From the NCBI GenBank assembly GCA_965212015.1, contig OZ243037.1, positions 608,001 through 672,000 of the forward strand: a DNA stretch of 64,000 bases. Reading direction: 5' to 3'. The notes under the pieces were generated by a model that saw nothing but the letters and a program-made list of their open reading frames with translations, did not search any database and was not told the origin of the DNA. The translations under genes were made by a program, and so were the position numbers. Positions 1 to 64,000 of the stretch are shown in pieces; within the stretch, counting starts at the first letter, position 1; each line of letters begins with the position of its first letter. The DNA comes from Cenarchaeum sp. (GTDB lineage Archaea > Thermoproteota > Nitrososphaeria > Nitrososphaerales > Nitrosopumilaceae).

Positions 1-713
1 TCGTATGCGTCAGGCATCCACATGTGAAACGGCACCAGGCCCATCTTGAAGCCAAAGCCGGCAATGAACATGCCGACTGCCAGCAGGCCGAGCGGGACGA
101 GCTCGGCGTCCAAAGTGGCGAATCCCTGCACCACCTCGCCTATATTAGTCGAGCCCGTAATGCCGTACGCAATTGAAATCCCGTATATTATTATCGCAGA
201 GGCCAGCGCGCCGAACAAAAAGTACTTTATCGCCGCCTCGTTTGAGCTCGGATCCTTTTTGTTAAAGCCGGCAAGGATGTACGTGGGAATGCTCATCAGC
301 TCCCAGGCCACAAACAGCATTACCAAATCAGTCGAGTACGCCACCAGTACCATCCCTATCGCCGAGAGCAGGATCAGCGAATAGTACACCGCGTGGTGGT
401 TGAGCTTGCGCATATAGTTGATTGAGCCCACGGTGGTCATTATGGCGACAATGAGCATTGCAATGGCAAAAAAGCCCCCAAAGGCGTCGTCGGATATCAC
501 GTCCTTTGAGAACAGCGCGCCGGGCAGGACCTGCTCTGTGAATACATTGTACGCCACGTACCCGATGGACGCAATCAGCGCGCCGAACGCTATTGCCGCA
601 TAAAACGAGTTGGAGCCGCGCTCCTTTCTTGCAATGCTGATTACCGGGATCAGTATGCCAATGCCGCCAAGGATCGCAGTTATTATCATCGGTGTGGAGG
701 TTATCTCTATCGT
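1..713 (-). CDS. nuoN: NADH-quinone oxidoreductase subunit N (5' part, runs off window)
   Basis: Manual translation (T)IEITSTPMIITAILGG...GFGFKMGLVPFHMWMPDAY; last gene of nuo operon. Start uncertain (ACG at 713 or ATG at 689). Confidence 0.93.
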
Positions 714-723
714 ACCATATCAC

Positions 724-2778
724 CTACATTAGCAGTATCAGGGCTACAAAGAGTATCCCCGCTCCAAACACGAACAGATACGACTGGGTGACGCCTGTCT
801 GGGCGCCCTGCACCACCCTTGCGCTCCACCCCACGGCCTTTTGCAGTCCCATGTTCATTCCATAGTCGATGGCGGTCTTTTCAAAGTATCTAAAGACGCC
901 CCGGGACAGCCACAGCGGGGCCACTACGAATGCCCAGTATATGGAGGCATTGAGGTACCACCTGTTGAGCATTACCTTGTGCATTGCGTAAAAAAAGACA
1001 TTAGAGTTTACAAACCGTGCGGGATCCACCCACCTTGCAATGTAAAACACGTATCCCAGCCCGATGCCAGTCGCAAACGCCGCAAGCGAGGCGCCAAGCG
1101 CCACAGGGTTGAGCTCTGCCAGGAACCCGGGCAGGACGGACTCTGTTGTATGGTACGCCGAGTGTATTCCAAAGGATTCCGCAAGGTATTCCTCAAAGAG
1201 GTGGTGTATTCCGCCCTCAAAGGAGAGGCCCATTATTCCTATTCCGATGGTCAGTGCGGCAAGTATTCCGTACGGCACCCACATTGATCTTGGCGCCTCG
1301 TGTATGGCGCCCTTTGACTCCATCTCCTCGACGTGTTTGCTTTTTGGCCCGAAAAAGACCAGCCCGAGCATCCTTGTGGTGTAAAATGCGGTAATCACGG
1401 CAGTCAGGACCGCTATGAGGAATATCGGCAGCGCCCACGTGTTGCCAGACTCGTATACGGCCGCAAATATGGCATCCTTGCTCCAAAAGCCCGTGGTGAT
1501 AAACGGCGCGCCCATCAGCGCGAGTCCGGCGGCCCACATGAATGCGTACGTCTTTTTCATGTGCCGCCGCAGCCCGCCCATGTCAGTCATGAACCTAGAG
1601 CCCACAATGTGCAAAAGCGAGCCTGCCGCCATGAATAGTGACGCCTTGAACATTGCGTGCGATATGAGGTGAAAGAATCCGGCAGTATACCCGTCGACAA
1701 ACCTGTCAGAGAGGCCGGCTATTCCCAGCGCCATCATCATGTATCCTATCTGCGAGCCAGTAGAGTATGCGAGGACCTTTTTTATCTCCGGGTTTACCAT
1801 TCCCTGCGTCGCAAGCAAAAGCGCGGTAATGGCGCCGACCCACGCTATAATCTCAAAGAACTGATCTGCAAGTATTCCGGCTGCCGCAAGCGCAAAGAAC
1901 AGCGGCCCTATCCGCGCCACCAGAAACACGCCGGCCTTTACCATAGTTGCTGCGTGAATCAGCGCAGAGACGGCAGTGGGGCCAGTCATTGCCTCCAGCA
2001 GCCACTCGTTGAGCGGAAACTGCGCCGACTTGCCCATCGCGCCGCCAAACAAGAGCACGGCTGCCGGAACCAGCAGCCCCTGTGCGGACATTTCCACTGC
2101 CCACCCCGTGTCGCCGAGCAGCTCCTTGAATCCGAACGTTCCGGCAAACAAAAATATCAGCAGCATTCCGGCAATCATCATAATGTCGCCGACCTTTGTC
2201 ATGATAAACGCCTTCATTCCTGCGTGCGTCGGGGAGTAATAGTCAAGCAGCCCCAGCGTGGTGCGCCCCTCCTGTCCGACGTGGTCCTTTTTCTTGTCGC
2301 GGTACCAAAAGCTTATCAGCGCGTACGATGCGAGCCCCACGCCCTCCCATCCAAAGAACATCTGTAGCAGATTATCGGAGAGCACGATTAGCTGCATCGA
2401 GCCGATAAAGAACATCATCCAGAACCAAAACCGCACAATGTCCCTGTCGCCCTTCATGTATCCCGTGCTGTAGATCATTATCAGGAACGATATCCATCCC
2501 ACCACGTTTGCCATGATTACGGCCAGCGGATCTGCAAGCACGCCGGCCTTGAGGCCTATTGCGTCAATCCAGCCGATCTGATCGTGAATCTCGTGTGCGT
2601 CTAGCGCCGCAGGCAGGAGGGATGCGGCAGACAGCGCACTCATCAGCGCAAAGCCCACTGCCACGTACCCCGTGGCGTGCGGCGAGCCCCTGGCGACTGC
2701 GGGAATTATCAGGGCGGCTGCAAACGGGAGTATCCACACCAGCCACGCCCCGTACACCGCAAAGCCCAGATCCGCCAT
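724..2778 (-). CDS. nuoL: NADH-quinone oxidoreductase subunit L
   Basis: GWEGVGLASY, GKSAQFPL.EWL..AM.GPTAVSALIHAATMV motifs. Confidence 0.97.
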   Translation of the reverse strand: MADLGFAVYGAWLVWILPFAAALIIPAVARGSPHATGYVAVGFALMSALSAASLLPAALDAHEIHDQIGWIDAIGLKAGVLADPLAVIMANVVGWISFLIMIYSTGYMKGDRDIVRFWFWMMFFIGSMQLIVLSDNLLQMFFGWEGVGLASYALISFWYRDKKKDHVGQEGRTTLGLLDYYSPTHAGMKAFIMTKVGDIMMIAGMLLIFLFAGTFGFKELLGDTGWAVEMSAQGLLVPAAVLLFGGAMGKSAQFPLNEWLLEAMTGPTAVSALIHAATMVKAGVFLVARIGPLFFALAAAGILADQFFEIIAWVGAITALLLATQGMVNPEIKKVLAYSTGSQIGYMMMALGIAGLSDRFVDGYTAGFFHLISHAMFKASLFMAAGSLLHIVGSRFMTDMGGLRRHMKKTYAFMWAAGLALMGAPFITTGFWSKDAIFAAVYESGNTWALPIFLIAVLTAVITAFYTTRMLGLVFFGPKSKHVEEMESKGAIHEAPRSMWVPYGILAALTIGIGIMGLSFEGGIHHLFEEYLAESFGIHSAYHTTESVLPGFLAELNPVALGASLAAFATGIGLGYVFYIARWVDPARFVNSNVFFYAMHKVMLNRWYLNASIYWAFVVAPLWLSRGVFRYFEKTAIDYGMNMGLQKAVGWSARVVQGAQTGVTQSYLFVFGAGILFVALILLM

Positions 2779-4313
2779 TATGCGCCAAGCACCCCGTTCA
2801 TGTACGGTATAATCCCCTCAAGAAAGATGTCCGGATATATCCCAAGCACTATGGTAAAGCCCGCAAGGACCATCATCGGCGCAGTCATGTACCAGCCGGC
2901 CTCTTTTACCCGTACCAGGTTCTCTGGCGTCTTGCCAAAGAATATGCGCTTTAGCATCCACAGCATGTACGACATTGTAAGGGCAGTAGCGGCAAGGCCG
3001 AGACCAAAGGTGACCATTCTGAGCGTGGATCCCTCCTCTATTGCGGTCTCTAGCGCGCCGTAAAACAGAATCCATTCCCCCATAAACCCGCTGGTGGGGG
3101 GAAGCCCGGCTATGGTCAGCGCCCCGATTACTGCGCACACGGCGGTGATTGGCATCTTGCCGGCAAGCCCGCCGAGCTTGGAGAGGCTGCGCGTGCCGAC
3201 CTGGACAATGAGGACGCCGGCAGTCATGAATAAAAGCCCCTTGCCGAGTGCGTGCGTAATGTACATCATTTCTGCGCCGGCAAGGCCCAGTACGGAATAG
3301 CTTCCTATTCCGAACAAAATGTATCCCATCTGGCTGATGCTAGAGTATGCAAGCAGCCTCTTTATGTCGTCTTGCATCAGCGCCATTGCGCCGCCGTAAA
3401 TCATGGTGACCAGCCCCCAGACGTGCAGCCATATTGCAAGCTCGCCGTACTGTAGGGGAAGAAACTCTACTATCAGCCGGAACAGGCCGTACGCCCCGAT
3501 GCCTATCATTACGGGGGATAGCAGGGCGCTAATCGGCGTCGGTGCCGCGCCGTGCACCCACGGCAGCCATATGTGAAACATAAACGCCGCAAGCTTTACG
3601 CCGAGGCCCACAATTATCGCCACTGCCGCAAGCTGCACAATGTCCGGCGGAATCTCAGACTCTGCAATGTCCGCAAAGTCAAAGCTGCCAATGCCAAGTC
3701 CGATGGCCAGAAACCCCAGCAGCAGTATGACTGCGCCCACGTGGGTCCAAAAGAGGAACATTAGGGCAATCTTGCGCCGCGGCCCGTCGCCCCAGAATGC
3801 GACCAGGAAAAAGCCGGGAATCAGCATCACCTCGAAGAAGATATAGAACTCTATGAGGTTGGTGGACAGTATGGTGCCCATCATTCCCATTGCAAAGACC
3901 AGAAACAGCGCAAAGTACACGCCGGACTGGTTTCTTGCGTGCTGCTCGGCAGTCTCTACCAGTACGGTCTGTCCGCCCTCTGCCTGGCGCCGCTCGTACA
4001 TTTCGCGGAACTTGTGCGTCATGTACGGCCTGGAATACAGCGCAAGAATCGCGCTGAGCACGTATATCATTATGGCAAACGGCGCGGCAAGGCCGTCCAT
4101 CAGGAATCCAAACTCGCCGAACAGCTCAGTCCACGGATAGTGCTCCTCGTACGTGCCGCCAAGGGCGGTGACTATTACCAGCACGCTGCAGTATGCCAGT
4201 ATGCCAAACGTGAGCCACGTGACAGCATTGACTCCGAATTTTCTGCCCACCATGTACGCTACCGGAGACAGCAATAGCGGCAGGAAGACTGCCTGTAATA
4301 GCGCGTATTCCAT
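2778..4313 (-). CDS. nuoM: NADH-quinone oxidoreductase subunit M
   Basis: FHIWLPWVHGAAPTP, KRLLAYSSISQMG motifs. Confidence 0.97.
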   Translation of the reverse strand: MEYALLQAVFLPLLLSPVAYMVGRKFGVNAVTWLTFGILAYCSVLVIVTALGGTYEEHYPWTELFGEFGFLMDGLAAPFAIMIYVLSAILALYSRPYMTHKFREMYERRQAEGGQTVLVETAEQHARNQSGVYFALFLVFAMGMMGTILSTNLIEFYIFFEVMLIPGFFLVAFWGDGPRRKIALMFLFWTHVGAVILLLGFLAIGLGIGSFDFADIAESEIPPDIVQLAAVAIIVGLGVKLAAFMFHIWLPWVHGAAPTPISALLSPVMIGIGAYGLFRLIVEFLPLQYGELAIWLHVWGLVTMIYGGAMALMQDDIKRLLAYSSISQMGYILFGIGSYSVLGLAGAEMMYITHALGKGLLFMTAGVLIVQVGTRSLSKLGGLAGKMPITAVCAVIGALTIAGLPPTSGFMGEWILFYGALETAIEEGSTLRMVTFGLGLAATALTMSYMLWMLKRIFFGKTPENLVRVKEAGWYMTAPMMVLAGFTIVLGIYPDIFLEGIIPYMNGVLGA

Positions 4314-4618
4314 TATCCCTTTAGACTCCTGAATTCCGCCACGTCCACGTTCCGGTACATCCTGTATGCGACGATTATCAGCGACAGTCCTACTGCGACT
4401 TCGGCAGCAGCTATGGCAATCGAGAACAGTGCGAGTGTCTGCCCCCCGCTGTGCGGCAGATAGCGCGCAAAGGCGACAAGGTTCAGGTTTGCCGCATTGA
4501 TTACAATCTCGACTGCAAAAAGCATCCGTATGGCGTTTCTTTTTACGGACAGGCCGTAAATGCCGACGCCCAGGAGCGCGACAGAAATCAGTACAAAGTC
4601 AACTAGTTCGTTGCTCAT
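4313..4618 (-). CDS. nuoK: NADH-quinone oxidoreductase subunit K
   Basis: EIVINAANLN, AAAEVAVGL; start taken at MSNEL. Confidence 0.95.
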   Translation of the reverse strand: MSNELVDFVLISVALLGVGIYGLSVKRNAIRMLFAVEIVINAANLNLVAFARYLPHSGGQTLALFSIAIAAAEVAVGLSLIIVAYRMYRNVDVAEFRSLKG

Positions 4619-5111
4619 TTTCCACATCCTCCCTTCGTGCAAGCACAAGCGCGCCAATCACAGAGCCGGCCAGTATGAGCGCCATCAATATCAGGGCCGG
4701 CCAGTAATATGTAAGAAAGTCCGCCCCGATGTCCCTAAAGTCCACCGCCGGCTCGTCTGTCGTGATTGACTTTATCCCCGAATCCAGTATCACGGCGCCG
4801 ATTGCAACCATAAAGACGAGCATCAGCCCGATTCCGGCAAGCTTTCTCCTTGGGTCCTCTATCTTTTTGAATATGAGCTCGCGCCTTACGAGCATTACCG
4901 TAAAGAGAATCAGCACCGCAATAGAGCCCACGTACACTGCCAGCTGGAACATTGCGACAAACGGCGAGTCAAGCAGCAGAAAAAGCCCCGCAATGCCGCC
5001 AAGCGTCCCCATCAGGGCGACAGAGCCGTAAATCAGCGACCGCAGCTCAAGGGCTGCAATTGCCGAGCCGACAGTCAGGACAGAGAGCGCCAGCAGAGCC
5101 GCGTCAGCCAT
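4599..5111 (-). CDS. nuoJ: NADH-quinone oxidoreductase subunit J
   Basis: QLAVYVGSIAVLILF motif; operon position. Confidence 0.94.
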   Translation of the reverse strand: MADAALLALSVLTVGSAIAALELRSLIYGSVALMGTLGGIAGLFLLLDSPFVAMFQLAVYVGSIAVLILFTVMLVRRELIFKKIEDPRRKLAGIGLMLVFMVAIGAVILDSGIKSITTDEPAVDFRDIGADFLTYYWPALILMALILAGSVIGALVLARREDVENEQRTS

Positions 5112-5601
5112 GCGACGCACCCCGGTCATCTATGACTATTTCTGCGTCCTGCGAGATCTCCGGCTTTACCTGCAGCTGCGCCGGCGTGTAAATCAGGCCC
5201 TCCTTGCTGTATGAGGAGAGCTCATAGTCGTTTGTCATGTATAGGGCGTAAAACGGGCACGCATCCACGCACAGGCCGCAAAACACGCACTTGCCATAGT
5301 CAATCTGCGGCATTATGGACTTTTTGTTGTGCTTCCAGTCCTCGGGGACCTTTACCATCGCTATGGCCTCAGCCACGCCCTCGCACGCAATCGAGCACAG
5401 CTGGCAGCCCGTGCAGTGGTCGTGAAACAGCATGTGGCGCCCCTTGAGGCCGGCGATTCCCACGCCGACGGTGGGATCAAACTGGTAGCCGTCGCCGACA
5501 AACTTTAGCTTCTCCTCCGGATAGCGCAGCGTAAAGCGCTTCACTGCGAGGTGCTTTATTCCGGAATTCAGCGCCCTGATGATTCCGCTTGCGGTTCCCA
5601 C
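5104..5601 (-). CDS. nuoI: NADH-quinone oxidoreductase subunit I (2x4Fe-4S)
   Basis: CTGCQLCSIAC and CVFCGLCVDACP motifs. Confidence 0.96.
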   Translation of the reverse strand: MGTASGIIRALNSGIKHLAVKRFTLRYPEEKLKFVGDGYQFDPTVGVGIAGLKGRHMLFHDHCTGCQLCSIACEGVAEAIAMVKVPEDWKHNKKSIMPQIDYGKCVFCGLCVDACPFYALYMTNDYELSSYSKEGLIYTPAQLQVKPEISQDAEIVIDDRGASHG

Positions 5602-6890
5602 TAGTTAATCACCCCTACTCCAGCGTAAAGCAGGCCAAGTGCTATAAAGATGTTAACGAACGCAAGCGTAATCAGCTTGTACCATCCGATCTGCAGCAGC
5701 ATGTCTATCCGGATTCGCGGAAGCACGCCGCGCGGCAGCAGTATAAAGAATATGACGGCGACAGTCTTTAGCACAAACCAGATCACCGCGCTGAAGAACT
5801 CTATCGAAAACACCGGCAGGCCAGGAAGCGTGGCCGATATCGGGCCGGCAGTTATGCCGTCGTGGATTAGCTGCTCTTCGAGCGGCGGCCAGAACACGGG
5901 GCCGCTCCACCCGCCCAGAAACAGCACCACGAAAAGGGCGGCAAACGCGTAGAGCTTTACGTACGAGCCGAGCTGCACCAGGCCGTACATCATGCCGGAG
6001 AGCTCTGTGAGCCACCCTGCGACAATCTCGCTTTCGGCCTCTGGAAGATCAAAGGGAATCCTTTCAAGCTCGGCGAGTGCGCAGATGAAAAACACGACGG
6101 CGCCCACCGGCAGGAACACTATCCACGGAAAGAACGCCTGGCTTGCGGCAATCTCAGACAGGTTCAGCGTCCCGGTCAGTATCACCACGCCAAGGCACGA
6201 GAGAATCAGCGGAATCTCAAAGGAGACCATCTGGTGAAGCGCCCTGATGCCGCCGATGAACGGAAACTTGCTGTTTGCAGACCACGCAGAGAGCACCGTT
6301 ATGATTGGAAAGAACCCGATCACCGCAAAGACTGCAATCAGCCCAATGTCCACGTCTGCCACGACCCATCCCGGGGCGACTGGAATCAGCGCGACAAAGG
6401 CGGCTGCCGTGCCCACAAAGAGGAGCGGCGCTGCAATGAATAGCGGCTTGTCTGCCTTTGCGGGGATTATGATCTCCTTTGAGATCAGCTTTAGCCCGTC
6501 GCCCATCAGCTGCAAGATGCCCTCTATCTTTCCGCAGTAAAACGGGCCGACTCGCAGCTGCATCTTTGCTAGCATCTTGCGCTCGACGAATATGGTGGCA
6601 GCGGCAATCAGGGCGGCAAATCCAAACCCGGGAAACGCCGCTATGCGGAAAAAGTCAGTGTACATCAGGGCCTTGATCAGCGGCAGCGTGCTCTCTGGGT
6701 GCGATATCCACGTCAGCGCCAGAAACGGGTTTACCAGCTCGCCGTCGACTATTGGCAGGTCTATGTAAAACAGGACTATCTGCAGCGCCGGTATGCCGGC
6801 CAGCGTGGCGATGACTATGGCCCAAAAGGCATTGTCGGTGATGGACTTTAAGAAATACCCGAGGCTGAACTTTGGCGCAATGGCGGACAT
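5601..6890 (-). CDS. nuoH: NADH-quinone oxidoreductase subunit H
   Basis: ERKMLAKMQLRVGP, RIPFDLPEAESE. Confidence 0.97.
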   Translation of the reverse strand: MSAIAPKFSLGYFLKSITDNAFWAIVIATLAGIPALQIVLFYIDLPIVDGELVNPFLALTWISHPESTLPLIKALMYTDFFRIAAFPGFGFAALIAAATIFVERKMLAKMQLRVGPFYCGKIEGILQLMGDGLKLISKEIIIPAKADKPLFIAAPLLFVGTAAAFVALIPVAPGWVVADVDIGLIAVFAVIGFFPIITVLSAWSANSKFPFIGGIRALHQMVSFEIPLILSCLGVVILTGTLNLSEIAASQAFFPWIVFLPVGAVVFFICALAELERIPFDLPEAESEIVAGWLTELSGMMYGLVQLGSYVKLYAFAALFVVLFLGGWSGPVFWPPLEEQLIHDGITAGPISATLPGLPVFSIEFFSAVIWFVLKTVAVIFFILLPRGVLPRIRIDMLLQIGWYKLITLAFVNIFIALGLLYAGVGVIN

Positions 6891-8030
6891 TTACCTGTCT
6901 GCCTCCACCGGCCAATAGTTCAAGCTCCAGTATACGGCCGGCATGTTTCCGAGCTTTTCTCCGCGCAACAGGTTTGGCATGCAGATGAGGTTCCTAAAGG
7001 AGGGGACGCTGAGCTTTACCCTGTACGGCTCTGGCTTTTTGTCAGAGACGATATAGCACCCAAGCGAGCCCCTGCCGGATTCCACCCTCCGGTACACCTG
7101 TTCGCCCTCGAGCTTGCCCTTGGGATTCGGCTTTAGCTTTGTGCGGACAGAGCCGGACTTTGGCATCTTTGCTAGCGCGTCGCGGATTATCCGGCAGCTC
7201 TCCATCATGTCAAGCCACGGTATCTTTGAGCGCGCATAAGAGTCCCCCGCCTTTAGGACCGGGGTCTCAAAGTCCATCTCGTCATACGCATCATACGGCT
7301 CCATCTTGCGGAGATCAAAGTCCACGCCGCTGGCGCGCAGTACAGATCCCGTCGTGCCAAACCGGACCGCGTCCTGCCGCGAGAGTATTCCCGTCTTCTC
7401 TGTGCGCGATATCAGGACCGGATTATCGTAGAAAATGTCCCCGTATTCCTTGATGCGCTTTTCAAAATAGTTCACCTGCCTGAGGCACACGTCCTCAAAG
7501 TTGGCCGGAAGATCGTTGCGCACCCCGCCGGGGACAAAGTAGGAATGCGTCACGCGCGCGCCTGTGAGCTTTTCCATGATGTCAATTAGCAGCTCGCGAT
7601 CGCCGGCTGGCCACATGAACATCGTCGAGTGGCCCAGAAATATCCCGTATATCGCAAGCCAGTACTGAATATAGATGCACTTGTTTAGCTCAGACGCAAT
7701 CACCCTGACGTATTTTGCACGCTCTGGCACGTCTATTCCCAGTATGTCCTCCGCTCCAAGGCAGTACGGGTACAGGACGTTGCAAGAGTCGTGGATTACG
7801 GGCCTCTCCAGGTGGGGAATGTTCAGGATATAGTTCCTGTATTCTGCCATCTTTTCCTCCCCCCGGTGCACGTATCCGGGATCGGGATCGCAGCTTACGA
7901 TATAGTCCCCGTCCACCCTGATTACCAGCCTCATGTGGCCCGAACCCGGGTGCTGCGGGCCCACGTTGAGCGTCATTATCCTCTCGTCGGCCTTTTCGAT
8001 TTCCAGTCCCGGTGGTAGTTGGTTGCCCAT
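6891..8030 (-). CDS. nuoD: NADH-quinone oxidoreductase subunit D
   Basis: NVGPQHP..GHMRL, GYVHRGEEK. Confidence 0.97.
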   Translation of the reverse strand: MGNQLPPGLEIEKADERIMTLNVGPQHPGSGHMRLVIRVDGDYIVSCDPDPGYVHRGEEKMAEYRNYILNIPHLERPVIHDSCNVLYPYCLGAEDILGIDVPERAKYVRVIASELNKCIYIQYWLAIYGIFLGHSTMFMWPAGDRELLIDIMEKLTGARVTHSYFVPGGVRNDLPANFEDVCLRQVNYFEKRIKEYGDIFYDNPVLISRTEKTGILSRQDAVRFGTTGSVLRASGVDFDLRKMEPYDAYDEMDFETPVLKAGDSYARSKIPWLDMMESCRIIRDALAKMPKSGSVRTKLKPNPKGKLEGEQVYRRVESGRGSLGCYIVSDKKPEPYRVKLSVPSFRNLICMPNLLRGEKLGNMPAVYWSLNYWPVEADR

Positions 8031-8033
8031 GTC

Positions 8034-8591
8034 CTATCTTCCCTTTATTGCAAAATCCTTCCGAAGCGGCGGCAGATCCGCCCAGTCCTCAGGCAGCAGC
8101 AGCCGGCGGTTGTCGGGATGGCCCTCAAAATAGACGCCCAGCATTTCAAAGCATTCGCGTTCATGAAACTCGACGCTGTAAAAGACGTCCCGAAGACTCG
8201 TCATCCTTGTCGCGTCGTTTCCCGGATTCGGCTCCTCCTCGCGCGGCACGCGAGTCGAGAGCGCAAGTATGTGTCCGGACAGCGACGGATCAAGGTACGA
8301 CCCCAGGTGGTATACAAGCTCAATTTCGCCGTCCTGCGGATAGTCCACGCCAGAGACGGACTCGGCATGATCAAAGTTCAGCTCGTCGCGGATAAACTCG
8401 GCGACGTTTTTTATGTCCTCCTTTTTTACGGCAATTCCAATCCTGTTGGGCTGTACAAGCGCCACTGCGCCCTCAAAGCGCCCGCATATCCTGTCTGCAA
8501 TCCCCTTTTCGAACTCTGGAAGCTCCGGCTCGTCCTTTGCCGGCGGCTGCGCCTTTGGATCCTTTTGCACGGCCTCAACAGGGTCCGTCAT
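8034..8591 (-). CDS. nuoC: NADH-quinone oxidoreductase subunit C
   Basis: ERECFEMLGVYFEGHPD.RRLLLPEDW..PPLRKDF; start taken at MTDP. Confidence 0.95.
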   Translation of the reverse strand: MTDPVEAVQKDPKAQPPAKDEPELPEFEKGIADRICGRFEGAVALVQPNRIGIAVKKEDIKNVAEFIRDELNFDHAESVSGVDYPQDGEIELVYHLGSYLDPSLSGHILALSTRVPREEEPNPGNDATRMTSLRDVFYSVEFHERECFEMLGVYFEGHPDNRRLLLPEDWADLPPLRKDFAIKGR

Positions 8592-9112
8592 ACCTGCTTC
8601 CTGGCCTTCATTCTCTTTATCTTTTCCTGTAATAGCATGCATCCCTGTATGAGCGTCTCGGGCCGCGGCGGGCAGCCGGGGACATAGACGTCGACTGGAA
8701 TCACCCCGTCGATCCCCGGAAGAACGTTATAAGAGTCAAAATACAGCCCGCCCGTAATGGCGCACGCACCCATTGCTATTACGTACTTTGGCTCGGGCAT
8801 TTGATCATACACCAGGCGCAGCCTTGGCGCCATCTTTCTTGTGATTGTACCCTGCACCACTATCAGGTCGCACTGGCGCAGCGAGCCGAACGCCTCGATG
8901 ATTCCAAAGCGCTCCACGTCGTAGCGCGGGCCGGATGCGGCCCCAAACTCCACGCTGCAGCAGGCCGTCTCTATGTGCACTGGCCACAGCGACCATATCC
9001 TCCCCCAGTTTACCGCATAGCCCAGCGGCTTGTCGATCGCCTTTTCAAGTATGTCTCCAAGCTTTCCGACAAAGACGTTGGCGTTTTGCGGGGTGATCAG
9101 GTCCTTTAGCAG
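8588..9112 (-). CDS. nuoB: NADH-quinone oxidoreductase subunit B
   Basis: TACCSVE, MGACAITGG, VPGCPPRPE; probable CTG start at 9112. Confidence 0.95.
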   Translation of the reverse strand: MLKDLITPQNANVFVGKLGDILEKAIDKPLGYAVNWGRIWSLWPVHIETACCSVEFGAASGPRYDVERFGIIEAFGSLRQCDLIVVQGTITRKMAPRLRLVYDQMPEPKYVIAMGACAITGGLYFDSYNVLPGIDGVIPVDVYVPGCPPRPETLIQGCMLLQEKIKRMKARKQV

Positions 9113-9131
9113 TCCGGGCCACCTGCCGTGC

Positions 9132-9518
9132 TCACCATATGTCGCGCCTCTTTGACTGGTACAGCGCAAACGACATTGCGGCAAACATTATCCCCAGAAA
9201 CGCAATTATCGGCAGCGTCGCCTCGCGGGGCAAATTCAGGATTGTGGCCCCCCAGGCATACAGGAATATGGCCATCACGTCAAAGACTACAAACATGAGG
9301 ATATACGCGTAATACTGCATCATAAAATGGGTCCTTCCCTCGCCCTTTGGAACCTGGCCGCACTCCATTGGCAGAAACTTTACCGGGTTGTTGCCGCGCC
9401 GGGGCGAGATCATCCTTGAGATCAGCAGGGCCGGCGCAGTTGCAGCGACGGCAAAGCCAAACATCATCAGAATGGTGCTGTAATTAGCCGCTACTTCCCC
9501 TACCAAGGCAGCTTTCAA
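9132..9518 (-). CDS. nuoA: NADH-quinone oxidoreductase subunit A
   Basis: MECGQ, FVVFDV motifs; first gene of operon; start approximate. Confidence 0.95.
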   Translation of the reverse strand: MKAALVGEVAANYSTILMMFGFAVAATAPALLISRMISPRRGNNPVKFLPMECGQVPKGEGRTHFMMQYYAYILMFVVFDVMAIFLYAWGATILNLPREATLPIIAFLGIMFAAMSFALYQSKRRDIW

Positions 9519-9622
9519 ACCCTGAGAATGCTATAAAAAGGTATTCACATTTTTGGATCTTTTTTTTTTTCTGAAATCCGTATTTTGCAAACTACTTTAT
9601 ACGGAGGCGGCCAGTCCCCCGC

Positions 9623-10087
9623 ATGGGCGTTGACGTCGGGGACAAGGCACCGGATTTTGAGCTTGTCGATACGGATCTAAAGATGAGAACCCTGGGGGAG
9701 TTTGGGGGCAAAAAAGTAATCCTGACTTTTTTTGTAGCTGCAAGCTCGCCTGTATGCGAGACGGAGCTGTGCACCCTGAGGGATTCGTGGGACGAGATCT
9801 CAAAGTGCGGGGCGCAGCTAGTTGCGATAAGCAACGACGGGCCGTTTGCAAACAAGGCGTTTGCGCAAAAGCACGGCCTGAATTTTCCGGTGCTGGGCGA
9901 CTATACCAGCAGGACCATCAGGGACTATGGCGTGCTGATGCCGGATCTTTTGCACATCAAGGACTATAACGCCGCAAAGCGCTCCGTGTTTATAGTGATG
10001 GAGGACGGAAAGATAGGATACAGGTGGGTCTCCGATGATCCGCTAAAAGAGCCGGACTATAACGCAATCAGGGCCTTTGTAAGATAG
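9623..10087 (+). CDS. Peroxiredoxin (BCP/AhpC family)
   Basis: GDKAPDFEL, SPVCETE, AKRSVF. Confidence 0.9.
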   Translation: MGVDVGDKAPDFELVDTDLKMRTLGEFGGKKVILTFFVAASSPVCETELCTLRDSWDEISKCGAQLVAISNDGPFANKAFAQKHGLNFPVLGDYTSRTIRDYGVLMPDLLHIKDYNAAKRSVFIVMEDGKIGYRWVSDDPLKEPDYNAIRAFVR

Positions 10088-10089
10088 CC

Positions 10090-10602
10090 CTATTTTATCT
10101 CTGCAATGACGTCGTTTTTTGCCACGCTGTCGCCCTGCTTTACCCGGATTGCGGCCACCGTGCCGTCCCTGTGCGACTTTACTGCAACCTGCATCTTCAT
10201 TGACTCGAGCACTATTACGGAATCCCCCTTTCTGACAGAGTCGCCCTCGCTTACGGATATCGACACCACCTTTCCGGGTATCTGGCTTTGAAGCGCAGTC
10301 TCTGAGCTCCTGTCGCGCGTGCTGCCAGAGTTCTTGTACACTATTGCATCCAGGTGCGCGTGCATTCCCACCTGTACTGGCGTCCCGTCCACTATCAGGC
10401 TCATGCCGGCAGTCGTCTTGTCTATGTACCTTGCCGAGTGGTATTTTTTGTCCAGTACAAACTCGATTCCGCGCGGGCCGACAGACAGCACTTTGAGGTC
10501 CCTTAGCGCGCCGTCAATCCTTATCTTGTACCGGCCTCCGCCCAGCCGCTCTGCCAGCTCCCCCTCGAGCTGCTCGCCGATGTCTTTTATGGAGTACTTC
10601 AC
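10090..10602 (-). CDS. accB: Biotin carboxyl carrier protein of acetyl/propionyl-CoA carboxylase
   Basis: ESMKMQ biotinylation motif; probable GTG start. Confidence 0.93.
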   Translation of the reverse strand: MKYSIKDIGEQLEGELAERLGGGRYKIRIDGALRDLKVLSVGPRGIEFVLDKKYHSARYIDKTTAGMSLIVDGTPVQVGMHAHLDAIVYKNSGSTRDRSSETALQSQIPGKVVSISVSEGDSVRKGDSVIVLESMKMQVAVKSHRDGTVAAIRVKQGDSVAKNDVIAEIK

Positions 10603-10606
10603 AGTC

Positions 10607-12085
10607 TCACCCCTGCACGCCGCCCCATTGGTCGTCATTGTTCCTTACCATTCCCGCAAAGAATTCCGGATGCATTACGGCGGCGGCCACTGCTGCCTCT
10701 TTGTTGTTTTTCCTGTCCGCCATGATGTCCTTTTCCAGCCTGTCGATTATTCCGTGTCTTTTGAGAAAGTCAGTCGACAGCTCGCCGTTTTTGTACTCGT
10801 CGGTCCGCAGTATCGTCTTGTAGAGCGGAATCGAAGTCTCCACCCCGCCGATGTAAAAGTCGTTTAGCGCATTGAGCATCCTCAGCCTGGACTCCTCGAA
10901 TGTCTGGCCCCACGTGCAGAGCTTGGCCATCAGCGAGTCATAGTACGGCGAGACGGTGCATCCCGGATACAGGTACGTATCGCACCGGACACCAGGCCCG
11001 GCAGGAATGACCACGTCTGGAACGGGTCCTGTGGACGGCGCAAAGTCCAGAAACGTGTCCTCTGCGTTAATCCTGCACTCTATTGCATAGCCGTTCATGC
11101 GCAGATCCTTTTGCACAAAGGGCAGCGGCTCGCCGTTTGCAATGTCGATTTGCAGCTTTACAAGATCCAGCCCAGAGACGTACTCTGTAATGGGGTGCTC
11201 CACCTGGAGGCGCGCGTTTATCTCGATAAAGTAAAACTCCCCGTCGTCTGCGCGAAGAAACTCGGCGGTTCCAAGGTTGGTATAGTCGACTGCCTTTGCC
11301 GCCTTTACCACCAGCTCGCCTATCTCGTCGCGCTTTTTTTGATCCACTACAGGCGAGGGCGTCTGCTCTATTAGCTTCTGGTTCCGGCGCTGAATCGAGC
11401 ACTCCCTCTCAAATATGTGCACCGTGCCGCCGTGGCAGTCGCGCGCCATCTGGTACTCTATGTGCCTGGTCTTTTCAAGGAATTTCTCGACAATGATCGC
11501 CGACTTGCCCACGGCTGCCATCGACTCGCCTGTGACCTCCTCGTAGGCGCGCCGCAGATCATCATCGCCTGTCACCAGCCGGATTCCCCTGCCGCCGCCG
11601 CCATAGACTGACTTTAGCAGCACGGGATAGCCGATGCCGCCTGCCACCTGCACTGCCTCGTCGGCGTCGCCCACCAGGCCGGGGCTTCCCGGCACGGTCG
11701 GAACGCCGGCCTTTAGCATCGCGGCCTTGCACTCCATCTTGTCGCCGCAGAGGCCCATGGACTTTGCCGCAGGCCCGATAAAGTTTATCCTGTTTTTTTC
11801 GCACAGGCCTGCAAAGTCGTCATTCTCAGACAAAAAGCCGTATCCCGGATGTACTGCGTCTGCGCCAGATGACAGCATTACCTCCAGTATCTTTTCCTGG
11901 TTGAGGTACGACTCTGAGGGCGCCGCCTTGCCTATGTGGTACGACTCGGAGGCCTGCTTTACGTGCAGGGAGTTATAGTCCTCATCAGAGTATACTGCTA
12001 CAGTCTTGATTCCCAGGGCGTGGCACGTCCGGATTACCCTCAGTGCAATCTCTCCCCTGTTGGCGATGAGTACCTTTTCTATCAT
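10607..12085 (-). CDS. accC: Biotin carboxylase
   Basis: KVLIANRGEIA, HPGYGFLSEN, RECSIQRRNQK, EINARLQVEH. Confidence 0.97.
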   Translation of the reverse strand: MIEKVLIANRGEIALRVIRTCHALGIKTVAVYSDEDYNSLHVKQASESYHIGKAAPSESYLNQEKILEVMLSSGADAVHPGYGFLSENDDFAGLCEKNRINFIGPAAKSMGLCGDKMECKAAMLKAGVPTVPGSPGLVGDADEAVQVAGGIGYPVLLKSVYGGGGRGIRLVTGDDDLRRAYEEVTGESMAAVGKSAIIVEKFLEKTRHIEYQMARDCHGGTVHIFERECSIQRRNQKLIEQTPSPVVDQKKRDEIGELVVKAAKAVDYTNLGTAEFLRADDGEFYFIEINARLQVEHPITEYVSGLDLVKLQIDIANGEPLPFVQKDLRMNGYAIECRINAEDTFLDFAPSTGPVPDVVIPAGPGVRCDTYLYPGCTVSPYYDSLMAKLCTWGQTFEESRLRMLNALNDFYIGGVETSIPLYKTILRTDEYKNGELSTDFLKRHGIIDRLEKDIMADRKNNKEAAVAAAVMHPEFFAGMVRNNDDQWGGVQG

Positions 12086-12091
12086 GTCCAG

Positions 12092-13638
12092 TCACAGGTT
12101 TATGTTTCCGTGCTTTCTTGAGGGCTGTCCCGTCTTTTTTCCCGCAAGCATCTCTAGGGCCCTGATAAGCATGGGCCTCGTCTGGGCCGGATCGATTACT
12201 GCGTCGACTGTCCCGTGGGACGCAACGACGTACGGATTGTCGAACTTTTCGGTAAACTCGTTTATCAGCCCTTTTTTCAGCTCTTCTGGATTGTCCGCCC
12301 CTGCCAGGTCCTTTCTGTTGATTATCTTTACGGCGGCCTCTGCGCCAAGCACTGCGCACCGCGCAGTAGGCCAGGCATAGTTGACGTCGGTGCGGAGGTT
12401 CTTGCTTGCCATCGCAATGTATGCGCCGCCGTACGCCTTGCCGATTACCAGCGTTATCTTGGGGACAGTCGCCTCGCAGTATGCAAATAGTAGCTTGCTG
12501 CCGTGGCGGATTATGCCATTGTGCTCCTGATTCGAGCCCGGCATGTATCCGGGCGTGTCCACCAGCGTGATTATCGGAATGTTAAAAGAGTCGCAAAACC
12601 GGATGAACCGCGCCGCCTTGTTTGAAGAGTCGATGTCCAGCGCACCGGCAAGGCTCAGCGGCTGGTTGGCGACTATTCCGGCTGCGTGCCCGTTGAGCCT
12701 GCAAAAGCCCACAATTATGTTCGGCGCAAACAGCTCGTGGATTTCAAAGAACGCGTGATCGTCGGCCACCGAGCGGATTATCTCCTTCATGTCGTAGGGC
12801 TGCAGCGGATTCTCGGGCATTATGTTTATCAGGTTGTGATCCAGCCTGTTTGGATCGTCGCCGGTCCTTGTGCGCGGCGCCTTGTGCGCGTTGTTTTGCG
12901 GAAGAAACGAGAGCAGCCGCCTTATGTAGTCCATGCAGTCGTACTCGTTTTTTGCCACAAAGTGCGCCACGCCGCTCTTGGAGCCGTGCGTCATTGCGCC
13001 GCCGAGATCCTCAAAGGAGACCTCCTCGCCGAGGACCGTCTTTACCACGTCGGGCCCCGTCACAAACATGGTTGCGGATTTTTCAACCATGATTACAAAG
13101 TCCGTCATTGCCGGCGAATAGACCGAGCCGCCGGCAGAGGGGCCGATGCTGGCAGTGATCTGCGCACGACGCCAGATGCAAGCTCGTTGTGATAGAAAAT
13201 GTCAGCAAAGCCGTCCAGGCTCATTATCCCCTCCTGGATTCTCGCCCCGCCGGAGTCCATTATTCCGATGATGGGGCACCCAGTCTGCACCGCATGCCTC
13301 ATCAGCTTTGTGATTTTTCTGGCGCCCATCTGGCTGAGCGTCCCGCCAAGAATTGTAAAGTCGTATGCAAAGACAAAGATCTTGCGCCCGTCTATGGTGC
13401 CGTATCCCCCGACCACCCCGTCGCCGTAAAATTTTTTTTCCTGCATGCCGAACTCGTGATAGTGGTGCGTGACTAGCGAGTCTAACTCGGCAAAGGTTCC
13501 CGCGTCCAGCAGGAGATCGATTCGCTCCCTTGCGGTGAGCTTGCCCTTTTCGTGCTGCGCAGATATCCTGTCCTGGCCTCCCCCCCGAATCGCCGATCCT
13601 GTTTTTTTGGAATGCTGATCAAGCTTTTCAGAGTGCAT
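12092..13638 (-). CDS. pccB: Acetyl/propionyl-CoA carboxylase carboxyltransferase subunit, split by an apparent 1-bp deletion near 13164
   Basis: DSGGARIQEG in ORF 13105-13638 and KAYGGAY in ORF 12092-13108; restoring one base gives the conserved SGVVPQITASIGPSAGGSVYSPAMTDF. Confidence 0.9.
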
Positions 13639-13746
13639 AGTCTCAGCTGAATGTCAGGCTATATTATTTTGTCGGATTACCGGGGCGCCATACGATACTG
13701 TACGGCACAGAAATATATTTAACCAAAGTTGTGGGAATCACCCCAT

Positions 13747-14592
13747 ATGGTCGGCGACGTCAAGGCAACGGTGACATATCTGGAGCTGCTCAGGGAGGAT
13801 CTGGTGATAATACGGATAGTGCCGGAGGGCGGCGTCATTCCAGAGTATACCACCGGCCAGTTCCTTACCATAGGGATGAACATACCGTCTGAGAACCACA
13901 AGCTTGTCCGCAGGGCCTATTCCATCGCATCACACCCGGAAAACAAAAAGTATTTCGAGTTTGTCATACGCTGGGTGAGAAAGCCGCTGCCAGGCAGGGT
14001 GACTACGGAGCTGTTCTATGCAAGCGAGGGCGACACGGTATACCTGGGCAGTCCCACAGGCAACGCCCTTACGATAGACGATACGCTGCCAGACGGCTCA
14101 CCGGACAACAGGAGGATAGTCTGCGTCGGAGGCGGCACGGGCCTGGCCCCGTTCATAGCGTTTGCAGACCACCTGCACGACACCGGCGACAAGAGGGAGA
14201 TCATAGTGCTGCACGGGGCAAGCTATGTGGATGAGCTAAGCTACAAGGAGCACCTGACGGACCTGGAAAACGAGAGCATCGAGAGGGGGAAAAACAAGTG
14301 GGATTTCAAGTACAGGGCCGCAATCAGCCGCCCAAAGGAGAGGTTCAACCGCACGTGGATCGGCCACACGGGAAGAGTCGAGTCGTTCTTCAAGGCCGGA
14401 AAGGAAAAGACGTCCCCCATAGAGGATCTAGTCGGAGAAGAGATTACACCGGAGAATACAATGATCTACATATGCGGATACCAGGGCACGATCGACGGGG
14501 TGATAGAGCACGTCAAGAAAAAGGGCTTTGTAACCATGCACGACAAAAAAGACGACGGCAGCTATGCCATAAAGTTCGAGTCGTACGGCTAG
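13747..14592 (+). CDS. Ferredoxin-NADP+ reductase family flavoprotein
   Basis: RAYSIAS, GGGTGLAPF, YICGY, C-terminal ESY. Confidence 0.9.
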   Translation: MVGDVKATVTYLELLREDLVIIRIVPEGGVIPEYTTGQFLTIGMNIPSENHKLVRRAYSIASHPENKKYFEFVIRWVRKPLPGRVTTELFYASEGDTVYLGSPTGNALTIDDTLPDGSPDNRRIVCVGGGTGLAPFIAFADHLHDTGDKREIIVLHGASYVDELSYKEHLTDLENESIERGKNKWDFKYRAAISRPKERFNRTWIGHTGRVESFFKAGKEKTSPIEDLVGEEITPENTMIYICGYQGTIDGVIEHVKKKGFVTMHDKKDDGSYAIKFESYG

Positions 14593-14753
14593 CTTTTCTG
14601 CCGCATTATAAACTGCATGAGCGATTCCTTGGAATAGTCAATCCCGTGCATCTGCTCCATGTGTGATCCGAATTCATCTATGACGCTTTCAACCTTGCCT
14701 TCCGTTACAAAATTACACTCAAATCCGTAATCCGAACAGCGTAATTTGGCCAT
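14589..14753 (-). CDS. Small metal-binding protein, DUF1059-like (54 aa)
   Basis: Manual translation MAKLRCSDYGFECNFVTEG...FGSHMEQMHGIDY (C-x6-C, H-x4-H). Confidence 0.75.
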   Translation of the reverse strand: MAKLRCSDYGFECNFVTEGKVESVIDEFGSHMEQMHGIDYSKESLMQFIMRQKS

Positions 14754-14861
14754 GGTTGGTCGTAATTCGTGGAAAATAAATACATTAAGGTGTTTTCATT
14801 TGGACGGGCGTCCCAAATCAACGCCTGCGCCGCCGTTTTTGGCCCGCAGCCGCGCATGCGA

Positions 14862-16109
14862 TCACTCTTGTACCTGGGGTTTCTTTGGGGCCGCAATTAT
14901 CTTGTCTGCTATGGACTTTGTCAGATCCTCCAGTATCCGTATTGTAGTCTCATCCTCGCGGCCCAGCTGCTTTACTGCCTTTTGTATCTCGATCTTTCTT
15001 AGCGCATCAACGCCGGGGGCCGCTGCTACTGCGGGGCCCGGCTCTAGCTTGTCCATCATTGCGCCGATTATGGGCACCTCGTTGCCGATGATCTTTTCTA
15101 CCTGCGGAATCTTGGCGTTTCTGGCGCGAAGGCTTTCCTCTTCCTGCTCGGCAATCTGGTCCCGGAACATCAGCTTTATCCCAGAGATCGACGAGGCATC
15201 CTCGTTTACGGCCCTCGGCTCTGAGATGTCAAGAATCATCGTGCCGGTCTTTTTGTCCTCCATGACGCGCCCTATCGCGCCGCTTGTGACTATGTGATAG
15301 TCGGCAGTAGTCGCAACAAAGACAATGTCGAACTTGTCGAATCCGGCCATCGCGTCCTCAAATGACACCGGCTCGCCCTTTAGAATCCTGGAAAAGCCCG
15401 TGGCGCGCCCTATCGTCTTGCTGGTCACATCAAAGGGGCGCCCCCTCTTGTTGAGGGACTTTGCGACCAGGGCGGCAGTCTTGCCCGTGCCAATTAGGAG
15501 GATCTTTTTCTTTGCGTCGATTCCGACGCTTTTTTCGGCCATCATTACTGCAATGTCGCCTATCGTGATCACGTCGTCCCCTATGCCAGTCGACGCCCTG
15601 ATCTTTGTCCCCACCCGGATTACCGTGTCAAACAGCCTGCTTAAAATCCCGCCAGAGGCGCCGGATTCCTTTGCGAGCGAGACAGACGACCTTATCTCGT
15701 CGAGAATCTCCCCCTTGCCCACCACTATCGACTCGAGGCCGGTGGCCAGCCGCAGCAGGTGCGGGTAGAGGTCTGCGTTTCTGTACACCTCCAGTGTCTG
15801 ATCAAAGTGATCCAGATCCCACTGGTCTAGCTCGCACAGCGAGGTCCACGTCTTTTCTATCTGGTTGATTATAAGGCCCTCCCCTGCCGGGCTTCGCGCA
15901 TCTGGCGCATCAGGCTCCTTGTTGATTATCATAAACACCTCGGCCCTGCTGGCAGTCTGAAGTATCACTATCTCACTTACGCCGGAGATTTTTGCAAACG
16001 AGTCGTATGCTGCGTCCATGTCCTTAAAGCAGTACCGTTCCAGCTTGTGCAGCGGGATGTTCTTGTAGGTAAAGCGCGCGTTTATAATGTCAAAGTTGTT
16101 TTCGGCCAC
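14862..16109 (-). CDS. hemA: Glutamyl-tRNA reductase
   Basis: LQTASRAEV, GLESIVVG.GEIL, LLIGTG, ILDISEPRAV; Ser where the catalytic Cys of TCNR is expected. Confidence 0.8.
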   Translation of the reverse strand: MAENNFDIINARFTYKNIPLHKLERYCFKDMDAAYDSFAKISGVSEIVILQTASRAEVFMIINKEPDAPDARSPAGEGLIINQIEKTWTSLCELDQWDLDHFDQTLEVYRNADLYPHLLRLATGLESIVVGKGEILDEIRSSVSLAKESGASGGILSRLFDTVIRVGTKIRASTGIGDDVITIGDIAVMMAEKSVGIDAKKKILLIGTGKTAALVAKSLNKRGRPFDVTSKTIGRATGFSRILKGEPVSFEDAMAGFDKFDIVFVATTADYHIVTSGAIGRVMEDKKTGTMILDISEPRAVNEDASSISGIKLMFRDQIAEQEEESLRARNAKIPQVEKIIGNEVPIIGAMMDKLEPGPAVAAAPGVDALRKIEIQKAVKQLGREDETTIRILEDLTKSIADKIIAAPKKPQVQE

Positions 16110-16121
16110 CAGTCATCACCG

Positions 16122-16745
16122 TTATTTTTTAATCCTGTCGCGCCCGCCCTTTGCGGTTCTAAAGACGTTCATGCCAATGTGGTAGTTCTCGTAAAGGTGA
16201 TCAAGCTTTTCCAGGCTCTCCTGCGCCAGGCGTATCTCGTCGCCGCCGGCGCCAGAGTCCTTCAGGGAGTCAAGCCTCCGCTGCGCCTCCTGCCGGATTC
16301 TCTTTATGCCGATTTCATAGTTGGAGGATCCCCCGAATTCCTTGCTCAGTATGTACTGCGGGTCGTACTTTGGCGTGTTGTCAATGGGAATCTCTACCCT
16401 TTTTGAGATCTCTTGGGCCTCGTCGGCGCTAAGTATCGGGTGCGAGGGGACCCTGTCCTTTTTGTCAAGCCAGAACTCCGGCTCGCCGAGCTCCCTCCGG
16501 AATATCACATCGCCGCTGCGCTTGTCAGTAAACGTGTCTGCGGGTTTTTGCGCCTTTATCTCCTTGGCGGTGGCCCGGTACTGCTCCTCTGCTGCCGCAT
16601 CCACGGCGGCCCGGACCGCCTGCAGCCTTGCAGCCGACGCCCTGGCCTCTGCCTCGACTACGACAAGCTCGCTTGTGGCCGGTTCCTTCGGGGGCTTTGT
16701 CCCTCCTTTGGGCCCCGATTCTGCGGCCTTTACTGTTTCAGACAA
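16122..16745 (-). CDS. Conserved hypothetical protein
   Basis: 207-aa ORF co-oriented with neighbours; host-like composition. Confidence 0.65.
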   Translation of the reverse strand: MSETVKAAESGPKGGTKPPKEPATSELVVVEAEARASAARLQAVRAAVDAAAEEQYRATAKEIKAQKPADTFTDKRSGDVIFRRELGEPEFWLDKKDRVPSHPILSADEAQEISKRVEIPIDNTPKYDPQYILSKEFGGSSNYEIGIKRIRQEAQRRLDSLKDSGAGGDEIRLAQESLEKLDHLYENYHIGMNVFRTAKGGRDRIKK

Positions 16746-16764
16746 TGTGAATACCCCGAATCGG

Positions 16765-17082
16765 TCAAATTTTAAGATTTAGTAGCGGGAATTTCTTTGC
16801 CGCGGATTGCTGGTACGACAAAAATGCGTCCTTGTTCCCAAAACACCCGCGGCAGACGCAGAGCCGGGAGACCAGATCAGGATTGCAAATGTCCCCAAAC
16901 TCGCAGGAGGGACACCCCGCCGGGCCGCCGCATATCATGCATTTTAGCCCCCCGGTCTCGGCGCACTTTTCGTGCTTTACGCCGGCCCCCTTTTGCCACA
17001 GGCCCGCCTCGCCGGCATTGATTTTTTCATTGCATACAATGCACGTGCCCGGAAACTTCATGCTCAGCTTTATCCAGCTCAC
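16765..17082 (-). CDS. Cys-rich zinc-binding hypothetical protein
   Basis: Multiple CxxC motifs; overlaps RFC stop. Confidence 0.7.
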   Translation of the reverse strand: MSWIKLSMKFPGTCIVCNEKINAGEAGLWQKGAGVKHEKCAETGGLKCMICGGPAGCPSCEFGDICNPDLVSRLCVCRGCFGNKDAFLSYQQSAAKKFPLLNLKI

Positions 17083-18236
17083 AGCTTTGCCATCTCCTTG
17101 TCCAGAATCCCGGAGAATTCGTCGTCTATTTGAAGATCCAGCTTTTTGTTCTTAATGCACAGGAGCAGAAACGGGAAATAAAGCGTCCCAAAGGCGCTCC
17201 TAGAGACGTGCATCCGGGCACCCAGGACCCCAAAGAGCCTCTTTAGCGTCCTGCCGTCCCAGCGCAGCCTGTTTAGGAGCGGCCATGACAGATTGTACTG
17301 GCTGTACCGGACTGCCAGATCCCGGCCGTACAGCTTTTCCAGTATTGCATCCAGATATCGCAGCAGGCGCCACTGCTGTGTGCGAAATATCCTGCCGTAC
17401 AATAGATCCGCCTCAGACATCACCTGCATCATCCTGCTCATCTCGCGTTTTGACACGTCGGCCATTATTATGCTGGAATAAAAGGCGTTAATCTTTTCCC
17501 TCGGATCAATGCGCATGGAATACAGGATGGATCGCGCCTCGTCTGCAGTCTTTGCCTCAAAGAACGCATTTATGCCGTCCTCCGGTGCGGGCGATTCAGA
17601 CGACCTGTCAGTCTTTGGGTCAAACCCGGCGGCCAGTGACTGTGCAAGGTTGATCATCGAGCGCACGTCCCCCCGGGATTCCCCGATTACCTTTATCTCC
17701 GAGCCAGGCGAGAGCTTTGCGCCCTCCTTGTTCAGTATGTGCCGCAGGTATGCGCGAAGGAGTCTTGGCGGTATCGGCCTAAAGGGAACAGTCATTGCGG
17801 CCTTTTTTATTCCCTTCATCTTTGCCGATGCATCAGAGTTTGCCGCCAGGACTATCGGCACCTGGGCCTCTTTGATAATCCTGATTAGCGCCTCGGCGCC
17901 GCCAAAATCAGAGCGCCCGTGTATGCCGTCAACCTCGTCGACAAAGATCATCTGCCTTCCCAGTATGCCGGACCCCCCAAGGACCGGCTCTAGCACCGCG
18001 TTTATCCTGGACTTGCTTCTCGCGTCGCTGGCGTTGAGGCCTATCACGTCGTATCCGAACTGCGTGCCGGCCAGGCCGGCAGCGGTGGTCTTGCCGATTC
18101 CGGGCGGACCCACAAGAAGAAGCGCCTTTGATCCCCTTTTCCACTTTGCAAACCATTCCGTTATGGCAGAGCGCGCATCCTCGTTGCCTATCATGGCAGA
18201 GACGCTCTGCGGCCTGTATTTTTCAGACCACATCAT
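17079..18236 (-). CDS. rfcL: Replication factor C large subunit
   Basis: WSEKYRP, GPPGIGKT, LNASDAR, DEVDG. Confidence 0.92.
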   Translation of the reverse strand: MMWSEKYRPQSVSAMIGNEDARSAITEWFAKWKRGSKALLLVGPPGIGKTTAAGLAGTQFGYDVIGLNASDARSKSRINAVLEPVLGGSGILGRQMIFVDEVDGIHGRSDFGGAEALIRIIKEAQVPIVLAANSDASAKMKGIKKAAMTVPFRPIPPRLLRAYLRHILNKEGAKLSPGSEIKVIGESRGDVRSMINLAQSLAAGFDPKTDRSSESPAPEDGINAFFEAKTADEARSILYSMRIDPREKINAFYSSIIMADVSKREMSRMMQVMSEADLLYGRIFRTQQWRLLRYLDAILEKLYGRDLAVRYSQYNLSWPLLNRLRWDGRTLKRLFGVLGARMHVSRSAFGTLYFPFLLLCIKNKKLDLQIDDEFSGILDKEMAKL

Positions 18237-18242
18237 GACTGC

Positions 18243-19358
18243 TCACCCCGGAAGTCCAGACTCAAACCTCCCCCAAAGGTCCGCCTTTTGCAGCCGGTTG
18301 TACCAGAACTGGTTGTAATGCTCCACGGTAAGAAACAAAAAGTCCAAAAAGTCCGCATAGGCGAATTTTTCTGGCAGCAGATCCATTGCCAGCCGGGCGT
18401 CCCGGAGGTACATGGCGCTCTTTTCCATCGTCAGCTCGAATCCCTTTTTGACGTCGCCGGAGAGAAGCGAATAGTACAGCGGCCACGACGGAACCTTGAC
18501 TGTGCCGCTTTTTATCGAGTCCTCGATCTCGTTTCCGCATCCCACGCCCTCTGCGGCCCTCGCCATGCCAAGATAAAAGATCTCGCCTAGCGGCCTTGAG
18601 GCAAGCGCCATGTTGCGCCCCGCAGTTCCCATCACGGCCCGGTATTTCTTGTAGGATTCAGTCATGTCCTCCTCCGTAATTGCGGCAGGCCTCGACTTTA
18701 GCTTGATGTCCATGTACTGGCCTGCCCTGGCATCTGCAAAGCCGGCCTCAAACGTTGCAAGCACCTCTTCTCCGCCCCTGGCGATCTTTTGGCGGGCAAG
18801 CCTGAGAATGTAGGGGTTCATGAGCCTATAGTCGTCAAGATAGTCGAGATCCTCGTCCTTGTCTGCAATCCTGTCCATGGGCTCGCTCAGATCTATTGCG
18901 ATAATGTGCCCGTCGATCAGGTCCTGCTTTAGCTGCAAGTCACTGCGCCCGTCTAGCTCTGCTGCGGCGTCATACAGCGCGCTGAACACCGGAAGGGTCA
19001 TCTTTACAAAGTTGGAGTCAAGAATCCGCCCCACGCGATCCCCGAGCACCTCGGGATCGCCCAGCTTTGATCTAATCGGCCCTATCTGCGAGGGCTCCAG
19101 GCCCATCTCTGCGGAGCCGACCTGCTCGACGAACTCTTGCATGGTGGCAGCAGGGTCCCTGTCGGACTTTATCTCCCTGAGCAAGTCAGAGGCAAACCGC
19201 TGCCTGAATTTCGGAAATTCCAGCTCGTACTCTTTTTTGTACCTGTCAAACAGCTTGTAGCCACGGGATTTGAAAAGGCCCTGCCGGATGATCTGTTTTC
19301 CGGGCTTTGTGCCAAGTAGCGCCTCCTTGCTGGTAACTGACTGGTCCTTTCCGCTCAC
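18243..19358 (-). CDS. Conserved hypothetical protein
   Basis: 371-aa ORF, co-oriented with rfcL. Confidence 0.75.
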   Translation of the reverse strand: MSGKDQSVTSKEALLGTKPGKQIIRQGLFKSRGYKLFDRYKKEYELEFPKFRQRFASDLLREIKSDRDPAATMQEFVEQVGSAEMGLEPSQIGPIRSKLGDPEVLGDRVGRILDSNFVKMTLPVFSALYDAAAELDGRSDLQLKQDLIDGHIIAIDLSEPMDRIADKDEDLDYLDDYRLMNPYILRLARQKIARGGEEVLATFEAGFADARAGQYMDIKLKSRPAAITEEDMTESYKKYRAVMGTAGRNMALASRPLGEIFYLGMARAAEGVGCGNEIEDSIKSGTVKVPSWPLYYSLLSGDVKKGFELTMEKSAMYLRDARLAMDLLPEKFAYADFLDFLFLTVEHYNQFWYNRLQKADLWGRFESGLPG

Positions 19359-19434
19359 ACAGGTCAGGATCCCGCATACTTATTTATGCCTTCGAATATC
19401 TCGACTTAAATTATACGGCCTGTCATTTTTTGCC

Positions 19435-20232
19435 ATGGAGATAATCGACGCGCTAAAGGCGGCATCCCGGCAGGTTTTCAAAAACGTCAGCGGCATGGCG
19501 GGGACTGCTGATGCGGCAGGGGACTTTGGAGTCGGGGCAGGAGGCGACATTTCCAGGAACATCGACATTGTGGCAGAAAGGACGGTTATAGAATACTGCA
19601 AGAAAAACGGGCCCGAATGCGTGATTTTGGGAGAAGAGTGCGGCCGCGTCGAGACGTCTGGCAGTCCGGCCGGATTCCTGATCATGGATGCAATCGACGG
19701 CTCGGCAAACGCCGTAAGGGGGATCCCGTTTTTTTGCTGCTCGCTTGCGTTTGCGCAGACAGAAAGGCTAAGCTCCGTTACTGACGCCGTGGTGACTGAC
19801 CTTACCACCGGCGACATGTACTGGGCGGCAAGGGGAGGCGGGGCGTTTTTAAACGACACGCCGATTCACGTCTATGACGGAAATCCCCCGTACAGGATAG
19901 TCGGGATCAACACCTCGGGGGCAAAGCCGGAGCTGATGAAAAAGCTGCAGCCGGTTTTTGAGAACCACAACCACACTAGGCATTTTGGCGCAAACGCACT
20001 AGAGATGGCGCTTTTTGCGCGCGGCATGATGGATGCCTTTATCGACCTGAGGGGAAAGATAAGGGTTCAGGACATTGCCGCAGGATACCTGCTGGTAAAA
20101 GAGTCCGGCGGTTTGATCGTCGATGCTGATCTGAACCCGCTTGACTCGGATCTGAGCTATTCTACAAGGCTTTCGTTTATCGCCGCGGCAAACAAAAAGG
20201 TGCTCGACGAGATGCTGCGGCAGACAAGCTAA
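19435..20232 (+). CDS. Inositol monophosphatase / fructose-1,6-bisphosphatase family
   Basis: GEECG, DAIDGSAN, DIAAGYLL. Confidence 0.9.
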   Translation: MEIIDALKAASRQVFKNVSGMAGTADAAGDFGVGAGGDISRNIDIVAERTVIEYCKKNGPECVILGEECGRVETSGSPAGFLIMDAIDGSANAVRGIPFFCCSLAFAQTERLSSVTDAVVTDLTTGDMYWAARGGGAFLNDTPIHVYDGNPPYRIVGINTSGAKPELMKKLQPVFENHNHTRHFGANALEMALFARGMMDAFIDLRGKIRVQDIAAGYLLVKESGGLIVDADLNPLDSDLSYSTRLSFIAAANKKVLDEMLRQTS

Positions 20233-20306
20233 GCCGCATGCGGTTATACAGTACCGGATTTTATGCAGTCTTAAAATAATAAATTCGGCATGCGGTATTT
20301 ACTGGA

Positions 20307-20639
20307 ATGAGGAGGACGTACTGGAACAAGAGGGACGTGTGCGTCTGCTGCGGCAGGGGGCCCGAAAAGGACTCTAGAACACAGACTGGGGGCGGCACAA
20401 TAGACCTGTCCGGGGTTGCCTGCGACGCAAGGCCCGAAAAGGTCATCGCAATGCAGGTGCACCACATAAGATATTTCCCAGTGGTGTGCTGCTATGTGCA
20501 CTGGAAATGCCACAGGGAGATTCACGCCATCCCAAGCATGCACCTGCATTTGATACAGTACGAGGACAGAGGCGACAGGAGGTTTTACGAGCAGCAAAAG
20601 TCCAAATATCCGGATTCCCAGATCCCGCCCCCTGGCTGA
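20307..20639 (+). CDS. Small HNH-like/Zn-binding protein
   Basis: CVCCG...VHHIRY...VHWKCHREIH. Confidence 0.55.
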   Translation: MRRTYWNKRDVCVCCGRGPEKDSRTQTGGGTIDLSGVACDARPEKVIAMQVHHIRYFPVVCCYVHWKCHREIHAIPSMHLHLIQYEDRGDRRFYEQQKSKYPDSQIPPPG

Positions 20640-20863
20640 TTCCAAAAAAGCGCGCCGGGGATTGGCAGGGCGCCCGGGCAGGAGGGTCTGCCGGCTGGAA
20701 TCAGGACGTTTTTGGAATCACAGGCACGGAATATAGCTGATTGACGCCCACATGCCCCGTAGGAAACGGCATGCGATCAAGGCTGTGCGATTTACCCGCG
20801 CCATCTAAACAGTTACGGGCGATGTATTCCCTTAAATTATACGCATCAGAGAGTTTTTTTGAC

Positions 20864-20937
20864 GGGTCTATAGCGCAGCCAGGTAGCGCACCGGACTTTT
20901 AATCCGGCTGTCGTGGGTTCGAATCCCACTAGACCCG
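20864..20937 (+). tRNA. tRNA-Lys (UUU), intronless
   Basis: Acceptor GGGTCTA/TAGACCC, anticodon arm CCGGA-CTTTTAA-TCCGG, T arm GTGGG-TTCGAAT-CCCAC. Confidence 0.97.
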
Positions 20938-21159
20938 CTAAGGTTTTGTTGGGGGTTGAAAGGAGCTCGCGGTCTAAAACGCCCGGATCTGCCCGATTTT
21001 GCCATGTTCTGTGACCGGCCCCGAGGCTTATAATTTTATGTAAAAGACCCGCAATCTGGAGGTTGCGAGTCCCCTTTTTTTGGTCATGATATGGCGCGAT
21101 CAGCCGATTTTGATTATATAATAACCAACAGATAAAAACCAAGCCGCCCAAAATAACCT

Positions 21160-22326
21160 ATGGCTTATCTTGATTATAATGCCACGACCCCGCCAGACCG
21201 CCAAGTTATCGACGCAATGATTCCCGCACTGGAGGAAAAGTTTGGAAATCCGTCCAGCGAGAATCACGACACCGGCAGGATGGCAGCCGATCTGGTAGAT
21301 ATAGCGCGCGGATTTGTTGCAGAGATTGTCGGTATGAAGCCTGCCGATGTCATCTTTACCTCCGGGGCGACAGAGGCCAACAATATGGCATTCTTTGGAT
21401 TATCCGCAAACAGCGAAAAACCGCTGAACATTCTGGTCTGTGCCACGGAGCACAAGTCCGTGCTAGAGCCGTGCCGGCTGCTTGCAAGACAGAGCGCAAC
21501 AGTCAAAGAGATCTCGGTAATGCCGGATGGAACAATCAACCTTGATGTGCTGGAAAAAGAGATCTCGCCGGATACAGATATCGTATCGGTAATGGCGGCA
21601 AACAGCGAGACTGGAGTAATTCATCCGATAAGCAAAGTCGTGGAACTGGCACACAAATATGACGTATTGGTTCACTGTGACGCAACACAGGCGATTGGCA
21701 AGATTCCCTTTGATGCTGAAGAGTTGGATATTGATTTTGTAACGTTTAGCAGCCATAAAATTTACGGTCCCAAGGGATGCGGTGCGCTTGTCGCTGCGCG
21801 CGATGCCAGAAAGCGGCTGCAGGGAATCCTGTACGGCGGGGGCCAGGAGAACAATATGCGCAGCGGCACGTTAAATGTTCCTGGAATAGTCGGGTTTGGC
21901 AAGGCATGCGAGATCGCATCACACCGGCAAGAAACCGATTATTCTTCCCAGCAAAGCCTTCGAGACGAGTTTGAGGCAAAAATTACCAAGTCCGTCCCAG
22001 ACATTACAGTCAATGGCAAAAACGCAGAGCGCCTGCCAAACACCTCAAACATACGAATTCATGGTGCGCTAGCCGATGCCATAATTGTTAATGCCATGGA
22101 AATAGAGATTGCCACCGGGAGCGCCTGCACGTCTGCCACAATGGAACCCTCACACGTTCTGACCGCGATGGGCCTGAACACGGATGAGGCAAACGAGTCG
22201 ATTCGTGTATCCATTGGCCGGCAGACCACACAGAATGACATTGATATTGCAGTGGAATCTATTGCAAAGGCCGTACAGTTTGTGAGGGGAAAGGAGGCAG
22301 AGATTATGGAAGGTGTAAGTAGATGA
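21160..22326 (+). CDS. Cysteine desulfurase (DndA/SspA/IscS-like)
   Basis: YLDYNATTP, SSHKIYGPKG (PLP Lys), GSACTS (catalytic Cys). Confidence 0.93.
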   Translation: MAYLDYNATTPPDRQVIDAMIPALEEKFGNPSSENHDTGRMAADLVDIARGFVAEIVGMKPADVIFTSGATEANNMAFFGLSANSEKPLNILVCATEHKSVLEPCRLLARQSATVKEISVMPDGTINLDVLEKEISPDTDIVSVMAANSETGVIHPISKVVELAHKYDVLVHCDATQAIGKIPFDAEELDIDFVTFSSHKIYGPKGCGALVAARDARKRLQGILYGGGQENNMRSGTLNVPGIVGFGKACEIASHRQETDYSSQQSLRDEFEAKITKSVPDITVNGKNAERLPNTSNIRIHGALADAIIVNAMEIEIATGSACTSATMEPSHVLTAMGLNTDEANESIRVSIGRQTTQNDIDIAVESIAKAVQFVRGKEAEIMEGVSR

Positions 22327-23276
22327 TAATTACCGATGCCATACCCAACCCCACATTTGCAAACCACGAGTCGTTTCACCTCCGATACGGGTGGCTCAAA
22401 AAGGCATACGACAGGGTAAGGGATGACAGGCGTGTATTTGCCCGAGATGATATCACCGTACAGCTAGGAGTCGGGAAAAACATGGTCCGCTCGATAAAAT
22501 TCTGGAGCATCGCAAACAAGATAATCAATGCCAACGGCCATGGGAAAAATATCACCTGGGAGCCCACCTACATGGGCCGCGTCATATTTGGAAAAAAAGG
22601 CCTTGATCCATACCTTGAAAAACCCGACACGCTGTGGCTGCTGCACTGGATGCTGTTTGCTCCGCCCTGCCGCATACCGGTATGGTGGTTAATGATGAAC
22701 GAATTTTCCGCAACAAACATCAAGCTAGAGGAGGCAACAGAGGCAATCGCCGCACGCGTTACAAACATTCCGGAATGGAGCACGCCCAGCATAAACTCTG
22801 TCAAAAAAGATATTGACGTGTTCATACACACATACAGCACCAGACAGGACAAGCTCTCAATTGAGGACTATCTGGACTGCCCGTTCAGGCAGCTTCACAT
22901 GATAAAGCAGAGCTCGCGCGATACGATGAGGTTTGTGTTTGGTAAAAAAAACGGACTGTCCCCGCTTATTGTCGCGTTTGCCTGCCTTGATTTTATTGTC
23001 AAATCCGGCATATCCTCAAAGAGCGTATCTGTGAGCAGGCTTGCAACCGAGACCGGAAGCGTGGGACACATATTCAAGATAAACGAAAACGAGCTTGCCG
23101 AGATGCTGCACGAGGCATCCAACATGTCAAAGTCCATAAAGATATCCAATGTCAATAGCATTCCTCACTTGACATTTAAATCGGCTGAAAAGGCATACAT
23201 GGATGTTCTGTATCTGGCATATGATAAAAAACTCCACCTCAACAAGAATCCCAAAATGGAGCAGCTGATACAATGA
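22323..23276 (+). CDS. DUF4007 protein (SspB-like)
   Basis: FANHESFHLRYGWLKK, LGVGKNMVRSIKFW, DPYLE...TLWLLHW; 4-bp overlap with desulfurase. Confidence 0.85.
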   Translation: MIITDAIPNPTFANHESFHLRYGWLKKAYDRVRDDRRVFARDDITVQLGVGKNMVRSIKFWSIANKIINANGHGKNITWEPTYMGRVIFGKKGLDPYLEKPDTLWLLHWMLFAPPCRIPVWWLMMNEFSATNIKLEEATEAIAARVTNIPEWSTPSINSVKKDIDVFIHTYSTRQDKLSIEDYLDCPFRQLHMIKQSSRDTMRFVFGKKNGLSPLIVAFACLDFIVKSGISSKSVSVSRLATETGSVGHIFKINENELAEMLHEASNMSKSIKISNVNSIPHLTFKSAEKAYMDVLYLAYDKKLHLNKNPKMEQLIQ

Positions 23277-26200
23277 GATCCGTCCAGAAATACAAGGCAA
23301 GATCCATGCCACTTGCCAGGCTAGTCACGATTCCGCCAAAACAGTATGCCTCCACAAACATCGAAAACGACGACATTACCACCCTCAAAAACTATCTTCC
23401 TAGCGCAAGTACGCTGGAGATAATTGAACGCTTTTCGGCCGGCCTGCAGGGGGCAAAAAGCGGAAGGATGCTCTCAATTACGGGACCGTACGGCTCTGGC
23501 AAGTCAACCATGGCCGTATTCCTGAATGGACTGCTGGCAGGACAAAAAAATGACGAATGGAATGTAGCGTATAAGACGCTAAAAAACGCATCAGCCGATA
23601 CGGCAAGAATACTCCGCACCGCCAGGGGAAGGACTGACACCCACAAAAAAGGTCCCATACGATGTATAGCTACTGCGCGACGCGAGCCGATAACTGCCAC
23701 AATACTGCGCGCACTAGATGATGGTGCCACCAGATATTTTGGAAAATATGCAAAAAGGCATTTTTCAATGGCAAACAACCTGCGCCGAAAGATGCGTGAT
23801 CTGAAACACAGCAACACGCCCACGGCAAAAGAAATAACAGATATCATATCAAGCATGTGTCAAAGATCCCCCATAGTGATAATTATTGACGAGTTTGGCA
23901 AGAATATCGAATATTTCACTACCGATGAATCCCAGCAAAGCGACCTGTTTTTGCTCCAAGAACTTGCAGAGCTCTCAGGCCCCGGCAGAAAACTTCCCCT
24001 CTCTATAATCACCCTGCAGCACATGGCATTTGAAGAGTATGCCGTGGGCACCTCAATGGCGTTAAAGCAGGAATGGGCAAAGATCCAAGGGCGCTTTGAG
24101 GATATTCCATTTGCAAATTCGCCGGATCAGACCAGACTGCTAATATCAAACACAATAGAACTGGACGAAAACACTACTCATCTGAGGGAGATAGAAAACT
24201 GGGCAAAAAAAGAGTCAAAACAGATGCAGAAACTCGGCATCGATAGCGGCTTTGATTCAGACCTTGTTGCATCGTGTTATCCGTTAGAACCGCTTGCACT
24301 GGAGGTATTGCCGGAATTGTGCTCAAGGTATGGCCAGCACGAGCGAACTCTACTGTCGTTTATCTCCGATGCCAGCAAGCATACGGTTGCAACGTTTATT
24401 GACGAGAACACATGGAGTAAGGGTAGTCTTCCTGCAATGGGAATTGATATACTATATGATTATTTCATAGCAGGTACAAGCATGATTCATTCCAGCTCGG
24501 CAAATATAACCAGACTGATGGAAATTGAGACCATAATCCGCGATTCACACGGGTTGAGCCGCTCCGAGATAAAAACACTAAAAACGATTGGAATACTGAA
24601 CCTGATAGGCAGATCCGGATATCTCCGCGCATCCAGAAACATTCTAGAATACGTTACAGGCACAGAAACAAAACAAATTCTGCAAAAACTGGAAGAAAAA
24701 TCCATCATAACGTACAGAAAGTATGCCGACGAATACAGGATATGGCACGGTACGGATATCGATATAGCGGCAAAGCTCAACATGCACCGAAAGCGATATC
24801 AAAAATCAGCTTTATCTGATATGCTGCATAACGTAATGAATCTAGAGCCGGTGGTAGCTGCAAAACACAGCATAGAGACTGGCACAATGCGCATTTTTGA
24901 GAGACAGTTTGCCTCAAAATCCGACATGACACTTAATGAGAGCTATGACGGTGTGATCATGTACAATACCAGCAATCACAAAACAATGGAATTTGACAGG
25001 CCGTTAATTACAGTTGATGCTACGGATACATCAGAGCTTCACCAGGCCGCAATAGAGGTAATGGCAATCCGGGATATTCTGAATGATGACAAAGATGTTA
25101 CCGCGGACTGGGTGGCAAGAAAGGAACTGGAGGAAAGACTGGCCGATTCCGAGATAATCCTAGACAGGATATTTGACCATACATACGGCAGTAATGCAAA
25201 GTGGTCCTATCTTAAAGCCGGCAAGGCCACAAAATGCACCGGAACTCCCAGCACTATAGTATCCCAAGTGTGTAATGACGTATACAACAAAACACCCCGA
25301 ATTTACAACGAGATGATAAACAGGACACTGCTCTCACCACAGGGGTCTGCCGCAAAAAGAAACCTGATGGATTACATGATGACGCGCACGAACAAGCCTC
25401 GTTTTGGGATTGAGGGATACGGACCTGACCGGGCCGTATATGAGGCGATTTTTATAAAAAACGGGATTCACGTCAAAGTTAAAAAATCCGAATGGATATT
25501 ACGGGATCCAAAAGACGAGACGATAAAACCCGTATGGCATGAGATGCTAAGCATGCTCAAGCGATCCAAAAAACGCGTTTCGCTGTCCAAAATATACCAA
25601 GTATGCAAGATGCCGCCGTTTGGAATGAAGGAGGGTGTAATTGCAATCTTTGTTACGGCTATTTTGCTAGTGCACAAAAACAACATTGCGCTATACGAGC
25701 ACGGGACGTATGTTCCGTATATCCTGCCAGAAATAGCAGAGAGAATGGTAAAGAATCCGGATCATTTTGAGCTAAAATACTTTAAAAGCACCACATCCAA
25801 GAAGGAATTACTGGCACAGGTCATAAAGCATTTTGAGATAAACTCCAAGGGCAGTGTTTTGGATGTGGTATCACATTTAGTCAGAATTGTTTCCACACTA
25901 CCACCATATGTAAAACAGACAAAAAAACTGGACTCAAATTCATTAGCAGTAAGGGATGCAGTACTAAATGCTATAGAGCCCGATACGCTATTGTTTGAAT
26001 CCCTTCCAAAGGCGTTAAAATTTGACTCCAAACCCTCACGATCCGATATTGGAAAATTTGCAGAAACTCTTACAAATTCCAAGTCTGCATTACAAAATGA
26101 ATTTCATAAAATGATTGATGATATCAAAAAACTGCTCTTTGATGCAACCGGAATTGATGATAGAAAAAAGCTATCAAAGACCGCATCTGTGATGCTGCAA

Positions 26201-26617
26201 AATGTTACGGATCAAAAAATGAAAATATTTCTCACCGCAGTAGCCACTGATGCATTAGAGCGAGATGAGGACTGGATCAACTATGTGGCGTTGAGTCTTA
26301 CTGATGTACCGCCTATGTCCTGGAAGGATGATCAACGTGACATGTTTGAGAATAATCTGATTCTAATGTCCAAGAAATTCAAGATACTTGCATCACTGCA
26401 ATTTGCAAATGTCTCAAAGAATTTTATAAAACCATCATATCAGGTAACTGTCACACATGCTGATGGTAGTGAACATCATAATGTTGTATCAATAAAACCT
26501 GCACAAAAGAAAAAATTAGAAACCATCGCAAATAAAATAATGAAAGATATGAAGAAAAAAGGATTTAAGGATAAAGATGTTGGAGCACTAATTGCATTAT
26601 TAAGCTCTATGGGATAA
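23273..26617 (+). CDS. Large P-loop ATPase (SspC-like)
   Basis: ITGPYGSGKS, IIDEFGK, EWAKIQGRF, GQHERTL; translationally coupled to DUF4007 gene. Confidence 0.82.
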   Translation: MRSVQKYKARSMPLARLVTIPPKQYASTNIENDDITTLKNYLPSASTLEIIERFSAGLQGAKSGRMLSITGPYGSGKSTMAVFLNGLLAGQKNDEWNVAYKTLKNASADTARILRTARGRTDTHKKGPIRCIATARREPITATILRALDDGATRYFGKYAKRHFSMANNLRRKMRDLKHSNTPTAKEITDIISSMCQRSPIVIIIDEFGKNIEYFTTDESQQSDLFLLQELAELSGPGRKLPLSIITLQHMAFEEYAVGTSMALKQEWAKIQGRFEDIPFANSPDQTRLLISNTIELDENTTHLREIENWAKKESKQMQKLGIDSGFDSDLVASCYPLEPLALEVLPELCSRYGQHERTLLSFISDASKHTVATFIDENTWSKGSLPAMGIDILYDYFIAGTSMIHSSSANITRLMEIETIIRDSHGLSRSEIKTLKTIGILNLIGRSGYLRASRNILEYVTGTETKQILQKLEEKSIITYRKYADEYRIWHGTDIDIAAKLNMHRKRYQKSALSDMLHNVMNLEPVVAAKHSIETGTMRIFERQFASKSDMTLNESYDGVIMYNTSNHKTMEFDRPLITVDATDTSELHQAAIEVMAIRDILNDDKDVTADWVARKELEERLADSEIILDRIFDHTYGSNAKWSYLKAGKATKCTGTPSTIVSQVCNDVYNKTPRIYNEMINRTLLSPQGSAAKRNLMDYMMTRTNKPRFGIEGYGPDRAVYEAIFIKNGIHVKVKKSEWILRDPKDETIKPVWHEMLSMLKRSKKRVSLSKIYQVCKMPPFGMKEGVIAIFVTAILLVHKNNIALYEHGTYVPYILPEIAERMVKNPDHFELKYFKSTTSKKELLAQVIKHFEINSKGSVLDVVSHLVRIVSTLPPYVKQTKKLDSNSLAVRDAVLNAIEPDTLLFESLPKALKFDSKPSRSDIGKFAETLTNSKSALQNEFHKMIDDIKKLLFDATGIDDRKKLSKTASVMLQNVTDQKMKIFLTAVATDALERDEDWINYVALSLTDVPPMSWKDDQRDMFENNLILMSKKFKILASLQFANVSKNFIKPSYQVTVTHADGSEHHNVVSIKPAQKKKLETIANKIMKDMKKKGFKDKDVGALIALLSSMG

Positions 26618-26620
26618 GAC

Positions 26621-27196
26621 ATGGGTAAACTTTTAGCAGGAATTGATGTTTCTGGGAATCCAAAAGATGGAAATTATAAATTCATGGCTATTGTTATAGG
26701 CACACAAGAAAAAATTAATTCTATTTTTAAATATTTGGATCCTGACCAAAAATATATCTATAAGAATTCTAGAAATCGAGATATATTATCATCTAGATTA
26801 CGATTTGATTCTAAAGAAATAATTGCATTTTGTATTCGTATAGATAGAAAAATGATAATTGATAAAATGATAAAAAAGAAAAAGATAGATCATACTAGTA
26901 AATCATCTGGAGCGATTTTTCATATATATAATACTACATTGTTGTATAACATTCGAAATAGGCTTGATACATTTGTCAATCAACATAATTACTCATTAAC
27001 TGAAATTCTTTTTCAATGTGATATGGATTGCAAGAAATTCCTAAAAGATAGTGGTTTGCATAATGATAATGAAGGCCTTGCATATATTTTATCGGATCTT
27101 GTTGCCTGGGCAAATAACAGAAACAAGGAACCTGCTGGGGTCATTTCAATTGATCTGGTAAAAATCCTTAAAGAGCAGCTAGTTAAATTTGGATAA
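26621..27196 (+). CDS. DUF3800-like RNase H-fold protein
   Basis: N-terminal GIDVSG and C-terminal LSDLVAW resemble the DESG...QLAD pattern of DUF3800. Confidence 0.6.
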   Translation: MGKLLAGIDVSGNPKDGNYKFMAIVIGTQEKINSIFKYLDPDQKYIYKNSRNRDILSSRLRFDSKEIIAFCIRIDRKMIIDKMIKKKKIDHTSKSSGAIFHIYNTTLLYNIRNRLDTFVNQHNYSLTEILFQCDMDCKKFLKDSGLHNDNEGLAYILSDLVAWANNRNKEPAGVISIDLVKILKEQLVKFG

Positions 27197-27202
27197 TTAA
27201 CA

Positions 27203-27261
27203 CCGTATTCACATGAGCCTAAGGTTCACCATCACGGATGGCCCAAAGGATTCGAATACGG
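27203..27261. ncRNA. Structured element A downstream of DUF3800-like gene
   Basis: Closing stem CCGTATTC/GAATACGG, inner hairpin CCATC-ACG-GATGG, ACATGAGCC...GGATTC core shared with copies at 56198 and 58144. Confidence 0.6.
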
Positions 27262-27380
27262 CCTACTAGTAGTATACTATAGTCATATAATAACTTTGTT
27301 GGCTATTTTACGTATGATTGCTGATTTCTAGCAATCAAGATCCGTTAGACCTATAAAATCGTAAATATATAGAAAAATCA

Positions 27381-27548
27381 ATGCGAGAGAAGATCGGCGA
27401 GAGGCCATACGAGGTCACGAAAAACGGCAGCATGTACACCATCAAATTCTATCCGATGATTAAAAACGCCAAAAAGCCAGATAAGGTATTGTTCTGCCTT
27501 ACTGTCTCAAAGAAAGAATTTGACCAGTTAGCTGCAAAGATAAAATGA
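27381..27548 (+). CDS. Small hypothetical protein (55 aa, possibly 5'-frameshifted)
   Basis: MREKIGERPYEVTKNGSMYTIKFYP...; degenerate homolog at about 58280-58351. Confidence 0.5.
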   Translation: MREKIGERPYEVTKNGSMYTIKFYPMIKNAKKPDKVLFCLTVSKKEFDQLAAKIK

Positions 27549-27556
27549 CCCCATAA

Positions 27557-29242
27557 TCACAGGCTACAATCCAACAATCTACGATCCAAATATGTTGGAT
27601 TTAACTGCTGTTTTGGTTTTGATATCTTTTGATATTGTAAGTGAGCTCTGCATTGTTCACTAACATCTTTTCTTGTAATAAAAACACAATAATTCGCACC
27701 TATAGCAAAGTATTTCCGATCAAACATTTTGTGATGTATGGAACAAAGACATATTCCATTATCAATTTCCCCCATAGCTTCAAGTGTTTTTACTGGAATG
27801 ATGTGTGCAGCTTCTAATAGATCTTCATCAGAAAGTCCACATAATGCACATTTGCTATCAAAATTGCACAATACACGTTTCCGGAATTTTTCTTGTCCAA
27901 TCCGTATTTTTTGTGGCATTATTTTGTGTGTCATATTAATATCCTCAATTCTTTCAAAATTATTCAAATTTCGTATAGTGTTTCCAATATTGCCAAATTT
28001 TTCTAGTATATTTCTCTTCTTTTTTGAATCTATTTTTTCTGCCAATAATTGTGATTTTTCCGTATCAGAAAATAAACGAATTGATTCATCAAATTTTATG
28101 TTAATTTTTTCAATTTTAGTCAAAAAAAGTATGGTATCTATATTTGAATATTTGGTATTCCATAGATTATTTGTAATTTTTTTATTTTGTGTTTTTGCAA
28201 GTATTTTTGTTGATGCATGAAATTGCTTATCATTAAAATAAAGTATAGTATCACCTTCTTCAATATCTTTTAATAAATTATTATATTCTTCATATATGCC
28301 AAATATACCGATATGGGATCGTTTCCTAATGTTTACAGGCACATTGTGTTTTTCAAGTGTTTGGATTGAAATTGGTTTTTTTACTGTCTTTTCAAACATT
28401 TCTGATATATGTTTTGGATTTGTTGATATAAGAATGAGTGATTTGTCTTGTCCTGTTCTTATGTTTTTACAGTAATCGGCAAGTGCATTCGTCTGAAGAT
28501 TTGATGGAATCAATTCATTAAGATATTTGATTAATGTCTGTTCAATATTGCTAGAGATCTTGATGTTTTGTTCATTCAAAAATGGCAAGATATCTGCGTC
28601 TGGATTGGCCTCTTCCATGTATCTAGCCCATCTCAATATTGGAACGGGGCGTAACAAGTCATAATTTTCATTGAGAAATTTCATTGCATGTGGTTTTATC
28701 GTAATTGTATATTCGTCATTGTTGTAATCGTAGAACATTCTGTCTAGTCGTGAACGTGAACCTAATCGTTTGATTTTCTGGAATTTAGGAACAACTTGAG
28801 ATCTTTTTTTGATAAAATTACCAAATACATCCTCTTTTATCTTTTGTATTGCATCATATGTTTTCTCCGGTGGCAGTTTATGATAATCACCAGGATGATT
28901 TTCTCCAAATACATCCTGTATGTTGTATGTTGCATAGACTTTGAATCTTGTATGTTTGTCCTGTTTGAGACGATGGTCATATACTAACGGAAAGTAATAC
29001 TCGAAGAATTTTTTCGCGATTTCCTTATATTGTATTATTTTTCCCTGCTGGAGTTCGATCATCATCTGAATTTCTTCATTTGGAATTTTTTTGGCATATT
29101 CGAGAAGAAATCGTGCTAGCGCAAATTTGTATGTGGTATTATAATGACTGCATGTCGACATGTGTATGAATCCATGCAGAAGCTCTTCTTCATGTGCTGT
29201 AACATGTTTGTGGCGAATTTGTAATTGTAACGTATTATCCAT
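27557..29242 (-). CDS. HNH endonuclease with N-terminal TYKFAL domain and central PUA/EVE-like region
   Basis: C-terminal RIGQEKFR...CALCG...EAAHIIP...NGICLCSIHHKMFD. Confidence 0.8.
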   Translation of the reverse strand: MDNTLQLQIRHKHVTAHEEELLHGFIHMSTCSHYNTTYKFALARFLLEYAKKIPNEEIQMMIELQQGKIIQYKEIAKKFFEYYFPLVYDHRLKQDKHTRFKVYATYNIQDVFGENHPGDYHKLPPEKTYDAIQKIKEDVFGNFIKKRSQVVPKFQKIKRLGSRSRLDRMFYDYNNDEYTITIKPHAMKFLNENYDLLRPVPILRWARYMEEANPDADILPFLNEQNIKISSNIEQTLIKYLNELIPSNLQTNALADYCKNIRTGQDKSLILISTNPKHISEMFEKTVKKPISIQTLEKHNVPVNIRKRSHIGIFGIYEEYNNLLKDIEEGDTILYFNDKQFHASTKILAKTQNKKITNNLWNTKYSNIDTILFLTKIEKINIKFDESIRLFSDTEKSQLLAEKIDSKKKRNILEKFGNIGNTIRNLNNFERIEDINMTHKIMPQKIRIGQEKFRKRVLCNFDSKCALCGLSDEDLLEAAHIIPVKTLEAMGEIDNGICLCSIHHKMFDRKYFAIGANYCVFITRKDVSEQCRAHLQYQKISKPKQQLNPTYLDRRLLDCSL

Positions 29243-29370
29243 GCCTTTTATATATGGGAAATCCTTATAGGTTTTTCAGAAAAATTATTTATAGGAGGAC
29301 GTTATTTCAACCCAAAGTGTATTTTTGGCTCAAATACTTTCTTATATAGCAGTAAAATTATTAATTATCG

Positions 29371-30207
29371 ATGAGACATGTTTGCGGTATTTCAGGAGGA
29401 AAGGATTCTAGCGCCCTTGCAGTATATATGCGGGATAAAATACCGGATATGGAATATTTTTTTTGTGATACAGGTGCCGAGCTGCCAGAGACCTATGCAT
29501 ATCTTGCCAAGCTTGAAGTCGTACTTGGTAAGAAAATTGTAAAGCTAAATTCAACTAGAAGTTTTGATCACTATTTTGAAGTATTTCGTGGTACGTTACC
29601 ATCACCACAGATGAGATGGTGTACCAGTATGCTCAAAATAAAGCCACTTGAAGATTGGATAGGTGAAGCTGATGTAATTTCATACGTTGCCATTCGTGCA
29701 GATGAAAAGAGTCGAACAGGTTATGTATCTACAAAACCCAACATCAAGACAATATTTCCATTCATTGATGACGATATTGATCATACCGGTGTTGTAAAAA
29801 TATTGGAAGATGCTGGGATTAATCTACCAGAATATTACAAATGGAGAACACGTTCTGGTTGTTACTTCTGTTTTTTTCAACGAAAAGCAGAATGGGTTGG
29901 TCTTGCGGATAATCATCCGGATTTATTCAAACGAGCTGTTGCGATTGAGCAAAAGATACTAAAAGATGCAGGTGTTGCAGGTGATGCAAATTTTAAATCA
30001 AGTGGTATGAAAGGGAGGCAATATACCTGGTCTCAAGGTGAAACATTAACTGAATTGTTAGAGCGACGTGATGAAATAATGGAACGGCATAAAGATAGTC
30101 TCAAAAAGGCAAAATCAAAAAAGAAAAATTTACCACTAGTGGATGTCTTGGCGGATGCTCTTGATGATGAAGATGAATCTACACCCTGTACAGTTTGCCA
30201 TCTTTAA
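29371..30207 (+). CDS. PAPS reductase family protein (SspD-like)
   Basis: SGGKDS PP-loop, DTG, RWCT..LK, RSGCYFCFFQ, C-terminal CxxC. Confidence 0.85.
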   Translation: MRHVCGISGGKDSSALAVYMRDKIPDMEYFFCDTGAELPETYAYLAKLEVVLGKKIVKLNSTRSFDHYFEVFRGTLPSPQMRWCTSMLKIKPLEDWIGEADVISYVAIRADEKSRTGYVSTKPNIKTIFPFIDDDIDHTGVVKILEDAGINLPEYYKWRTRSGCYFCFFQRKAEWVGLADNHPDLFKRAVAIEQKILKDAGVAGDANFKSSGMKGRQYTWSQGETLTELLERRDEIMERHKDSLKKAKSKKKNLPLVDVLADALDDEDESTPCTVCHL

Positions 30208-30339
30208 GCATCATGTATCACTACGAAATTCATGATTTTTCTATGTAGGTGCCGATTTTGCCAGTTTTATAGCTAAATTCGATTAATTTACCTCGAAATT
30301 TCCCAAATCTATTTAAATTCGATTCTAATTACCACAACG

Positions 30340-32223
30340 ATGGCTAAAAATTACGATATTGAAAAGGGATTCTTAGGCAGCATATTTAATGGAGAAATTC
30401 ACTATATGATCCCCGACTATCAAAGACCATACGAGTGGAAAGGTGAACGCGTTGAAGAGCTTTGGAATGATGTGGTCGCAGTCTACGTACATGATACTAG
30501 TGCTAAAAGCGAAGAGTATTTGTTGGGACCGATAGTTGTCGCTAATTTACCGGATGACAAACAGTGGATCGTTGATGGACAACAACGTTTAGTTACTTTT
30601 ACATTGTTATTTTGTGCTATTCGTGAATTTTTATATGACATTAACTTCAATAACAATAAAAAAAATTCAAAGGAAGATAAACAATATATTCAAAAATTGA
30701 TTGAAGACATTGATAATTTTATAAATATAAAAAATGAAGTAGTGATTACTCTGAATGATAATGCTAATGAAATTTTTGAACGTATACAAAAAAATAAAAT
30801 TAATCATCAAGATTTAATAAAAGAACGTAGAGCATCAAAACATCCATCCACTAGATTGCTAATAGATAATTATATGATCCTAAAGACTGAAGTTGAAATC
30901 TTATGTAAAAAATGTAAATTAAATTCAACAGGAGTAGAATTAATAAATGCGATAGCTAAATTAGATAGAATAATTGAAGATATAAAAAAGAAAAATTTAT
31001 TTGTGCATATAACCATATATAATACAGATTATACATACGAAGTATTCCAATCATTAAATTCTAAAGGTCAACCATTGACTCAGGCTGATTTAATTAAAAG
31101 TTATTTATTAAAACAAACTAATAAAAATAATGATATTAAAAACAAATGGGAAAAAATCACTGAAAATCGTAAACCAAAAGAAGTTGATCAATTTTTATAT
31201 GAATCATTATTATCAAGATCGACTGATACAAAAGACATTATAAAAAGAAAATTATCCAAAACTATAAAAAAGAAATATAAAAATAAAGAAGATATTGATC
31301 AATATCTAAAAGAATTACTAGAAGACAATGAGATTATTAATTGGTTGGATAATCCAAAAAATTTGCCAGATGTCACACCACAAAGAATCAAACATGCGTT
31401 TTATGGAATGGAACAAATAAAAGCGGTATATATTAGAAGGCCAATAATTGCAGCGTGTAGAAAATGGGAAATAAAAAATCACAAAACACAAAAATTAGCG
31501 GATTGTCTTGTCAAATTCTTTTTTATGTATAGAACAATTGGTTTGAATGATATAGATAAACTCAAGAGAATATCAACAAAAATCACTAGTCAAATCATAG
31601 CTGATGATAAATTAGAATTTATTTTCTGGACGATACTAAAAGATGAAAACAAACACATCACCAATAATGTAAATAAAGAAGAATTTTTGACAAAATTTGA
31701 AGATGAAATTTTTAATCTTAAAGACGATGTAGCAAAATATATATTAATTTCATTAGAACATGAATGTAATAAACCTGGAGGAATAGAAACCAACATTGTA
31801 GGCAGTAATCTTGAGTTAGAACATATTTTTCCTCAAAAACCTAAAGATGATTGTCCAGAATCAATTAATTTATCCAATCATCTAAATAGATTAGGTAATT
31901 TGACATTATTACCTTCAGGTTGGAATAAAATATTGTTAAATCAATGTTTTAAAGATAAAAGAAATGGTGTTGCAGCTAAAAATAAACGATCATGGGAAAA
32001 AACTAGAAATAAAAATCCACAATTGCCATTAAACAAAGAAGATGTAAGCTATTTAAAATCTGGTCTTAAATTAAATGAACATTATCTTCAAAAATATGAT
32101 ACGTGGGTCATTAGCAATATCGAAAATCGAGAAGAAGATCTGCGCATACTGGCATCTAAAGTCTGGGATTTAACAAGCTATATAGACTCTGCAGAAAAAC
32201 CAATTAATACGAGTGATAAATGA
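30340..32223 (+). CDS. DUF262-DUF1524 protein (GmrSD/SspE-like)
   Basis: IPDYQRPYEW, VDGQQRL, FQSLNSKG, LEHIFPQ, RLGNLTLL. Confidence 0.88.
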   Translation: MAKNYDIEKGFLGSIFNGEIHYMIPDYQRPYEWKGERVEELWNDVVAVYVHDTSAKSEEYLLGPIVVANLPDDKQWIVDGQQRLVTFTLLFCAIREFLYDINFNNNKKNSKEDKQYIQKLIEDIDNFINIKNEVVITLNDNANEIFERIQKNKINHQDLIKERRASKHPSTRLLIDNYMILKTEVEILCKKCKLNSTGVELINAIAKLDRIIEDIKKKNLFVHITIYNTDYTYEVFQSLNSKGQPLTQADLIKSYLLKQTNKNNDIKNKWEKITENRKPKEVDQFLYESLLSRSTDTKDIIKRKLSKTIKKKYKNKEDIDQYLKELLEDNEIINWLDNPKNLPDVTPQRIKHAFYGMEQIKAVYIRRPIIAACRKWEIKNHKTQKLADCLVKFFFMYRTIGLNDIDKLKRISTKITSQIIADDKLEFIFWTILKDENKHITNNVNKEEFLTKFEDEIFNLKDDVAKYILISLEHECNKPGGIETNIVGSNLELEHIFPQKPKDDCPESINLSNHLNRLGNLTLLPSGWNKILLNQCFKDKRNGVAAKNKRSWEKTRNKNPQLPLNKEDVSYLKSGLKLNEHYLQKYDTWVISNIENREEDLRILASKVWDLTSYIDSAEKPINTSDK

Positions 32224-32251
32224 TATGATTACGAGGCTAAAAATAATTTAG

Positions 32252-32407
32252 GATAGAATATCTCCCATATGTGTTGGCGCTATTTTAAAATCCCTCCGTA
32301 ATAATGACTTTGATGCATACTCTGCTATTTATGTAGTCATTGATAATTCACTGCAAGCCAAATCAAAAGGGATCAAGATTAAATTTAAAATGGATATACT
32401 TAGATGA
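32252..32407 (+). pseudogene. Inverted fragment of the 5' end of the GHKL ATPase gene at 34109-35845
   Basis: Translates ISPICVGAILKSLRNNDFDAYSAIYVVIDNSLQAKSKGIKIKFKMD vs ISPIRVGAAIKSLRNNDFDAYSAIYEVVDNSIQAESKEIRIKFEMD. Confidence 0.85.
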
Positions 32408-32482
32408 ATTTATTCCGTGTACTGTATGTCATTTGTAATTTATTCCAAATATAATATTTTGAGCTAATATTTCTACTCAAAA

Positions 32483-34108
32483 TCAAGCAGATGATTTGTT
32501 GTATTTCCATAGTTCGGCAAAATATTCATCAGCCAATTCTATTGATGGAAGCACATCTAATATTCGAATCAATCTAAATTGCTCTGTTCCACCCATACGT
32601 GGACCGCGCATCCCACGTCCGATCATTTGTTGATGAAGCACGATTGATCTAGTCGGCCTAGCTATAAAGACGACATCGATATTAGGTGCATCAAAACCAA
32701 CTGCAAAGACATTCACATTACAGATCACTTTGATTGTGCCATTTTTGAATTTTGATATCACATCTCGTCTATATTCAATTGGAGTATTACCGTCAACATG
32801 TGCAGCATTACCACCCAGTGCTAAAATTATGGCACATATCAGTTTTGATTGTTTTATGTTTGGGGCAAAATATAGTATCTGTTTGTTCTCATTTATTAGC
32901 TGTTTTAATCGTTCAACAATCATGACGTTTCGTTCATAATCCATTGCAATCTTGTCCAATAATTCCAATGGCAGATCATGATCCGCGGCAAATTTACGTC
33001 GCTGTTCCTGTGTTAGGATAAACTCTCTATTGGATTCAATAGTCTCTGGGTCACAGTATGCAAGATATCCCTTTGACTGAAGAAATGAGATATTGTCCAT
33101 ATCACCGGAATCAATCTCAATTATCTGATCATTGAAATATTCTCGTAGTTTTTCATTCTCTGGATTATTCATCCCTCTTACCGGCGTAGCTGTTAAACCA
33201 ACTATTCTTGTTCCCTTTTTTTCAAGCTGGCGTATGATGTTTTTATGCGTAGGCGCAATGATATTGTGAGCTTCATCTGCTACGACTAGTTCAGGTTGGG
33301 GAAAATTGTCTGTTCCTAGTAAATTATTCAGCTTTTGATATGTGGCAACTATGAATGCGTTGGGCTTAAAATCACTAACAGTGTTTTGACCCCACATGCG
33401 ATACACGTGCAATTCATCTTTTCCCAAATGCGACCAAATTTCTTGCATTGATGATATGGCCTGCTCACATAGTTCTTCTCGATCGGCAAGCCATACTGTC
33501 CGTCTCTTTTCATCATTTTCAATGCCATTGTTTAGAAAATTACTTACTATTTCTAAAGCTGTGCGTGTTTTTCCTGCACCTGTGGGCATTTTTATGATAA
33601 AACGTGTCCATTGATTCTCTACTGTACTCATTCCTTCATAGAAGATCTTACTTTGATATTCTTTGAGCATTCTCAGAGGTTTGATTGATGATATTGTAAA
33701 TTCAGCCGCATTATCTTGTGTCGGTTCCGGCAACATGCTGATGTCATATCCAAATTCCTCGATGAATGCACGTGTCTCATCATTATGTCCCCAGGTTAGT
33801 TTTGAAGCCTTTTCAATCAGAGTTGCATATTCCTTATCATTCTGAAATGATCCGATGCCGATCCTATTGAAAAATCTAAGGCATGTTTTTCTATCTGCAT
33901 ATTTGAGAAGTTGTGCACGAAATGTTGATTGTTTGTATGAGGATATGTTAAGTGCATGATGAAGCTTTCCCATGATTTCTTTTGTTTCAATATTAAAATC
34001 TTGATCAGGTGCAATTTTATCTAGAATTAAGTTTATAGGATCCCAATATTCTCTCAAAGAGGTTTCTAATTCACTGCGTGGGAGCTTTTCATTAAGCACT
34101 AGCTTCAC
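32483..34108 (-). CDS. SF2 DEAH/ResIII-type helicase
   Basis: MPTGAGKT, DEAH, TATP, GFDAP, QMIGRGMR. Confidence 0.9.
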   Translation of the reverse strand: MKLVLNEKLPRSELETSLREYWDPINLILDKIAPDQDFNIETKEIMGKLHHALNISSYKQSTFRAQLLKYADRKTCLRFFNRIGIGSFQNDKEYATLIEKASKLTWGHNDETRAFIEEFGYDISMLPEPTQDNAAEFTISSIKPLRMLKEYQSKIFYEGMSTVENQWTRFIIKMPTGAGKTRTALEIVSNFLNNGIENDEKRRTVWLADREELCEQAISSMQEIWSHLGKDELHVYRMWGQNTVSDFKPNAFIVATYQKLNNLLGTDNFPQPELVVADEAHNIIAPTHKNIIRQLEKKGTRIVGLTATPVRGMNNPENEKLREYFNDQIIEIDSGDMDNISFLQSKGYLAYCDPETIESNREFILTQEQRRKFAADHDLPLELLDKIAMDYERNVMIVERLKQLINENKQILYFAPNIKQSKLICAIILALGGNAAHVDGNTPIEYRRDVISKFKNGTIKVICNVNVFAVGFDAPNIDVVFIARPTRSIVLHQQMIGRGMRGPRMGGTEQFRLIRILDVLPSIELADEYFAELWKYNKSSA

Positions 34109-35845
34109 CTAAACTTTGTATGATTTTCTTAGGTGATGACTCCATTTTAGCATGTGTTCTTCTACCGTATCTTTAACGGATTGCATCCTAGTCAGATCAT
34201 CTAGATCATATTGTCCTTCAGCATATGCATAAAGAAGCCTGTCAATATCAGCCCTTAATGCCTTGCTTGCCTTTTGTAGATCTGATTTTTGCGGATCTAT
34301 AGCCATAGATTCAATTTCAGAGATTCGACGATTGATTTCTACAAAAAATGGGTGTTGCATGTTATAATGAATTACCTTCTTGCCTACATCATCAAGTACA
34401 TCGATAAATGTACCATCGGAACGTGCTTTGTAATCATGAATTATTTTATAGACTATGCTGGGATCCGTTACAGCCTTGACATAATCTGCCTGTTCATCTG
34501 GATTATCGGATATGTCTTTTGATCTATTTTCTATATTCTCTTTTATGTGGTCTTTGGTATCGGTCGATTGCATCGGTGCAGTTATTGGTGTCAATGTCTC
34601 TTCTACAGTTTTATGGCTGTTTATGGGGCCTTTATTTTCTTCATTTTCTTTTTGTTCCTCCGCATCTGCAGCTTCTTTTATTGTTTTCCTAAAATTATTA
34701 AGTATAGTTGGATTGAGTTTTTTTTCTAATATGTCCCTAAGATCTTTAAGCGGTCTAGCACCAACTTTAATATTTTTTACTGAAAACCAATAATCTAAAA
34801 CAGAATCAAAATCAATCTCACATCCCCAAAATCGATCTAGAGGTTTTGCTACAGGTGAGAATCTTGGTATTGGTCCATAATATACTTCGCGTCCATTTCT
34901 CAATATGGAAAATCCTTCGTTATATGGAATTCGTCTTTCTGCACTATGCTTGCTAGTTCCACCATATCCTGGTATGCCGGCATTATCTTTCTTTAACCTC
35001 CAAGATTCTGGCAGTATCGATGTTCTGATTATGATTTTACCTTTTCGCTCACCGCTATTGGGTCTGTCTACATCATGTACGTTATGCTCAAATGAATGTT
35101 CTGGTTGAAGTACTGCTCTTTCATCATCTGGAAATTTAGAGTTTTTTGTAACATATAGAGGATCATGAGAAGCAATTAATTCATTGTTGGAATTATCGGC
35201 CACAAATATTTTTCGTTGATTGTTATTTTTCTTGATCTTGCCGTTTTCTATAATTTCCTCACCTATGAATTTACGATAAATCCTACCAAGGTGATGTTTA
35301 ATCTCCTCAACTTTGAATTCTGAATCAATTCTGTCTATATTGGTCCAAATTACTAGTGTGCCATGATCTCCTACAAGATCTTTGTATTTTGCAGGTAAAT
35401 CTCTTTGTTCGATAGGGCTTAAAGAGGGCTCTACATCATTGTCAATTCCACTGATATCTAAAAGCGTATAATTCCAATTTCCTTGTTTTGCTCTAGAATA
35501 TACTTCAATTTTATTACATACATTGATTGCACCCATAGTCATTCCTACCCCAAATCGTCCTATACCTTTTCGATCATCATATCTGTTTGAATAACCAATG
35601 GCCAAACAGTGCTGAAGTGTCTTAGAGTCCATTCCATGACCATCATCACCAAATGCTATGGCAATTGGACGAGGCACACGTTGGCTCCCCAACGTGTCCA
35701 TTTCAAATTTAATCCTGATCTCTTTTGATTCTGCCTGAATGGAATTATCAACTACCTCATAGATTGCAGAATATGCATCAAAATCGTTGTTACGTAGTGA
35801 TTTTATAGCTGCGCCGACCCGTATAGGGGATATTTTTGTAGACAT
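34109..35845 (-). CDS. MORC/MutL-type GHKL ATPase
   Basis: EVVDNSIQA, DDGHGM, GIGRFGVGM. Confidence 0.88.
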   Translation of the reverse strand: MSTKISPIRVGAAIKSLRNNDFDAYSAIYEVVDNSIQAESKEIRIKFEMDTLGSQRVPRPIAIAFGDDGHGMDSKTLQHCLAIGYSNRYDDRKGIGRFGVGMTMGAINVCNKIEVYSRAKQGNWNYTLLDISGIDNDVEPSLSPIEQRDLPAKYKDLVGDHGTLVIWTNIDRIDSEFKVEEIKHHLGRIYRKFIGEEIIENGKIKKNNNQRKIFVADNSNNELIASHDPLYVTKNSKFPDDERAVLQPEHSFEHNVHDVDRPNSGERKGKIIIRTSILPESWRLKKDNAGIPGYGGTSKHSAERRIPYNEGFSILRNGREVYYGPIPRFSPVAKPLDRFWGCEIDFDSVLDYWFSVKNIKVGARPLKDLRDILEKKLNPTILNNFRKTIKEAADAEEQKENEENKGPINSHKTVEETLTPITAPMQSTDTKDHIKENIENRSKDISDNPDEQADYVKAVTDPSIVYKIIHDYKARSDGTFIDVLDDVGKKVIHYNMQHPFFVEINRRISEIESMAIDPQKSDLQKASKALRADIDRLLYAYAEGQYDLDDLTRMQSVKDTVEEHMLKWSHHLRKSYKV

Positions 35846-35936
35846 TTCTATACAGGGGTAATTATATGCTCTTTTTAATCTATTGGCATATCAGGGCTTG
35901 TATTCATGTACAGTCTTCTTGGGAATCTGAGATCTA

Positions 35937-36902
35937 TCAAGTTTTTCTAATTCTCTGGGATCTGGCGCCAGGCACATCTATCCTGTATCTGCCATTTCCC
36001 AGCTTTTCGAACCATTCCAGTAAAACCTGGACGTTTCCAGTCAGCTCCCTCCTACTCGGCACCGGCACGTCCGTACAGTTGTCCTGAATCCATTCCTTGA
36101 TTCTCCCAAAATATGCCTCTGGAGCGATAAACTCGTCAATCTTCCGGATAAATGAATGCTCGAAAAATTGTGTGGATAATTCCTGCAAAAACTCTTCTTT
36201 TGAAAGCCCGCTGCCAATGTCATAGTTTGCCAGATCATGAAATACACATGCTGCAATCTCGGGATCATCAGATGGTAACTGATCCGCAGCAATTCTTTGA
36301 TATCCGGTTACCAGATCATCCACGCTGCGAGTCATCGGCAGTGCAGATATCAGAAAATCATCCTTTTTTGGCGCTGATATGATGTCCTTTAGTTTGACCT
36401 GCTCTGGCAATTCAACCTTGTTGTTCTCGCTCCATTTTTTGAGCTCTTCATACATTGCATCATCGGCCAATCTTGCCTCACGCCGAATTTTTTCAAAGAA
36501 CAATCTGTCCTTGTTAGTCAGATTTTCAATCAGAGTTGCAGCCTCATAGTTGCCATCCGGTAGCAATCCCCTGTGCGAGATGTTTCCTGTGGCAAGAATT
36601 GCGCTGGAAAGATCAACAGAATACACCTTGAGATGCATGTTTTCGCTGATGTATAACGCAATGTTTCTTTCCTTGCAGAATGGATACAAGGATAATTCTG
36701 ATGATCTAAACTGGATATCTTTTGGCTCCCAGGTGGTGACAATCACCACTTTGTTTTCTATTCCATCCAAAAGCTGCATCAGCACCTTGGTCTTGACATA
36801 TGGAACAAAAAGAAATATCGTCTCATCTGGGTCACACTGTTTTAGATATTCCCTGATATGCTCATACAGTGGGCTGTGATAAAGATCGGTCAAATCATAC
36901 AC
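35937..36902 (-). CDS. Phospholipase D-like (HKD) nuclease domain protein
   Basis: VPYV...MHLKVY...ATGNIS..GL...NYE. Confidence 0.75.
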   Translation of the reverse strand: MYDLTDLYHSPLYEHIREYLKQCDPDETIFLFVPYVKTKVLMQLLDGIENKVVIVTTWEPKDIQFRSSELSLYPFCKERNIALYISENMHLKVYSVDLSSAILATGNISHRGLLPDGNYEAATLIENLTNKDRLFFEKIRREARLADDAMYEELKKWSENNKVELPEQVKLKDIISAPKKDDFLISALPMTRSVDDLVTGYQRIAADQLPSDDPEIAACVFHDLANYDIGSGLSKEEFLQELSTQFFEHSFIRKIDEFIAPEAYFGRIKEWIQDNCTDVPVPSRRELTGNVQVLLEWFEKLGNGRYRIDVPGARSQRIRKT

Positions 36903-36903
36903 C

Positions 36904-37677
36904 TCATTTGTAATCCGGAAATCGGTCTTTTATGTATCTGACTTGATCTTTCACGTCTAGCTTTTCCGCCCTTGGGGACGGGCCCCTCACAAAGAATGTC
37001 TTTTCTTTTCCGCAAAGCCATAGGGGACTATTTGCAGGCAATACCTGTATTATGCAGACGGTCTTGTTATCAATAACCCGAAATTTCATCTCTAGTCTGC
37101 TAGTGACAAACACGCGATCCTCCAGTAGATTTTCCAATCTGTCCCTCATGTGATTTGCAAATGAATCCTCATAGTCGGAAAACCCGCCGAATTTTTTATC
37201 CCTGTCCAGACCCACAACAGTACCATTTGACTTGATACCAAGATACACAAATCCTCCCTTTTTGTCGTTCCCAAAAGAGCATATCGCTGTGGCAAATCTC
37301 TCCTGTACGGATTTTTTTATGCCATCTATTGCTTGTTTGCTCTCTGGGGCCTGTTTTTCCAATAATTTCCCTATACTTTCATCATACTGGTAAAATTCCT
37401 TGAATTCATTTTGCTTGTCTTCAGTATCCGGTATCTCTATTTTGCCTAGATCGACAAATCTCGGAGCAGCCGTTGCTTTCTGTACCTTGATGTTTTTGAC
37501 ACGTCCCACCTGCCCGTCCTCCAGCCTGACCTTGATTCCGTGTGGGTGGGTCTCGCTGGAGGTCAGAATCTCGGCCACCACACCGTCAGTCAGTCTGCCC
37601 GTCCCTTGGTTCTCCTTGGTCTCAATCGAGACCACACATCCGCCTTTGATCTGGTTTCTGATCGGAGTCTCCGGCAT
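36904..37677 (-). CDS. YwbE(DUF2196)-like domain fused to Schlafen/AlbA_2 domain
   Basis: TKENQGTGRLTDG...HPHGIKVRLEDGQVGRV plus NEFKE...ICSFGN..GG.VYLGI...G.VVG. Confidence 0.75.
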   Translation of the reverse strand: MPETPIRNQIKGGCVVSIETKENQGTGRLTDGVVAEILTSSETHPHGIKVRLEDGQVGRVKNIKVQKATAAPRFVDLGKIEIPDTEDKQNEFKEFYQYDESIGKLLEKQAPESKQAIDGIKKSVQERFATAICSFGNDKKGGFVYLGIKSNGTVVGLDRDKKFGGFSDYEDSFANHMRDRLENLLEDRVFVTSRLEMKFRVIDNKTVCIIQVLPANSPLWLCGKEKTFFVRGPSPRAEKLDVKDQVRYIKDRFPDYK

Positions 37678-37713
37678 GGGTGTTACTTGGAGGCGTCACA
37701 ATTTAAGCCTGAT

Positions 37714-38157
37714 CTAGTCCGAATCCACCGGGATCTTCCTAAAGTCCAGCATCCCGAACCACTCTAGCTCATCAAAGAACATCCTGATTACGTCCATGAT
37801 CTTTCTTGTACTAGTCAAGGCGTACCAGGGACACCTATCCTCCTTTCTCTTGGCTATTACGGGGACCTCCGCCAGCCACACGTCCTCCTTTATCCGGGTG
37901 ATGTGTATTGCGTCCACCATGCGCGAGTTGCTAAACCCGATTGATTCCCTGTGCTCCCAGAGAAGTTTTTCCGTCTCCCGTAAAGCCTTCTCCCGGTCTA
38001 TGGTGACCATGTCCTTGTTCCCTATGGTCTCAAATTTGCCGTACTTCCAGTATATGATCTTTCTTGGAACGATATTCGCGGTACGGGTCATTATCCTGTA
38101 GAGATCCTCGTGGGGGTGTATGCTGGAGGTGGTAAGGGATCTCTCGGGCTTGTCCAT
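37714..38157 (-). CDS. Hypothetical protein
   Basis: 147-aa ORF with ATG and upstream TTTAAA box. Confidence 0.55.
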   Translation of the reverse strand: MDKPERSLTTSSIHPHEDLYRIMTRTANIVPRKIIYWKYGKFETIGNKDMVTIDREKALRETEKLLWEHRESIGFSNSRMVDAIHITRIKEDVWLAEVPVIAKRKEDRCPWYALTSTRKIMDVIRMFFDELEWFGMLDFRKIPVDSD

Positions 38158-38245
38158 GTACTGTTATTGTGTACAGTGTTTTAAAAATCGTTTGCCCGAA
38201 TATGGGGATCAGATCGCTTATTAGATTCCAAATACACCCAAATGT

Positions 38246-38725
38246 GTGAAAATCTCCTTCAGGGTGTGCGGCAAGCCTCCGAAAAAATCAAGCGGGGGCT
38301 CGATTTGGACCGGCGAGTCAAGATCCGAACAGGTCCTAGATCTGCGCAGATCCGCGGCAGGTGAAAAAAAGAGGATAAACATGGAGTATCCTATGAGGGG
38401 CCCGCTAAGGATCAAACTGACAATACACTCCTCACAGGACATCACGAAAAAGGAGGATACCCACAATTACATCGGGGATCTGGACTCGCTTGTGGCCGGG
38501 GTGTGCGATGCCCTGAGGAAGGCAGATGAGAACGTCACGCCTCACGTGCGGTTCAACCAATACAAGGAAGTCGACCCGAAAAAACCCCTCATAATCGAGG
38601 ACGACTCGAACATAACTGCAATCGAGGCCAGCAAGATCAAGGACACCGAGGAATACTATACGGTGACAGTTGAGGAGATCCGGAATTCTAGCATGTGCGG
38701 ATTCCTGAAAAAAATCCGGGGCTGA
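38246..38725 (+). CDS. RusA-like Holliday junction resolvase family protein
   Basis: GKPPKK...GDLDSL..GVCDAL...IIEDDSNI. Confidence 0.65.
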   Translation: MKISFRVCGKPPKKSSGGSIWTGESRSEQVLDLRRSAAGEKKRINMEYPMRGPLRIKLTIHSSQDITKKEDTHNYIGDLDSLVAGVCDALRKADENVTPHVRFNQYKEVDPKKPLIIEDDSNITAIEASKIKDTEEYYTVTVEEIRNSSMCGFLKKIRG

Positions 38726-38825
38726 CTGGCAGATCATGGTTTCGCCCGATCGATTCATACCTGAACGGCACGCCGTGTGTGAAAACTCCATAACCCATAA
38801 TAATTCCTGAACCGGATGTAACATA

Positions 38826-39149
38826 TTGGTAAAATCCAAGGAATCGATCAAGGAACGATACCGAAAATACCAGAGGGAATATCATAGGAAATATTATCAA
38901 AAGCCGGAGACAAAGGAATGGGTTAGAGAATACAACCAGAGGCCGGAGGTAAAGGAAAGGCTCAGGAAATACAACCAAAGGCCGGAGGTAAAGGAAAAGC
39001 TCAGGAAATACAACCAGAGATCGGAGGTAAAGGAGCGGATCCGAAAATACCATCAGAGGCCGGAGGTAAAGGCGCGTAAAAGATATTTGGCAAAGATGAG
39101 GAGGATCCGTGGGAAATCCAAGACAAAGACCCGTAGAAAATCATACTGA
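38826..39149 (+). CDS. Basic RPEVK-repeat protein (107 aa)
   Basis: 13-aa repeats KYNQRPEVKERLR; TTG start; upstream region duplicated with next gene. Confidence 0.6.
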   Translation: MVKSKESIKERYRKYQREYHRKYYQKPETKEWVREYNQRPEVKERLRKYNQRPEVKEKLRKYNQRSEVKERIRKYHQRPEVKARKRYLAKMRRIRGKSKTKTRRKSY

Positions 39150-39229
39150 CAGAGCAATATGATCAAATCAACGCCCACCTTTCCACGCTCAAAGAAACTC
39201 ATAATAATTCCCAAACAAGACATCACACA

Positions 39230-39763
39230 TTGGCAAAATCCAGGGAATCGGCCAAAAAAAGACTGGAAAGGCTAAGGCGCCAGAGGGAGTATGCCCAGAG
39301 GCCAGAAGTGAAGAAAAGGCTCAGGAAATACCGCCAGAGGCCGGAGGTAAAGAAGCGGATCCAGAAATACCAGAAGGAATACAGCCAGAGGCCGGATGCG
39401 AAAAAGCGGAATCGGGAACGACAGAAAAAATATAGCAAGAGGCCCGAGGTGAAAAAGCGACACGCTGAAAACAGCCTGAAATACAGTCGAAGGCCGGAGG
39501 TAAAGAAGCGGGTCAGGAAACGCAATCAGAGGCCGGAGGTAAAGAAGAGGGTCAGGAAATACCACCAGAGGCCGGAGATGAAGAAACGTAAGGGAGAATA
39601 CATGAAGAAATACAACCAGAGGCCGGAGGTGAGGAAACGCAAAAGGAGATACGCCCAGAGGCTGGAGGTGAAGGAACGTAAGAGAGAATACCAGAAAAAA
39701 TATTATCAAAGGCCGGAGGTAAAGGCGCGTAGAAGACACTCAGCAAAGACCCGTGGGAAATAA
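39230..39763 (+). CDS. Basic RPEVK-repeat protein (177 aa), paralog of previous gene
   Basis: About 10 QRPEVK repeats with 13- or 17-aa spacing. Confidence 0.6.
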   Translation: MAKSRESAKKRLERLRRQREYAQRPEVKKRLRKYRQRPEVKKRIQKYQKEYSQRPDAKKRNRERQKKYSKRPEVKKRHAENSLKYSRRPEVKKRVRKRNQRPEVKKRVRKYHQRPEMKKRKGEYMKKYNQRPEVRKRKRRYAQRLEVKERKREYQKKYYQRPEVKARRRHSAKTRGK

Positions 39764-39789
39764 CTAGTCCGATGATGGTCCTTGGGTAG

Positions 39790-39920
39790 TCGGGCTGGCC
39801 TGCCAGCCCGACGGTGTGGTGGTACGGGGCTCCCGTCAGGGAGCCCGGGGAAAAGACGTTGATGGAGCCGAGTGAGAGTTCGTTGTCGGGGGATTGTGAG
39901 GTAACTGCGAGCTGAAAATC
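39790..39920. repeat. Conserved hairpin module copy 1
   Basis: Hairpins TCGGGCTGGC-CT-GCCAGCCCGA and GGGCTCCC-GTCA-GGGAGCCC; core TTGTGAGGTAACTGCGAG. Confidence 0.9.
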
Positions 39921-39937
39921 TGTTCGGAGAGTTTGAA

Positions 39938-40121
39938 AAAGGTGCAAAAGGGGTCAGTTAGTGACGCAAAATAAGTCACCGGAAAAGGAGTCAAAGGTGC
40001 AAAAGGGGTCAGTTAGTGACGGAAAATAAGTCACCGGAAAAGAAGTCAAAGGCGCTTTAGGGGTCGGAGAATTAGGGGTCGAAAGCGCCTTAGGGGTCGA
40101 CGATAGGCGCTTTAGGGGTCG
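39938..40121. repeat. 55-bp tandem repeat x2 plus TTAGGGGTCG x4
   Basis: GGTGC/GGCGC at 39941, 39996, 40051. Confidence 0.9.
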
Positions 40122-40306
40122 GACATCGGTGGGGCTTGAACAGTTTTGATTTTTGTAATTGGATATCGTGTTGGTGATATGGAAAACCCAAGTGAACCTG
40201 ACTCCGCCTGACACAGGACTGTGATTGCCAAAGTAATACAGGCCGTATGATTCGAGGTCGGTCCGAGCCTACCCATCCTGTCAGGCCGGGACTCTGATTT
40301 GGGCGG

Positions 40307-40443
40307 TCGGGCCGGCTCACGGCCCGACGGTGTGATGGTACAAGGCTCCCAACGGGAGCCTTGGGAGATGACCTTGAAGGCCAGGATGAGGTCGTCATTG
40401 GAGGGTTTGTGAGGTAATGCAAGTCGAAAATCCGCGCGCGGGG
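40307..40443. repeat. Conserved hairpin module copy 2 (divergent)
   Basis: TCGGGCCG...CGGCCCGA; AAGGCTCCC-AAC-GGGAGCCTT; TTTGTGAGGTAATGCAAG. Confidence 0.85.
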
Positions 40444-40463
40444 CGGAATCCCACGATGAAAAT

Positions 40464-40619
40464 ACATGGTTTCCATGGTTTTTTTACATGGATTCCATGT
40501 TCTGGAAAACAGGCAAAACATGGTTTCCGTGGCTTTTTTACATGGATTCCATGTTCTGGAAAACCTGTAAAACATGGTTTCCATGTTTTAAAAAACAGGC
40601 AAAACATGGATTACATGGT
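40464..40619. repeat. 54-bp tandem repeat built of CATGG(T/A)TTCCATG palindromes
   Basis: ACATGGTTTCC at 40464, 40518, 40572. Confidence 0.9.
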
Positions 40620-40823
40620 TTGACGCGGGTCTGAATGATTCCGGCCTCTACATGAATGACAAAAGACGTTAGGAAACAAGCCTCTGCCACTCGTTTATCC
40701 TGACCGTTTCCTGAATAGCTAGATTACATCTGGGGGCTAGGATGATCCTGATACCGTTGGCCAGTGCCAGCCTTGGTGTGTGGTTTGGGCCGGGACTCCG
40801 GCCCGGGATGATACTGGGCAAGA

Positions 40824-40976
40824 GGGCCGGCTCTGCCGGCCCGACGGTGTGGTGGAACGGGGCCTCCCGTCAGGGAGCCCCGGGAAAAAGACATTGAGAT
40901 TACTGAATCGTGGTTCGTCGTTGGGGGGTTTGTGAGGTAACTGCGAGTTGGAAATCCGCGCACGAGGCTTGAAAAA
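40824..40976. repeat. Conserved hairpin module copy 3
   Basis: GGGCCGGC-TCT-GCCGGCCC; CTCCC-GTCA-GGGAG; TTTGTGAGGTAACTGCGAGTTGGAAATCCGCGC. Confidence 0.9.
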
Positions 40977-40977
40977 T

Positions 40978-41135
40978 GGCACTTTTGCAGTCAAAAAAAT
41001 GTAGGCAAAAGCATTTTTGCAGTCAATTTTTGGCACTTTTGCAGTCAGTAAAAAGATGCCAAAAGCATTTTTGCAGTCAAAAAAATGCAGTCAAAAGCAC
41101 TTTTGCGGTCGAAAAACGACCCTTTTGCGGTCGAA
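40978..41135. repeat. 54-bp-period TTTTGCAGTCA repeats, switching to TTTTGCGGTCGA
   Basis: GGCACTTTTGCAGTCA at 40978 and 41032; AAAAGCATTTTTGCAGTCAA at 41007 and 41061. Confidence 0.85.
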
Positions 41136-41233
41136 ATGGATCCGGATGACAGGACGGCTCAAAAGCCAGAGCAGATAACAGAGTCGACCTGCCATCAAGA
41201 TTGAGAGACTCCCCTTGGTGATGTGGGACCTGC

Positions 41234-41551
41234 GGGCCTTGGTGACCTGTACGGGCCTTGGTGACCTGTACGAGTGTGTACGGGCCTTGGTGACCTGTAC
41301 GAGTGTGTACGGGCCTTGGTGACCTGTACGGGCCTTGGTGACCTGTACGAGTGTGTACGGGCCTTGGTGACCTGTACGAGTGTGTACGGGCCTTGGTGAC
41401 CTGTACGAGTGTGTACGGGCCTTGGTGACCTGTACGAGTGTGTACGGGCCTTGGTGACCTGTACGAGTGTGTACGGGCCTTGGTGACCTGTACGAGTGTG
41501 TACGGGCCTTGGTGACCTGTACGAGTGTGTACGGGCCTTGGTGACCTGTAC
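41234..41551. repeat. Perfect 19/29-bp tandem array (12 copies)
   Basis: GGGCCTTGGTGACCTGTAC x12, nine of them followed by GAGTGTGTAC; no unique spacers. Confidence 0.95.
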
Positions 41552-41604
41552 GGACTCGTATCCTGTCCGGGCCGGGACTCCGGCCCGGATGGTTCTGGGC
41601 AAGA

Positions 41605-41750
41605 GGGCCGGCTCTGCCGGCCCGATGGTGTGGAGATGGGGGCTCCCGCCAGGGAGCCCGAGGAAGAGACGTTGAGATTACTGAATGGTTCGTCGTTTGT
41701 GGGTTTGTGAGGTAACTGCGAGTTGGAAATCCGCGCGCGGGGCTTGAAAA
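41605..41750. repeat. Conserved hairpin module copy 4
   Basis: Near-identical to copy 3. Confidence 0.9.
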
Positions 41751-41751
41751 A

Positions 41752-41899
41752 CGACCTCTTTGCGGTCGGTTTTCGACCCTTTTGCGGTCGAAAAAAAGAG
41801 GTCGAAAGCACTTTTGCGGTCGAAAAACGACCCTTTTGCGGTCGAAAAAAAGAGGTCGAAAGCACTTTTGCGGTCGAAAAGCGACCCTTTTGCGGTCGA
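41752..41899. repeat. 54-bp tandem repeat of TTTTGCGGTCGA units
   Basis: CGACCCTTTTGCGGTCGA at 41774, 41828, 41882. Confidence 0.9.
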
Positions 41900-42144
41900 T
41901 ATGGTAGGATGACAGAGCGGCTCAGGAGTCGTAGTAAGTAACACCGAGTCGGCTGGCCATCAAGATTGGAACAGACCCATTGGTCATGTGGCCTGTGGCC
42001 AGCCTTGGTGATCTGTGGGAGTCGTGACTTTTCCAGATGGTTTTGGGTAAGATGACCGGCTCTGGCCGGCTTGGTGTGTGGTCCGGCCCGGATGATTCTA
42101 GGTAAGAGGGCCAGACCTGCCGGCCCGAGATGGTCCTTGGCTAG

Positions 42145-42296
42145 TCGGGCTGGCCTACAGCCCGACGGGATTTGGTATGAGGCTCCCGCCAGGGAGCCTT
42201 GGGGAAAAGACGTTGAGATTACTGAATCGTGGTTCGTCGTTTGTGGGTTTGTGAGGTAACTGCGAACCTGCTGCTACAAACACGCGCGTGCGGGGG
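42145..42296. repeat. Conserved hairpin module copy 5
   Basis: TCGGGCTG...CAGCCCGA; AGGCTCCC-GCCA-GGGAGCCT; TTTGTGAGGTAACTGCGA. Confidence 0.9.
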
Positions 42297-42344
42297 ATAT
42301 TAGGCATATTTTTGCGTACACTCAGTGTACCGTCACGTAGCACC

Positions 42345-42845
42345 CAGTGTACGCAAAAAGGGTACACTTGGTACACTTGGTGTACCCATACGTAGCACTT
42401 GGTGTACCCAGTGTACGCAAAAAGGGTACACTTGGTACACTTGGTGTACCCATACGTAGCACTTGGTGTACCCAGTGTACGCAAAAAGGGTACACTTGGT
42501 ACACTTGGTGTACCCATACGTAGCACTTGGTGTACCCAGTGTACGCAAAAAAATGCATTTAATGCATTCAAAAAATGCATTTAATGCACTCAGTGTACGC
42601 AAAAAAATGCATTTAATGCATTCAAAAAATGCATTTAATGCACTCAGTGTACGCAAAAAAATGCATTTAATGCATTCAAAAAATGCATTTAATGCACTCA
42701 GTGTACGCAAAAAAATGCATTTAATGCATTCAAAAAATGCACTTAATGCACTTTGTGCTACCTCACGTGGCTCTTTGTGCTACCCCCGCATAGCTCTTTG
42801 TGCTCTTTGTGCTACCCCACGTAGCTCTTTGTGTCCTTTTTACCC
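42345..42845. repeat. 64-bp GTAC-rich x3, 54-bp ATGCAT-rich x4, then about 22-bp CTTTGTGCTACC repeats
   Basis: CAGTGTACGCAAAAA at 42345, 42409, 42473, 42537, 42591, 42645, 42699. Confidence 0.92.
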
Positions 42846-43056
42846 CAAGTTGATCTGTGGCAACAGATACAGAAATTAAAGATAAATTAAATCCCGTGCG
42901 GTCACACCAACATCTGTTTTCCCGCGCCCCAAAACCAATAATGATTTCCAAACAGGACTGGCAGAATCCAAGACATCAATCAAGTAAAGGCTCAGACGCC
43001 AGAGGCATGGCGTAAGAGTCATGCTCCTGTAACTTGTGCTCGTTGTACCGCCGACA

Positions 43057-44589
43057 CTAGGATTCCCGCGCGGTTGCCCGGCGCACAAGGAACCTGCCGT
43101 CGGAGAGCTCCGTGTCCACCTCCCACCCCTGGGCAGAATGCTCCAGCAGGCTCTGTTCATCCTCGATAATTCGGCTTTCATATGGGGCATCCGCCTTGGC
43201 AGGTCTTGCCGGTATTTCCTTGGGGACCGTGACAGAATCGTTTCGGATCAGGGAAGTCGGATCCATCCCGTACATCTTGGCCTGCTGCCGCCACAGGTTG
43301 AGTAGCATGTCCTTTTTGTTAGCGCCGTCGGCCTTGAGGTCCGTAGCCAGAAACGTCTGACTCTGCGCGTACGCGCGCCTCATGTCCTCCGTCATCTGCT
43401 CTGTGAGCCTGCCCTTGTTGGTGGTGTATCGAGCCTCCATGTCGCCCTTGTGTCCCATAAAGAATTGTCTGTATGCGTGCGTCATGCACCCGTGGCTTTC
43501 GGCCATGAGCATCTGCGTGTCAAAGTATGCCCTCAGGGCGTACGGGCGGATCTTCATCACGCCCCAGATCGTCCTCCGTATGCTCTCCGATATGGCCGGC
43601 GTGGTCAGAAATAATGTGTCCGATTTCTTACGCTGCCCCCTTTCCTGGTATCCATTGTTGAACGTAATGAGCGGCGAGTCCGGTTCCAGTATATCGCCGT
43701 GCGCGATACGCTGCCGCAGATATCCCAAAAGATACTCACATCCCTGCTTTGTCAGGAACGTAAAGTACTTGTTTTTGGTCTTGCTAAGCTGGGCGCGGAC
43801 GACAATCATTGCCGGCATCTTTTCAAACGACACCCTGTCGCCGTCGATGCGCAGTTCCGGCAGATCCGAGAGTTTCAGCCCGTCACCCTTGTCAGACGTG
43901 CCCATCACCTGGGGGCGGATGCCGGAGAATGCCATCATGCCTACGATGAGCTTTGTGCGCGGGGATCCTGCGCCTAGAATCTGATCAAGTTGCTCCTGCG
44001 TGGGGACCTGCTCGTCCTCTATGCTTACCGCAATGCTGGCGTTTCTCACCTTTATTTTGCGCCTTATCTCGATGTGGTTGTATTCAAGCCACGACTTTAT
44101 CGCCTTTATCATCCCCTCTGTGTAGCCCGGCGCGTAATTCTGTTTTTCCATCCACGAGACGTGATCAAGCAGAATGTTCTCCATGTCCATTGGATTGTCG
44201 CGTCCTATGGTAACCAAGTTTGTAGGAGTCTTGTCAACCCTGTGGCAGAACAGATTGAGTCTGCGCAGCCTTACCTTTGAGTTGAGTATGCTAGAGCGCG
44301 CACAGTTTTCATACCAGCGTCTAACGTCATCATCCTTCAATAGTATAACTGGAGCTTGTGTCGTCACCTGATTCCACCGGATGTTATCAAAACGCGTTCC
44401 CCTATTTTTCCTTTTTGTTGTACGATTTTTTTCGTTAGGAATTATATTAGAGGAGTTTTCATGTTGTGTAATAACCGCGCGCTTTTTTTCCGGTTCCCTG
44501 TCAGGGCGCCGTGAGTTTGCACTCTTTATTTGTAGGCGAGGCTTGCAGTCGGCTTTTGAATTTACAGATTTTGTTTTCTGTTTTTTCAT
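43057..44589 (-). CDS. Tyrosine recombinase/integrase 1
   Basis: SGIRP, RPYALRAYFDT, FMGHKG, ARY catalytic residues; probable ATG at 44589 next to the att repeat. Confidence 0.88.
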   Translation of the reverse strand: MKKQKTKSVNSKADCKPRLQIKSANSRRPDREPEKKRAVITQHENSSNIIPNEKNRTTKRKNRGTRFDNIRWNQVTTQAPVILLKDDDVRRWYENCARSSILNSKVRLRRLNLFCHRVDKTPTNLVTIGRDNPMDMENILLDHVSWMEKQNYAPGYTEGMIKAIKSWLEYNHIEIRRKIKVRNASIAVSIEDEQVPTQEQLDQILGAGSPRTKLIVGMMAFSGIRPQVMGTSDKGDGLKLSDLPELRIDGDRVSFEKMPAMIVVRAQLSKTKNKYFTFLTKQGCEYLLGYLRQRIAHGDILEPDSPLITFNNGYQERGQRKKSDTLFLTTPAISESIRRTIWGVMKIRPYALRAYFDTQMLMAESHGCMTHAYRQFFMGHKGDMEARYTTNKGRLTEQMTEDMRRAYAQSQTFLATDLKADGANKKDMLLNLWRQQAKMYGMDPTSLIRNDSVTVPKEIPARPAKADAPYESRIIEDEQSLLEHSAQGWEVDTELSDGRFLVRRATARES

Positions 44590-44599
44590 ATTGAAAGCG

Positions 44600-44613
44600 C
44601 CACTAGACCCGCT
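44600..44613 (+). other. att site (copy of tRNA-Lys 3' end)
   Basis: CCACTAGACCCGCT identical to 20926-20939. Confidence 0.8.
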
Positions 44614-44703
44614 TCCACTGTGGGTTCGGGTCTTTCCCTGGCAAAATGCCCACAAACCGGTATCCGCGGGTGATTAACGCCCCCGCTTTTGCTGTATCGG
44701 CAA

Positions 44704-45966
44704 CTATTCTGTTTGGCCCGTCTTGGCGCTCATCAGCACCTCTAGTACCCGGTCAAGCTGTTCTGGCGTTGCCTTTTCCATGACGTTCTGTATGTGGTGT
44801 CTCTGCTCCAGTGTGGGGTCTATCTTGCTCTGATCCAGATACTCCTCGGATCGCATGAATCCCTCGCGCATCTCGGCTGTCAGGACCTCTGGCAGTATGC
44901 TCTTGTTTGTCGTGTACCTTGACTCCATGCTGCCCTTGTGTCCCATGAAAAAGACCCTAAAGTCGTGGGCTATCTTTCCCTTGGACTCTGCAATTAGCAG
45001 CTGCGTGTCAAAGTACGCCCTTAGAACGTATGGCCTCCATGTGAATCTGGGCCTGAACGTCCTTCTTACCAGATCACTTATTTGCTGCGTGGGCAGAAAC
45101 GCCTTTCTTGTATTGACGCCCCTGTGCGTCTTGTAGATATAGTCGGGCGCTACAATTGGCGCATTATCGTGCAGTGATTCCCCGTGAACCAGCCTGTCGT
45201 TCAGGTATGCCACGATGTGGCTCGTTGCGGACTGTGTCGAGAATGTAAAGTACTGGTGGCGTGCCTTTGAGAGCTCGCGCCGTACTATGATTCTGTTTGG
45301 AATTCTAACGCACTTTGCCTTTCCCTGATGGATTACCAGATCCGGCAGATCCTTCATTTGCAGTCCGTCCGTTCCGTTATGGTTTCCAATGACCTGTGGT
45401 CTGAGGCCCGACTTTGCCATCAGCGATATTATCACCGACTCGCGCAGGCCGGCCCTGCTGTATATCTCGGTCATCTCTTGCCCCTCCGGGACGCGTTCGT
45501 TTTGAAGCGTAGGGGTATAGTTTGTGGACGTCACCTTGATCTTTCTTCGTATCTCCACATCAAAGTGTCTCAGCCACGACTTTACCGTCTTGATCTGCTC
45601 CTCAATGTATCCCGGGGAATAATTCTTGGACTCCATCATGGTGATGTGATCCTCAAGCAAGTCCGTTGCAGTTCTCAGATCCCTAGTTGCCAGATCCGCC
45701 AGCTGTATCGGTGTCATCTGGTGAATCTCGCAGAACCGTCCCAGTCTCCTGAGACGCCCATCTGCTGTGATGGGGCTTCCGCGCGCCAGATTATCATGCC
45801 ATCTTTTGATGTCCGTGTTGGCCAACAGCCTTGATTTTTTTGTCTGTTTGGCAGTATCTTTTGCGTATGGTTTTGTTTTTTCCATATCTGTCAGCCTCTC
45901 GGTTACATTCTCGGTATGGTATGGTTTTGCTATTTGACTTTTGAGCGCGTTTTCCATTGTTATCAT
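44704..45966 (-). CDS. Tyrosine recombinase/integrase 2
   Basis: SGLRP, RPYVLRAYFDT, FMGHKG, SRY; homologous to integrase 1. Confidence 0.9.
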   Translation of the reverse strand: MITMENALKSQIAKPYHTENVTERLTDMEKTKPYAKDTAKQTKKSRLLANTDIKRWHDNLARGSPITADGRLRRLGRFCEIHQMTPIQLADLATRDLRTATDLLEDHITMMESKNYSPGYIEEQIKTVKSWLRHFDVEIRRKIKVTSTNYTPTLQNERVPEGQEMTEIYSRAGLRESVIISLMAKSGLRPQVIGNHNGTDGLQMKDLPDLVIHQGKAKCVRIPNRIIVRRELSKARHQYFTFSTQSATSHIVAYLNDRLVHGESLHDNAPIVAPDYIYKTHRGVNTRKAFLPTQQISDLVRRTFRPRFTWRPYVLRAYFDTQLLIAESKGKIAHDFRVFFMGHKGSMESRYTTNKSILPEVLTAEMREGFMRSEEYLDQSKIDPTLEQRHHIQNVMEKATPEQLDRVLEVLMSAKTGQTE

Positions 45967-46024
45967 GTTATCTGATACAAAGCTTTATTTAAAGATTTAC
46001 CATGTAGCATGATACAGGCTGATC

Positions 46025-46312
46025 ATGGGCATATTTATAAAAAAAATCCACGGGGCGGAATACCTGTATTTTCTGGCAGGGGATTCCCAGTATTTCCTGG
46101 GAAGAAAGGACGATCTGGAAAACCTGAACATTCAGAATCTGCGCAAGGCTGTGCGGATTGCAGACAGGAACTTTGATAGGATTTTTGTAAAATACATCCG
46201 GGATCTGCTGAAAAATGTCAGGTACATGCCCGATGATGAGAGGGCCCGGTACCTGTCCGCGCGGATTGCAAACTTGGATTCTGCGTTAAGACAGCTCAAA
46301 AATACGCGATAA
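46025..46312 (+). CDS. Small putative DNA-binding protein (possible excisionase)
   Basis: KKIHGAEYLYF...YFLGR beta-hairpin motif; divergent from integrase 2. Confidence 0.55.
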   Translation: MGIFIKKIHGAEYLYFLAGDSQYFLGRKDDLENLNIQNLRKAVRIADRNFDRIFVKYIRDLLKNVRYMPDDERARYLSARIANLDSALRQLKNTR

Positions 46313-46334
46313 TCATGCGATTTTTTGCAAAAAA

Positions 46335-46496
46335 TTATGACTCGTTGCCGGCCTTGAGGTAGAGCCTGTCTCCTTCCCTCTCAAAGACGATCACATCACC
46401 CTTTTCGAACCTGCAGCTGTTTCGGACCCGTTTCGGGATGGTAATCTGGTACTTGTATGATACCACGGTTGTGCCTAGGATTTCCTTGTTATTCAT
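46335..46496 (-). CDS. AbrB/MazE/SpoVT-family DNA-binding protein (53 aa)
   Basis: Manual translation ...VSYKYQITIPKRVRNSCRFEKGDVIVFEREGDRLYLK. Confidence 0.8.
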   Translation of the reverse strand: MNNKEILGTTVVSYKYQITIPKRVRNSCRFEKGDVIVFEREGDRLYLKAGNES

Positions 46497-46587
46497 GCCT
46501 TACTTGTAGGAATCGTAGGAAAAACACATAAAGTATCCCCAAGAATGTAAAGATCACTTGAAAAGTAAGGCAAAAAAGGCATCTCAG

Positions 46588-48474
46588 ATGGCCAAATGTA
46601 CTACAATGCTAAAGTGGTATTTTCCACCAACAGGTGGTGGAGTAACTCAGGGATTTAATGATGGTTCACAAGAATTCTTCCGATCTAATGCATGGGAGCA
46701 GACCATAAGAGAGATAATTCAGAATTCACTTGATGCTGTAGATGATCGAAGAGACGGGCCAGTAAAAATAAACATCTCTGAAATAACGATACCTGCATCA
46801 GAGATAGGAGCCACTGATCTTGCTGGCCACATAAGCAAGGCTTTGGAACGCACTAGAAAACAAGAATCCACCACAGGGAGTAAATTTTACGAAAATGCAT
46901 TGAAGGTTTTAAATCAAAATGAGATCAAAATGCTTGCAATAACTGATACTAACACTACAGGTTTAGTGGATGAAAAATGGGATGCGCTGATATATGATGA
47001 AGGTACATCAAGTAAAGGTGGTATAAATGCAGCAGGAGGAAGTTTTGGCATTGGAAAAAATGCACCATATGTGGTTTCAGATTTAAAAACTGTATGTTAT
47101 TCCACACGATATCTAGGCAAGGGAAGAATTGAAAAGTTTATTGCTCGATGCAAGATTTCTGCACATGAGAATCCCGATGAATCTTCTAAAGAAATGCTAC
47201 AACACATAGGATTTGGAACTAAAACAAAATTAGCAAAAAATATTCGTCCTTTACCAACAGAAGGAAGTGACATTCATCAACTATTTCGTCTTGATGAATA
47301 TGGAAGTGGAATATTTATTATGGGATTTAATCCACAACTAAAAAATTGGATCAAAGTGGCCAAAAAATCTATAGCACATAATTTTTTTGTTGCAATACAT
47401 GAAAAGAAATTAGAAATTTATATAAATTCTGATCCGATAAACTATGAAACATTAGATGGTATATTTGAGGATGATCGTAAAAAAGAACCTACTCGTCACT
47501 ATTATCATATCATCCGTGATGATATTAAGAAAGAAATTGTAGAAGGAGATCTGGGAAAATTTACAGTACAAATAAATATTGATGATGAAGATGCACCAAA
47601 CCAAATTGCATATATAAACCGAAGAGGAATGATGGTAACTGACAAGCGTATTTTCGATGAAAATCCATTTTATACGGCAGTTGGAAAAGGTTGGGCCAAA
47701 TATGCAGTAGTAATTATGTCACATGATGATGCAACAGATATGAAAATACGTATGATGGAGCCGCCTAACCATCAATCAATCGAATACAAGCGCATCAATG
47801 ATCATAAAAAACGAGATTCTATGGAACGACAACTTCGTGTCATAAAAAATAAAATTACTGATATTATTAACAACGCAATTTCCGACAGTAATCATGAACA
47901 TGACATAAATCTATCAGAACTTGCAGACATATTGCCTTTTCCTGATGATTCAGGAAAAGAAGGTATTGAACAAAGTGAAAAAGATCAGTCTCTAGATCAT
48001 CATACTATAGAGTCTGGCACATCATCTCATATCGTAGATGATGATGGATTAGATTCAGGTAAAAAGTTAGGTGGGACCTCAGATACACATGGAAAGAATC
48101 ATAAATCTATTTCTGGTCGCAAAATAAGCAGTAAAGGAACACCAATTTTGCATCGTCAGCGAATTGTGCGCAGCAAGGATATACTCCGTGTTGCATTTAC
48201 ATCACGTCAAAATAATGGAAAACCAGTGTGCTTTGGCATCAAACCTGTAGGTGAAGAAAGAAAAAATGAAATCATGATTCCAATAACTTCGGCCCGTGTG
48301 GAAACACCATCGAATTTTACCATTAAAATGAATAACAATCGTATAACCATGACTCCAAAATATGATGAACGGGTTGTAATGGATCTAAAAATACCTCAAA
48401 CCAAGTCATATACAGGATATGAGATCATTGAAATAGTACAAAACAAAAAACCCTCAAAAGGTAATAAAAAATGA
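46588..48474 (+). CDS. GHKL-type ATPase, uncharacterised family
   Basis: REIIQNSLDA, DTNTTGL, GGSFGIGK. Confidence 0.75.
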   Translation: MAKCTTMLKWYFPPTGGGVTQGFNDGSQEFFRSNAWEQTIREIIQNSLDAVDDRRDGPVKINISEITIPASEIGATDLAGHISKALERTRKQESTTGSKFYENALKVLNQNEIKMLAITDTNTTGLVDEKWDALIYDEGTSSKGGINAAGGSFGIGKNAPYVVSDLKTVCYSTRYLGKGRIEKFIARCKISAHENPDESSKEMLQHIGFGTKTKLAKNIRPLPTEGSDIHQLFRLDEYGSGIFIMGFNPQLKNWIKVAKKSIAHNFFVAIHEKKLEIYINSDPINYETLDGIFEDDRKKEPTRHYYHIIRDDIKKEIVEGDLGKFTVQINIDDEDAPNQIAYINRRGMMVTDKRIFDENPFYTAVGKGWAKYAVVIMSHDDATDMKIRMMEPPNHQSIEYKRINDHKKRDSMERQLRVIKNKITDIINNAISDSNHEHDINLSELADILPFPDDSGKEGIEQSEKDQSLDHHTIESGTSSHIVDDDGLDSGKKLGGTSDTHGKNHKSISGRKISSKGTPILHRQRIVRSKDILRVAFTSRQNNGKPVCFGIKPVGEERKNEIMIPITSARVETPSNFTIKMNNNRITMTPKYDERVVMDLKIPQTKSYTGYEIIEIVQNKKPSKGNKK

Positions 48475-49307
48475 GTCATACGAACTTCTTGCTACCACAT
48501 CCAATAATTAAACCTGGAGGATTTGACTACAATGAAAATTGTCACTTTGACATAGAGATAAAACAGGCCACGACACTTGATGGAAATATCCACATTGAGA
48601 TATCATGTGATCTGTCCAGTTTTACTATAAATGATCTCATAAAGAAAGAAAAAGCAAAATTTTTTATTACTTTAAAATGTGTTAAAACCCATCAAAGAAT
48701 CACACATAGCTTTACAGAAACTTCCATGGTTTGGGATATTCCGATGTCTAACTGTGTCGATAAAATAAACATAACGCCATATGTGGCAACAACTGAGGAA
48801 ATACCAGCATTTTACTCCAAAGAACATGATGATGAAATTCAACAAATGATTCCTGATGGCGTAGATCTTCCGACAGGTGCCATTTTGGCAGTAGGAAAAT
48901 CACACGAAATCACGATTGATGCGATAGAAAAGATCCAAGCTGCCATCAAGATAATCCAAAATAAGGAATTGGAAGTAGGAACTTACGCCATAGACACCAG
49001 TGGCGATTATCTAGACATTCAAATGCATCCTAAAACACAAAACAGCATACGTAATATACACAACCAATCAGTAGAACTTTTGTATCCATCAATTTACCTG
49101 ACTGCCATCGAACAAGCCATACGTGATATGGAAAATTATAAAGATCGCAAATGGGCACAAGCTTTGCACAAAACTCTAGAAAAACACAATATTGAGATTG
49201 ATTATGATAAATTAAAGGAAGAAGCAAATAAGCATGCCCAGACAATACTGAACAAACCATTGGATCGCATCATACAATGGCACAATCGAGAGAATGAATA
49301 TGATTGA
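48471..49307 (+). CDS. Hypothetical protein, translationally coupled
   Basis: 4-bp overlap with ATPase; N-terminal LPHPII. Confidence 0.75.
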   Translation: MSHTNFLLPHPIIKPGGFDYNENCHFDIEIKQATTLDGNIHIEISCDLSSFTINDLIKKEKAKFFITLKCVKTHQRITHSFTETSMVWDIPMSNCVDKINITPYVATTEEIPAFYSKEHDDEIQQMIPDGVDLPTGAILAVGKSHEITIDAIEKIQAAIKIIQNKELEVGTYAIDTSGDYLDIQMHPKTQNSIRNIHNQSVELLYPSIYLTAIEQAIRDMENYKDRKWAQALHKTLEKHNIEIDYDKLKEEANKHAQTILNKPLDRIIQWHNRENEYD

Positions 49308-50919
49308 AAGAGAACCCCTTTACAGATTTACCCATGAAGCATTTGAAATGTTATTCAAGAACTTTGAAAAACATCTTGAACATTACAAGAATCCTGATGC
49401 AGATTTTATCAAACTATTAACAGAGAATGGAATCAATAATTACAAAGAACCAATAATCGCGCATATCATTAATCCAATCAAACTTGAATTGACAGAGGGC
49501 AAACCATCCCATCTAGCAGACATTCAGGCACTCGATTTTTATAATTCCTTTGAAGGCATGACGCCTAGACTTGCGTCAGATCCACGTGTACTGGCATATC
49601 TGAATCATTTTTATTTTCACAAGTATGGCATTGCTCGCTGGCCGATATCTGCAAGCACAAAACCAGAACATATGCGTAGACATTGGCTTACGCGTAGCAC
49701 AGAAAATACTCACATATGGAAATCAAACATTTCGGGCAGAACCTGGTGGATTGCACATATGGCCATCAAGGCAGCAGAGTCTTCGGCCGGCACATTTGAT
49801 GCAAAGCAAGCATTGAAAAAATTTACAGAAGCTCCAGAATATTACCATCGCACCATGGAATATGCCATACTCAAAAATCATACGCTTATGGCAGAATTCA
49901 TCAGAGCATTACACAGGGAGGCAGAGGGTATAAACCGTGATGGATACATAGCCATGGCAAAGGAATTAAACCTGGAGGCTGGTGCAAGGCTAATTGATTC
50001 GCTGGACAGACAATACCTGCGTAAACTAGTACAGCGTGCAGCAGATCGTCAGATGTGCAATCCAAAATCTGTTACAAATCGCAAATATATTCATAATGTG
50101 AAAAAATTCAAAGTGTTGAGTTTGGGAGCTGGAGCACAGTCTACCGTGTTGGCGCTCATGGCAGAAGAGGGATGGAATGGACTTGAAAAACCAGATCTAG
50201 CTATATTTGCAGATACTCAATGGGAACCACCGAATGTATACGAGCACCTAGATTGGTTAGAAAAACAGCTATCGTATAAGGTAATTCGAGTATCTGCAGG
50301 AAACATACGTGAGAACATACTAAACGGTGTCAATTCAGATGGAGACAAATTTATGGACATACCGGCATTTTTAGTAAATCCTGATGGAAGTAAATCCGTG
50401 GCCCGCAGACAATGCACTACGCATTATAAAATAAGACCCATACACAAGGAGCTTAGAAAACACCTCGGCATACCAACCGGTCGACGTGCTCCAAAAGATA
50501 TTCAGGTAGAAATGTGGCTGGGTATTAGTGCAGATGAATCAAATAGAATTAAACCTAGCAGAGATGAATGGATCGACAATCGATATCCACTTATTGAAAA
50601 GGACATGACCCGGGCCAACATATACAATTGGTTTAGTGAGAGGTATCCGGATCGTCGTTTGCCTCGCAGTGCATGCGTAGGATGTCCTTACCACAACAAC
50701 ATGGAGTGGAAATGGATCAAAGAAAACGATCCGGATTCATTTGAGGAAGCAGTCAATGTTGACTGGTCGCTTCGTAATGTTCAAAAGACACGTGGTACAC
50801 TCAAAGGAGATGCGTACTTGCATCACACGCGCAAACAGTTAAACAAAGTGGATTTTAGCAAGACAGAAAATTATGATGACTATATGGCGAGCGAATGTGA
50901 GGGACTCTGTGGTGTCTGA
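49294..50919 (+). CDS. DUF6339-like domain fused to PP-loop/PAPS-reductase-like Cys-rich domain
   Basis: N-terminal TPRLASDPRVLAYL.H...RW...NISGRTWW; C-terminal LSLGAGAQST, ADTQWE, QCT..YK, GISADE, SACVGCPY, ECEGLCG. Confidence 0.7.
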   Translation: MNMIEREPLYRFTHEAFEMLFKNFEKHLEHYKNPDADFIKLLTENGINNYKEPIIAHIINPIKLELTEGKPSHLADIQALDFYNSFEGMTPRLASDPRVLAYLNHFYFHKYGIARWPISASTKPEHMRRHWLTRSTENTHIWKSNISGRTWWIAHMAIKAAESSAGTFDAKQALKKFTEAPEYYHRTMEYAILKNHTLMAEFIRALHREAEGINRDGYIAMAKELNLEAGARLIDSLDRQYLRKLVQRAADRQMCNPKSVTNRKYIHNVKKFKVLSLGAGAQSTVLALMAEEGWNGLEKPDLAIFADTQWEPPNVYEHLDWLEKQLSYKVIRVSAGNIRENILNGVNSDGDKFMDIPAFLVNPDGSKSVARRQCTTHYKIRPIHKELRKHLGIPTGRRAPKDIQVEMWLGISADESNRIKPSRDEWIDNRYPLIEKDMTRANIYNWFSERYPDRRLPRSACVGCPYHNNMEWKWIKENDPDSFEEAVNVDWSLRNVQKTRGTLKGDAYLHHTRKQLNKVDFSKTENYDDYMASECEGLCGV

Positions 50920-51241
50920 AATCGTATCACAACTAATGTTGAAAAAAATTCCTTTCGACTATGATTTTCACAATCATTTAAACAATTCTGGTGGATTGTA
51001 TTGCTTTTGGTTGCGCAATAGTTGTCTTTATGTGGGCATGAGTGAGGATCTAAAGAGGCGTATTGCACAACATAGCCATAAGGAAGATAATCCGGAATTG
51101 ATCAAATATTTCAGAACATGTCCAGATGAAATCGAAATATCCATAGTGTATCTAGATCTTACTGCAAACAAGCTCAGAAACATCGAATCAAGAGCCATAC
51201 TAGAATTACATCCAGTGGCCAATAGGCAAGGAATTTCTTAG
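50912..51241 (+). CDS. GIY-YIG nuclease family protein
   Basis: GLYCFW...LYVGMS..LKRRIAQH...IE..AI...HP..N. Confidence 0.8.
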   Translation: MSEIVSQLMLKKIPFDYDFHNHLNNSGGLYCFWLRNSCLYVGMSEDLKRRIAQHSHKEDNPELIKYFRTCPDEIEISIVYLDLTANKLRNIESRAILELHPVANRQGIS

Positions 51242-51289
51242 GTATGATCATGCCATTTGAATATCTTTTACTTTCCATGGAGATATGTC

Positions 51290-52549
51290 ATGACTAGCTC
51301 ATATCCTGCACTACGAGGAAAATTTGGAAAGACAGATTATTTTTTGACTGCCATGCCAGTAGGAGAATTGATCAGTCGTGTCACATTCCCAATAGATCTT
51401 CCAGGCTGGGAGAACCGCTCCATAGAGGAGAGATTTCAGCGAAAGATCGATATAAGGAGAATTAGACGTGACATTGCTCCATATTTTGCAAATGATGAGA
51501 ATAGATTTTCTGGTGCACTGGTACTGGCAGTACTAAATTCTGATAAAATGATACTAGAATCATTACAAGATATTGCAGGAGTCAGTAATAATATCCCAAA
51601 ATTGTATAATAGTGTTATCGGTGATATGGGATTCCTGATAATGTCGGGAGATGAAGTTTTTGTTCCACTTGACGGACAGCATAGGGCTAAGGCATTCAAA
51701 CTTGCAATAGAAGGCTATAAGGATAGTAGTAAGGTAGCCCCATTAATACGGCCTAATCCAGATCTGGCAAAGGACAAAGTCGCTGTGATATTGGTTCGTT
51801 TTGACGACTTGATGTCCAGATATATATTCAACAAGATAAACCGATACGCAAAGCCTACCACCAAGGCTGACAAATTGATTACTGACGATGATAATGCCGT
51901 AGCAGTAATAACAAGGCAGATGATAAGTGACGGTGTCATTCCGGAACGTCTAGTGAACATAGACACAAACTCACTTAGCAAAACAATGCACGAATTTACA
52001 ACACTTTCTACGTTTTATGATGCCAACATGTACCTTCTGTCTGGATTACAGGTTGCCAGTATAGCAAATCCAGAAAAAATGTCCAAACCTGAAAGGGAGA
52101 TGCGATTAACAGAAGTAAGCGCAGAATGGAAGCGTTTGATATCTGGAATTGGTTTGTGGAAAAAAGCCCTCAAGGATCCATCCATAAAAGGGGATGACAT
52201 ACGCAAAAAGATCCGCAAGGAATACTTGCTAGGTAAACCCATCGGTCAGCTCTCGCTGGTAGGCGGATACGCCTTTACATGTCAGAGGCACAGGAATGAG
52301 GTGGATAGAGATCTCCTAATAAGACGACTAGATAAGATAGATTGGAGGGTGCGCACAAAGATGTGGTCAGGAGTGCTGATCCGTCAAAACGGCAGGATCA
52401 TGTCGGGAAGACCGACAGCAAAAAATGCCATCAAGTTCATAGCTTATCTCATAGGTGCTGAGCTGACAAAACTAGAGAAGGACAGCATTTTAGGATGGAT
52501 TTATGGCGACAGATGGAAAAAGAATGTTCTTCCAGAACCGATCAAATGA
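51290..52549 (+). CDS. dndB: DndB/DGQHR domain protein
   Basis: FQRKID..RI..IAPY, RFSGAL, LDGQHR, IFNKINRYAK. Confidence 0.82.
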   Translation: MTSSYPALRGKFGKTDYFLTAMPVGELISRVTFPIDLPGWENRSIEERFQRKIDIRRIRRDIAPYFANDENRFSGALVLAVLNSDKMILESLQDIAGVSNNIPKLYNSVIGDMGFLIMSGDEVFVPLDGQHRAKAFKLAIEGYKDSSKVAPLIRPNPDLAKDKVAVILVRFDDLMSRYIFNKINRYAKPTTKADKLITDDDNAVAVITRQMISDGVIPERLVNIDTNSLSKTMHEFTTLSTFYDANMYLLSGLQVASIANPEKMSKPEREMRLTEVSAEWKRLISGIGLWKKALKDPSIKGDDIRKKIRKEYLLGKPIGQLSLVGGYAFTCQRHRNEVDRDLLIRRLDKIDWRVRTKMWSGVLIRQNGRIMSGRPTAKNAIKFIAYLIGAELTKLEKDSILGWIYGDRWKKNVLPEPIK

Positions 52550-52615
52550 TCGAAATACAAGTATTAAAATTCATAAGAATTTTATTGTACTGAAGAATCG
52601 TCAACAATTGTACCG

Positions 52616-54037
52616 TTATGGCAAAGGAATTGGGTTGAATCCGTACTCATTACAAATACCATAATGGTTTATGATGACAGGTTCCCATCCCCTACCTATA
52701 TCTAATTGATCTAAAGAATTTTTTAACTCTTCTATCTGATCATAATACAGTGCATTTCTATCGATCAAGCTATCCAGAAATTTTTCCTCTGGTAACGAAT
52801 TGCTTTTTTTACAATTGCATTTTTGACACGATAAAACCAAATTCCATGGATGATCGTCATAAATATAGGACCATGGAATAAAGTGATCCACATGTGTAGA
52901 ATCATATTTTAGTTTGTTTTTACAGTAAAAACATTGATCAACATATTCAGAATATATTTTTCTGTATTCTGTCAATGACCCTCTTACTGGATCATTATGT
53001 TCTAGCTTTGCAACCAATCTAGGTAATGAATGGTTAATTTTTTCCAAGAATTTTGCCCACTGTGCAAGAACTACTTGGGATAATATCCTGTTGTTTTTAC
53101 GGAAAAAACTAAAAGCTTCTGGCTTTAGATATAGCATTTTTGCAGAGTTATCATAATTATAAAATATCCTGATATCTTCTGAATCATTACTAGTTGTGAT
53201 ATTTTGAAATGCAGGAATCACAATTGATTTTTTTCCTCTGATTGTACCAAATACGTTTTTGAGTATTTCTCCTTCCGCATTTTTGATGTCTTTTTTCTTA
53301 AGAAGTTCAAAATCAGCTGGAGGATTATTCCCAAAAACACTGTTTATTGCTTTTATTACATTTGGTTTTCCGCTTGTCCTAAAATCCTGTTTCATTTTGA
53401 ATTTGTATTCTTGATGCCAGTAATATTTTAGAAATTTACTTGCAAAATATTGATATGGTATTTCATGTATTTGTTTCTCTTCCGTAGTATCTTTGCAATA
53501 ATCTAACAGTGATTTAGCAAGGGTAAATTTGTACGTATTAGATTTGGGCGAATCTGCAATTATGGATAAAAATGCTCGTTTCAGATCTTTTTCTGAAACA
53601 TCTGATTCTATATACGGGTTTGTATCTTGTATGAATCTCTTTTCACCATTAGTCATTACCGGTTTTTTAATTGGTTTATTTGATAGCTTGTCAAGTCGGA
53701 ATATTCCAAAATGTTTTGAACTGTTCCAATCTATCAGCTTTTTGTTGCTTCGTAGCTTGGAAATCTCTTGATCTATGATATTTGGAAATTTATTAGATGT
53801 ACGATATGATCCCCACATACTAGGATCTAATTTTAATTCTCTTCCTACTGATGATATCAGATCAGTTCTGCTATGCCAAATTTTCTCATTTTGATGCTTT
53901 AATTGTAATTTATCTCCTGACTTGTCATCACGATGATTTGTAATGGTAGGTATGGTCTTGCCTTTTTGGTTTAGAACATATAGGACTAGCTCAGATGTGA
54001 ATTTACGAGGTATTTTACCAGATCGACTTATTGCCAT
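52616..54037 (-). CDS. HNH endonuclease with TYKF(A/T)L domain
   Basis: CFYC...HVDHFIPWS...WNLVLSCQKCNCKKSN. Confidence 0.85.
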   Translation of the reverse strand: MAISRSGKIPRKFTSELVLYVLNQKGKTIPTITNHRDDKSGDKLQLKHQNEKIWHSRTDLISSVGRELKLDPSMWGSYRTSNKFPNIIDQEISKLRSNKKLIDWNSSKHFGIFRLDKLSNKPIKKPVMTNGEKRFIQDTNPYIESDVSEKDLKRAFLSIIADSPKSNTYKFTLAKSLLDYCKDTTEEKQIHEIPYQYFASKFLKYYWHQEYKFKMKQDFRTSGKPNVIKAINSVFGNNPPADFELLKKKDIKNAEGEILKNVFGTIRGKKSIVIPAFQNITTSNDSEDIRIFYNYDNSAKMLYLKPEAFSFFRKNNRILSQVVLAQWAKFLEKINHSLPRLVAKLEHNDPVRGSLTEYRKIYSEYVDQCFYCKNKLKYDSTHVDHFIPWSYIYDDHPWNLVLSCQKCNCKKSNSLPEEKFLDSLIDRNALYYDQIEELKNSLDQLDIGRGWEPVIINHYGICNEYGFNPIPLP

Positions 54038-54259
54038 ATTAATGCATATGATTTACTTGAATTTAAATATTGCAAAGATGAATGTTGGGATTTGATCATT
54101 TTTATATATGGGGTGGTCAGCCATCATGATCCATAGCTTTTTCAGTTTTCTTGTATGGACACGCAATTAAATTGATTTATCCTGATAAAAATCAACCATC
54201 CTATAACACAAAGCAATTAGTGTTAAAATATTACAGCATAGGATACAGAATCCATGTGT

Positions 54260-54649
54260 TTATCTGATTTTTACAACACCTGTCTTTTCTGAATAGAAAT
54301 AAAACTCAATATCATCAAGCCATCTGTCAAATTCACGTATATACAGATCTGCCATTCTTCTATCCTCTCCAATTACAAATAATTTTTTCCATGGTTTGTT
54401 ATCGTATTTTTCCAATAAACCCATAAGCCAAACATATTCATTCAAAACAGAAAATTTTGCAGAAGGTCTATTTCCTCCACTTGTCATAGTATAATGTTTG
54501 ATATCTCCGACGATTTTGTGTTCTAGATTTATTAGATCAAAATTTTTGAATTTACCATTTATTGCAATTTTAACACTTGATAATTGTACATTCATGAGTT
54601 TTTCCATGGCTTTTCTTGCCTTGCTCTCGTATTCTTGCCAAGAATCCAT
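54260..54649 (-). CDS. Putative PD-(D/E)xK-fold protein
   Basis: QEYE...NFDL...VGDIKHY. Confidence 0.55.
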   Translation of the reverse strand: MDSWQEYESKARKAMEKLMNVQLSSVKIAINGKFKNFDLINLEHKIVGDIKHYTMTSGGNRPSAKFSVLNEYVWLMGLLEKYDNKPWKKLFVIGEDRRMADLYIREFDRWLDDIEFYFYSEKTGVVKIR

Positions 54650-54729
54650 CCTAAAATATTATGATCTAGATTAGTTATAAATGATCAGATTTGCAAAATA
54701 TGGTGTTTTTGATTTTTATCTAATATCTA

Positions 54730-54900
54730 TTAACAATTACGCGGAATATCGGACGCATCGGAGGAATCGTTGATGAATTTTACATCACTGCTAGTATCCA
54801 CAAGTTGCAGGGCAGAGGTCGGTCCTGACGAGGTTTCCTTATATTTTGGAAGCATCTCCTCGATTTCCTCCATGGTGTATTCCGTCCTCGTTTCTGCCAT
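54730..54900 (-). CDS. Small acidic hypothetical protein (56 aa)
   Basis: Manual translation MAETRTEYTMEEIEEMLPKY...; co-oriented between protease and nuclease genes. Confidence 0.35.
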   Translation of the reverse strand: MAETRTEYTMEEIEEMLPKYKETSSGPTSALQLVDTSSDVKFINDSSDASDIPRNC

Positions 54901-54953
54901 GCCTGATTCCTATTTGTCTGGTTTTTATATATACTTGTTGGTGAAAAATCACG

Positions 54954-55973
54954 TTATTCCTCATCATTTTTCATCCATTTCTCACTCATGACCGACTGTT
55001 GGTAACCTATCTTCGCAATACCCGTCTTGGCATCACATAGTTGAACACGATTGATTTTAAGACGTACAGAGTATGTATGAGTCAAGTCCTTGCTTTCCAG
55101 GACACATTTGTGTAGTGTGGTAATTATTTCATTCTTGGCACCTAGTTCAGCTTCAAGGCTGTAAGGTGTATCCAAATTTAGCAATTTGTTATATTCTCCA
55201 TACAGCTTCATAATATTCTCCATTAATTCTTCTGGTACGTCTATTATGCTCAATCCTAAATCATCCTTTGCTTCCCTTCTGCCTATCAGATAATTATGAG
55301 AGAATCTTTCCTCTATGAGAATTTTTACAATGGTGTCTATTTTCTTCTCATCGGTCATATGTTGTTTGAGCAGGGTTTTTGACAGGAACCTAATCTCGTT
55401 TCTTGATCTATTCACGGCACCAAGAACCAGCGGATGGAGTCCGCCTGCCAACACGGCCATGATCTTGGTCAGCTCCTCCTCCGAATCAGTTTTTGCCTCT
55501 TTTTTTGCAAGATCAAAAAAACTTACAACATCTTCCACATTGACTGGCATGTTGACCTGTATTGTGGGATTTTGTGGGTGTGGGAATTTTGGTCCCAGTG
55601 GATGTGTCAGGGAGGGATCCACGGGGCCGAGTTGCCCAATCTTTGACATGATTATTGAATTGGCCCCAAGGGTCATCAGAGTTCCGGTGCTTAGGCACTT
55701 GAATGGGACTATCATTCCATATTCCTTACAATACTCCCTTATCAAATTCACAATCCCATATCCAGATATTGTAATTCCGCCCGTAGTGTAAATCAATAGG
55801 TTGATTTTTTGAGTAGATTTTATCTTGTCCAAATGCTTATAGATGAACGGAATCACATCCGATGAAATTTTTGCCTCTAATCCTTTTCGGTCTCCAGTCA
55901 TGTAAACTAGAATCTTGGAATTTGTCTGTTCTTCAATCTTTTTGATCAGTTCCAGACGATTTTGTCGTCCCAT
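54954..55973 (-). CDS. ClpP/SDH-class serine protease
   Basis: TTGG, CLSTGTLMTLG, LGPVDP, SHNYLI. Confidence 0.82.
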   Translation of the reverse strand: MGRQNRLELIKKIEEQTNSKILVYMTGDRKGLEAKISSDVIPFIYKHLDKIKSTQKINLLIYTTGGITISGYGIVNLIREYCKEYGMIVPFKCLSTGTLMTLGANSIIMSKIGQLGPVDPSLTHPLGPKFPHPQNPTIQVNMPVNVEDVVSFFDLAKKEAKTDSEEELTKIMAVLAGGLHPLVLGAVNRSRNEIRFLSKTLLKQHMTDEKKIDTIVKILIEERFSHNYLIGRREAKDDLGLSIIDVPEELMENIMKLYGEYNKLLNLDTPYSLEAELGAKNEIITTLHKCVLESKDLTHTYSVRLKINRVQLCDAKTGIAKIGYQQSVMSEKWMKNDEE

Positions 55974-56090
55974 TAGCAGGATTAATAATAGTCGCTTATA
56001 AAATGTTTAGAAAAAAAATGGCAGGAATATTGTAAGTGTTCCGATCGCTTTCTGCCGTCATTACCGGCCCGCGGTATAAAATGCCCGGAT

Positions 56091-56197
56091 TTGCCTGATT
56101 TTTGCCAATGGATAAATAACAAGAATGACGAACCAAAAGGAGTGGTTTTATTGGATTCTATCGATCAGATCTCAGGATGCTTCGATGAGATTAAATG
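56091..56197 (+). pseudogene. Remnant of DUF3800-like gene 3' end
   Basis: WINNKNDEPKGVVLLD vs WANNRNKEPAGVISID of 26621-27196. Confidence 0.65.
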
Positions 56198-56266
56198 CCG
56201 TACCCACATGAGCCCGAGGATCGCCAACTGGACAGACTCCCGTTGGCCCAAGGGATTCGCGTACGG
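56198..56266. ncRNA. Structured element B (homolog of A)
   Basis: CCGTAC/GTACGG closing stem, ACATGAGCCC, CCAAC/GTTGG hairpin, GGGATTC. Confidence 0.6.
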
Positions 56267-56467
56267 TTATACATGGTAGGGTCACCCAACATAATAAAGT
56301 TTATGGGAAATCTACCCGTTAACAGATCACCATGACCACAGCTTGTATCATATGCCGTACTGTATGGCATCAATCTAGTCTGAATCCACACGTCATAAAA
56401 TATGGTTTTTTTGTATGTATGATTTAATCATGGAGGGCATATCTATTCTATTTCTAAAATAATGTGT

Positions 56468-56528
56468 CCGTATCCACTACTAGCCCAAGATCGCCGACAA
56501 CCATGTCGTCCTTGAGATCCGGTTACGG
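56468..56528. ncRNA. Divergent structured element D
   Basis: CCGTATCC/GGTTACGG stem, AGCCCAAGATCG, CGACA/TGTCG hairpin. Confidence 0.4.
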
Positions 56529-56609
56529 GTAACTATACTGCATCGAACTAGTATATTTGGATTTATGTAAAAATCCGCCCAAATTAGGGCTGTCAGGCCC
56601 GCCAAATCC

Positions 56610-56678
56610 GGTATGGCAAATGTCTGAAAAACTCTGATTCACACCACGAATTCACGGGTTCAAATCCCGTCCCTACGC
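56610..56678 (+). pseudogene. Degenerate tRNA-like remnant
   Basis: Perfect T arm ACGGG-TTCAAAT-CCCGT; other arms pair poorly. Confidence 0.35.
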
Positions 56679-56864
56679 GGTTATTGAAATATTGAGAATT
56701 AAAAGTATCCTGATGAGTCGGGCATGGCAGCAGATCTGAACGGCCCTTGGGTTTTAATTCGGATGACGGCATCTCCGGTAGATCTAGTCCGAACCTGCCA
56801 GGATCATCTGCAAACATTTGACCAAAAACAAATGTGGTGGGAGGTGAGGAATGACTATGGCAGA

Positions 56865-57941
56865 TTACAGTGTAAAGTTTGTAGCAGACTCATAGTTCTT
56901 GTTAAGATCCGGAAATTGTGCAAACAGCTCGTCCAGATATTCCTGCGTATCGTTAAACGGCCTTAGCAGCTCCAGATGGTTTGCATCCGGATAGTGCTCC
57001 AGCAAAAACTCGCCAAACTCCTTTATCGGAGGTGATCCGTTTCTCTCTTCAGGCGGGATGTAATTCGGCGAGTTTAGTATGTCGGTTGAGTTGTATTGCT
57101 TGCCTACATATACCGGTGCATTTTCAAGCAGCTCATCAGAAAGACCACCCACAATATCTCCCTCATATACTCTTGCCGTGCCGTTGTCAATTATAAAAGT
57201 ATAATTCGGTCCGACATTGTGGTAAAATAATATGGAAAGATATCCTACCGGAGGAAATCTGGGATCAGGCTCGTTGATTACCACCGGAATTTGTAGGTAA
57301 AGTTTTTGTGTATTGTTAAATGGCAGATCAATTCTGCCTTCAGATGTGACGACAGGCGGCCTATAATCATAATGCGTATAGTCTTCTGCCCTGAATAAAT
57401 CCTCGTGATTAATCGAGATAAACGTCGAATATGAGGCATGTATGGCATCACCGTACGGATACGTCCGTTCATAGTCGTCATATTCCAGCCTCTCCTCATA
57501 GTCATCATAACCGGCATCCTTGTCCGGTACCACATATTCGTATTCGAGATCGATTAAAAATTCCTCGCCTATGTTGACTATTTTTGGTGCCTTGAATGTG
57601 TACTTGGGCCAGTACTCATATTTGAAAACAGGACCCATCATCATTTCAAATCCAATCGCCTCTGATGATTCATCCAGATTGGATGTCATTATCGTCTCTC
57701 CGACTGTCATGTTCTTGTCTTGGATTGTGTAATCATCAGTCTGTACATTTCGTTCATCCAAAATGGGCACACCCCATCCCCTCTCCAAGAGCTTGGCCAG
57801 CGTATCATCAAAGACGCAGGCCAGCTTTCCATGCGGTGATTCTATCAGATTTTTATCCTCGCTGCATTGTATGGCAAATGCGTCGGGTAGAGCAATCATG
57901 CCGGCTGTCAATACTGCCAGAATTCCTAGGATTTTGAACAT
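56865..57941 (-). CDS. Secreted/surface acidic protein
   Basis: Signal peptide MFKILGILAVLTAGMIALPDAFA; C...ACV...LLERGWG motif common in thaumarchaeal exported proteins. Confidence 0.75.
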   Translation of the reverse strand: MFKILGILAVLTAGMIALPDAFAIQCSEDKNLIESPHGKLACVFDDTLAKLLERGWGVPILDERNVQTDDYTIQDKNMTVGETIMTSNLDESSEAIGFEMMMGPVFKYEYWPKYTFKAPKIVNIGEEFLIDLEYEYVVPDKDAGYDDYEERLEYDDYERTYPYGDAIHASYSTFISINHEDLFRAEDYTHYDYRPPVVTSEGRIDLPFNNTQKLYLQIPVVINEPDPRFPPVGYLSILFYHNVGPNYTFIIDNGTARVYEGDIVGGLSDELLENAPVYVGKQYNSTDILNSPNYIPPEERNGSPPIKEFGEFLLEHYPDANHLELLRPFNDTQEYLDELFAQFPDLNKNYESATNFTL

Positions 57942-58047
57942 TGTTATTGAATATGGCAAAATCATACTAATAAATGAATCATACAGATTCCACAAAGTTA
58001 TCTAATCGAGTCGCGGATCTCCGATTTCAAAATCATCGTGACTCCCG

Positions 58048-58351
58048 TGGACAAACAATGGAACCATTGAACCAGAGGGATCATGGCAGATCTTGCAAAC
58101 GTGCAGAGAAAACCAAGAAATTTTATGATGAATAATATGGATCCATAATCACATGAGCCCAAGGGTAACCAACAACAGTTGGTCCAAGGGATTCGACTAT
58201 GAATGATTTTGGTACGCTAAACTAGTATAGTAGTGTTGCTTTTGATGAGTGCAAAATCGTCCGATTTAGGCGTAAAGTGCATGCGATCAGTCAAGCCTGT
58301 AAAATCACAGATACAAGAAAATCTAGAGAGGATCGGCAAAGCCATACGAGG
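58048..58351 (+). pseudogene. Degenerate copy of DUF3800 3' end + structured element + small ORF cassette
   Basis: WTNNGTIEPEG, then element C, then sequence similar to 27338-27414 (ends GCCATACGAGG). Confidence 0.65.
58144..58201. ncRNA. Structured element C (homolog of A)
   Basis: ACATGAGCCCAAGGG, CCAAC-AACA-GTTGG, CAAGGGATTCG; closing CATAATC/GACTATG. Confidence 0.55.
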
Positions 58352-58458
58352 CTCCGGTGCCCCTGCGGCACGGACATACAGGATAATCCCCGATATTTTG
58401 TGGTAAAACTGCCGGATCTGACGGGAATTTTTAATAACCCATCTGCCGGCCACTAACC

Positions 58459-58980
58459 ATGAGGATTTCCGCAAAGATGAAAAAATCGCTCAATGATCAG
58501 ATCGCAATGGAGGCCTATGCCTCGCAGTACTATCTCTCGATGGCCTCCTGGTGCGAACTGACCGGCTATGACGGCTCTGCAAAATTCCTGCACAAGCAGG
58601 CAGACGAGGAAAGAATGCACATGATGAAAATAATCCAGTATCTAAACGAGATAGGAGCCGGCGCCGTCATACCCGCAGTGGGGCAGCCCCCCTCGACATT
58701 CAAGTCCCTAGAGCTGATATTTCAGGCCATTCTTAAAAACGAGCAGGCGGTGACTGCCTCGTTTAGCAGAATGGCCGAGCTTGCCCAAAAGGACAAGGAT
58801 CATACGACGTTTGCCTTTTTGCAGTGGTTCATAAGCGAGCAGATCGAGGAGGAAAAAACCGCCGAGACAATACTCCAAAAATTCGTCCTTCTCGGCAATG
58901 ACAAGATAGGGATATACGAGGTGGATAAAATTCTAGACGCAATGTCCGCCCAGATGGGCGCACAGCAGCAGGTTAAATGA
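58459..58980 (+). CDS. Ferritin
   Basis: E..AS..YLSMA, EERMHMMK, FLQWFISEQIEEE ferroxidase residues. Confidence 0.93.
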   Translation: MRISAKMKKSLNDQIAMEAYASQYYLSMASWCELTGYDGSAKFLHKQADEERMHMMKIIQYLNEIGAGAVIPAVGQPPSTFKSLELIFQAILKNEQAVTASFSRMAELAQKDKDHTTFAFLQWFISEQIEEEKTAETILQKFVLLGNDKIGIYEVDKILDAMSAQMGAQQQVK

Positions 58981-59021
58981 CGGCATTCCGGGAATCATAA
59001 AGCGTCACGCATTACAGCCAG

Positions 59022-59708
59022 TCACCTGTGTTTTTTGCCTTGCCGCCGCGCACCGGGCCTCGCATAATGCAGGACAATCTCATCGCCCAGCCGGACTGTC
59101 CTTTTTAGTTTAAATCCCGGCGAGTCGCGAATCCTCGGGAATCCGGCCCCGTCCACAAGCGTGGCAGAGTCTGCGCCTCCCAGCATCCTAGGCGAGATTG
59201 TAACAAAGACCTCGTCTATCAAATCGCGCCGTACAAACTCCCAGCTAGTCGTCCCGCCACCTTCCAAAAGTATGGATTCGATATTCTCCCTGTAAAGCAT
59301 CAGGAGCATCCTCTCAAGATTAACCGAGTTTTTGCCCGCCGTGATTACCCTCACGGAAAAACCCTCCAGCATGCGCCGGGTTTTCCCGGTGATTCTTTCA
59401 GTGCAGATCATTATCGTGGGGATTTTTTTTGCAGTCACAAGTATTCTCGAGTGGGCCGGTATGTCGCCTGTCGAGCTTAGAATCACGCGCACGGGGTTTT
59501 TCCCCTTTACGTGCCTTACCGTCAGGAGTGGATCATCTGCTATTATGGTTTTTTTCCCGACAAGTATGGCATCCACGCCGGCGCGAAGCCTGTGGAGCCG
59601 CCGCAGATCGTCCCCAGATGAGAGTCCAGAATCCCCGGAACGAGTCGATATCTTTCCGTCCATGCTCATGGCAGCACAGAATATCACCCTCGGCCTAGAG
59701 CCTTCCAT
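59022..59708 (-). CDS. RibD C-terminal-type pyrimidine reductase
   Basis: AMSMDGKI, DDPLLTVR, LLEGGG. Confidence 0.9.
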   Translation of the reverse strand: MEGSRPRVIFCAAMSMDGKISTRSGDSGLSSGDDLRRLHRLRAGVDAILVGKKTIIADDPLLTVRHVKGKNPVRVILSSTGDIPAHSRILVTAKKIPTIMICTERITGKTRRMLEGFSVRVITAGKNSVNLERMLLMLYRENIESILLEGGGTTSWEFVRRDLIDEVFVTISPRMLGGADSATLVDGAGFPRIRDSPGFKLKRTVRLGDEIVLHYARPGARRQGKKHR

Positions 59709-60882
59709 GAATTATCCTTCCCCCGATCATGACTGCCCTGACTGCCGACTCGGACGCCCGGTGCACGATGGATGCGTGCACGTCGTGTATGGGATCCAAG
59801 TCTATCGAATGCCTGTCAATAAAGACACAGTCGGCTAGCTTTCCTGCCTCGATTACCCCCACGTCCATGCCCAGCATTTTTCCTGCGTTGACTGTGGCCA
59901 TCTTTAGAACATCCGCAGGACTGATTCTTTTTTTGTGTACGGCCATCGAGGCCTTCCAGAGATAGTCCATTTCGCGAAACATGTCCGGCGAGTTGATCAT
60001 GACATTGTCAGTGCCAATTGCCACGTTGCAGCCGCATTTCATCATCAGGCCGACGTCCGGAATTCCCTCCGCCAGGGCCGCATTGGCCCTGGGACACACC
60101 ACTATTCCGCGCGTCTTTTTTGCCGCCAGCCCCAAGTCCGCCCTCGAGGCGTGCGTCATGTGCACCACAAAATGCGGTCTTAGCTGCAAGGCGCGGACAG
60201 TCTCTGATCTTTTATAGTTCCTCGCAGATGTGGACACGCCCTCGGCAGTCTCTGATGCGTGAATCGCCCTGAGTCCGCCGCACCGGGAGTACGACTTCAG
60301 GACAGAATCGCTGTTCTCGTTTGCCCCGCTGACTCCCAGCCCGTCGCACTCGCCGAGAATCCCCCCAAGCTCGGAGATTGTCTTTTGCGAGACGCCCTCG
60401 TTTTTTTTGATCCGGCGCACGTCCTGGTACGACTCTGCCCTGCCAAGGATTACCCGGCGGATGGGCAGGCCCCTTAGCGCCCGCTTTAGCAGCAGGACCC
60501 CCTCCATTCCGCCCTCCCTAAAGTCGACAAAGGTAGTAGTCCCCCTTGCCACCATCGATTTTGAAGAATTTCTCATATAGCTTGCAAGGTGCCCGGGGCT
60601 CGTGTTTTTGAGTATTTTTGCCTTGGCCCCCGATACTGGATGGATTCTTTTTCTGGCAGAGCCGTTTAGCGTGACGTCCTTGGCTATAGAGTCGCCCACA
60701 TGCGTGTGCGCATTTACCATCCCCGGCATCAGGAGCATCCCCTCGCAGTCTACTGATTCTTCTCCTGCCTCCGGACGGATGTCTTTTTTGACGCACTCGA
60801 ATCTTTCGCCGATCCTCACGCTGGTGCCTGCAACATACCTCAGATCCCGGCCAAAAAGAACGCCAATGTTCCTTAAGAGCAT
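59695..60882 (-). CDS. Metal-dependent amidohydrolase
   Basis: PGMVNAHTH, IHASE, IGTDN, GKLAD. Confidence 0.9.
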   Translation of the reverse strand: MLLRNIGVLFGRDLRYVAGTSVRIGERFECVKKDIRPEAGEESVDCEGMLLMPGMVNAHTHVGDSIAKDVTLNGSARKRIHPVSGAKAKILKNTSPGHLASYMRNSSKSMVARGTTTFVDFREGGMEGVLLLKRALRGLPIRRVILGRAESYQDVRRIKKNEGVSQKTISELGGILGECDGLGVSGANENSDSVLKSYSRCGGLRAIHASETAEGVSTSARNYKRSETVRALQLRPHFVVHMTHASRADLGLAAKKTRGIVVCPRANAALAEGIPDVGLMMKCGCNVAIGTDNVMINSPDMFREMDYLWKASMAVHKKRISPADVLKMATVNAGKMLGMDVGVIEAGKLADCVFIDRHSIDLDPIHDVHASIVHRASESAVRAVMIGGRIIHGRL

Positions 60883-61619
60883 GACAGCTCGTACACCCCG
60901 GGCTTTTCCTTTTCAGAGTCACGGATTTTCCTGATGGTGTCAAGTGACTCTGTGGCAAGCCTTGCCGCGTCGCGCGCGGTGCGTCCCGTGCCTATCCCGC
61001 AGTTGATGGCAATGCCGTCCTTTTTTGCCGCATCAACGAACTCTTTTGCATGCAGCTTTGATTCGTCGTCTGCCAGCACCATAAAGTTGTCCCCGCCCAT
61101 GAAAAAGCACAGCGCCTTTTTTCTGGCAAAAAACTCTGACATTTTGGAGTACAGGCCAAACACCATTTCAGATATCTCATAGGGCGACTTTGTCCTTCCC
61201 ACAGAGGTGAGATCCTCAATGTCCAGATGCATTATGGTGACTGTACTGTCGGATTCCTCAATGCTTCCGTATATGCCGCACTCCCCATCTAGCACAGTCC
61301 CGGACCGTCTTGCGGCGTGCGCCGCAAGGTTTGCATCAAACGGGTTTTTGGCATGCCCGATGGACATTGTCAGGCTCAGATCAAATGACTGTATGAGCTT
61401 TTTTTGAATCCCGACGTGTGCCGTACGGTCAGCCCCGTTGCTTGCCACAAAAAACTCGTCATACCTGTTGGGAAACGCAAGGCACCCCATCTCCGAGAAC
61501 AGCCCCTGTATTCTCCCGTACAGCGACGCCTGCAGCATTTGCAGCTCGTGCTCCCTGTCGCTGCCCAGCTCCAGCGTCCATTTGCCGTATCCGGCAATCT
61601 TGAGTATGGTCAGCTGCAT
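60873..61619 (-). CDS. gch3: GTP cyclohydrolase III (IIa)
   Basis: GYGKWT..LGSDREH.LQ.LQ, RYD, FMGGDNF. Confidence 0.9.
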   Translation of the reverse strand: MQLTILKIAGYGKWTLELGSDREHELQMLQASLYGRIQGLFSEMGCLAFPNRYDEFFVASNGADRTAHVGIQKKLIQSFDLSLTMSIGHAKNPFDANLAAHAARRSGTVLDGECGIYGSIEESDSTVTIMHLDIEDLTSVGRTKSPYEISEMVFGLYSKMSEFFARKKALCFFMGGDNFMVLADDESKLHAKEFVDAAKKDGIAINCGIGTGRTARDAARLATESLDTIRKIRDSEKEKPGVYELSCS

Positions 61620-62029
61620 CTTGCCCTTCCCAGTTCGTCTGCCACTGTCTGAACCGCCTCCACTGCCCTCTCGGCTACGGGCCTTATTCTCGCATATGCG
61701 TGCCTCTCTTGCATGCCGGGGCCGCTTATCCCGAGTGAGACTGGCTTTTTGTGCTTTAATGACAGCTCTATTAGGGATTTTGCGACAGCATGCGCTATTA
61801 CCTCGTCGTGCTTTGTCTGGCCCTTTATTATGGCGCCCAGCGTGACTACTGCGTCAATGTCGTCCCTGCCAAGCAGGGCGTCTATTACAACTGGCGCGTC
61901 ATACGCGCCGGGAACCATACACGTCTGCACAATGTTCATCTTTAGGTGTGCCGCCTTTTCCCGGGCGACGCTGAGCATCCGGGATGTTATCTTTTCGTTA
62001 AACGCAGACGTCACTATTGCAATGTTCAA
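61610..62029 (-). CDS. ribH: 6,7-dimethyl-8-ribityllumazine synthase
   Basis: VPGAYD, LGAIIKGQTKHD. Confidence 0.95.
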   Translation of the reverse strand: MNIAIVTSAFNEKITSRMLSVAREKAAHLKMNIVQTCMVPGAYDAPVVIDALLGRDDIDAVVTLGAIIKGQTKHDEVIAHAVAKSLIELSLKHKKPVSLGISGPGMQERHAYARIRPVAERAVEAVQTVADELGRARCS

Positions 62030-62700
62030 GCCTGGTGCACCTTGGCATACTCTACTAGCTCCCCCCCGTCAATTAGCGGAATGCCGTTTTGCTTTGCATA
62101 CTTTGATGCCTTTTCCACGGAAAGCGCAGAGTACGTCTCTGCATCCATCATCTCACAAATGGCAGTGACCGGCACCAGCTCGGAGATCTTTGCCAGGTAT
62201 ACTGACATTTCTGTATGGCCGCGCCTCTTTGAGAGCAGGCCGTCAGATGCGATCAAAAGCGGCACGTGTCCTGGGGTCCTAAAGGACGATACAAACCTGT
62301 TCTTTGGATTCTCTGCCCCGTACAGGTTTGACATCTCCTTTACGGTCATGGCCCTGTCCCTGTCAGTGACGCCGGTGTACGTCCTGTAATGGTTGATGGA
62401 GACAGAAAACGTGGGGCGGTCCCCGTACGGCGCCATGCCGATTATCATCTCTTTTGACTTTGAATCGAGTGATTCGGAGAGTATCTCGTGCATGTATCTT
62501 GCCCCAATGCTGCTCCCAAACGAATCGTCAATTGCAATGCAGAGCAGCCCGCCTGCGTGCTGCCTCATGCGAGCAATGTGCTCCGGCGTGACGAACTGCG
62601 CTGCTGCCACCATGTCTATCTCGTTTTCGCGCCCGGCAGAGTCGTACAGCAGCACAAACTCGCCGCGCCTTAGCGACCCTATGGCGTCCTGAAGCGTCAT
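62026..62700 (-). CDS. ribB: 3,4-dihydroxy-2-butanone-4-phosphate synthase
   Basis: D..GRENEID, TGVTDRDR, PGHV, RRGHTE, ICEM. Confidence 0.95.
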   Translation of the reverse strand: MTLQDAIGSLRRGEFVLLYDSAGRENEIDMVAAAQFVTPEHIARMRQHAGGLLCIAIDDSFGSSIGARYMHEILSESLDSKSKEMIIGMAPYGDRPTFSVSINHYRTYTGVTDRDRAMTVKEMSNLYGAENPKNRFVSSFRTPGHVPLLIASDGLLSKRRGHTEMSVYLAKISELVPVTAICEMMDAETYSALSVEKASKYAKQNGIPLIDGGELVEYAKVHQA

Positions 62701-62768
62701 GACAAAACGCCCGTACCTCGGATTATAAAGTTTACTAGAAAATTTGTTATTACCAAAAAAATGGTAGC

Positions 62769-63353
62769 TTATCGTTTCATGGCATATTTTCCCAGAATGT
62801 CAGTCTCGATATTGACCCTGTCGCCGGCATCCTTGCCCCCAAGACTCGTAACCTCAAGCGTGTGCGGAATCAAACAGACCAGGGCAAGGTTTTTTTTAAT
62901 GTCCGCCACGGTCAGGCTGATCCCATCAACTGCAATGGATCCCTTTTTTACGACATGGCCCAAAAGCGGTCCTGGGATCTCCAGCCAGACCCCGACCTCG
63001 CCTGGTTTTTTTTGCACCCTTTTTATGAGTGCGGTGCCGTCAATGTGTCCCAGGACAAAGTGGCCCTCGAGTCTGTCGCCTGCCCTCAGGCTGCGCTCCA
63101 CGTTCACCGTGCCGCCGCGCCTGAGACCCCCAAGATCGGTCTTTTGTATGGTCTCGTCAATCATCTCAAAACTGCACCTGTCCTGCGATTTTTTGACCAC
63201 CGTGAGGCAGACGCCGTTGAGTGCCACGCTCTGGCCGATTTTCAGCCCCCTTGCGTTCTCGCCCAGACTCACCGTAATCCGGACTGCGCTGCGGTTTTTT
63301 GCGGGCCTCACGTCCTCTATCCTGCCCGTCCCCTCTATAATCCCGGTAAACAT
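62769..63353 (-). CDS. ribE: Riboflavin synthase (bacterial-type alpha chain)
   Basis: MFTGIIE, NGVCLTV, GHFVLGHIDG. Confidence 0.95.
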   Translation of the reverse strand: MFTGIIEGTGRIEDVRPAKNRSAVRITVSLGENARGLKIGQSVALNGVCLTVVKKSQDRCSFEMIDETIQKTDLGGLRRGGTVNVERSLRAGDRLEGHFVLGHIDGTALIKRVQKKPGEVGVWLEIPGPLLGHVVKKGSIAVDGISLTVADIKKNLALVCLIPHTLEVTSLGGKDAGDRVNIETDILGKYAMKR

Positions 63354-63417
63354 TTTCTTTGTTGCAGTATGGTTCGTATAAAATTTTTTAGATCGGCACT
63401 GTACCGCATGCGGCAGC

Positions 63418-64000
63418 TCATATGTCCAGCAGCGCGGATGCCTGCTTGTAGTGCACCTCGTCGATCATCTTGCCGTCTAGTACGGTGGCGCCCCTTCCCC
63501 TGCCGGCAGACAGGACGTACGCATCACACACCCTCTGCGCCCATCTCAGCTCCGCCTTGCTGGGATGAAACGCCCTGTGCACCTGCGGGATCTGCGACGG
63601 ATGTATTATGCTTTTTCCGGAATATCCCAGCTCCCTGCCTGCCTTGCAGTCCGCCCTCAGGCCCTTTTCGTCCCTTATGTCCTGCCATATGGCGTCGATT
63701 GCCGGTATGCCTGCGGCAGACGCATCTAGCGCAATCTTTGCGCGGGCGTATCCTGCTCCCCTGGCCTGCTTTGTGTACTCTATTCCCATGTCGCTTAGCA
63801 GGTCAAATACGCCAAACACCACGGCACAGACGCGCCCCGAAAACGACGCAATGCCGTGACAGTTTACGACCCCCGCAGGCGACTCTATCGACGGAATAAA
63901 CGGCGTTCTGCCGAGCCTTCTTTTTTTCTCCAGGCCTGCGGCCGTCCTTGTGATTTTTCTGAGCTCGTCTGTATGGCCTACCTTTGGTATCACTATTCCG
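63418..64000 (-). CDS. HpcH/HpaI/CitE-family CoA-ester lyase (3' part)
   Basis: IPKV, IES, GKSIIHPSQI, GKMIDEVH; 5' end lies outside the window. Confidence 0.88.
   Translation of the reverse strand, partial: GIVIPKVGHTDELRKITRTAAGLEKKRRLGRTPFIPSIESPAGVVNCHGIASFSGRVCAVVFGVFDLLSDMGIEYTKQARGAGYARAKIALDASAAGIPAIDAIWQDIRDEKGLRADCKAGRELGYSGKSIIHPSQIPQVHRAFHPSKAELRWAQRVCDAYVLSAGRGRGATVLDGKMIDEVHYKQASALLDI

Follow-up and report, generated by a model that had tools for sequence, protein, structure and literature searches.

Actin-type (type II) partition loci include ParM/ParR/parC as well as AlfA/AlfB/parN and AlpC/AlpA/alpS (bioRxiv 10.1101/190744, PMC5539076). They have two likenesses to the sequences reported here: a small DNA-binding adaptor gene lies directly 3' of short phased repeats and near an actin-fold ATPase gene, and adaptor type and repeat type change together. 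A second point of comparison is found in non-conjugative staphylococcal plasmids, where the oriT mimics of the pWBG749 family are cis sites that copy those of helpers, with subtype specificity residing in binding sites for the small accessory protein SmpO (PMC8136818). In the Thaumarchaeota, tyrosine recombinases insert integrated elements into tRNA genes, and VirD4/TraG homologs are signature genes of the integrative-conjugative class (PMC6563490). The passages of that work considered here contain the terms "tandem repeat" and "AbrB" 0 times and "iteron" in the reference list only, and they do not describe the module, cassettes or actin-like gene considered below; its supplementary tables may list relatives.

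We report an array of five folded modules, M1 to M5 (~135-190 nt each, window 39783-42275), each with tandem iteron cassettes directly on its 3' side, at one end of a 23.7-kb tRNA-Lys insertion (window 20926-44613); the window is the whole stretch of Cenarchaeum sp. DNA analyzed, 64,000 nt in length (Table 1). We tentatively propose, at somewhat under an even chance, that the array consists of cis-acting docking sites, centromere- or transfer-handle-like, and that the island could use or titrate the adaptors of sister elements. The boundaries of the element are given by a 14-nt direct repeat: across all 1.76 Mb of the genome, the tRNA-Lys 14-mer is present exactly twice, at window 20926 and at window 44600. 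Its cargo comprises phosphorothioation and other defense genes and an integrase. Mobile-element genes are close by: immediately 3' of the array come two tyrosine-recombinase-like genes, in a window where a first-pass annotation had recognized no Rep, relaxase or reverse transcriptase. The first, whose relatives belong to the Nitrosopumilaceae, consistent with the Nitrososphaerota that this annotation had named for comparison, and whose true start is probably an internal Met just within the right attachment repeat, has no match in Pfam and is far under the NCBIfam XerA cut-off of 220 bits (23 bits, E 5e-5), but profile comparison with a Pfam-positive integrase gives a probability of 97.9% (E 6.4e-13). 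On the other side of the array, a RusA-like ORF falls under the Pfam RusA cut-off (E 0.011) and is followed by a Lys/Arg-rich gene whose stop is 24 nt ahead of M1 hairpin A; paralogs of the latter precede modules at L009:7042-8367:- and L012:5736-6545:+, and neither the gene nor its paralogs match Pfam, PHROG or NCBIfam. In the neighboring island, an ORF at window 48471-49307 has a non-significant MCM_N match (E 0.035).

Table 1. Features of the array and its host element, in window coordinates.
Feature	Position	Strand	Basis or remark
tRNA-Lys(ttt)	20864..20939	+	ARAGORN; last 14 nt (20926-20939) = left attachment repeat
RusA-like (Holliday-junction resolvase-like) ORF upstream of array	38246..38725	+	PHROG 140, E 5.7e-6
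Lys/Arg-rich gene of 13-aa repeats	38826..39763	+	split over two frames, 38826-39149 and 39230-39763
Module M1: hairpin A, hairpin B, stem P3 closing conserved loop	39783..39920	+	cmsearch 143.8 bits
Cassettes 1a and 1b	39938..40125	+	1a: 55-nt period, AAAGGGGTCAG-type iteron; 1b: 4 x TTAGGGGTCG
Module M2	40300..40432	+	cmsearch 107.1 bits
Cassette 2	40464..40617	+	period 54/32, palindromic ACATGG(A/T)TTCCATG
Upstream palindrome and module M3	40787..40956	+	palindrome by eye (~40787-40806); cmsearch 133.8 bits for 40815-40956
Cassette 3	40977..41136	+	TTTGCAGTCA iterons, then TTTGCGGTCG iterons
GT-rich 19/29-nt tandem repeat, GGCCTTGGTGACC type	41233..41552	+	Tandem Repeats Finder: 7.9 copies, 100% match
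Upstream palindrome and module M4	41569..41731	+	palindrome by eye (~41569-41588); cmsearch 122.5 bits for 41596-41731
Cassette 4	41759..41899	+	54-nt period, inverted CGACC...GGTCG iterons
Two degenerate partial module starts	42032..42136	+	direct-repeat family D6, 66% and 74% identity; nhmmer partial match 42082-42128
Module M5, integrase-proximal subtype	42138..42275	+	cmsearch 130.4 bits
Cassettes 5a, 5b, 5c	42316..42833	+	5a: 64-nt period, GTACAC..GTGTAC; 5b: 54-nt period, ATGCATTTAATGCA; 5c: CTTTGTGCTA type
Tyrosine-recombinase-like gene 1, convergent with array, 0.2 kb away	43057..44655	-	R..RPYxLRAYF..H..R..GHKGxMExRY block
Right attachment repeat, 14-nt copy of tRNA-Lys 3' end	44600..44613	+	direct-repeat match
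Tyrosine-recombinase-like gene 2, paralog (35% identity)	44704..45966	-	belongs to next island rightwards

The five modules follow one another at start-to-start distances of 517, 515, 781 and 542 bp, and covariance-model matches of 107-144 bits (cmsearch) place all five where the first-pass annotation had put them. That annotation had described units of 130-150 bp with a single, different repeat cassette each, on the plan of a constant scaffold and a variable payload. The plan holds, with a payload that is putatively protein-binding, and a tandem block does follow each module: Tandem Repeats Finder returns 32 rows over 38000-45000, with blocks of period 54/55/64/32/22 nt 3' of all five modules, several of them at 96-100% match. 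The detail requires amendment: M3 and M4 are longer by an extra upstream palindrome and have one iteron type in common between their cassettes, and two cassette types trail M1 while three trail M5. The GT-rich repeat at 41233-41552, moreover, is no payload: it introduces the next unit (M4) as a conserved 5' element, and GGCCTTGGTGACC-type words also cluster ahead of modules at genome 324.7-325.0, 756.2-756.4 and 1162.6-1163.4 kb. The M5 subtype, with its common tail, recurs in own-genome copies at 1134 and 1163.9 kb. As the same annotation had stated, no credible ORF spans the array, the eight longest ORFs inside it remaining under the Pfam cut-offs with DUF3106 as the sole match (17.7 bits vs 24.3), and the array is not CRISPR: the repeats measure 133-142 nt with a mean column identity of 78% across M1-M5, the "spacers" are themselves tandem repeats, and no Cas family appears in the window ORF scan.

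At least nine iteron/cassette types make up the payload, with iteron copies phased at 22/32/54 nt. The palindromic word of cassette 2 occurs four times in the genome, always within that cassette. Cassette 1a and the last cassette of another genome, G175, have 14 repeated 9-mers in common, and cassette 4 and a G175 cassette have 5; more generally, cassette types are common to genomes of very different G+C, and iterons keep exactly the same letters across genomes even where the module stems have completely diverged.

The module itself belongs to a dispersed but rare family, with 15 model matches in its own genome and further copies in five more genomes of the Nitrosopumilaceae. It was found in 1/150 other genomes of the host family and at 4/78 integrase loci, a rarity that counts against the docking-site proposal. 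Aligned over 38 copies (24 sources, 6 genomes), it has three to four stems in which 88.2% of cells are paired, against 74.6% in shuffles and no more than 51.4% when the partner is slid by 1-3 columns. Both sides change at 21 of the 27 pairs (9/10 in hairpin A and 10/10 in hairpin B, 19/20 together), and none of 500 shuffles reaches any of the five measures used; these are the covarying base pairs expected of a structured RNA, in an alignment that was fitted to the covariance model and hence leans towards the structure. The compensatory stem changes that the first-pass annotation had quoted are present, and its suggestion that the hairpins are under selection for structure is supported by the covariation.

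The module could act as single-stranded RNA or as single-stranded DNA. We consider it unlikely that the modules are genes for a new structured RNA of ~150 nt, encoded on the + strand and co-directional with abrB, so that the array would hold five RNA paralogs and the iterons would be operators or terminators controlling the RNA, or the promoter of abrB downstream. Besides the strong hairpin covariation, stem P3 is suggestive here, with a U.G pair that is invariant in 37/38 copies and another pair that alternates between U.G (15), U.A (10) and C.G (9). In P3, 69 cells are G.U and 6 are A.C, a bias that, with the stem itself, points to a single-stranded form of the + strand and would fit an RNA gene equally; for hairpins A and B together the corresponding counts are 35 and 19. 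The 15-nt loop is near-invariant across genomes with ~37-74% module G+C, the consensus fold energy favors the + strand (-20.4 vs -12.2 kcal/mol on the - strand), and a cmscan of 38500-44000 against Rfam at E up to 1 gave 14 matches, all far below gathering scores, all in cassettes and none on modules, so that such an RNA would be a new family. Against this, single-sequence z-scores give the + strand (-1.6 to -3.8) no advantage over the - strand (-2.1 to -3.9); hairpins A and B are near-perfect palindromes with few wobble pairs, as equally expected of DNA hairpins; inspection by eye reveals neither a conserved archaeal promoter upstream nor a consistent T-run downstream; and a genome search for complements of at least 10 nt to the conserved loop returned nothing except one word inside the 1163-kb array. 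The sequencing runs listed for the stretch include no RNA run.

The interpretation of the modules as docking sites derives from complete units elsewhere, which have the order GT-rich repeats, module, iterons and then a small AbrB-fold gene. An AbrB-family ORF lies 148-335 nt downstream in 13 of the 16 module copies examined, and abrB converges on a TraG/VirD4-like ATPase gene that is itself 3' of an actin-like ATPase gene, the pair facing abrB at four loci in three genomes. None of these three genes is among the 28 window ORFs scanned, and tblastn finds no AbrB-family gene in the window. The AbrB profile matches solved AbrB/MazE/SpoVT chains (7d2n_E, E 4.8e-4), with scores under the cut-off for Pfam MazE_antitoxin (E 7e-5 and 2e-4); across loci the proteins are 28-42% identical, yet they have a common ..LEKLR(I/M)K C-terminal tail. 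The actin-like protein is 60-64% identical across the four loci. It exceeds the MreB_Mbl cut-off of 27 with 37-53 bits and that of ALP_N at three of the four loci, has MreB, Arp2 and actin as its best solved relatives (E ~5e-5) and reaches E 0.004 against NCBIfam ParM; on these profile scores it is not specifically ParM-like. The product of the TraG-like gene (~1040 aa) is so named on short, low-scoring domain matches, namely TrwB_AAD_bind at 23.7-31.1 bits (cut-off 20.5) over ~70-100 residues, with PF12696 under cut-off and NCBIfam VirD4-like at 26.6 bits against a cut-off of 250.

Units of this kind might also be iteron-type replication origins, or single-strand origins used in rolling-circle replication or strand transfer; the AbrB-fold protein would then initiate replication or regulate copy number, and extra units would be incompatibility or copy-control arrays. 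Hairpins followed by iterons and a small autoregulator-like gene do recall rolling-circle and iteron plasmids; the unit is orientation-specific, GC skew is strongly positive over 38-42 kb (+0.17 to +0.20), and the phasing of the iterons would suit an origin. We nonetheless regard an origin as decidedly improbable, since no Rep, MCM, primase or HUH nuclease is over cut-off beside any unit annotated (the window and four complete loci), the module is G+C-rich with stable hairpins and is no unwinding element, and the elements are integrated next to integrases, where an origin is unneeded. We know of no AbrB-fold initiator. Among the functions that the first-pass annotation had offered, the origin thus loses ground, and it is segregation or decoy that is favored by the position of units upstream of AbrB-fold, actin-like and TraG-like genes.

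AbrB type and iteron type are linked and vary together. Identity of the AbrB N-domain correlates with the sharing of cassette words (Mantel rho 0.52; 0/2000 permutations as high), and all 11 between-genome pairs with AbrB identity of at least 50% share repeated 7-mers, compared with 10/52 other pairs; common descent of linked DNA alone can produce such a correlation. By tblastn, the abrB family in the genome itself has only two members, at 324 and 756 kb, plus one distant match at 327 kb. Cassette 1b resembles the operator of the 324-kb gene with 3 mismatches in 18, and four sites in cassette 5b match that of the 756-kb gene with 3 mismatches in 16; the whole window holds 9 matches to the latter operator vs 1.26 expected, a number that 0/100 shuffles reach. 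Arrays that lack abrB and stand beside an integrase recur in four genomes, with cassettes that are partly identical but in a different order: five modules in the window, three at 1162.7-1164 kb of the same genome, three in G175, six in G178 and one in G104. The single G104 module carries three cassette types, and one cassette of that array repeats an iteron word that also precedes an abrB gene of that genome, at a distance of 1.4 Mb. Since cassettes resemble those beside the DNA-handling genes of sister elements, the island may borrow or block their machinery. Most window cassette types, though, have no abrB-linked counterpart in any genome examined, their words occurring only in arrays, and in G175 and G178 cassette types outnumber abrB genes (1 and 2, respectively), so that another binder, or none, is possible.

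The history of the array bears on two further explanations. Logan contigs from runs X1 and X2 reproduce the M1-M2 (39833-40509), M2-M3 (40535-40816) and M4-M5 (41870-42158) junctions with zero differences; X1 is possibly the genome's own source sample, so this agreement is not independent proof of the assembly. Contigs from a second study (runs X3 and X4) represent strain variants that differ by whole units, joining module to module and skipping cassettes (e.g., 40308 to 41605 and 41588 to 42134), with breakpoints at varying places in the module. Such junctions are what one would expect if the array were functionless debris of repeated homologous recombination between modules of successive related elements, with abrB and its companions deleted. 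Partial modules, present at 42032-42136 and four other genome sites, the tandem integration at one tRNA at own-genome 1136-1167 kb and the tandem units that retain abrB in G176 argue in the same direction. We consider this quite unlikely, however, because the iteron words persist unchanged despite complete stem divergence, because repeat copies that are 96-100% identical must have expanded recently, and because the abrB-less arrays recur beside integrases.

The same whole-unit differences, the variable cassette order, the abutting recombinase-like gene and a module structure better conserved than its sequence might evoke an integron-like platform, in which a tyrosine recombinase captures non-coding cassettes at the folded module as an attC analog. 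This we regard as highly improbable: the recombinase gene is convergent with the array rather than divergent from an attI-like site and has its own att site on its opposite side, the module has three to four stems, the cassettes lack credible ORFs, variant junctions fall at several module positions instead of a single crossover point, and single modules occur beside abrB/traG-like genes, away from this integrase family. Nor does the module look, by its setting, like a MITE or IS end, a possibility that the first-pass annotation had raised: every full copy belongs to one and the same arrangement, running from GT repeats through module and iterons to abrB or integrase, and the only transposase linkage is at own-genome 1135 kb, where an IS has replaced the integrase.

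Returning to docking sites, we suggest that each unit would be a cis-acting DNA handle, in which the conserved multi-hairpin module precedes specificity repeats. The iterons would be bound by a small AbrB-fold adaptor, encoded in complete units just downstream of its own iterons, with a variable DNA-binding domain and a constant C-terminal tail; through this tail, which may contact the ATPase, the adaptor would couple iteron-bound DNA to the conserved ATPase pair and so serve to segregate the excised element, to pass it from cell to cell, or both. For the module, our guess is a shared point of contact between DNA and the conserved machinery, read as a + sense single strand. The five handles of the window could then be served in trans by adaptors that sister elements encode; the island would be a hitcher that may be moved or partitioned by them, and by binding these adaptors the handles would also titrate them, with incompatibility or exclusion as the result. 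We are more doubtful of, but consider possible, a fuller version: that a defense island hitches by means of ordered docking sites, each a folded module with a differing iteron code, that mimic the cis sites of several helpers, which either segregate or transfer the island or are excluded through adaptor titration; that the module represents a novel type of folded recognition element with strand specificity; and that the AbrB-fold, actin-like and TraG-like trio is a new archaeal DNA-handling system.

To our knowledge, the maintenance and movement of archaeal genomic islands, defense islands included, are largely uncharted, no archaeal relaxase or transfer origin is known, and the Nitrosopumilaceae are a group without genetic tools. 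The locus offers a concrete cis/trans system, in which AbrB-fold DNA-binding domains and upstream iterons change together, with a conserved tail, a conserved ATPase pair and islands that carry sites only. If our reading is correct, it would extend helper-dependent elements with mimic sites to the archaea, add a covarying nucleic-acid motif absent from Rfam and indicate a DNA segregation or transfer machine in the Nitrosopumilaceae. Should recombination debris be the right explanation instead, the array would still document clearly how integrated elements have recombined with one another time and again.

Among known systems, Streptomyces TraB/clt has a single FtsK/TraG-like pump that recognizes a short direct-repeat cis locus near its own gene; TraB itself is the repeat-binding protein there, and the system has no adaptor gene, hairpin module or actin-like partner. 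From type II partition loci, the present system differs in several respects. ParR is a ribbon-helix-helix protein, whereas the adaptor here has the AbrB/SpoVT fold, and the ATPase does not resemble ParM in particular; the TraG-like ATPase stands between the two genes, the iterons come after GT-rich repeats and a covarying multi-hairpin module, and the window has five consecutive sites but none of these genes. The module has no counterpart in known centromeres or transfer sites, and the docking-site model leaves the need for it unexplained. With respect to oriT mimics, the host here is archaeal, the units form ordered arrays of up to six, there is no recognizable relaxase (Pfam scans of the window and sister loci contain no relaxase family) or nick site, a coupling-protein gene is absent from the window and has a candidate at sister loci in the gene with the low-scoring TrwB_AAD_bind matches, and any transfer of the elements is putative. 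Among the systems compared here, it is nevertheless the pWBG749-family oriT mimics, cis sites that carry the specificity of a helper, that are the closest analog for an island that hitches.

The stretch at 39.7-42.9 kb of the window holds five copies of one conserved module, M1-M5, each with hairpins A and B and a stem P3. As the first-pass annotation had claimed, there are five of them, located at 107-144 bits by a covariance model built within this analysis, and their alignment, with a mean column identity of 78%, contains the stem differences between copies that the annotation had quoted. Its view that no credible ORF spans the array also held: none of the eight longest array ORFs reached the Pfam cut-off, the sole match listed being DUF3106, whose 17.7 bits fall short of the required 24.3. 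Its claim of a different tandem-repeat block after every core must be narrowed, in that repeats do lie 3' of every module, but the cassettes of M3 and M4 have an iteron in common. The description of the layout needs further corrections: an extra palindrome, read from the sequence, lies upstream of M3 and of M4, a single module can be followed by one, two or three cassette types, and the GT-rich repeat is not payload but the conserved upstream part of a unit composed of GT-rich repeats, module and iterons.

Coordinates of the module array, the integrated element and related loci (window positions unless a genome or locus is named; own genome, that of the window)
Feature	Position	Remarks
M1	39783-39920	3' repeats: 55-nt unit, then 10-nt word x4
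M2	40300-40432	3' repeats: 54/32-nt units
M3	40815-40956	3' repeats: 32/54-nt units
M4	41596-41731	3' repeats: 54-nt unit
M5	42138-42275	3' repeats: three consecutive blocks of 64, 54 and about 23-31 nt
GT-rich repeat	41233-41552	19/29 nt
Perfect tandem repeat	41325-41552	29 nt x 7.9 copies
Perfect tandem repeat	42342-42551	64 nt x 3.3 copies
Integrase-proximal cassette	42751-42833; genome 1164576
Cassette-skipping joints, runs X3 and X4	40308/41605, 41588/42134, 39764/41255
End of tRNA-Lys(ttt)	20926-20939	last 14 nt
Repeat of tRNA-Lys(ttt) end	44600-44613	14 nt
Integrase gene 1	43057..44655 (-)
Integrase gene 2	44704..45966 (-)
Defence-type gene set	21160-32223
Lys/Arg-rich repeat protein	38826-39763; L009:7042-8367:-; L012:5736-6545:+
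Right-hand island	44614-58000
SDH-type protease gene, right-hand island	54954-55973:-
Second array, own genome	1162.7-1164.0 kb	three modules
Single full modules, own genome	324.5, 756.5, 1134.2 kb
AbrB-family genes, own genome	323916-324293, 756913-757239
Truncated modules, own genome	947604-947730 (-), 159470-159616, 1108175-1108313, 1144019-1144159
Array in G178	1741.9-1744.6 kb	six modules
Tandem units in G176	L041:10518-12918
Prepilin peptidase-like gene, G175	L141:975-1703:+	type IV
ClpP-like protease gene, G175	L141:2349-3266:+	SDH-type

Copies within several cassette blocks are 96-100% identical. Logan contigs of two sequencing runs, one of them possibly the source of the assembly, span M1 to M2, M2 to M3 and M4 to M5 with no differences. 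In contigs of two runs from a second study (X3 and X4), module is joined directly to module, at joints detected at a 90% likeness threshold and with short flanks for some; since whole cassettes are skipped, arrays vary between strains by whole units, and those of related strains seem to be shorter or differently composed. Such joints bear on a reading of the array as recombination debris, which we consider rather improbable. Two tandem repeats in the array match at 100%, which points to very recent expansion.

When 38 copies from six genomes were aligned to the covariance model, standard pairs filled 88.2% of 969 cells, against 74.6% in shuffles, and 21 of 27 pairs had changed on both sides; none of 500 shuffles reached any of the five pairing measures, figures to be read in the knowledge that an alignment fitted to the model favours structure and that the copies are related. 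Sliding the 3' partner by 1-3 columns brought pairing down to 29-51%. Double changes affect nine of ten pairs in hairpin A and all ten in hairpin B, and in low-G+C genomes the stem sequences are entirely different, with the hairpin B loop and a 15-nt core kept. Stem P3, which closes the conserved core, is weaker (double changes in two of seven pairs, one pair never varying); it has an invariant U.G pair in 37 of 38 copies, and one further pair alternates between U.G, U.A and C.G. Cells with G.U outnumber those with A.C by 69 to 6 in P3 and by 35 to 19 in hairpins A and B, and the consensus fold energy is -20.4 kcal/mol on the plus strand versus -12.2 kcal/mol on the minus strand; single-module fold energies and z-scores do not separate the strands. 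The pair counts, the U.G pairs of P3 and the consensus energy thus argue that the module is under selection for its fold, as the first-pass annotation had proposed, and that the folded strand, be it RNA or DNA, is probably the plus strand, the strand evidence being mixed. To a reading of the modules as structured RNA genes we give a minor chance. An Rfam scan gave no match to the module, only sub-threshold microRNA-like matches on the repeats. No convincing complementary target of the conserved module loop came to light. The cassette nearest the integrase contains an 8-10-nt word complementary to this loop, which could be chance.

The own genome is one contig of 1.76 Mb, with the window at 608001-672000. 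A profile of the five copies matched 17 places in it, and the covariance model 15 at E <= 0.001, including a second array and single full modules. There are also truncated modules, which may be remnants of decayed integrated elements; downstream of the one at 947 kb the sequence resembles two tRNA genes on the opposite strand, as judged by eye with no ARAGORN check. Outside this genome the family is rare. A BLAST-type DNA search matched none of 60 relatives, the covariance model under stricter filters found the module in one of 150 other genomes of Nitrosopumilaceae, and four of 78 loci fetched via the neighbouring integrase-like gene carried it. Whole-genome scans, covering the genomes behind these loci, gave five copies in G175, seven in G176, three in G177, six in G178 and six in G104, and the family is known from six genomes only. 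The module core word had three matches in viral contigs, none confirmed by the covariance model, and 63 in metagenome contigs; of the latter, only five also matched the model, and weakly (17-20 bits).

In the own genome, at 324 kb and 756 kb, a TTTTATG box comes after module and iterons, and a small ORF begins about 25-30 nt further on. These two ORFs match Pfam MazE_antitoxin weakly (E 7e-5 and 2e-4, below the cut-off), and a profile of seven such proteins matches solved AbrB/MazE/SpoVT chains (7d2n_E at E 4.8e-4, five more at 0.018-0.033). Among module copies outside integrase-adjacent arrays, 13 of 16 have an AbrB-family ORF 148-335 nt downstream, a count that omits four further copies (L129, L136, L134 and L101) with an IS-like ORF, further cassettes or an integrase gene in place of abrB. 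In the AbrB-fold proteins the N-terminal domain varies, with 28-42% identity to the first sequence, and a C-terminal ..LEKLR(I/M)K tail is conserved; the own genome has two such genes and one distant match.

The complete units converge on a gene of about 1040 aa, whose product matches TrwB_AAD_bind (23.7-31.1 bits, Pfam cut-off 20.5) and P-loop profiles. Upstream of it lies a gene for an actin-fold ATPase of 276-282 aa (MreB_Mbl 37-53 bits against a cut-off of 27; ALP_N over its cut-off in three of four), which profile comparisons do not mark as specifically ParM-like. The order actin-like, TraG-like, abrB is kept at four loci in three genomes, the actin-like proteins being 60-64% identical among the four, and at 318-320 kb of the own genome a Pfam-positive integrase lies upstream of the actin-like and TraG-like pair. 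The actin-like gene of G175 is preceded by genes for a type IV prepilin peptidase-like protein and an SDH-type ClpP-like protease, and a protease gene similar to the latter occurs in the island to the right of the window's element. G176 has two complete units one after the other, separated by a decayed remnant of a TraG-like gene; this arrangement may represent a step between single units and arrays without abrB.

Arrays lacking abrB converge on an integrase-like gene in the window, at 1163 kb of the own genome, in G175, in G104 (L101) and in G178, where the integrase is different from the others and Pfam-positive. A Pfam scan of the window's two integrase-like ORFs gave no match. Their R...H..R...H...Y pattern, a weak match to archaeal XerA and the match of a 19-sequence integrase profile to the G178 integrase (97.9% probability, E 6.4e-13) support their reading as putative tyrosine recombinases; against solved structures an integrase profile gave only spurious TALE-repeat matches. 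The 532-aa and 420-aa ORFs show no similarity to the TraG-like protein, and the idea that each is one half of it was rejected. With a recombinase gene beside variable cassettes, one might think of integron-like capture, which we regard as very improbable.

Iteron type and AbrB type vary together. In the own genome, G176 and G177, repeats of the TGCA-N5-TGCA type precede members of one AbrB clade; in the own genome and G104, repeats of the GCRCYTTYGG type precede those of a second. AbrB identity correlates, over 13 units, with shared repeated 7-mers (Mantel rho 0.52; none of 2000 permutations as high), and all 11 between-genome pairs whose AbrB identity is 50% or more have words in common, versus 10 of 52 others; this is association and not binding, because linked descent alone could give it. 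Within the own genome, the window's iteron words are confined to the window array and the 1163-kb array, besides scattered single copies. Cassette 1b, behind M1, matches the operator of the 324-kb abrB gene at 15 of 18 positions (0.02 matches expected), and cassette 5b, behind M5, has four sites that match the operator of the 756-kb gene at 13 of 16 positions, a pattern found nine times in the window against 1.26 expected, with none of 100 shuffles reaching nine. Other window cassettes recur in the G175 and G178 arrays, with up to 14 repeated 9-mers in common with the window and up to 29 between G175 and G178, despite completely different module stems. A cassette type that is an orphan in the G178 array is abrB-linked in G175, and one cassette adjoining the G104 integrase repeats an abrB-linked iteron from elsewhere in G104. 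AbrB-family genes number one against three array units in G175 and two against six in G178. Iterons also invite a reading of the unit as a replication origin or copy control, to which we assign only a small chance.

The window has a single tRNA gene, tRNA-Lys(ttt), whose last 14 nt are repeated a short way upstream of where integrase gene 1 probably starts. The own genome contains no third copy of this 14-nt word, and the two that there are bound a 23.7-kb element; for 26 nt of the tRNA-Lys 3' end, no second copy was found in the window. G+C is about 55% in the flanks and 28-52% across 20-58 kb, which covers element and neighbouring island. By domain scan the cargo is mostly of defence type: a class-V aminotransferase/cysteine desulfurase, DUF4007, a 1114-aa KAP-type NTPase, PAPS reductase and GmrSD, with an HNH protein between, a set we take to resemble the SspABCD-SspE phosphorothioation defence system, together with a helicase with a HATPase protein, a PLD-like protein and a Schlafen/AlbA protein. 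Directly before M1 lie a RusA-like ORF and a gene for a Lys/Arg-rich protein, here frameshifted and split over two frames. This protein has at least about 11 13-aa repeats (QRPEVKKR.RKY type), no family match was found for it, and a motif at its N-terminus, ..KKRLERLRRQREY, is similar to the conserved tail with which the AbrB-fold proteins end. A domain scan of 28 window ORFs and an AbrB-family search of the genome found no abrB, actin-like or TraG-like gene in the window. Tandem elements, each ending in module and cassettes, integrase/transposase gene and att, are suggested at 1136-1167 kb, where repeats of 15 and 17 nt copy the end of tRNA-Lys(ctt) on its 3' side. To the right of the window's attachment repeat, a second low-G+C island opens with a paralogous integrase-like gene and carries DndB, DUF6339 with PAPS reductase, GIY-YIG, HNH and SDH-type protease genes; no att word beyond the two known copies was found for it.

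We tentatively favour, at somewhat less than even chances, a reading in which each unit would be a cis-acting handle. The iterons would be specific binding sites of an AbrB-fold adaptor that also regulates its own promoter, and the conserved adaptor tail would link the DNA to the two ATPases, actin-like and TraG-like, so that it could be segregated, transferred or both. What all such sites share would be the module, recognised in a folded, single-stranded form. Having handles only, the window island would be a hitcher that depends on the adaptors and ATPases of sister elements, with which its handles, by binding those proteins, would also compete. As with every functional statement on the array and its units, we infer adaptor binding, the link to the ATPases, the function of the module and mobilisation in trans of any kind, whereas anatomy, covariation, synteny and association are observed, as are the element boundaries set by the 14-nt repeat.

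ParMRC is an actin-type partition locus. Such loci resemble the complete units in combining adaptor, repeats and actin-like ATPase, and they are one of the two known kinds nearest to the window array. The other is the oriT mimics, whose specificity is set by a small accessory protein (PMC8136818). The window array belongs to neither kind, because the genes are missing, and the sister loci fit them only partly: their adaptor has another fold, their ATPase is not ParM-like, they are without a relaxase, and the module has no known counterpart. In the passages searched of a survey of thaumarchaeal integrated elements, these repeats, AbrB and iterons are unmentioned (PMC6563490), and literature searches brought up no account of this system. 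We rate the covarying module motif as new.

Follow-up and report, generated by a model that had tools for sequence, protein, structure and literature searches.

The iterons of parC, the centromere of the type II partition system ParM/ParR/parC of plasmid R1, are 11 bp long, in agreement with the quantum of about 11 bp that we found in the arrays described here. The parC site is described as comprising two sets of five iterons (PMC2241845). Both parC and the present arrays are tandem direct repeats upstream of an adaptor gene, and the adaptor considered here would, like ParR, be a small DNA-binding protein, of which a C-terminal peptide engages an actin-like ATPase (in the present case, in a model). 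Conversely, ParR of R1 has a ribbon-helix-helix fold, whereas the present adaptor has an AbrB/MazE fold; the R1 sites are contiguous 11-mers, whereas those analyzed here are T-centred palindromes of about 16 bp at 22/32 bp; and, unlike in the classical parMRC operon, the adaptor and actin-like genes converge on each other and are separated by a VirD4-like ATPase gene. Other differences from R1 are that a structured head precedes the array, that the host is archaeal, that the elements are integrated, and that the copies in the window, i.e., the whole analyzed stretch of 64,000 nucleotides from the ammonia-oxidizing archaeon Cenarchaeum sp. (GCA_965212015.1 OZ243037.1:608001-672000), come without either protein gene. 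The sopC site of plasmid F is described as 12 direct repeats of 43 bp, each with a 16-bp inverted-repeat binding site (PMC3177203). As far as that description goes, the design is the same as in our arrays, a palindrome inside a longer phased unit; sopC differs in that it has one site per unit and is served by a ParB-type protein and a Walker ATPase, neither of which was seen beside the arrays studied here. The iterons of theta plasmids are direct repeats of about 17-22 bp with helical-multiple spacing and plasmid-specific sequence; by comparison, the present arrays have no recognized initiator gene, and their sites are palindromic, in two alternating variants. Borg elements of Methanoperedens contain many perfect, fast-evolving, A-rich intergenic tandem repeats, and the genome analyzed here, which also has many other perfect intergenic arrays, is Borg-like in that respect; to our knowledge, neither a common period nor a place before a conserved adaptor gene has been reported for Borg repeats.

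We propose, as the probable explanation, that the repeat blocks are parC-type centromere/operator arrays, i.e., sites for a dimeric ParR-like adaptor of the AbrB fold, belonging to plasmid-like integrated elements of ammonia-oxidizing archaea. Five head-plus-array modules, with at least seven arrays, are located in tandem in the window between a gene of a basic repeat protein and two recombinase-like genes (window coordinates, strand, feature):

38826..39149, +, short paralogue of the very basic repeat protein (ORF, translation, 39-bp coding repeats)
39230..39763, +, gene of the 177-aa basic repeat protein, the stop codon of which abuts head A
39767..39939, +, head A (covariance-model match of 152 bits; alignments and covariation)
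39938-40052, +, array 1 (TRF period of 55 bp, 2.1 copies, 96% matches)
up to 40125, +, array 1b (arrays 1 and 1b together, 39938..40125), three motif copies, lags 22/33
40281..40451, +, head B (covariance-model match of 127 bits)
40464..40620, +, array 2, CATGG-TTT-CCATG motif, lags 22/32, period 54
40797..40975, +, head C (covariance-model match of 167 bits)
40977..41136, +, array 3, motif form GCAyTTTTGCAGTCA, lags 22/32
41233..41552, +, perfect 29-bp (also 19-bp) tandem repeat, about 11 copies, upstream of head D
41578..41750, +, head D (covariance-model match of 152 bits)
41752..41905, +, array 4, palindromic CGACC-N7-GGTCG alternating with hybrid AGCAC-TTTT-GCGGTCG, lags 22/32
42119..42301, +, head E (covariance-model match of 154 bits)
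42342..42551, +, array 5a, GGTACAC-TTG-GTGTACC motif, lags 22/42 (TRF period of 64 bp, 3.3 copies, 100% matches)
42537..42752, +, array 5b, ATGCAT-TTA-ATGCAT motif, lags 22/32 (TRF period of 54 bp, 4.0 copies, 99% matches)
42751..42833, +, array 5c, GCTCTTTGTGCTACC-type motif, lags 22-23/31-32
43057..44655, -, 532-aa divergent tyrosine-recombinase-like gene (weak NCBIfam XerA match, E 5e-5), the 3' end of which abuts the arrays
44704..45966, -, 420-aa paralogue of the recombinase-like gene (paralogue comparison, NCBIfam)

The TRF run that the initial annotation had proposed reproduced its block coordinates and periods: between 39938 and 42845, the periods are 55, 54, 54, 54, 64, 54 and 23 bp, in this order, with 2.3 copies of 54 bp in array 2 (40464-40585, 91% matches), 1.9 copies of 54 bp in array 3 (40977-41080, 88% matches), 2.3 copies of 54 bp in array 4 (41774-41899, 98% matches) and 2.4 copies of 23 bp in array 5c (42751-42804). 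The 54-bp unit is composite: a T-centred motif of about 16 bp recurs at alternating distances of 22 and 32 bp, and the 64-bp period is, likewise, 22+42 or 32+32. Motif-to-motif lags of this kind (22/32, 22/42, 32/32 or 23/31) are present in every array, and the layout common to all is a motif, a 6-bp spacer, another motif and an A-rich spacer. In most arrays, the second site of each pair is a hybrid with a left half of the AGCAC type, for which no hairpin is possible. The final motif copies of array 3 grade into the motif of array 4. The 29-bp array at 41233-41552 lies inside the range covered by the initial annotation, which does not mention it; this repeat, with a length of 19, 27 or 29 bp, is also found upstream of heads at 324, 756, 1162 and 1163 kb of the genome. 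The arrays do not have the structure of a CRISPR array (identical repeats, unique spacers), given that whole units are repeated, spacers included. Coding repeats were considered as well, because two ORFs (68 and 72 aa), which begin immediately past the GAGGT of the head, cross arrays 2 and 4. This possibility was rejected: a reading frame is not maintained over periods of 55 and 64 bp, and no such ORF is present in arrays 1, 3 and 5.

To compare the arrays with one another, nine units were aligned pairwise against a null of shuffles scored at the best of 54 rotations. Eight of the 36 unit pairs are alike beyond this null at p<0.005, and the other 28 are indistinguishable from chance; the similar pairs chain all nine units, the link between blocks 5b and 3 reaching just p=0.014. 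The closest description is, thus, one diverged family, and the statement that the repeat sequences are unrelated was too strong. For example, the units of blocks 3 and 4 have 37 of 54 positions in common. Identity is 88-100% within arrays and often at the chance level between them, and the unit length is still exactly 54 bp where no more than 19-26 of 54 positions agree. The descent of all blocks from one 54-mer by simple drift, which had been named as an outcome that would speak against a conserved period, is half borne out: the blocks look like one family, but its length was held while its sequence was replaced. Across the genome (1.76 Mb), TRF detected nine arrays of period 54, one of 53, one of 55 and two of 64. 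The context was viewed for eight of the nine period-54 arrays (all but that at 458836), and all eight adjoin copies of the head; therefore, the recurrence of the period is not a matter of chance.

The head, a conserved element of about 175 nt with covarying hairpins, is located 5' of each block. Head A consists of two covarying GC hairpins, a third stem and an invariant GTGAGGTAA.TGCGA stretch; upstream of head E, from about 42033, its first hairpin unit is present in additional, degenerate copies. All five heads of the window are full-length (127-167 bits). Compensatory changes were observed in 14 of 22 pairs, with 93.5% of the cells paired; the covariation score was reached by none of 500 shuffles, and, with 40 G.U versus 3 A.C cells, the head folds as the + strand. 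Heads and arrays have a single common orientation at every locus; in the heads, 392 gap events were counted against 1621 substitutions, a ratio of 0.24. Comparison of the region 37500-43500 to Rfam yielded 13 matches at E<=1, all far below the gathering scores (at best, 30.4 versus 90 bits), and a DNA similarity search in 100 other genomes of the family found no real match to the head, with one match of 29 nt (E 3.8e-4). The conserved 17-mer of the head occurs in one viral and 28 metagenome loci, with no head beyond the seed; these matches were taken as chance because they are confined to 18-28 nt around it. The head is probably an element of a new kind, structured as RNA or as single-strand DNA.

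The complete elements are found at 324 and 756 kb, where a head and a 54- or 53-bp array are located directly upstream of a 125-aa AbrB-fold gene, which is convergent with genes of a VirD4/TraG-like ATPase, a ParM/actin-like protein and a tyrosine integrase. The actin-like gene matches Pfam MreB_Mbl and ALP_N, and its relatives are named ParM/StbA in the sources; thus, the ParM-family NTPase that defines a type II partition locus is present in the 324- and 756-kb modules and absent from the window. No direct repeat of at least 14 bp that could represent att sites flanks either element in the ranges tried. The N-terminus of the adaptor matches the AbrB/MazE fold (PDB profile matches to PemI, MazE and AbrB at E 7e-4; in Pfam, E 7e-5, which does not reach the curated cut-off). 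It is followed by a linker that is acidic and variable, whereas the extreme C-terminus is conserved; in the 21 aligned rows, it commonly reads S-R-L-E-K-L-R/K-x-K, with variants such as N-P-L-(K/D)-D-L-D-L and N-P-L-D-(D/E)-V-F in several rows. When the C-terminal 50 residues of the adaptor were docked in silico on the actin-like protein, the score, which is a model confidence obtained with alignments made for this analysis, was 0.80, compared to 0.01 for the best of three controls. Of 157 solved complexes, 116 reach the docking mark, as do 2 of 215 mismatched pairs. The contacts coincide to at least 89% in the three runs, and the predicted interface consists of adaptor residues 117-124 (partner pLDDT 47-49). 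This result has to be read with the caveat that complexes of a peptide in an actin cleft are well represented among solved structures. The two adaptors of the genome are about 29% identical, compared to 64% for their actin-like neighbors and 71% for their ATPase neighbors.

Several arrays of the window are akin to those that precede adaptor genes in the same genome. Arrays 1b, 3 and 4 show clear homology to the adaptor-adjacent array at 324 kb: the unit of array 4 has 40 of 54 positions in common with it, and array 1b scores 55 against a null maximum of 22. The similarity of array 5b to the adaptor-adjacent array at 756 kb is weak (score 25, null maximum 24, 0 of 200 shuffles). Array 5c has 46 of 54 positions in common with the array at 1164.6 kb; for arrays 1, 2, 5a and 5c, there is no cognate adaptor-adjacent array in this genome.

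A head and an array directly upstream of a small AbrB-fold gene were also found in other Nitrosopumilaceae genomes. A profile search retrieved 102 relatives of the adaptor, where a word-indexed search returned the adaptor itself alone, and an adaptor match is present at 42 of the 70 loci that encode relatives of the actin-like protein. A tandem array is located at most 141 bp upstream of 17 of 19 full-length adaptor genes elsewhere, as well as of both adaptor genes of this genome, whereas the remaining two of the 19 have no upstream array at a TRF score of at least 40; tandem direct repeats beside the adaptor gene or the operon promoter, as expected of a type II centromere, are thus a property of the family. 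The periods of the adaptor-adjacent arrays elsewhere are 22, 32-33, 43-44 and 53-55, with a best-fitting quantum of 10.8-11.0 bp. A period that deviates by at most 1 bp from a multiple of 11 was found in 13 of 16 distinct adaptor-adjacent arrays, whereas, of the 40 remaining arrays with periods of 20-60 at these loci, 12 have such a period (Fisher p=6e-4); the three adaptor-adjacent arrays off this grid have periods of 51, 53 and 84 bp. It should be noted that the 16 arrays are kin and not independent, so that the p-values overstate the significance. This comparison supports the in-phase protein binding that had been suggested from the window alone, and the question whether homologous modules keep the period with new sequences received a largely positive answer. 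To account for the period, the copying mechanism of fixed step length that had also been suggested is not required. One adaptor subtype could be aligned at six loci, of which the five with an array share a motif of the ATGCA..TGCA type at periods of 22 (L135, L137 and L143), 54 (L142) and 53 bp (756 kb); the sixth, L139, has no array at a TRF score of at least 40. Relatives of the VirD4-like ATPase are encoded in 36 of 301 genomes, and those in other genera are accompanied by an AbrB-like gene, with no 54-bp array at a TRF score of at least 50; that this includes close relatives in another genus speaks against the proposed explanation.

If the blocks are centromere arrays, each 54-bp unit would offer two T-centred sites of about 16 bp, one palindromic and one hybrid. 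With a helical repeat of about 10.8-11 bp, the site spacings of 22 and 32 bp amount to two and three turns, so that successive proteins would be placed on the same side of the double helix. The differences between the half-sites of the arrays would follow from the motif preference of each adaptor subtype, and the spacing would be held because cooperative assembly needs phase. In complete elements, the order is head, array, TATA-like box and adaptor gene, with the ParM-like actin gene two genes away; the adaptor would bind the array, its C-terminal peptide would dock on the ParM-like actin, and this complex would segregate the DNA.

The window itself contains no adaptor or actin-like gene, according to a scan of 27 ORFs, an all-against-all comparison and a genome tblastn search; therefore, its arrays may be functionless. 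The modules of the window are orphan copies, which probably arose through recombination between heads and grew by slippage. The basic repeat protein consists of 13-aa units of the form ..YxQRPEVKxRxR.., and its paralogues adjoin head/array modules at 325, 1146 and 1162 kb. It has no match in Pfam, PHROG or NCBIfam and is absent from the 70 ParM-like loci of other genomes; its protein-atlas scores (at most 0.83) are a lead at most, and the literature matches to the word RPEVK are unrelated. The 532-aa recombinase-like protein is 65% identical to the product of the gene that abuts a second multi-module cluster at 1165 kb, and its family is represented in 114 of the 301 genomes of the order, a tally that takes in the unpublished genomes G077 and G197. 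A tie of the arrays to the recombinase-like gene was considered and rejected: in the 1.5-kb flanks of 29 loci (one from G077), there is no comparable array. The sequence that follows arrays 3 and 4 (the tail) shows no similarity to the 3' end of the adaptor gene beyond that of shuffles. A conserved micro-ORF of 10 codons is present in this tail.

The same observations can be read in other ways. The arrays could be operators or iterons with no role in segregation, serving an AbrB-fold autorepressor or an initiator at the origin of the integrated element, with helical phasing that would aid cooperative repression or origin melting. Spacing of 22 bp is typical of plasmid iterons, A-rich spacers adjoin the sites, AbrB/MazE-fold proteins are classically repressors or antitoxins, and autoregulation explains equally well the position of the arrays directly upstream of the TATA-like box and the adaptor gene. 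We nevertheless consider this reading unlikely, since the C-terminal peptide, conserved past a variable linker and docking in silico on the actin-like protein, would be superfluous for a pure repressor, and no replication initiator was recognized beside the arrays (no Rep, primase or Orc1 family in Pfam, PHROGs or NCBIfam, where the N-terminal 400 residues of the large VirD4-like protein have no assigned family). It also overlaps with the centromere reading, because known ParR centromeres double as operators. Alternatively, the head and the array could belong to one non-coding RNA, with the head as its 5' domain, the palindromes being hairpins joined by A-rich linkers and the period reflecting a modular RNA build. 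The covariation of the head on the + strand, its co-orientation with the arrays at every locus and the many motifs that are perfect inverted repeats with T-rich centres agree with this possibility, which we regard as improbable: the hybrid alternate sites of most arrays cannot form hairpins, a spacing quantum of 10.8-11 bp that is common to unrelated sequences characterizes duplex DNA and not RNA, and no Rfam family scores above its gathering threshold.

Of the same low likelihood is the view that the modules are decaying remnants of tandemly integrated or recombined elements, with a period kept by descent, slippage and unequal crossing-over. The cognate genes are indeed absent from the window, next to the modules are the two recombinase-like genes as well as degenerate starts of the gene for the repeat protein, and heads are truncated at 159, 947 and 1108 kb. 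Contigs of related strains from four DNA runs contain near-identical or about 90%-alike pieces with the modules joined in other combinations, which is a weak hint at module shuffling, because the contigs are short and were placed at 85% likeness. Conversely, an identity of 88-100% within arrays combined with often chance-level identity between them is unlike neutral decay, and the exact length has been kept amid an indel-rich neighborhood in which all five heads are full-length. Finally, the initial annotation had offered target-site arrays for the modification and restriction enzymes of the island. The region does lie inside a defense island, which encodes Ssp/Dnd-type phosphorothioation, GmrSD and HNH proteins, and one short palindrome is enriched per block. 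The palindromes CATG, TGCA, TCGA, GTAC and ATGCAT that had been listed are real, but they are merely the cores of the longer palindromic motif (15-17 bp) of each block; the genome as a whole shows no avoidance of CATG, TGCA, TCGA and GTAC (observed/expected 0.90-1.13), and their regional enrichment is strong for GTAC alone (about 1.5-fold for TGCA and TCGA). No enzyme of the island was recognized as specific for these sites, and the same type of array occurs outside defense islands, beside adaptor genes, so that this idea is hardly credible.

DNA segregation in archaea is poorly known. A full-text literature search found no description of actin-based (type II) partition in ammonia-oxidizing archaea, and the main-text passages available from a 2019 survey of thaumarchaeal integrated elements contain no mention of actin, MreB, AbrB or SpoVT. 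The orphan arrays of the defense island, which differ from one another and each of which is homogeneous and in phase, might be decoys that titrate or mis-pair plasmid segregation adaptors, or might let the island hitch-hike on the segregation machinery, a role that we consider rather doubtful. If they are decoys, incoming or resident plasmid-like elements of several specificities would be destabilized, and partition incompatibility would act as a chromosomal anti-plasmid defense; decoy or hitch-hiking arrays with a conserved head would represent a new kind of archaeal cis-acting system. The centromere reading provides a testable model, in which an AbrB-fold adaptor links centromere arrays, through its docking peptide, to a ParM-like motor. 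As the array sequence changes with the adaptor while the spacing stays on a grid of about 10.8-11 bp, the family would constitute a natural experiment on centromere specificity under fixed geometry.

Tandem Repeats Finder (TRF), applied to positions 36000-47000, reproduced all periods measured in the initial annotation (bare positions are those of the window, which spans 608001-672000 of the genome, and kb values are those of the genome):

39938-40052, tandem array, 55 bp x2.1
40464-40585, tandem array, 54 bp x2.3
40977-41080, tandem array, 54 bp x1.9
41774-41899, tandem array, 54 bp x2.3
42342-42551, tandem array, 64 bp x3.3, 100% matches
42537-42752, tandem array, 54 bp x4.0, 99% matches
42751-42804, tandem array, 23 bp

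These blocks are referred to as arrays 1-5, with 1b, 5a, 5b and 5c among them. Genome-wide, TRF found nine period-54 arrays in 1.76 Mb; all eight that were examined adjoin copies of the head, a ~175-nt element that precedes each block, and the ninth is at 458836. Head-type contexts also hold one 53-bp, one 55-bp and two 64-bp arrays, and the recurrence of the ~54-bp period in this genome is real. An ORF scan detected no ORF of convincing length across the array region, and no Rfam match exceeded the gathering score in the array/head region. Every block repeats a ~16-bp motif at lags that alternate between 22 and 32 bp (23 and 31 bp in array 5c and in the array at 1164.6 kb), and the 64-bp unit is composed of 22+42 in array 5a and 32+32 in the array at 1163 kb. 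Aligned in register, the units have a common layout of two motifs separated by a 6-bp spacer and followed by an A-rich 16-bp spacer. In units with a legible motif, one site is palindromic with a T-rich centre, e.g., CGACC-N7-GGTCG, GGTACAC-TTG-GTGTACC or ATGCAT-TTA-ATGCAT; the second site is a hybrid with an AGCAC-like left half in arrays 4 and 5a and in the 324-kb and 1164.3-kb arrays. This confirms and sharpens the earlier observation: 54 = 22 + 32, on a grid of ~11 bp.

The initial annotation described the repeat sequences as unrelated, which is too strong for the blocks overall. Among nine units, 8 of 36 pairs are more alike than expected by chance (p<0.005, shuffle null taking the best of 54 rotations), with 46, 40 or 37 of 54 positions in common, for example, whereas the remaining 28 pairs are indistinguishable from chance. 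Because the alike pairs connect all nine units in a chain (weakest link array 5b-array 3, p=0.014), the blocks appear to form one family that has diverged strongly. Unit length is retained exactly across the diverged units, and alignments of neighbouring heads contain 392 gap events versus 1621 substitutions (55 pairwise alignments). The maintenance of 54 bp despite near-complete sequence replacement, with indels frequent in the heads, argues for a constraint on unit length.

At 324 kb and 756 kb of the same genome, a head is followed by a 54- or 53-bp array, a TATA-like box and a gene for a 125-aa protein, hereafter the adaptor. Convergent with this gene are genes for a 1036-aa VirD4/TraG-like ATPase, a ParM/actin-like protein (assigned by Pfam MreB_Mbl and ALP_N) and a tyrosine integrase; at 756 kb, a topoisomerase-like gene lies between the latter two. 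The two adaptors are ~29% identical, and their neighbours 64% and 71%. The N-terminal domain is of AbrB/MazE type (Pfam E 7e-5, just under the curated cut-off), and a profile of 21 adaptor relatives matched structures of PemI, MazE and AbrB (E 7e-4 to 8e-3). Searching 1.84 billion representatives with a profile yielded 102 relatives. In the 21 full-length members that were aligned, the AbrB-type domain leads into a variable acidic linker, and the extreme C-terminus is conserved, most commonly as S-R-L-E-K-L-R/K-x-K; judged from the alignment, this domain order corresponds to the build of a ParR-type adaptor. When the last 50 residues of the adaptor were folded together with the actin-like protein, the docking score was 0.80, compared to 0.01 for the best of three controls; of 157 solved complexes, 116 attain the mark of this tool, as do 2 of 215 mismatched pairs. 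Contact agreement between runs is at least 89% (partner pLDDT 47-49), and the modelled contacts are limited to adaptor residues 117-124. The model supports, and does not show, binding of the adaptor C-terminus to the actin-like protein; it should be noted that solved peptide-in-actin-cleft complexes exist, so part of the docking pass may reflect likeness to them.

We compared these loci with 70 foreign loci encoding actin-like relatives (one genome scanned per species, nearly all Nitrosopumilaceae MAGs). The adaptor HMM matches ORFs in 42 of the 70 loci, and an array lies at most 141 bp upstream of 17 of 19 full-length foreign adaptor genes; for the adaptors of loci L139 and L145, there was no upstream array at TRF score >=40. 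Collapsing identical elements left 16 distinct arrays, with best periods of 22, 22, 22, 32, 32, 33, 33, 43, 44, 44, 51, 53, 54, 54, 55 and 84. Thirteen deviate from a multiple of 11 by at most 1 bp, compared to 12 of 40 other period-20-60 arrays in the same loci (Fisher one-sided p=6e-4; binomial versus 3/11, p=1e-5), p-values that are generous because the arrays are kin. The best-fit quantum is 10.8-11.0 bp (mean deviation ~0.7 bp). Thus, homologous modules elsewhere, a check proposed in the initial annotation, largely keep the grid, with unit sequences that in most cases are unrelated to the window's. We further aligned one N-terminal adaptor subtype from six loci (L135, L137, L139, L142, L143 and 756 kb). 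An ATGCA..TGCA-type motif is common to all five that bear arrays (L135, L137, L142, L143 and 756 kb), at periods of 22, 22, 54, 22 and 53, respectively, suggesting that the array motif follows the adaptor, with spacing still on the grid. In a more distant actin-like branch (39-40% identity; L158, L159, L161, L162), 30-31-bp arrays lie directly 3' of the actin-like gene, ~1.15 kb from its start, and may be a differently arranged centromere. Foreign loci also carry another, unrelated perfect repeat of 13, 15 or 39-41 bp, located 5' of the array region.

The heads include the following copies, among others:

39767-39939, window head
40281-40451, window head
40797-40975, window head
41578-41750, window head
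42119-42301, window head
L126:13653-13829(-), foreign head
L142:11584-11744(-), foreign head

Two hairpins of the head covary, a third stem contains many G.U pairs, and the stretch GTGAGGTAA.TGCGA is invariant; no Rfam family matches the element. With nhmmer, it was located in 7 of 70 foreign loci, immediately 5' of the array and in the same orientation as the adaptor gene. A covariance model trained on 10 own and 7 foreign copies detected 15 copies in this genome (11 full-length, 124-167 bits), five of them in the window, and added L142 (84 bits, outside the training set; order head, 54-bp array, adaptor) and three further weak matches. The 17-sequence alignment has three helices with 22 pairs, 93.5% paired, and compensatory changes in 14 pairs; its covariation score was matched by none of 500 column shuffles and dropped from 0.358 to <=0.16 when partners were slid 1-3 columns. 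G.U cells (40, or 24 minus one near-invariant U.G pair) far exceed A.C cells (3), which is indicative of folding as the + strand, as RNA or single-stranded DNA. The head might act as an RNA belonging to the partition locus, as a leader, or as a single-strand site, for instance an origin of transfer or priming next to the VirD4-like gene.

The host is an ammonia-oxidising archaeon, given an archaeal SSU rRNA (1457 bits versus 1091 for the bacterial model) and a genome that encodes archaeal-type AmoA, with no McrA found; protein relatives are named Nitrosopumilus or Nitrosopumilaceae. We found no adaptor or actin-like gene in the window. Arrays 1b, 3 and 4 are clearly homologous to the adaptor-adjacent 324-kb array (scores 55, 42 and 121; null maximum 22), array 5b is weakly like the 756-kb array (25 versus null maximum 24), and arrays 1, 2, 5a and 5c have no cognate adaptor-adjacent array in this genome. 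Contigs of four DNA runs cover the region (70-82% of words in two, which may be the source, and 16-17% in two of another label) and include module joints in other combinations, which hints weakly at reshuffling of modules between strains.

The modules lie in a defence island (~21-58 kb of the window, adjoining tRNA-Lys) that contains an Ssp/Dnd-like phosphorothioation set, GmrSD, HNH proteins, helicases, DndB and others. Sulfur-modification-type sets flank the module row at 21160-36902 (cysteine desulfurase, DUF4007, KAP-like NTPase, PAPS reductase, GmrSD, HNH protein) and 46558-54037 (DUF6339/PAPS-reductase, DndB, HNH); helicase, HATPase_c_3, PLD-like and Schlafen/AlbA_2 proteins are also encoded around it. 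The row is bounded by two basic 13-aa-repeat protein genes and two divergent tyrosine-recombinase-like genes, the latter assigned by weak XerA matches, and the same flanks border another multi-module row, at 1162.7-1164.9 kb. Other repeats and small genes, in the window and elsewhere in the genome, are:

window 38826-39149, basic repeat-protein gene
window 39230-39763, basic repeat-protein gene
genome 325042-326367(-), basic repeat-protein gene
genome 1145946-1147334(-), basic repeat-protein gene
genome 1161736-1162545, basic repeat-protein gene
window 41233-41552, perfect 29-bp array (TRF), absent from the initial annotation
genome 324716-324994, 756222-756452, 1162593-1162708 and 1163234-1163366, perfect repeats that, with the preceding one, have periods of 19, 27 or 29 bp and core GGGCCTTGGTGACCTGTAC
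window 41143-41175 and 41908-41940, genome ~1163127 and ~1163627, 10-codon micro-ORF
genome 743660-744428 (48 bp x16), 1501488-1501845 (34 bp x10.5) and 225784-226079 (91 bp x3.3), unrelated perfect repeats

The basic proteins (107-462 aa, extremely basic, 13- and 17-aa repeats ..RKYxQRPEVKKR..) have no family match and may be nucleic-acid-binding; their genes adjoin head/array modules in this genome only, and degenerate gene starts lie downstream of array 5c and of the arrays at 1134 kb and 1164 kb. The GGGCCTTGGTGACCTGTAC-core repeats sit immediately upstream of many heads, with periods off the 11-bp grid. The tail that follows arrays 3 and 4, and likewise two 1163-kb arrays, contains the conserved micro-ORF (MTGRLKSQSR or MTERLRSRSK/R); neither this ORF nor the tail resembles the adaptor 3' end beyond chance. 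The listed unrelated repeats are examples of many genome-wide.

Of the mechanisms proposed initially, in-phase protein binding has the best support. We consider it probable that a ParR-like AbrB-fold adaptor would bind the arrays in helical phase, that the arrays would serve as parC-type centromere/operators of plasmid-like integrated elements, and that the window would hold an unusual tandem set of orphan arrays with several specificities. It is unlikely that the arrays are operators or iterons only, and a role at the RNA level is doubtful. Equally doubtful is the interpretation as neutral remnants: none of the five window heads is truncated and homogeneity of the arrays is 88-100%, which does not look like plain decay. 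The earlier proposal of restriction targets is very improbable. The boldest reading, a decoy or incompatibility battery inside the defence island, is a slim prospect.

The arrays with their adaptor would be a variant of type II partition loci not matched by known systems; the systems compared included R1 parC, sopC, iterons and Borg repeats. The adaptor fold differs; the units, unlike known ones, are palindromic and two-site; a structured head accompanies the arrays; the host is an archaeon; and multi-array clusters occur as orphans. Full-text literature searches found no description of such a system, nor did term searches in main-text passages of a 2019 survey of thaumarchaeal integrated elements. 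The head may represent a novel RNA family or, instead, a site in single-stranded DNA.

Follow-up and report, generated by a model that had tools for sequence, protein, structure and literature searches.

The window analysed here, a 64,000-nucleotide stretch of DNA from Cenarchaeum sp., carries five co-oriented genes, g1 to g5, on its plus strand:

46558-48474, plus strand: g1, 638 aa; TTG start, in-frame ATG at 46588 (codon 11)
48471-49307, plus strand: g2, 278 aa; PDC-M33B family
49294-50919, plus strand: g3; DUF6339 N-terminal half (aa 1-262; 49294-50079) and PP-loop C-terminal half (aa 263-541; 50080-50919)
50873-51241, plus strand: g4, 122 aa; small GIY-YIG-type nuclease
51257-52549, plus strand: g5, 430 aa; DGQHR-domain (DndB-like, ParB/Srx-type) protein

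The first four genes overlap (g1/g2 by 4 nt, g2/g3 by 14 nt, g3/g4 by 47 nt), and g5 follows g4 after a gap of 15 nt. The ORF calls bear out the arrangement given in a preliminary description of this DNA, which had started g1 at codon 11. The operon lies within an island of 35–40% GC, in a genome of about 55% GC. As also described earlier, it includes no methyltransferase, DndC, DndD or DndE that PADLOC, Pfam or NCBIfam could match, and PADLOC gave no match to SspB, SspC, BrxP, BrxC, BrxZ or BrxL among g1–g5. None of g1–g3 is matched by NCBIfam, and a PDB sequence search at E ≤ 1 gave nothing for profiles of g1, g2 and full-length g3. Elsewhere the window holds an Ssp system, a helicase-GHKL-PLD trio, HNH genes and more.

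In PADLOC, the A, B and C models of PDC-M33, a computational candidate system, are matched in order by g1, g2 and the N-terminal half of g3 (1.7e-84, 1.6e-32 and 2.2e-25, respectively). These three adjacent, co-oriented genes thus belong to PDC-M33; our literature search found no paper that names it. The earlier proposal of a new system holds in that no characterised system is matched in full, but not for the core g1–g3, for which PADLOC reports this candidate. With no named, characterised system matching in full, the view of the locus as an uncharacterised, DNA-modification-linked defence-type operon is supported.

The PDC-M33A match of g1 covers positions 17–615 of the 627 in the model. The protein is probably a GHKL (Bergerat-fold) ATPase that continues into a long, uncharacterised C-terminal region: motif positions of the N-box (E52, N56, D59), G1 (D130, G135) and G2 (G161, G164, G166, K167) are conserved in 30 homologues and align in hhalign with those of a true HATPase_c_3 family, yet only with E 0.016 and probability 2.9%. 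The match to the topoisomerase VI-B N-box is weak (E 0.15), SACS is matched by 4 of the 30 homologues and HATPase_c_3, weakly, by one, and the nearest named Atlas clusters carry HATPase_c_3/SACS (scores 0.89–0.91). These weak matches converge, but it is at the level of motifs that the label of GHKL ATPase given earlier has its basis; g1 itself has no Pfam match, and the basis for the label is weaker than was implied.

The AlphaFold model of g2 (mean pLDDT 90.2) comprises beta-sandwich domains and a C-terminal helical bundle, for which a PDB fold search returned only generic Ig/FnIII-like matches (TMq ≤ 0.27). The N-terminal half of g3 is all-helical in its model (pLDDT about 90 or more) and matches Pfam DUF6339 over residues 81–247 (1.5e-20); the fold search gave no structural match for it among the PDB matches listed. 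Modelled together, g2 and residues 1–262 of g3 give a complex score of 0.87, against 0.00 for the best control, with at least 98% contact agreement and a partner pLDDT of 79. This passes a mark that 116 of 157 solved complexes attain, as against 2 of 215 mismatched pairs, and the pass is not recall, because the pair has no solved relative. Hence g2 is predicted to be an adaptor that binds DUF6339.

The remainder of g3, about 280 aa, is a PP-loop (adenine-nucleotide alpha-hydrolase) domain with the loop SLGAGAQS. Its kinship with PAPS-reductase-fold enzymes, noted in the preliminary description, is borne out by its relation to SspD, both with the PADLOC model (2.1e-18) and in BLASTP against the window's own SspD (E 4e-12, 23% identity). 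The latter, the SGGKDS enzyme at 29371, is clearly different, as had been said: the SspD model scores it at 364.7 bits and g3 at 65 bits. This canonical SspD also matches BrxP (PADLOC, 3.3e-13); g3 has no DndC or BrxP match in PADLOC, and Pfam PAPS_reduct (PF01507) reaches 22.3 bits on it against a cut-off of 22.5. The g3 model (pLDDT 90.6) places the domain in the PP-loop superfamily, with Foldseek probability 1.00 to PAPS/APS reductases (TMt 0.46–0.54), LarE, which is a [4Fe-4S] enzyme, and GMP synthetase; NcsA and TtuA are also among the matches. Five cysteines (C374, C461, C464, C535 and C539) are invariant in 57 homologues, and three of the five align with cysteines of SspD. We infer that the domain may hold an Fe-S cluster, or a catalytic persulfide on these cysteines, and may take part in sulfur modification. 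Together with the DUF6339 match, the invariant cysteines uphold the earlier reading of g3 as a helical domain fused to a Cys-rich PP-loop domain. At E ≤ 0.001 the same fusion is seen in 1925 proteins; the matches listed (120) measure 503–567 aa, with at least 92% coverage.

Of the two downstream genes, g4 scores 22.4 bits with Pfam GIY-YIG, just below the cut-off of 22.6. The basis for this label, too, is weaker than the preliminary description implied, but the assignment stands on family evidence: the homologue L029 passes at 26.6 bits, and G41, Y43, Y53-V54-G55, R63, H67, N73, E105 and N117 are invariant in 12 sequences, which provides the GIY...YIG motifs and the conserved Arg, Glu and Asn, such that the catalytic residues are kept. 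The DndB/DGQHR-type assignment of g5 is borne out, with 4.3e-36 and 125.1 bits for Pfam DndB (cut-off 29.1), 83.9 bits for the NCBIfam DGQHR model TIGR03187 (cut-off 58.85) and a DGQHR motif in the translation. The DndB equivalog model TIGR03233 gives 86.7 bits, below its cut-off of 328.

We surveyed 80 related loci; these were chosen by PP-loop patterns and come largely from a few phyla of MAGs, such that the counts are not an unbiased census. DUF6339 is present in 39 of them, g1 in all 39, and g2 in 34 by phmmer or 38 by clustering. The gene order recurs in archaea and in no fewer than four bacterial phyla, giving the conserved synteny on which the earlier proposal depended. Because g1 accompanies DUF6339 in 39/39 loci and the fusion occurs in 1925 proteins, the arrangement is far beyond chance. 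Three alternative partner sets of the PP-loop enzyme are seen: the PDC-M33 trio, a helicase-GHKL-PLD trio (after the PP-loop gene in about 21 loci), and GIY-YIG plus DndB-like genes. A GIY-YIG gene lies directly downstream of the PP-loop gene in 11/80 loci and a DGQHR/DndB-like gene downstream in 15/80; the cassette of both also follows lone PP-loop genes (seven loci). In a tree of the PP-loop domain each architecture forms its own clade: the fused PDC-M33 set (33 rows, support 98), the helicase-GHKL-PLD set (20+1 rows from five phyla, support 100) and the GIY-YIG+DndB set (7/7, support 99). The labels require 12 changes, compared with a shuffled mean of 49.1, and 0/200 shuffles reach this value; as related sequences share labels, this shows clustering and is not proof of co-evolution. 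Such swapping of partners, as read from the sequences, is typical of a modification enzyme. Other genes adjoin the PDC-M33 trio as well. PbeA and a PbeC/DndD-like ATPase abut it in four loci, where no other Dnd/Ssp modification gene was found among the 30/72 ORFs scanned, and GmrSD/SspE-like genes follow it in 13 loci.

The modules also occur by themselves. We find the PDC-M33 trio on 10 plasmids from 10 genera. The PP-loop profile matches at 0/10 of these loci, GIY-YIG and DndB-like genes are absent from all ten trios, and DUF6339 is stand-alone in nine. An annotated DNA methyltransferase lies within 5 kb at eight of the ten loci, four of which carry an annotated restriction enzyme of their own. 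Because plasmid trios do without the PP-loop domain and mostly lie near a methyltransferase, these data suggest that the trio pairs with interchangeable modification enzymes; the methyltransferases could equally be ordinary defence-island neighbours. If PDC-M33 attacked unmarked DNA, stand-alone trios would need another protective mark. Conversely, the C-terminal half of g3 matches 76 phage records (29–43% identity, 51 of them over at least 80% of the domain), many of which bear a PAPS reductase annotation, and its family is also found on 207 plasmids. In phages the lone PP-loop gene is located in replication modules; on plasmids its neighbours are methylases or ArdC-like genes. Since PDC-M33, the PP-loop enzyme and the GIY-YIG+DndB pair each occur separately elsewhere, the operon is modular, and not the single indivisible system first envisaged.

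We consider it about an even call that the operon was acquired horizontally and forms a composite defence system of the modification-restriction type, with three separable modules. The first would be the PDC-M33 trio, namely the probable GHKL ATPase g1, the beta-sandwich/helical adaptor g2 and the DUF6339 domain of g3; the second, the SspD-related PP-loop enzyme with its five invariant cysteines; and the third, the GIY-YIG nuclease g4 with the DGQHR (DndB-like) protein g5. In this reading the PP-loop domain would mark the cell's own DNA, probably by phosphorothioation. It would activate a DNA phosphate by adenylylation and exchange an oxygen for sulfur that a cysteine desulfurase, possibly a housekeeping enzyme or the neighbouring SspA, supplies as persulfide, such that host DNA would be marked, most likely as phosphorothioate. 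DUF6339 and g2 would link this enzyme with the GHKL ATPase, and the latter may clamp or scan DNA at the expense of ATP. DNA without the mark would then be attacked, perhaps by the GIY-YIG protein, the only recognisable nuclease, while g5 may tune or target the modification. ATP-dependent adenylation by g3 is not assured, because SLGAGxQS aligns with the non-hydrolysing PAPS-reductase loop and not with the SGGxDS of SspD and DndC. Also against the phosphorothioate reading, the operon has no SspB nickase and no P-loop/ABC ATPase (SspC, DndD, BrxC), a component treated as essential for phosphorothioate synthesis in Dnd, Ssp and BREX-4 in the BREX-4 paper PMC12914056.

It is also possible, if rather unlikely, that the system works as proposed but that the PP-loop domain installs another mark, through base thiolation or some other adenylate-dependent substitution, or acts, in the manner of true PAPS reductases, without ATP hydrolysis on an already adenylated sulfur compound or on an adenylated DNA end. 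The loop favours this, in that its G-x-Q-[SA] aligns with the CysH loop SSSFGIQAAV, and the C-terminal ECEGxCG resembles the catalytic Cys motif ECG(L/I)H of PAPS reductases. So do structural neighbours that are not phosphorothioate enzymes (GMP synthetase, LarE, tRNA thiolases) and the absence of SspB and SspC/DndD partners. In addition, the function of the phage PAPS-reductase-like homologues is stated to be open in a 2024 phage paper (PMC11437467). On the other hand, SspD is the closest family by profile, its Cys motifs are common to g3, and the genes found beside the family are phosphorothioate-linked: Pbe genes, GmrSD/SspE-like genes, and the helicase-GHKL-PLD trio, homologues of which (6e-59, 1e-30, 4e-11) flank the canonical SspABCD in the window.

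A more distant alternative is that the PP-loop domain makes no self mark, and instead serves the PDC-M33 machine as an effector or sensor. It might, for example, modify or obstruct incoming DNA, or use up a nucleotide or cofactor, such that interference, whether abortive or direct, would need no marks of self and non-self. Fusion of changeable effector domains with a constant core is common in defence systems, and the plasmid trios must function, if at all, without a PP-loop domain; the other partner sets hold obvious nucleases (PLD, GIY-YIG) that could act jointly with it. Self-protection fits better, however, with phages and conjugative plasmids that carry the lone enzyme beside replication genes, methylases and ArdC-like genes, and SspD, DndC and BrxP, characterised relatives named in PMC12914056, all act in phosphorothioate modification.

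The version in the preliminary description, which we regard as improbable, was a single new system whose sulfur would come from the desulfurase at 21160 and whose restriction arm would consist of the GHKL ATPase, the GIY-YIG protein and the convergent HNH gene at 52616. All these genes do fall within the same stretches of low GC in the window. But the desulfurase heads a complete, separate SspABCD operon 25 kb away, as its SspA, and a desulfurase occurs within 10 kb at only 1/80 loci; an HNH homologue is likewise found at 1/80, in another position, and is no conserved part. Moreover, g1–g3 are a catalogued candidate system and g4–g5 an independent cassette. Defence islands accumulate unrelated systems, and the window alone holds several while each module is found by itself elsewhere, but it is very improbable that the three modules are unrelated neighbours here, with PDC-M33 beside a PAPS-reductase-like gene that has strayed in and a DndB/GIY-YIG pair, and no functional coupling among them, given DUF6339 and the PP-loop domain as one polypeptide in 1925 cases, overlapping genes in conserved order, and a GIY-YIG+DndB pair that is always immediately downstream of the PP-loop enzyme, in whichever clade.

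The composite system we favour resembles several known ones in part. Like TdpABC and BREX type 4, it is compact, with a PAPS-reductase-type protein at its centre, TdpABC being likened by description only. According to PMC12914056, tdpC alone suffices for phosphorothioate synthesis in TdpABC of thermophiles, and BrxP with BrxC make phosphorothioate; unlike BREX type 4, the operon lacks BrxC/Z/L, and g3 a BrxP match. With DndBCDE and DndCDEA-PbeABCD it shares a DGQHR (DndB-like) protein and a PAPS-reductase-superfamily enzyme as likely modifier, and with the latter the PbeA/PbeC-like genes abutting related trios; unlike in DndBCDE, g5 is below the DndB equivalog cut-off, and DndC, DndD and DndE are absent. 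As in SspABCD-SspE, the PP-loop enzyme has RxCT, RSxCxxC and C-terminal Cys motifs, and SspE/GmrSD-like genes follow the trio in related loci. Unlike SspD, g3 has SLGAGAQS in place of the canonical SGGxDS loop; the operon's putative ATPase partner is of GHKL rather than SspC type; and SspB, SspC and SspA are absent from it, the window's SspB and SspC being matched in 0/80 related loci and SspA in one. The C-terminal half of g3 belongs to the same family as the PAPS-reductase-like proteins of phages, plasmids and archaeal viruses, which are lone, about 270 aa long and encoded in replication or anti-restriction regions, whereas here the domain is fused to DUF6339 in a defence-type operon. Finally, compared with the plasmid PDC-M33 trios, which comprise the same A, B and C components, the C component here is fused to the SspD-like PP-loop domain, and GIY-YIG and DndB-like genes come after it. 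Although the candidate antiviral trio itself was already catalogued in PADLOC, its joining to an SspD-related PP-loop enzyme gives a new form of a known kind of system, and suggests a new and widespread means by which microbes, plasmids and phages might mark their own DNA.

The five genes form a co-oriented operon, as the preliminary description proposed, and the combination of the g1–g3 core with an SspD-like domain, a GIY-YIG protein and a DndB-like protein is new as a whole. PADLOC gives no full match for g1–g5, although it already catalogs the core as PDC-M33, a candidate defense trio. The genes, all on the + strand (46558-52549), are as follows.

46558-48474, + strand: g1, 638 aa, probable GHKL ATPase
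48471-49307, + strand: g2, 278 aa, second member of the PDC-M33 trio
49294-50919, + strand: g3, 541 aa, DUF6339 half (residues 1-262) fused to a PP-loop half (residues 263-541, termed g3C)
50873-51241, + strand: g4, 122 aa, GIY-YIG-like
51257-52549, + strand: g5, 430 aa, DndB-like

Overlaps of 4, 14 and 47 nt join g1/g2, g2/g3 and g3/g4, and a 15-nt gap separates g4 from g5. The start first assigned to the operon, 46588, coincides with an in-frame ATG at codon 11 of g1, although the ORF is called from 46558. GC content is 35–40% across the operon stretch (46–56 kb) versus ~55% at the window ends, indicating that the five genes were probably gained by horizontal transfer. Genes for a GTP cyclohydrolase III and for an AAA protein of RFC-like type lie in the flanks, which would fit a thaumarchaeal host. 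Convergent to the operon, at 52616-57995 on the - strand, lie genes for a 473-aa HNH protein, a 129-aa ORF that matched nothing in searches with domain and family models, an SDH-type ClpP-like serine protease and a WING-49-domain protein.

The window also contains a complete SspABCD system (20864-32223), flanked by a trio of helicase, GHKL and PLD genes.

20864-20938: tRNA-Lys(TTT), directly before the Ssp system
21160: SspA, desulfurase, of the complete SspABCD set
22323: SspB, of the same set
23273: SspC, of the same set
26621: 191-aa ORF with no assigned name, inside the Ssp region
27557, - strand: PT-DNA-type HNH (PT, phosphorothioate), inside the Ssp region
29371: canonical SspD (9.2e-110)
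30340: GmrSD/SspE-like gene, inside the Ssp region
32483-36902, - strand: trio of SF2 helicase (32483), MzaB-like GHKL protein (34109) and DrmC-like PLD protein (35937)
36904-37677, - strand: 257-aa protein with a YwbE/DUF2196 domain and a Schlafen AlbA_2 domain

We considered an att repeat of the tRNA-Lys bounding an island, and rejected it: the sole copy, an exact match to the 3′ end at 44600-44613, spans 14 nt and does not extend. This copy falls within the N-terminal part of an ORF (43057-44655, - strand) with a weak match to XerA-like recombinases, and may be an attachment-site remnant.

That g3 fuses a helical domain to a PP-loop domain is borne out by Pfam DUF6339 on residues 81-247 (1.5e-20), PADLOC SspD on residues 273-493 (2.1e-18) and a predicted structure (pLDDT 90.6, pTM 0.79) that is helical in its N-half and alpha/beta in its C-half. 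Pfam PAPS_reduct falls just below its cut-off on residues 274-398 (22.3 versus 22.5 bits). Across 57 homologues, the loop SLGAGxQS and residues C374, C461, C464, C535 and C539 are invariant. The domain differs from the SspD at 29371, as noted earlier, in having SLGAGxQS rather than SGGxDS and in sharing 23% identity with it. Nevertheless, the two are related (E 4e-12) and have in common the motifs RxCT and RSxCxxC and a C-terminal Cys, a kinship that favors the suggested tie to sulfur-type modification. The fold neighbors of the g3 model in the PDB are PP-loop enzymes, namely GMP synthetase, LarE with [4Fe-4S], PAPS/APS reductases (TMt ~0.5), NcsA and TtuA. The loop aligns with SSSFGIQAAV of Vibrio CysH (G-x-Q-[SA], not SGGxDS), in a weak profile match (E 0.066). 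The sole solved SspD homologue is chain C, 'PptA', of PDB 21fy, for which our literature search found no describing paper; it is matched by the window's SspD (E 1.6e-9) and, weakly, by the g3 PP-loop family (E 0.02), whose best match it nonetheless is.

PADLOC assigns g1, g2 and the N-half of g3 to PDC-M33 A (1.7e-84), B (1.6e-32) and C (2.2e-25). PDC-M33 is a purely computational candidate defense system, and a literature search found no paper naming 'PDC-M33' or 'DUF6339'. The earlier label of g1 as a GHKL ATPase remains probable, on weak but convergent evidence, since neither Pfam nor NCBIfam matches the protein. Thirty homologues conserve the positions of the N-box, G1 and G2; 4 of them match SACS and 1, weakly, HATPase_c_3. 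Aligned by hhalign with a true HATPase_c_3 family, the g1 family pairs motif for motif at E 0.016 and a probability of only 2.9%; a g1 profile gives only a weak topoisomerase VI-B N-box match among PDB sequences (E 0.15); and among Atlas clusters with names, those nearest to g1 have HATPase_c_3 or SACS (scores 0.89–0.91). HTH-type domains (Sigma70_r4, KORA, HTH_23) occur in 4 of the 30 homologues in the alignment (L001–L073), which may point to DNA-binding or autoregulatory g1 proteins in certain lineages.

PDB sequence searches with g1, with g2 and with the full g3 profile returned nothing at E ≤ 1 or 10. In the predicted structure of g2 (mean pLDDT 90.2), beta-sandwich domains precede a helical bundle; a fold search of the PDB with it gave generic Ig-like matches only (TMq ≤ 0.27), from which no function is inferable. 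For g3, none of the PDB fold matches listed spans the DUF6339 half. Complex prediction supports, though it does not demonstrate, binding of g2 to g3 residues 1-262: the pair scores 0.87, the best of three controls 0.00, and runs agree in ≥ 98% of contacts, with a partner pLDDT of 79. Of 157 solved complexes, 116 attain the score mark used, as do 2 of 215 mismatched pairs. Because neither family has a solved relative, the prediction does not simply reproduce a known complex.

The identity of g4 as a GIY-YIG protein holds at the level of its family, in which G41/Y43, Y53-V54-G55, R63, H67, N73, E105 and N117 are invariant (12 sequences) and one homologue passes the model cut-off at 26.6 bits; g4 itself narrowly fails (22.4 versus 22.6 bits). 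Similarly, g5 is a DGQHR/DndB-type protein (Pfam DndB 4.3e-36; NCBIfam DGQHR 83.9 bits versus a cut-off of 58.85), although not a DndB equivalog (86.7 versus 328 bits).

The DUF6339::PP-loop fusion is present in 1925 proteins at E ≤ 0.001. All of the 120 listed are 503–567 aa long and named no better than 'DUF6339 family protein'. A search for shorter, unfused DUF6339 proteins, by a method that needs shared 5-residue words, gave 4 matches, which is no usable count. In a genome scan with PP-loop patterns, at least 600 stretches matched and at least 561 were confirmed; the best 80 were kept as loci. This is a biased sample, picked on the PP-loop and drawn largely from MAGs of few phyla.

Window proteins detected in the best 80 of at least 561 loci
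PP-loop: 80/80
g1: 39/80
DUF6339: 39/80, the identical loci to g1
g2: 34/80 (38 by clustering)
DndB-like: 15/80
GIY-YIG: 11/80
SspE-like: 7/80
HNH at 52616: 1/80
SspA: 1/80
SspB: 0/80
SspC: 0/80

The recurrence of the trio order, with g1 and DUF6339 in the same 39 loci, upholds the trio as a unit. The counts for SspA and for the HNH argue against two parts of the preliminary description: the desulfurase at 21160, there suggested as a possible sulfur source, is no conserved partner and belongs to the separate, complete SspABCD, and the convergent HNH at 52616, there placed in the restriction arm, is likewise not a conserved component. Clustering and annotation of the same 80 loci reveal three architectures.

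Architecture A: g1-g2-DUF6339::PP-loop, mostly fused; present as two neighboring genes in L047, L064, L066, L068, L071 and L073
Architecture B: lone ~285-aa PP-loop, then SF2 helicase, HATPase_c_3 GHKL ATPase and PLD nuclease; ~21 loci
Architecture C: lone PP-loop, then GIY-YIG and DndB-like; 7 loci

The precise arrangement seen in the window, A with GIY-YIG and DndB, is confined among these 80 to four Nitrososphaerota loci (L001, L002, L003 and L029). One contig (L064, 920-8301) bears two tandem trios of the split type, g1-g2-DUF6339 with the PP-loop gene apart.

A quick maximum-likelihood phylogeny of PP-loop domains, with 82 rows and the window's SspD as root, places architecture C in one clade (7/7, SH-aLRT 99), architecture B in another (20 rows and one partial locus from five phyla, support 100) and the fused A forms within a 33-row clade (support 98). 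The window groups, beside a Cenarchaeum MAG, within an archaeal clade of 6 rows (support 99), and the operon's nearest relatives are all Nitrososphaerota. Architecture labels change 12 times on the tree, versus a mean of 49.1 for shuffled labels, a value matched by none of 200 shuffles; because relatives carry the same labels, what the test shows is clustering and modules moving as units, and it is no proof of co-evolution. The g5 protein is nearly as close to the DndB-like proteins of architecture C (1e-132) as to archaeal ones (6e-149), although the PP-loop domains differ in clade. Judged by these similarities, GIY-YIG and DndB behave as a cassette that attaches downstream of a PP-loop enzyme.

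Plasmids and phages take the modules further apart. g1 matches 27 plasmids, and we viewed 10 contexts, from 10 genera. Profiles built from our own alignments detect g1 in 10/10, g2 in 8/10, and g3 in 9/10 by its N-half only (up to position 264 of 540); the PP-loop profile detects none (0/10). Conversely, the PP-loop half of g3 matches 207 plasmids, 111 of them from Agrobacterium, and none of these matches covers the DUF6339 half. The operon is thus modular rather than a single indivisible system, as first supposed: the trio occurs without the PP-loop on 10/10 plasmid loci, and the PP-loop alone on 207 plasmids. An annotated DNA methyltransferase (Dcm or N6) lies within 5 kb of the stand-alone trio in 8/10 contexts (L081–L091), with no restriction enzyme annotated beside it in 4 of the 8. 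A conserved ORF of ~77 aa precedes g1 in several plasmid loci (those of L082, L085, L086 and L089 form one cluster), but no relative of it was detected ahead of g1 in the window. We rejected the window's ORF at 46025-46312 as a sixth gene, since the small plasmid ORF, shared by a few plasmid loci, shows no conservation with it.

In example contexts on plasmids, the PP-loop gene immediately follows one for an ArdC-like zincin, with traG and a ParB-domain gene close by, or, on phage-like plasmids, lies beside methylases. On one such Mesorhizobium plasmid (L092, 5662-6981), a 439-aa 'DNA cytosine methyltransferase' matches g3 residues 212-541 and so is mostly PP-loop domain; its annotation is probably misleading. 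The PP-loop half also matches 76 phage genomes, often under the name PAPS reductase, and in the three contexts viewed the gene lies within a replication and recombination module; g1 is found in only 2 phage records. Phage PAPS-reductase-like proteins have been said to 'deserve further investigation' (2024, PMC11437467).

The helicase, GHKL and PLD proteins beside SspABCD are homologous to those of architecture B (6e-59, 1e-30 and 4e-11), making this trio a candidate for an unnamed restriction module for sulfur-type marks. Identity with SspFGH was rejected by the published description only, which gives SspF a Walker A motif and likens SspH to FtsK; the same paper reports neither SspE nor SspFGH adjacent to ~84% of sspBCD clusters (PMC8092258). 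Immediately beside the trio in L008, L014, L016 and L018 lie genes for a PbeA homologue (1e-169 to 3e-199) and for an ABC ATPase resembling PbeC/DndD, together with a small ORF; DndC, SspD, DndA and DndE are absent among the 30 of 72 ORFs scanned. In 13 of the best 80 loci, the trio is followed by genes of GmrSD type (clusters C8 and C10).

The simplest account would be a modification–restriction logic with interchangeable parts. Marking would fall to the PP-loop enzyme, which mobile elements would use on its own and cells would combine with one or another attacking module. One such attacking or reading module would be PDC-M33, found elsewhere with methyltransferases and joined here to the PP-loop through the DUF6339 fusion, and GIY-YIG and DndB-like would act as an accessory nuclease and regulator pair. 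We give roughly even chances to g1–g5 being a modification-linked defense system with the PP-loop domain as its marker. PT would be the likeliest mark because of the kinship of g3C with SspD and the neighboring genes, and we put it forward tentatively, as a rather doubtful assignment. Several observations count against the marking account, or at least against PT: the CysH-like loop, the possibility that methyltransferases near the plasmid trios are ordinary island neighbors, and the bias of loci selected on the PP-loop and taken from MAGs of few phyla. A bolder and improbable proposal is that the SspD-related, phage PAPS-reductase-like enzymes are autonomous, single-protein modifiers that place a sulfur mark on DNA (either PT, made with neither nickase nor P-loop ATPase, or a mark of new chemistry), that GHKL-g2-DUF6339 is a new class of modification-reading restriction machine able to partner either cytosine methyltransferases or the PP-loop enzyme, and that lone copies on phages and conjugative plasmids are an anti-restriction disguise.

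The PP-loop family is widespread (at least 561 genomic stretches, 207 plasmids and 76 phages), yet its annotations go no further than 'PAPS reductase' or 'hypothetical'. The fusion with a trio that is cataloged but still unexplained, together with clean partner swapping, offers a testable handle on the PAPS-reductase-like proteins of phages and plasmids, on what PDC-M33 is, and on the restriction partners of sulfur-type marks, including the helicase-GHKL-PLD trio flanking SspABCD.

Finally, four DNA PT systems, Dnd, Ssp, Tdp and BREX-4, are named in PMC12914056, which presents PT as the sole known backbone modification. Dnd, Ssp and BREX-4 use a P-loop ATPase and a nickase, whereas the window operon has neither, a difference that likewise weighs against marking, or at least against PT. 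A precedent for PT synthesis by a single enzyme is provided by tdpC (PMC12914056).
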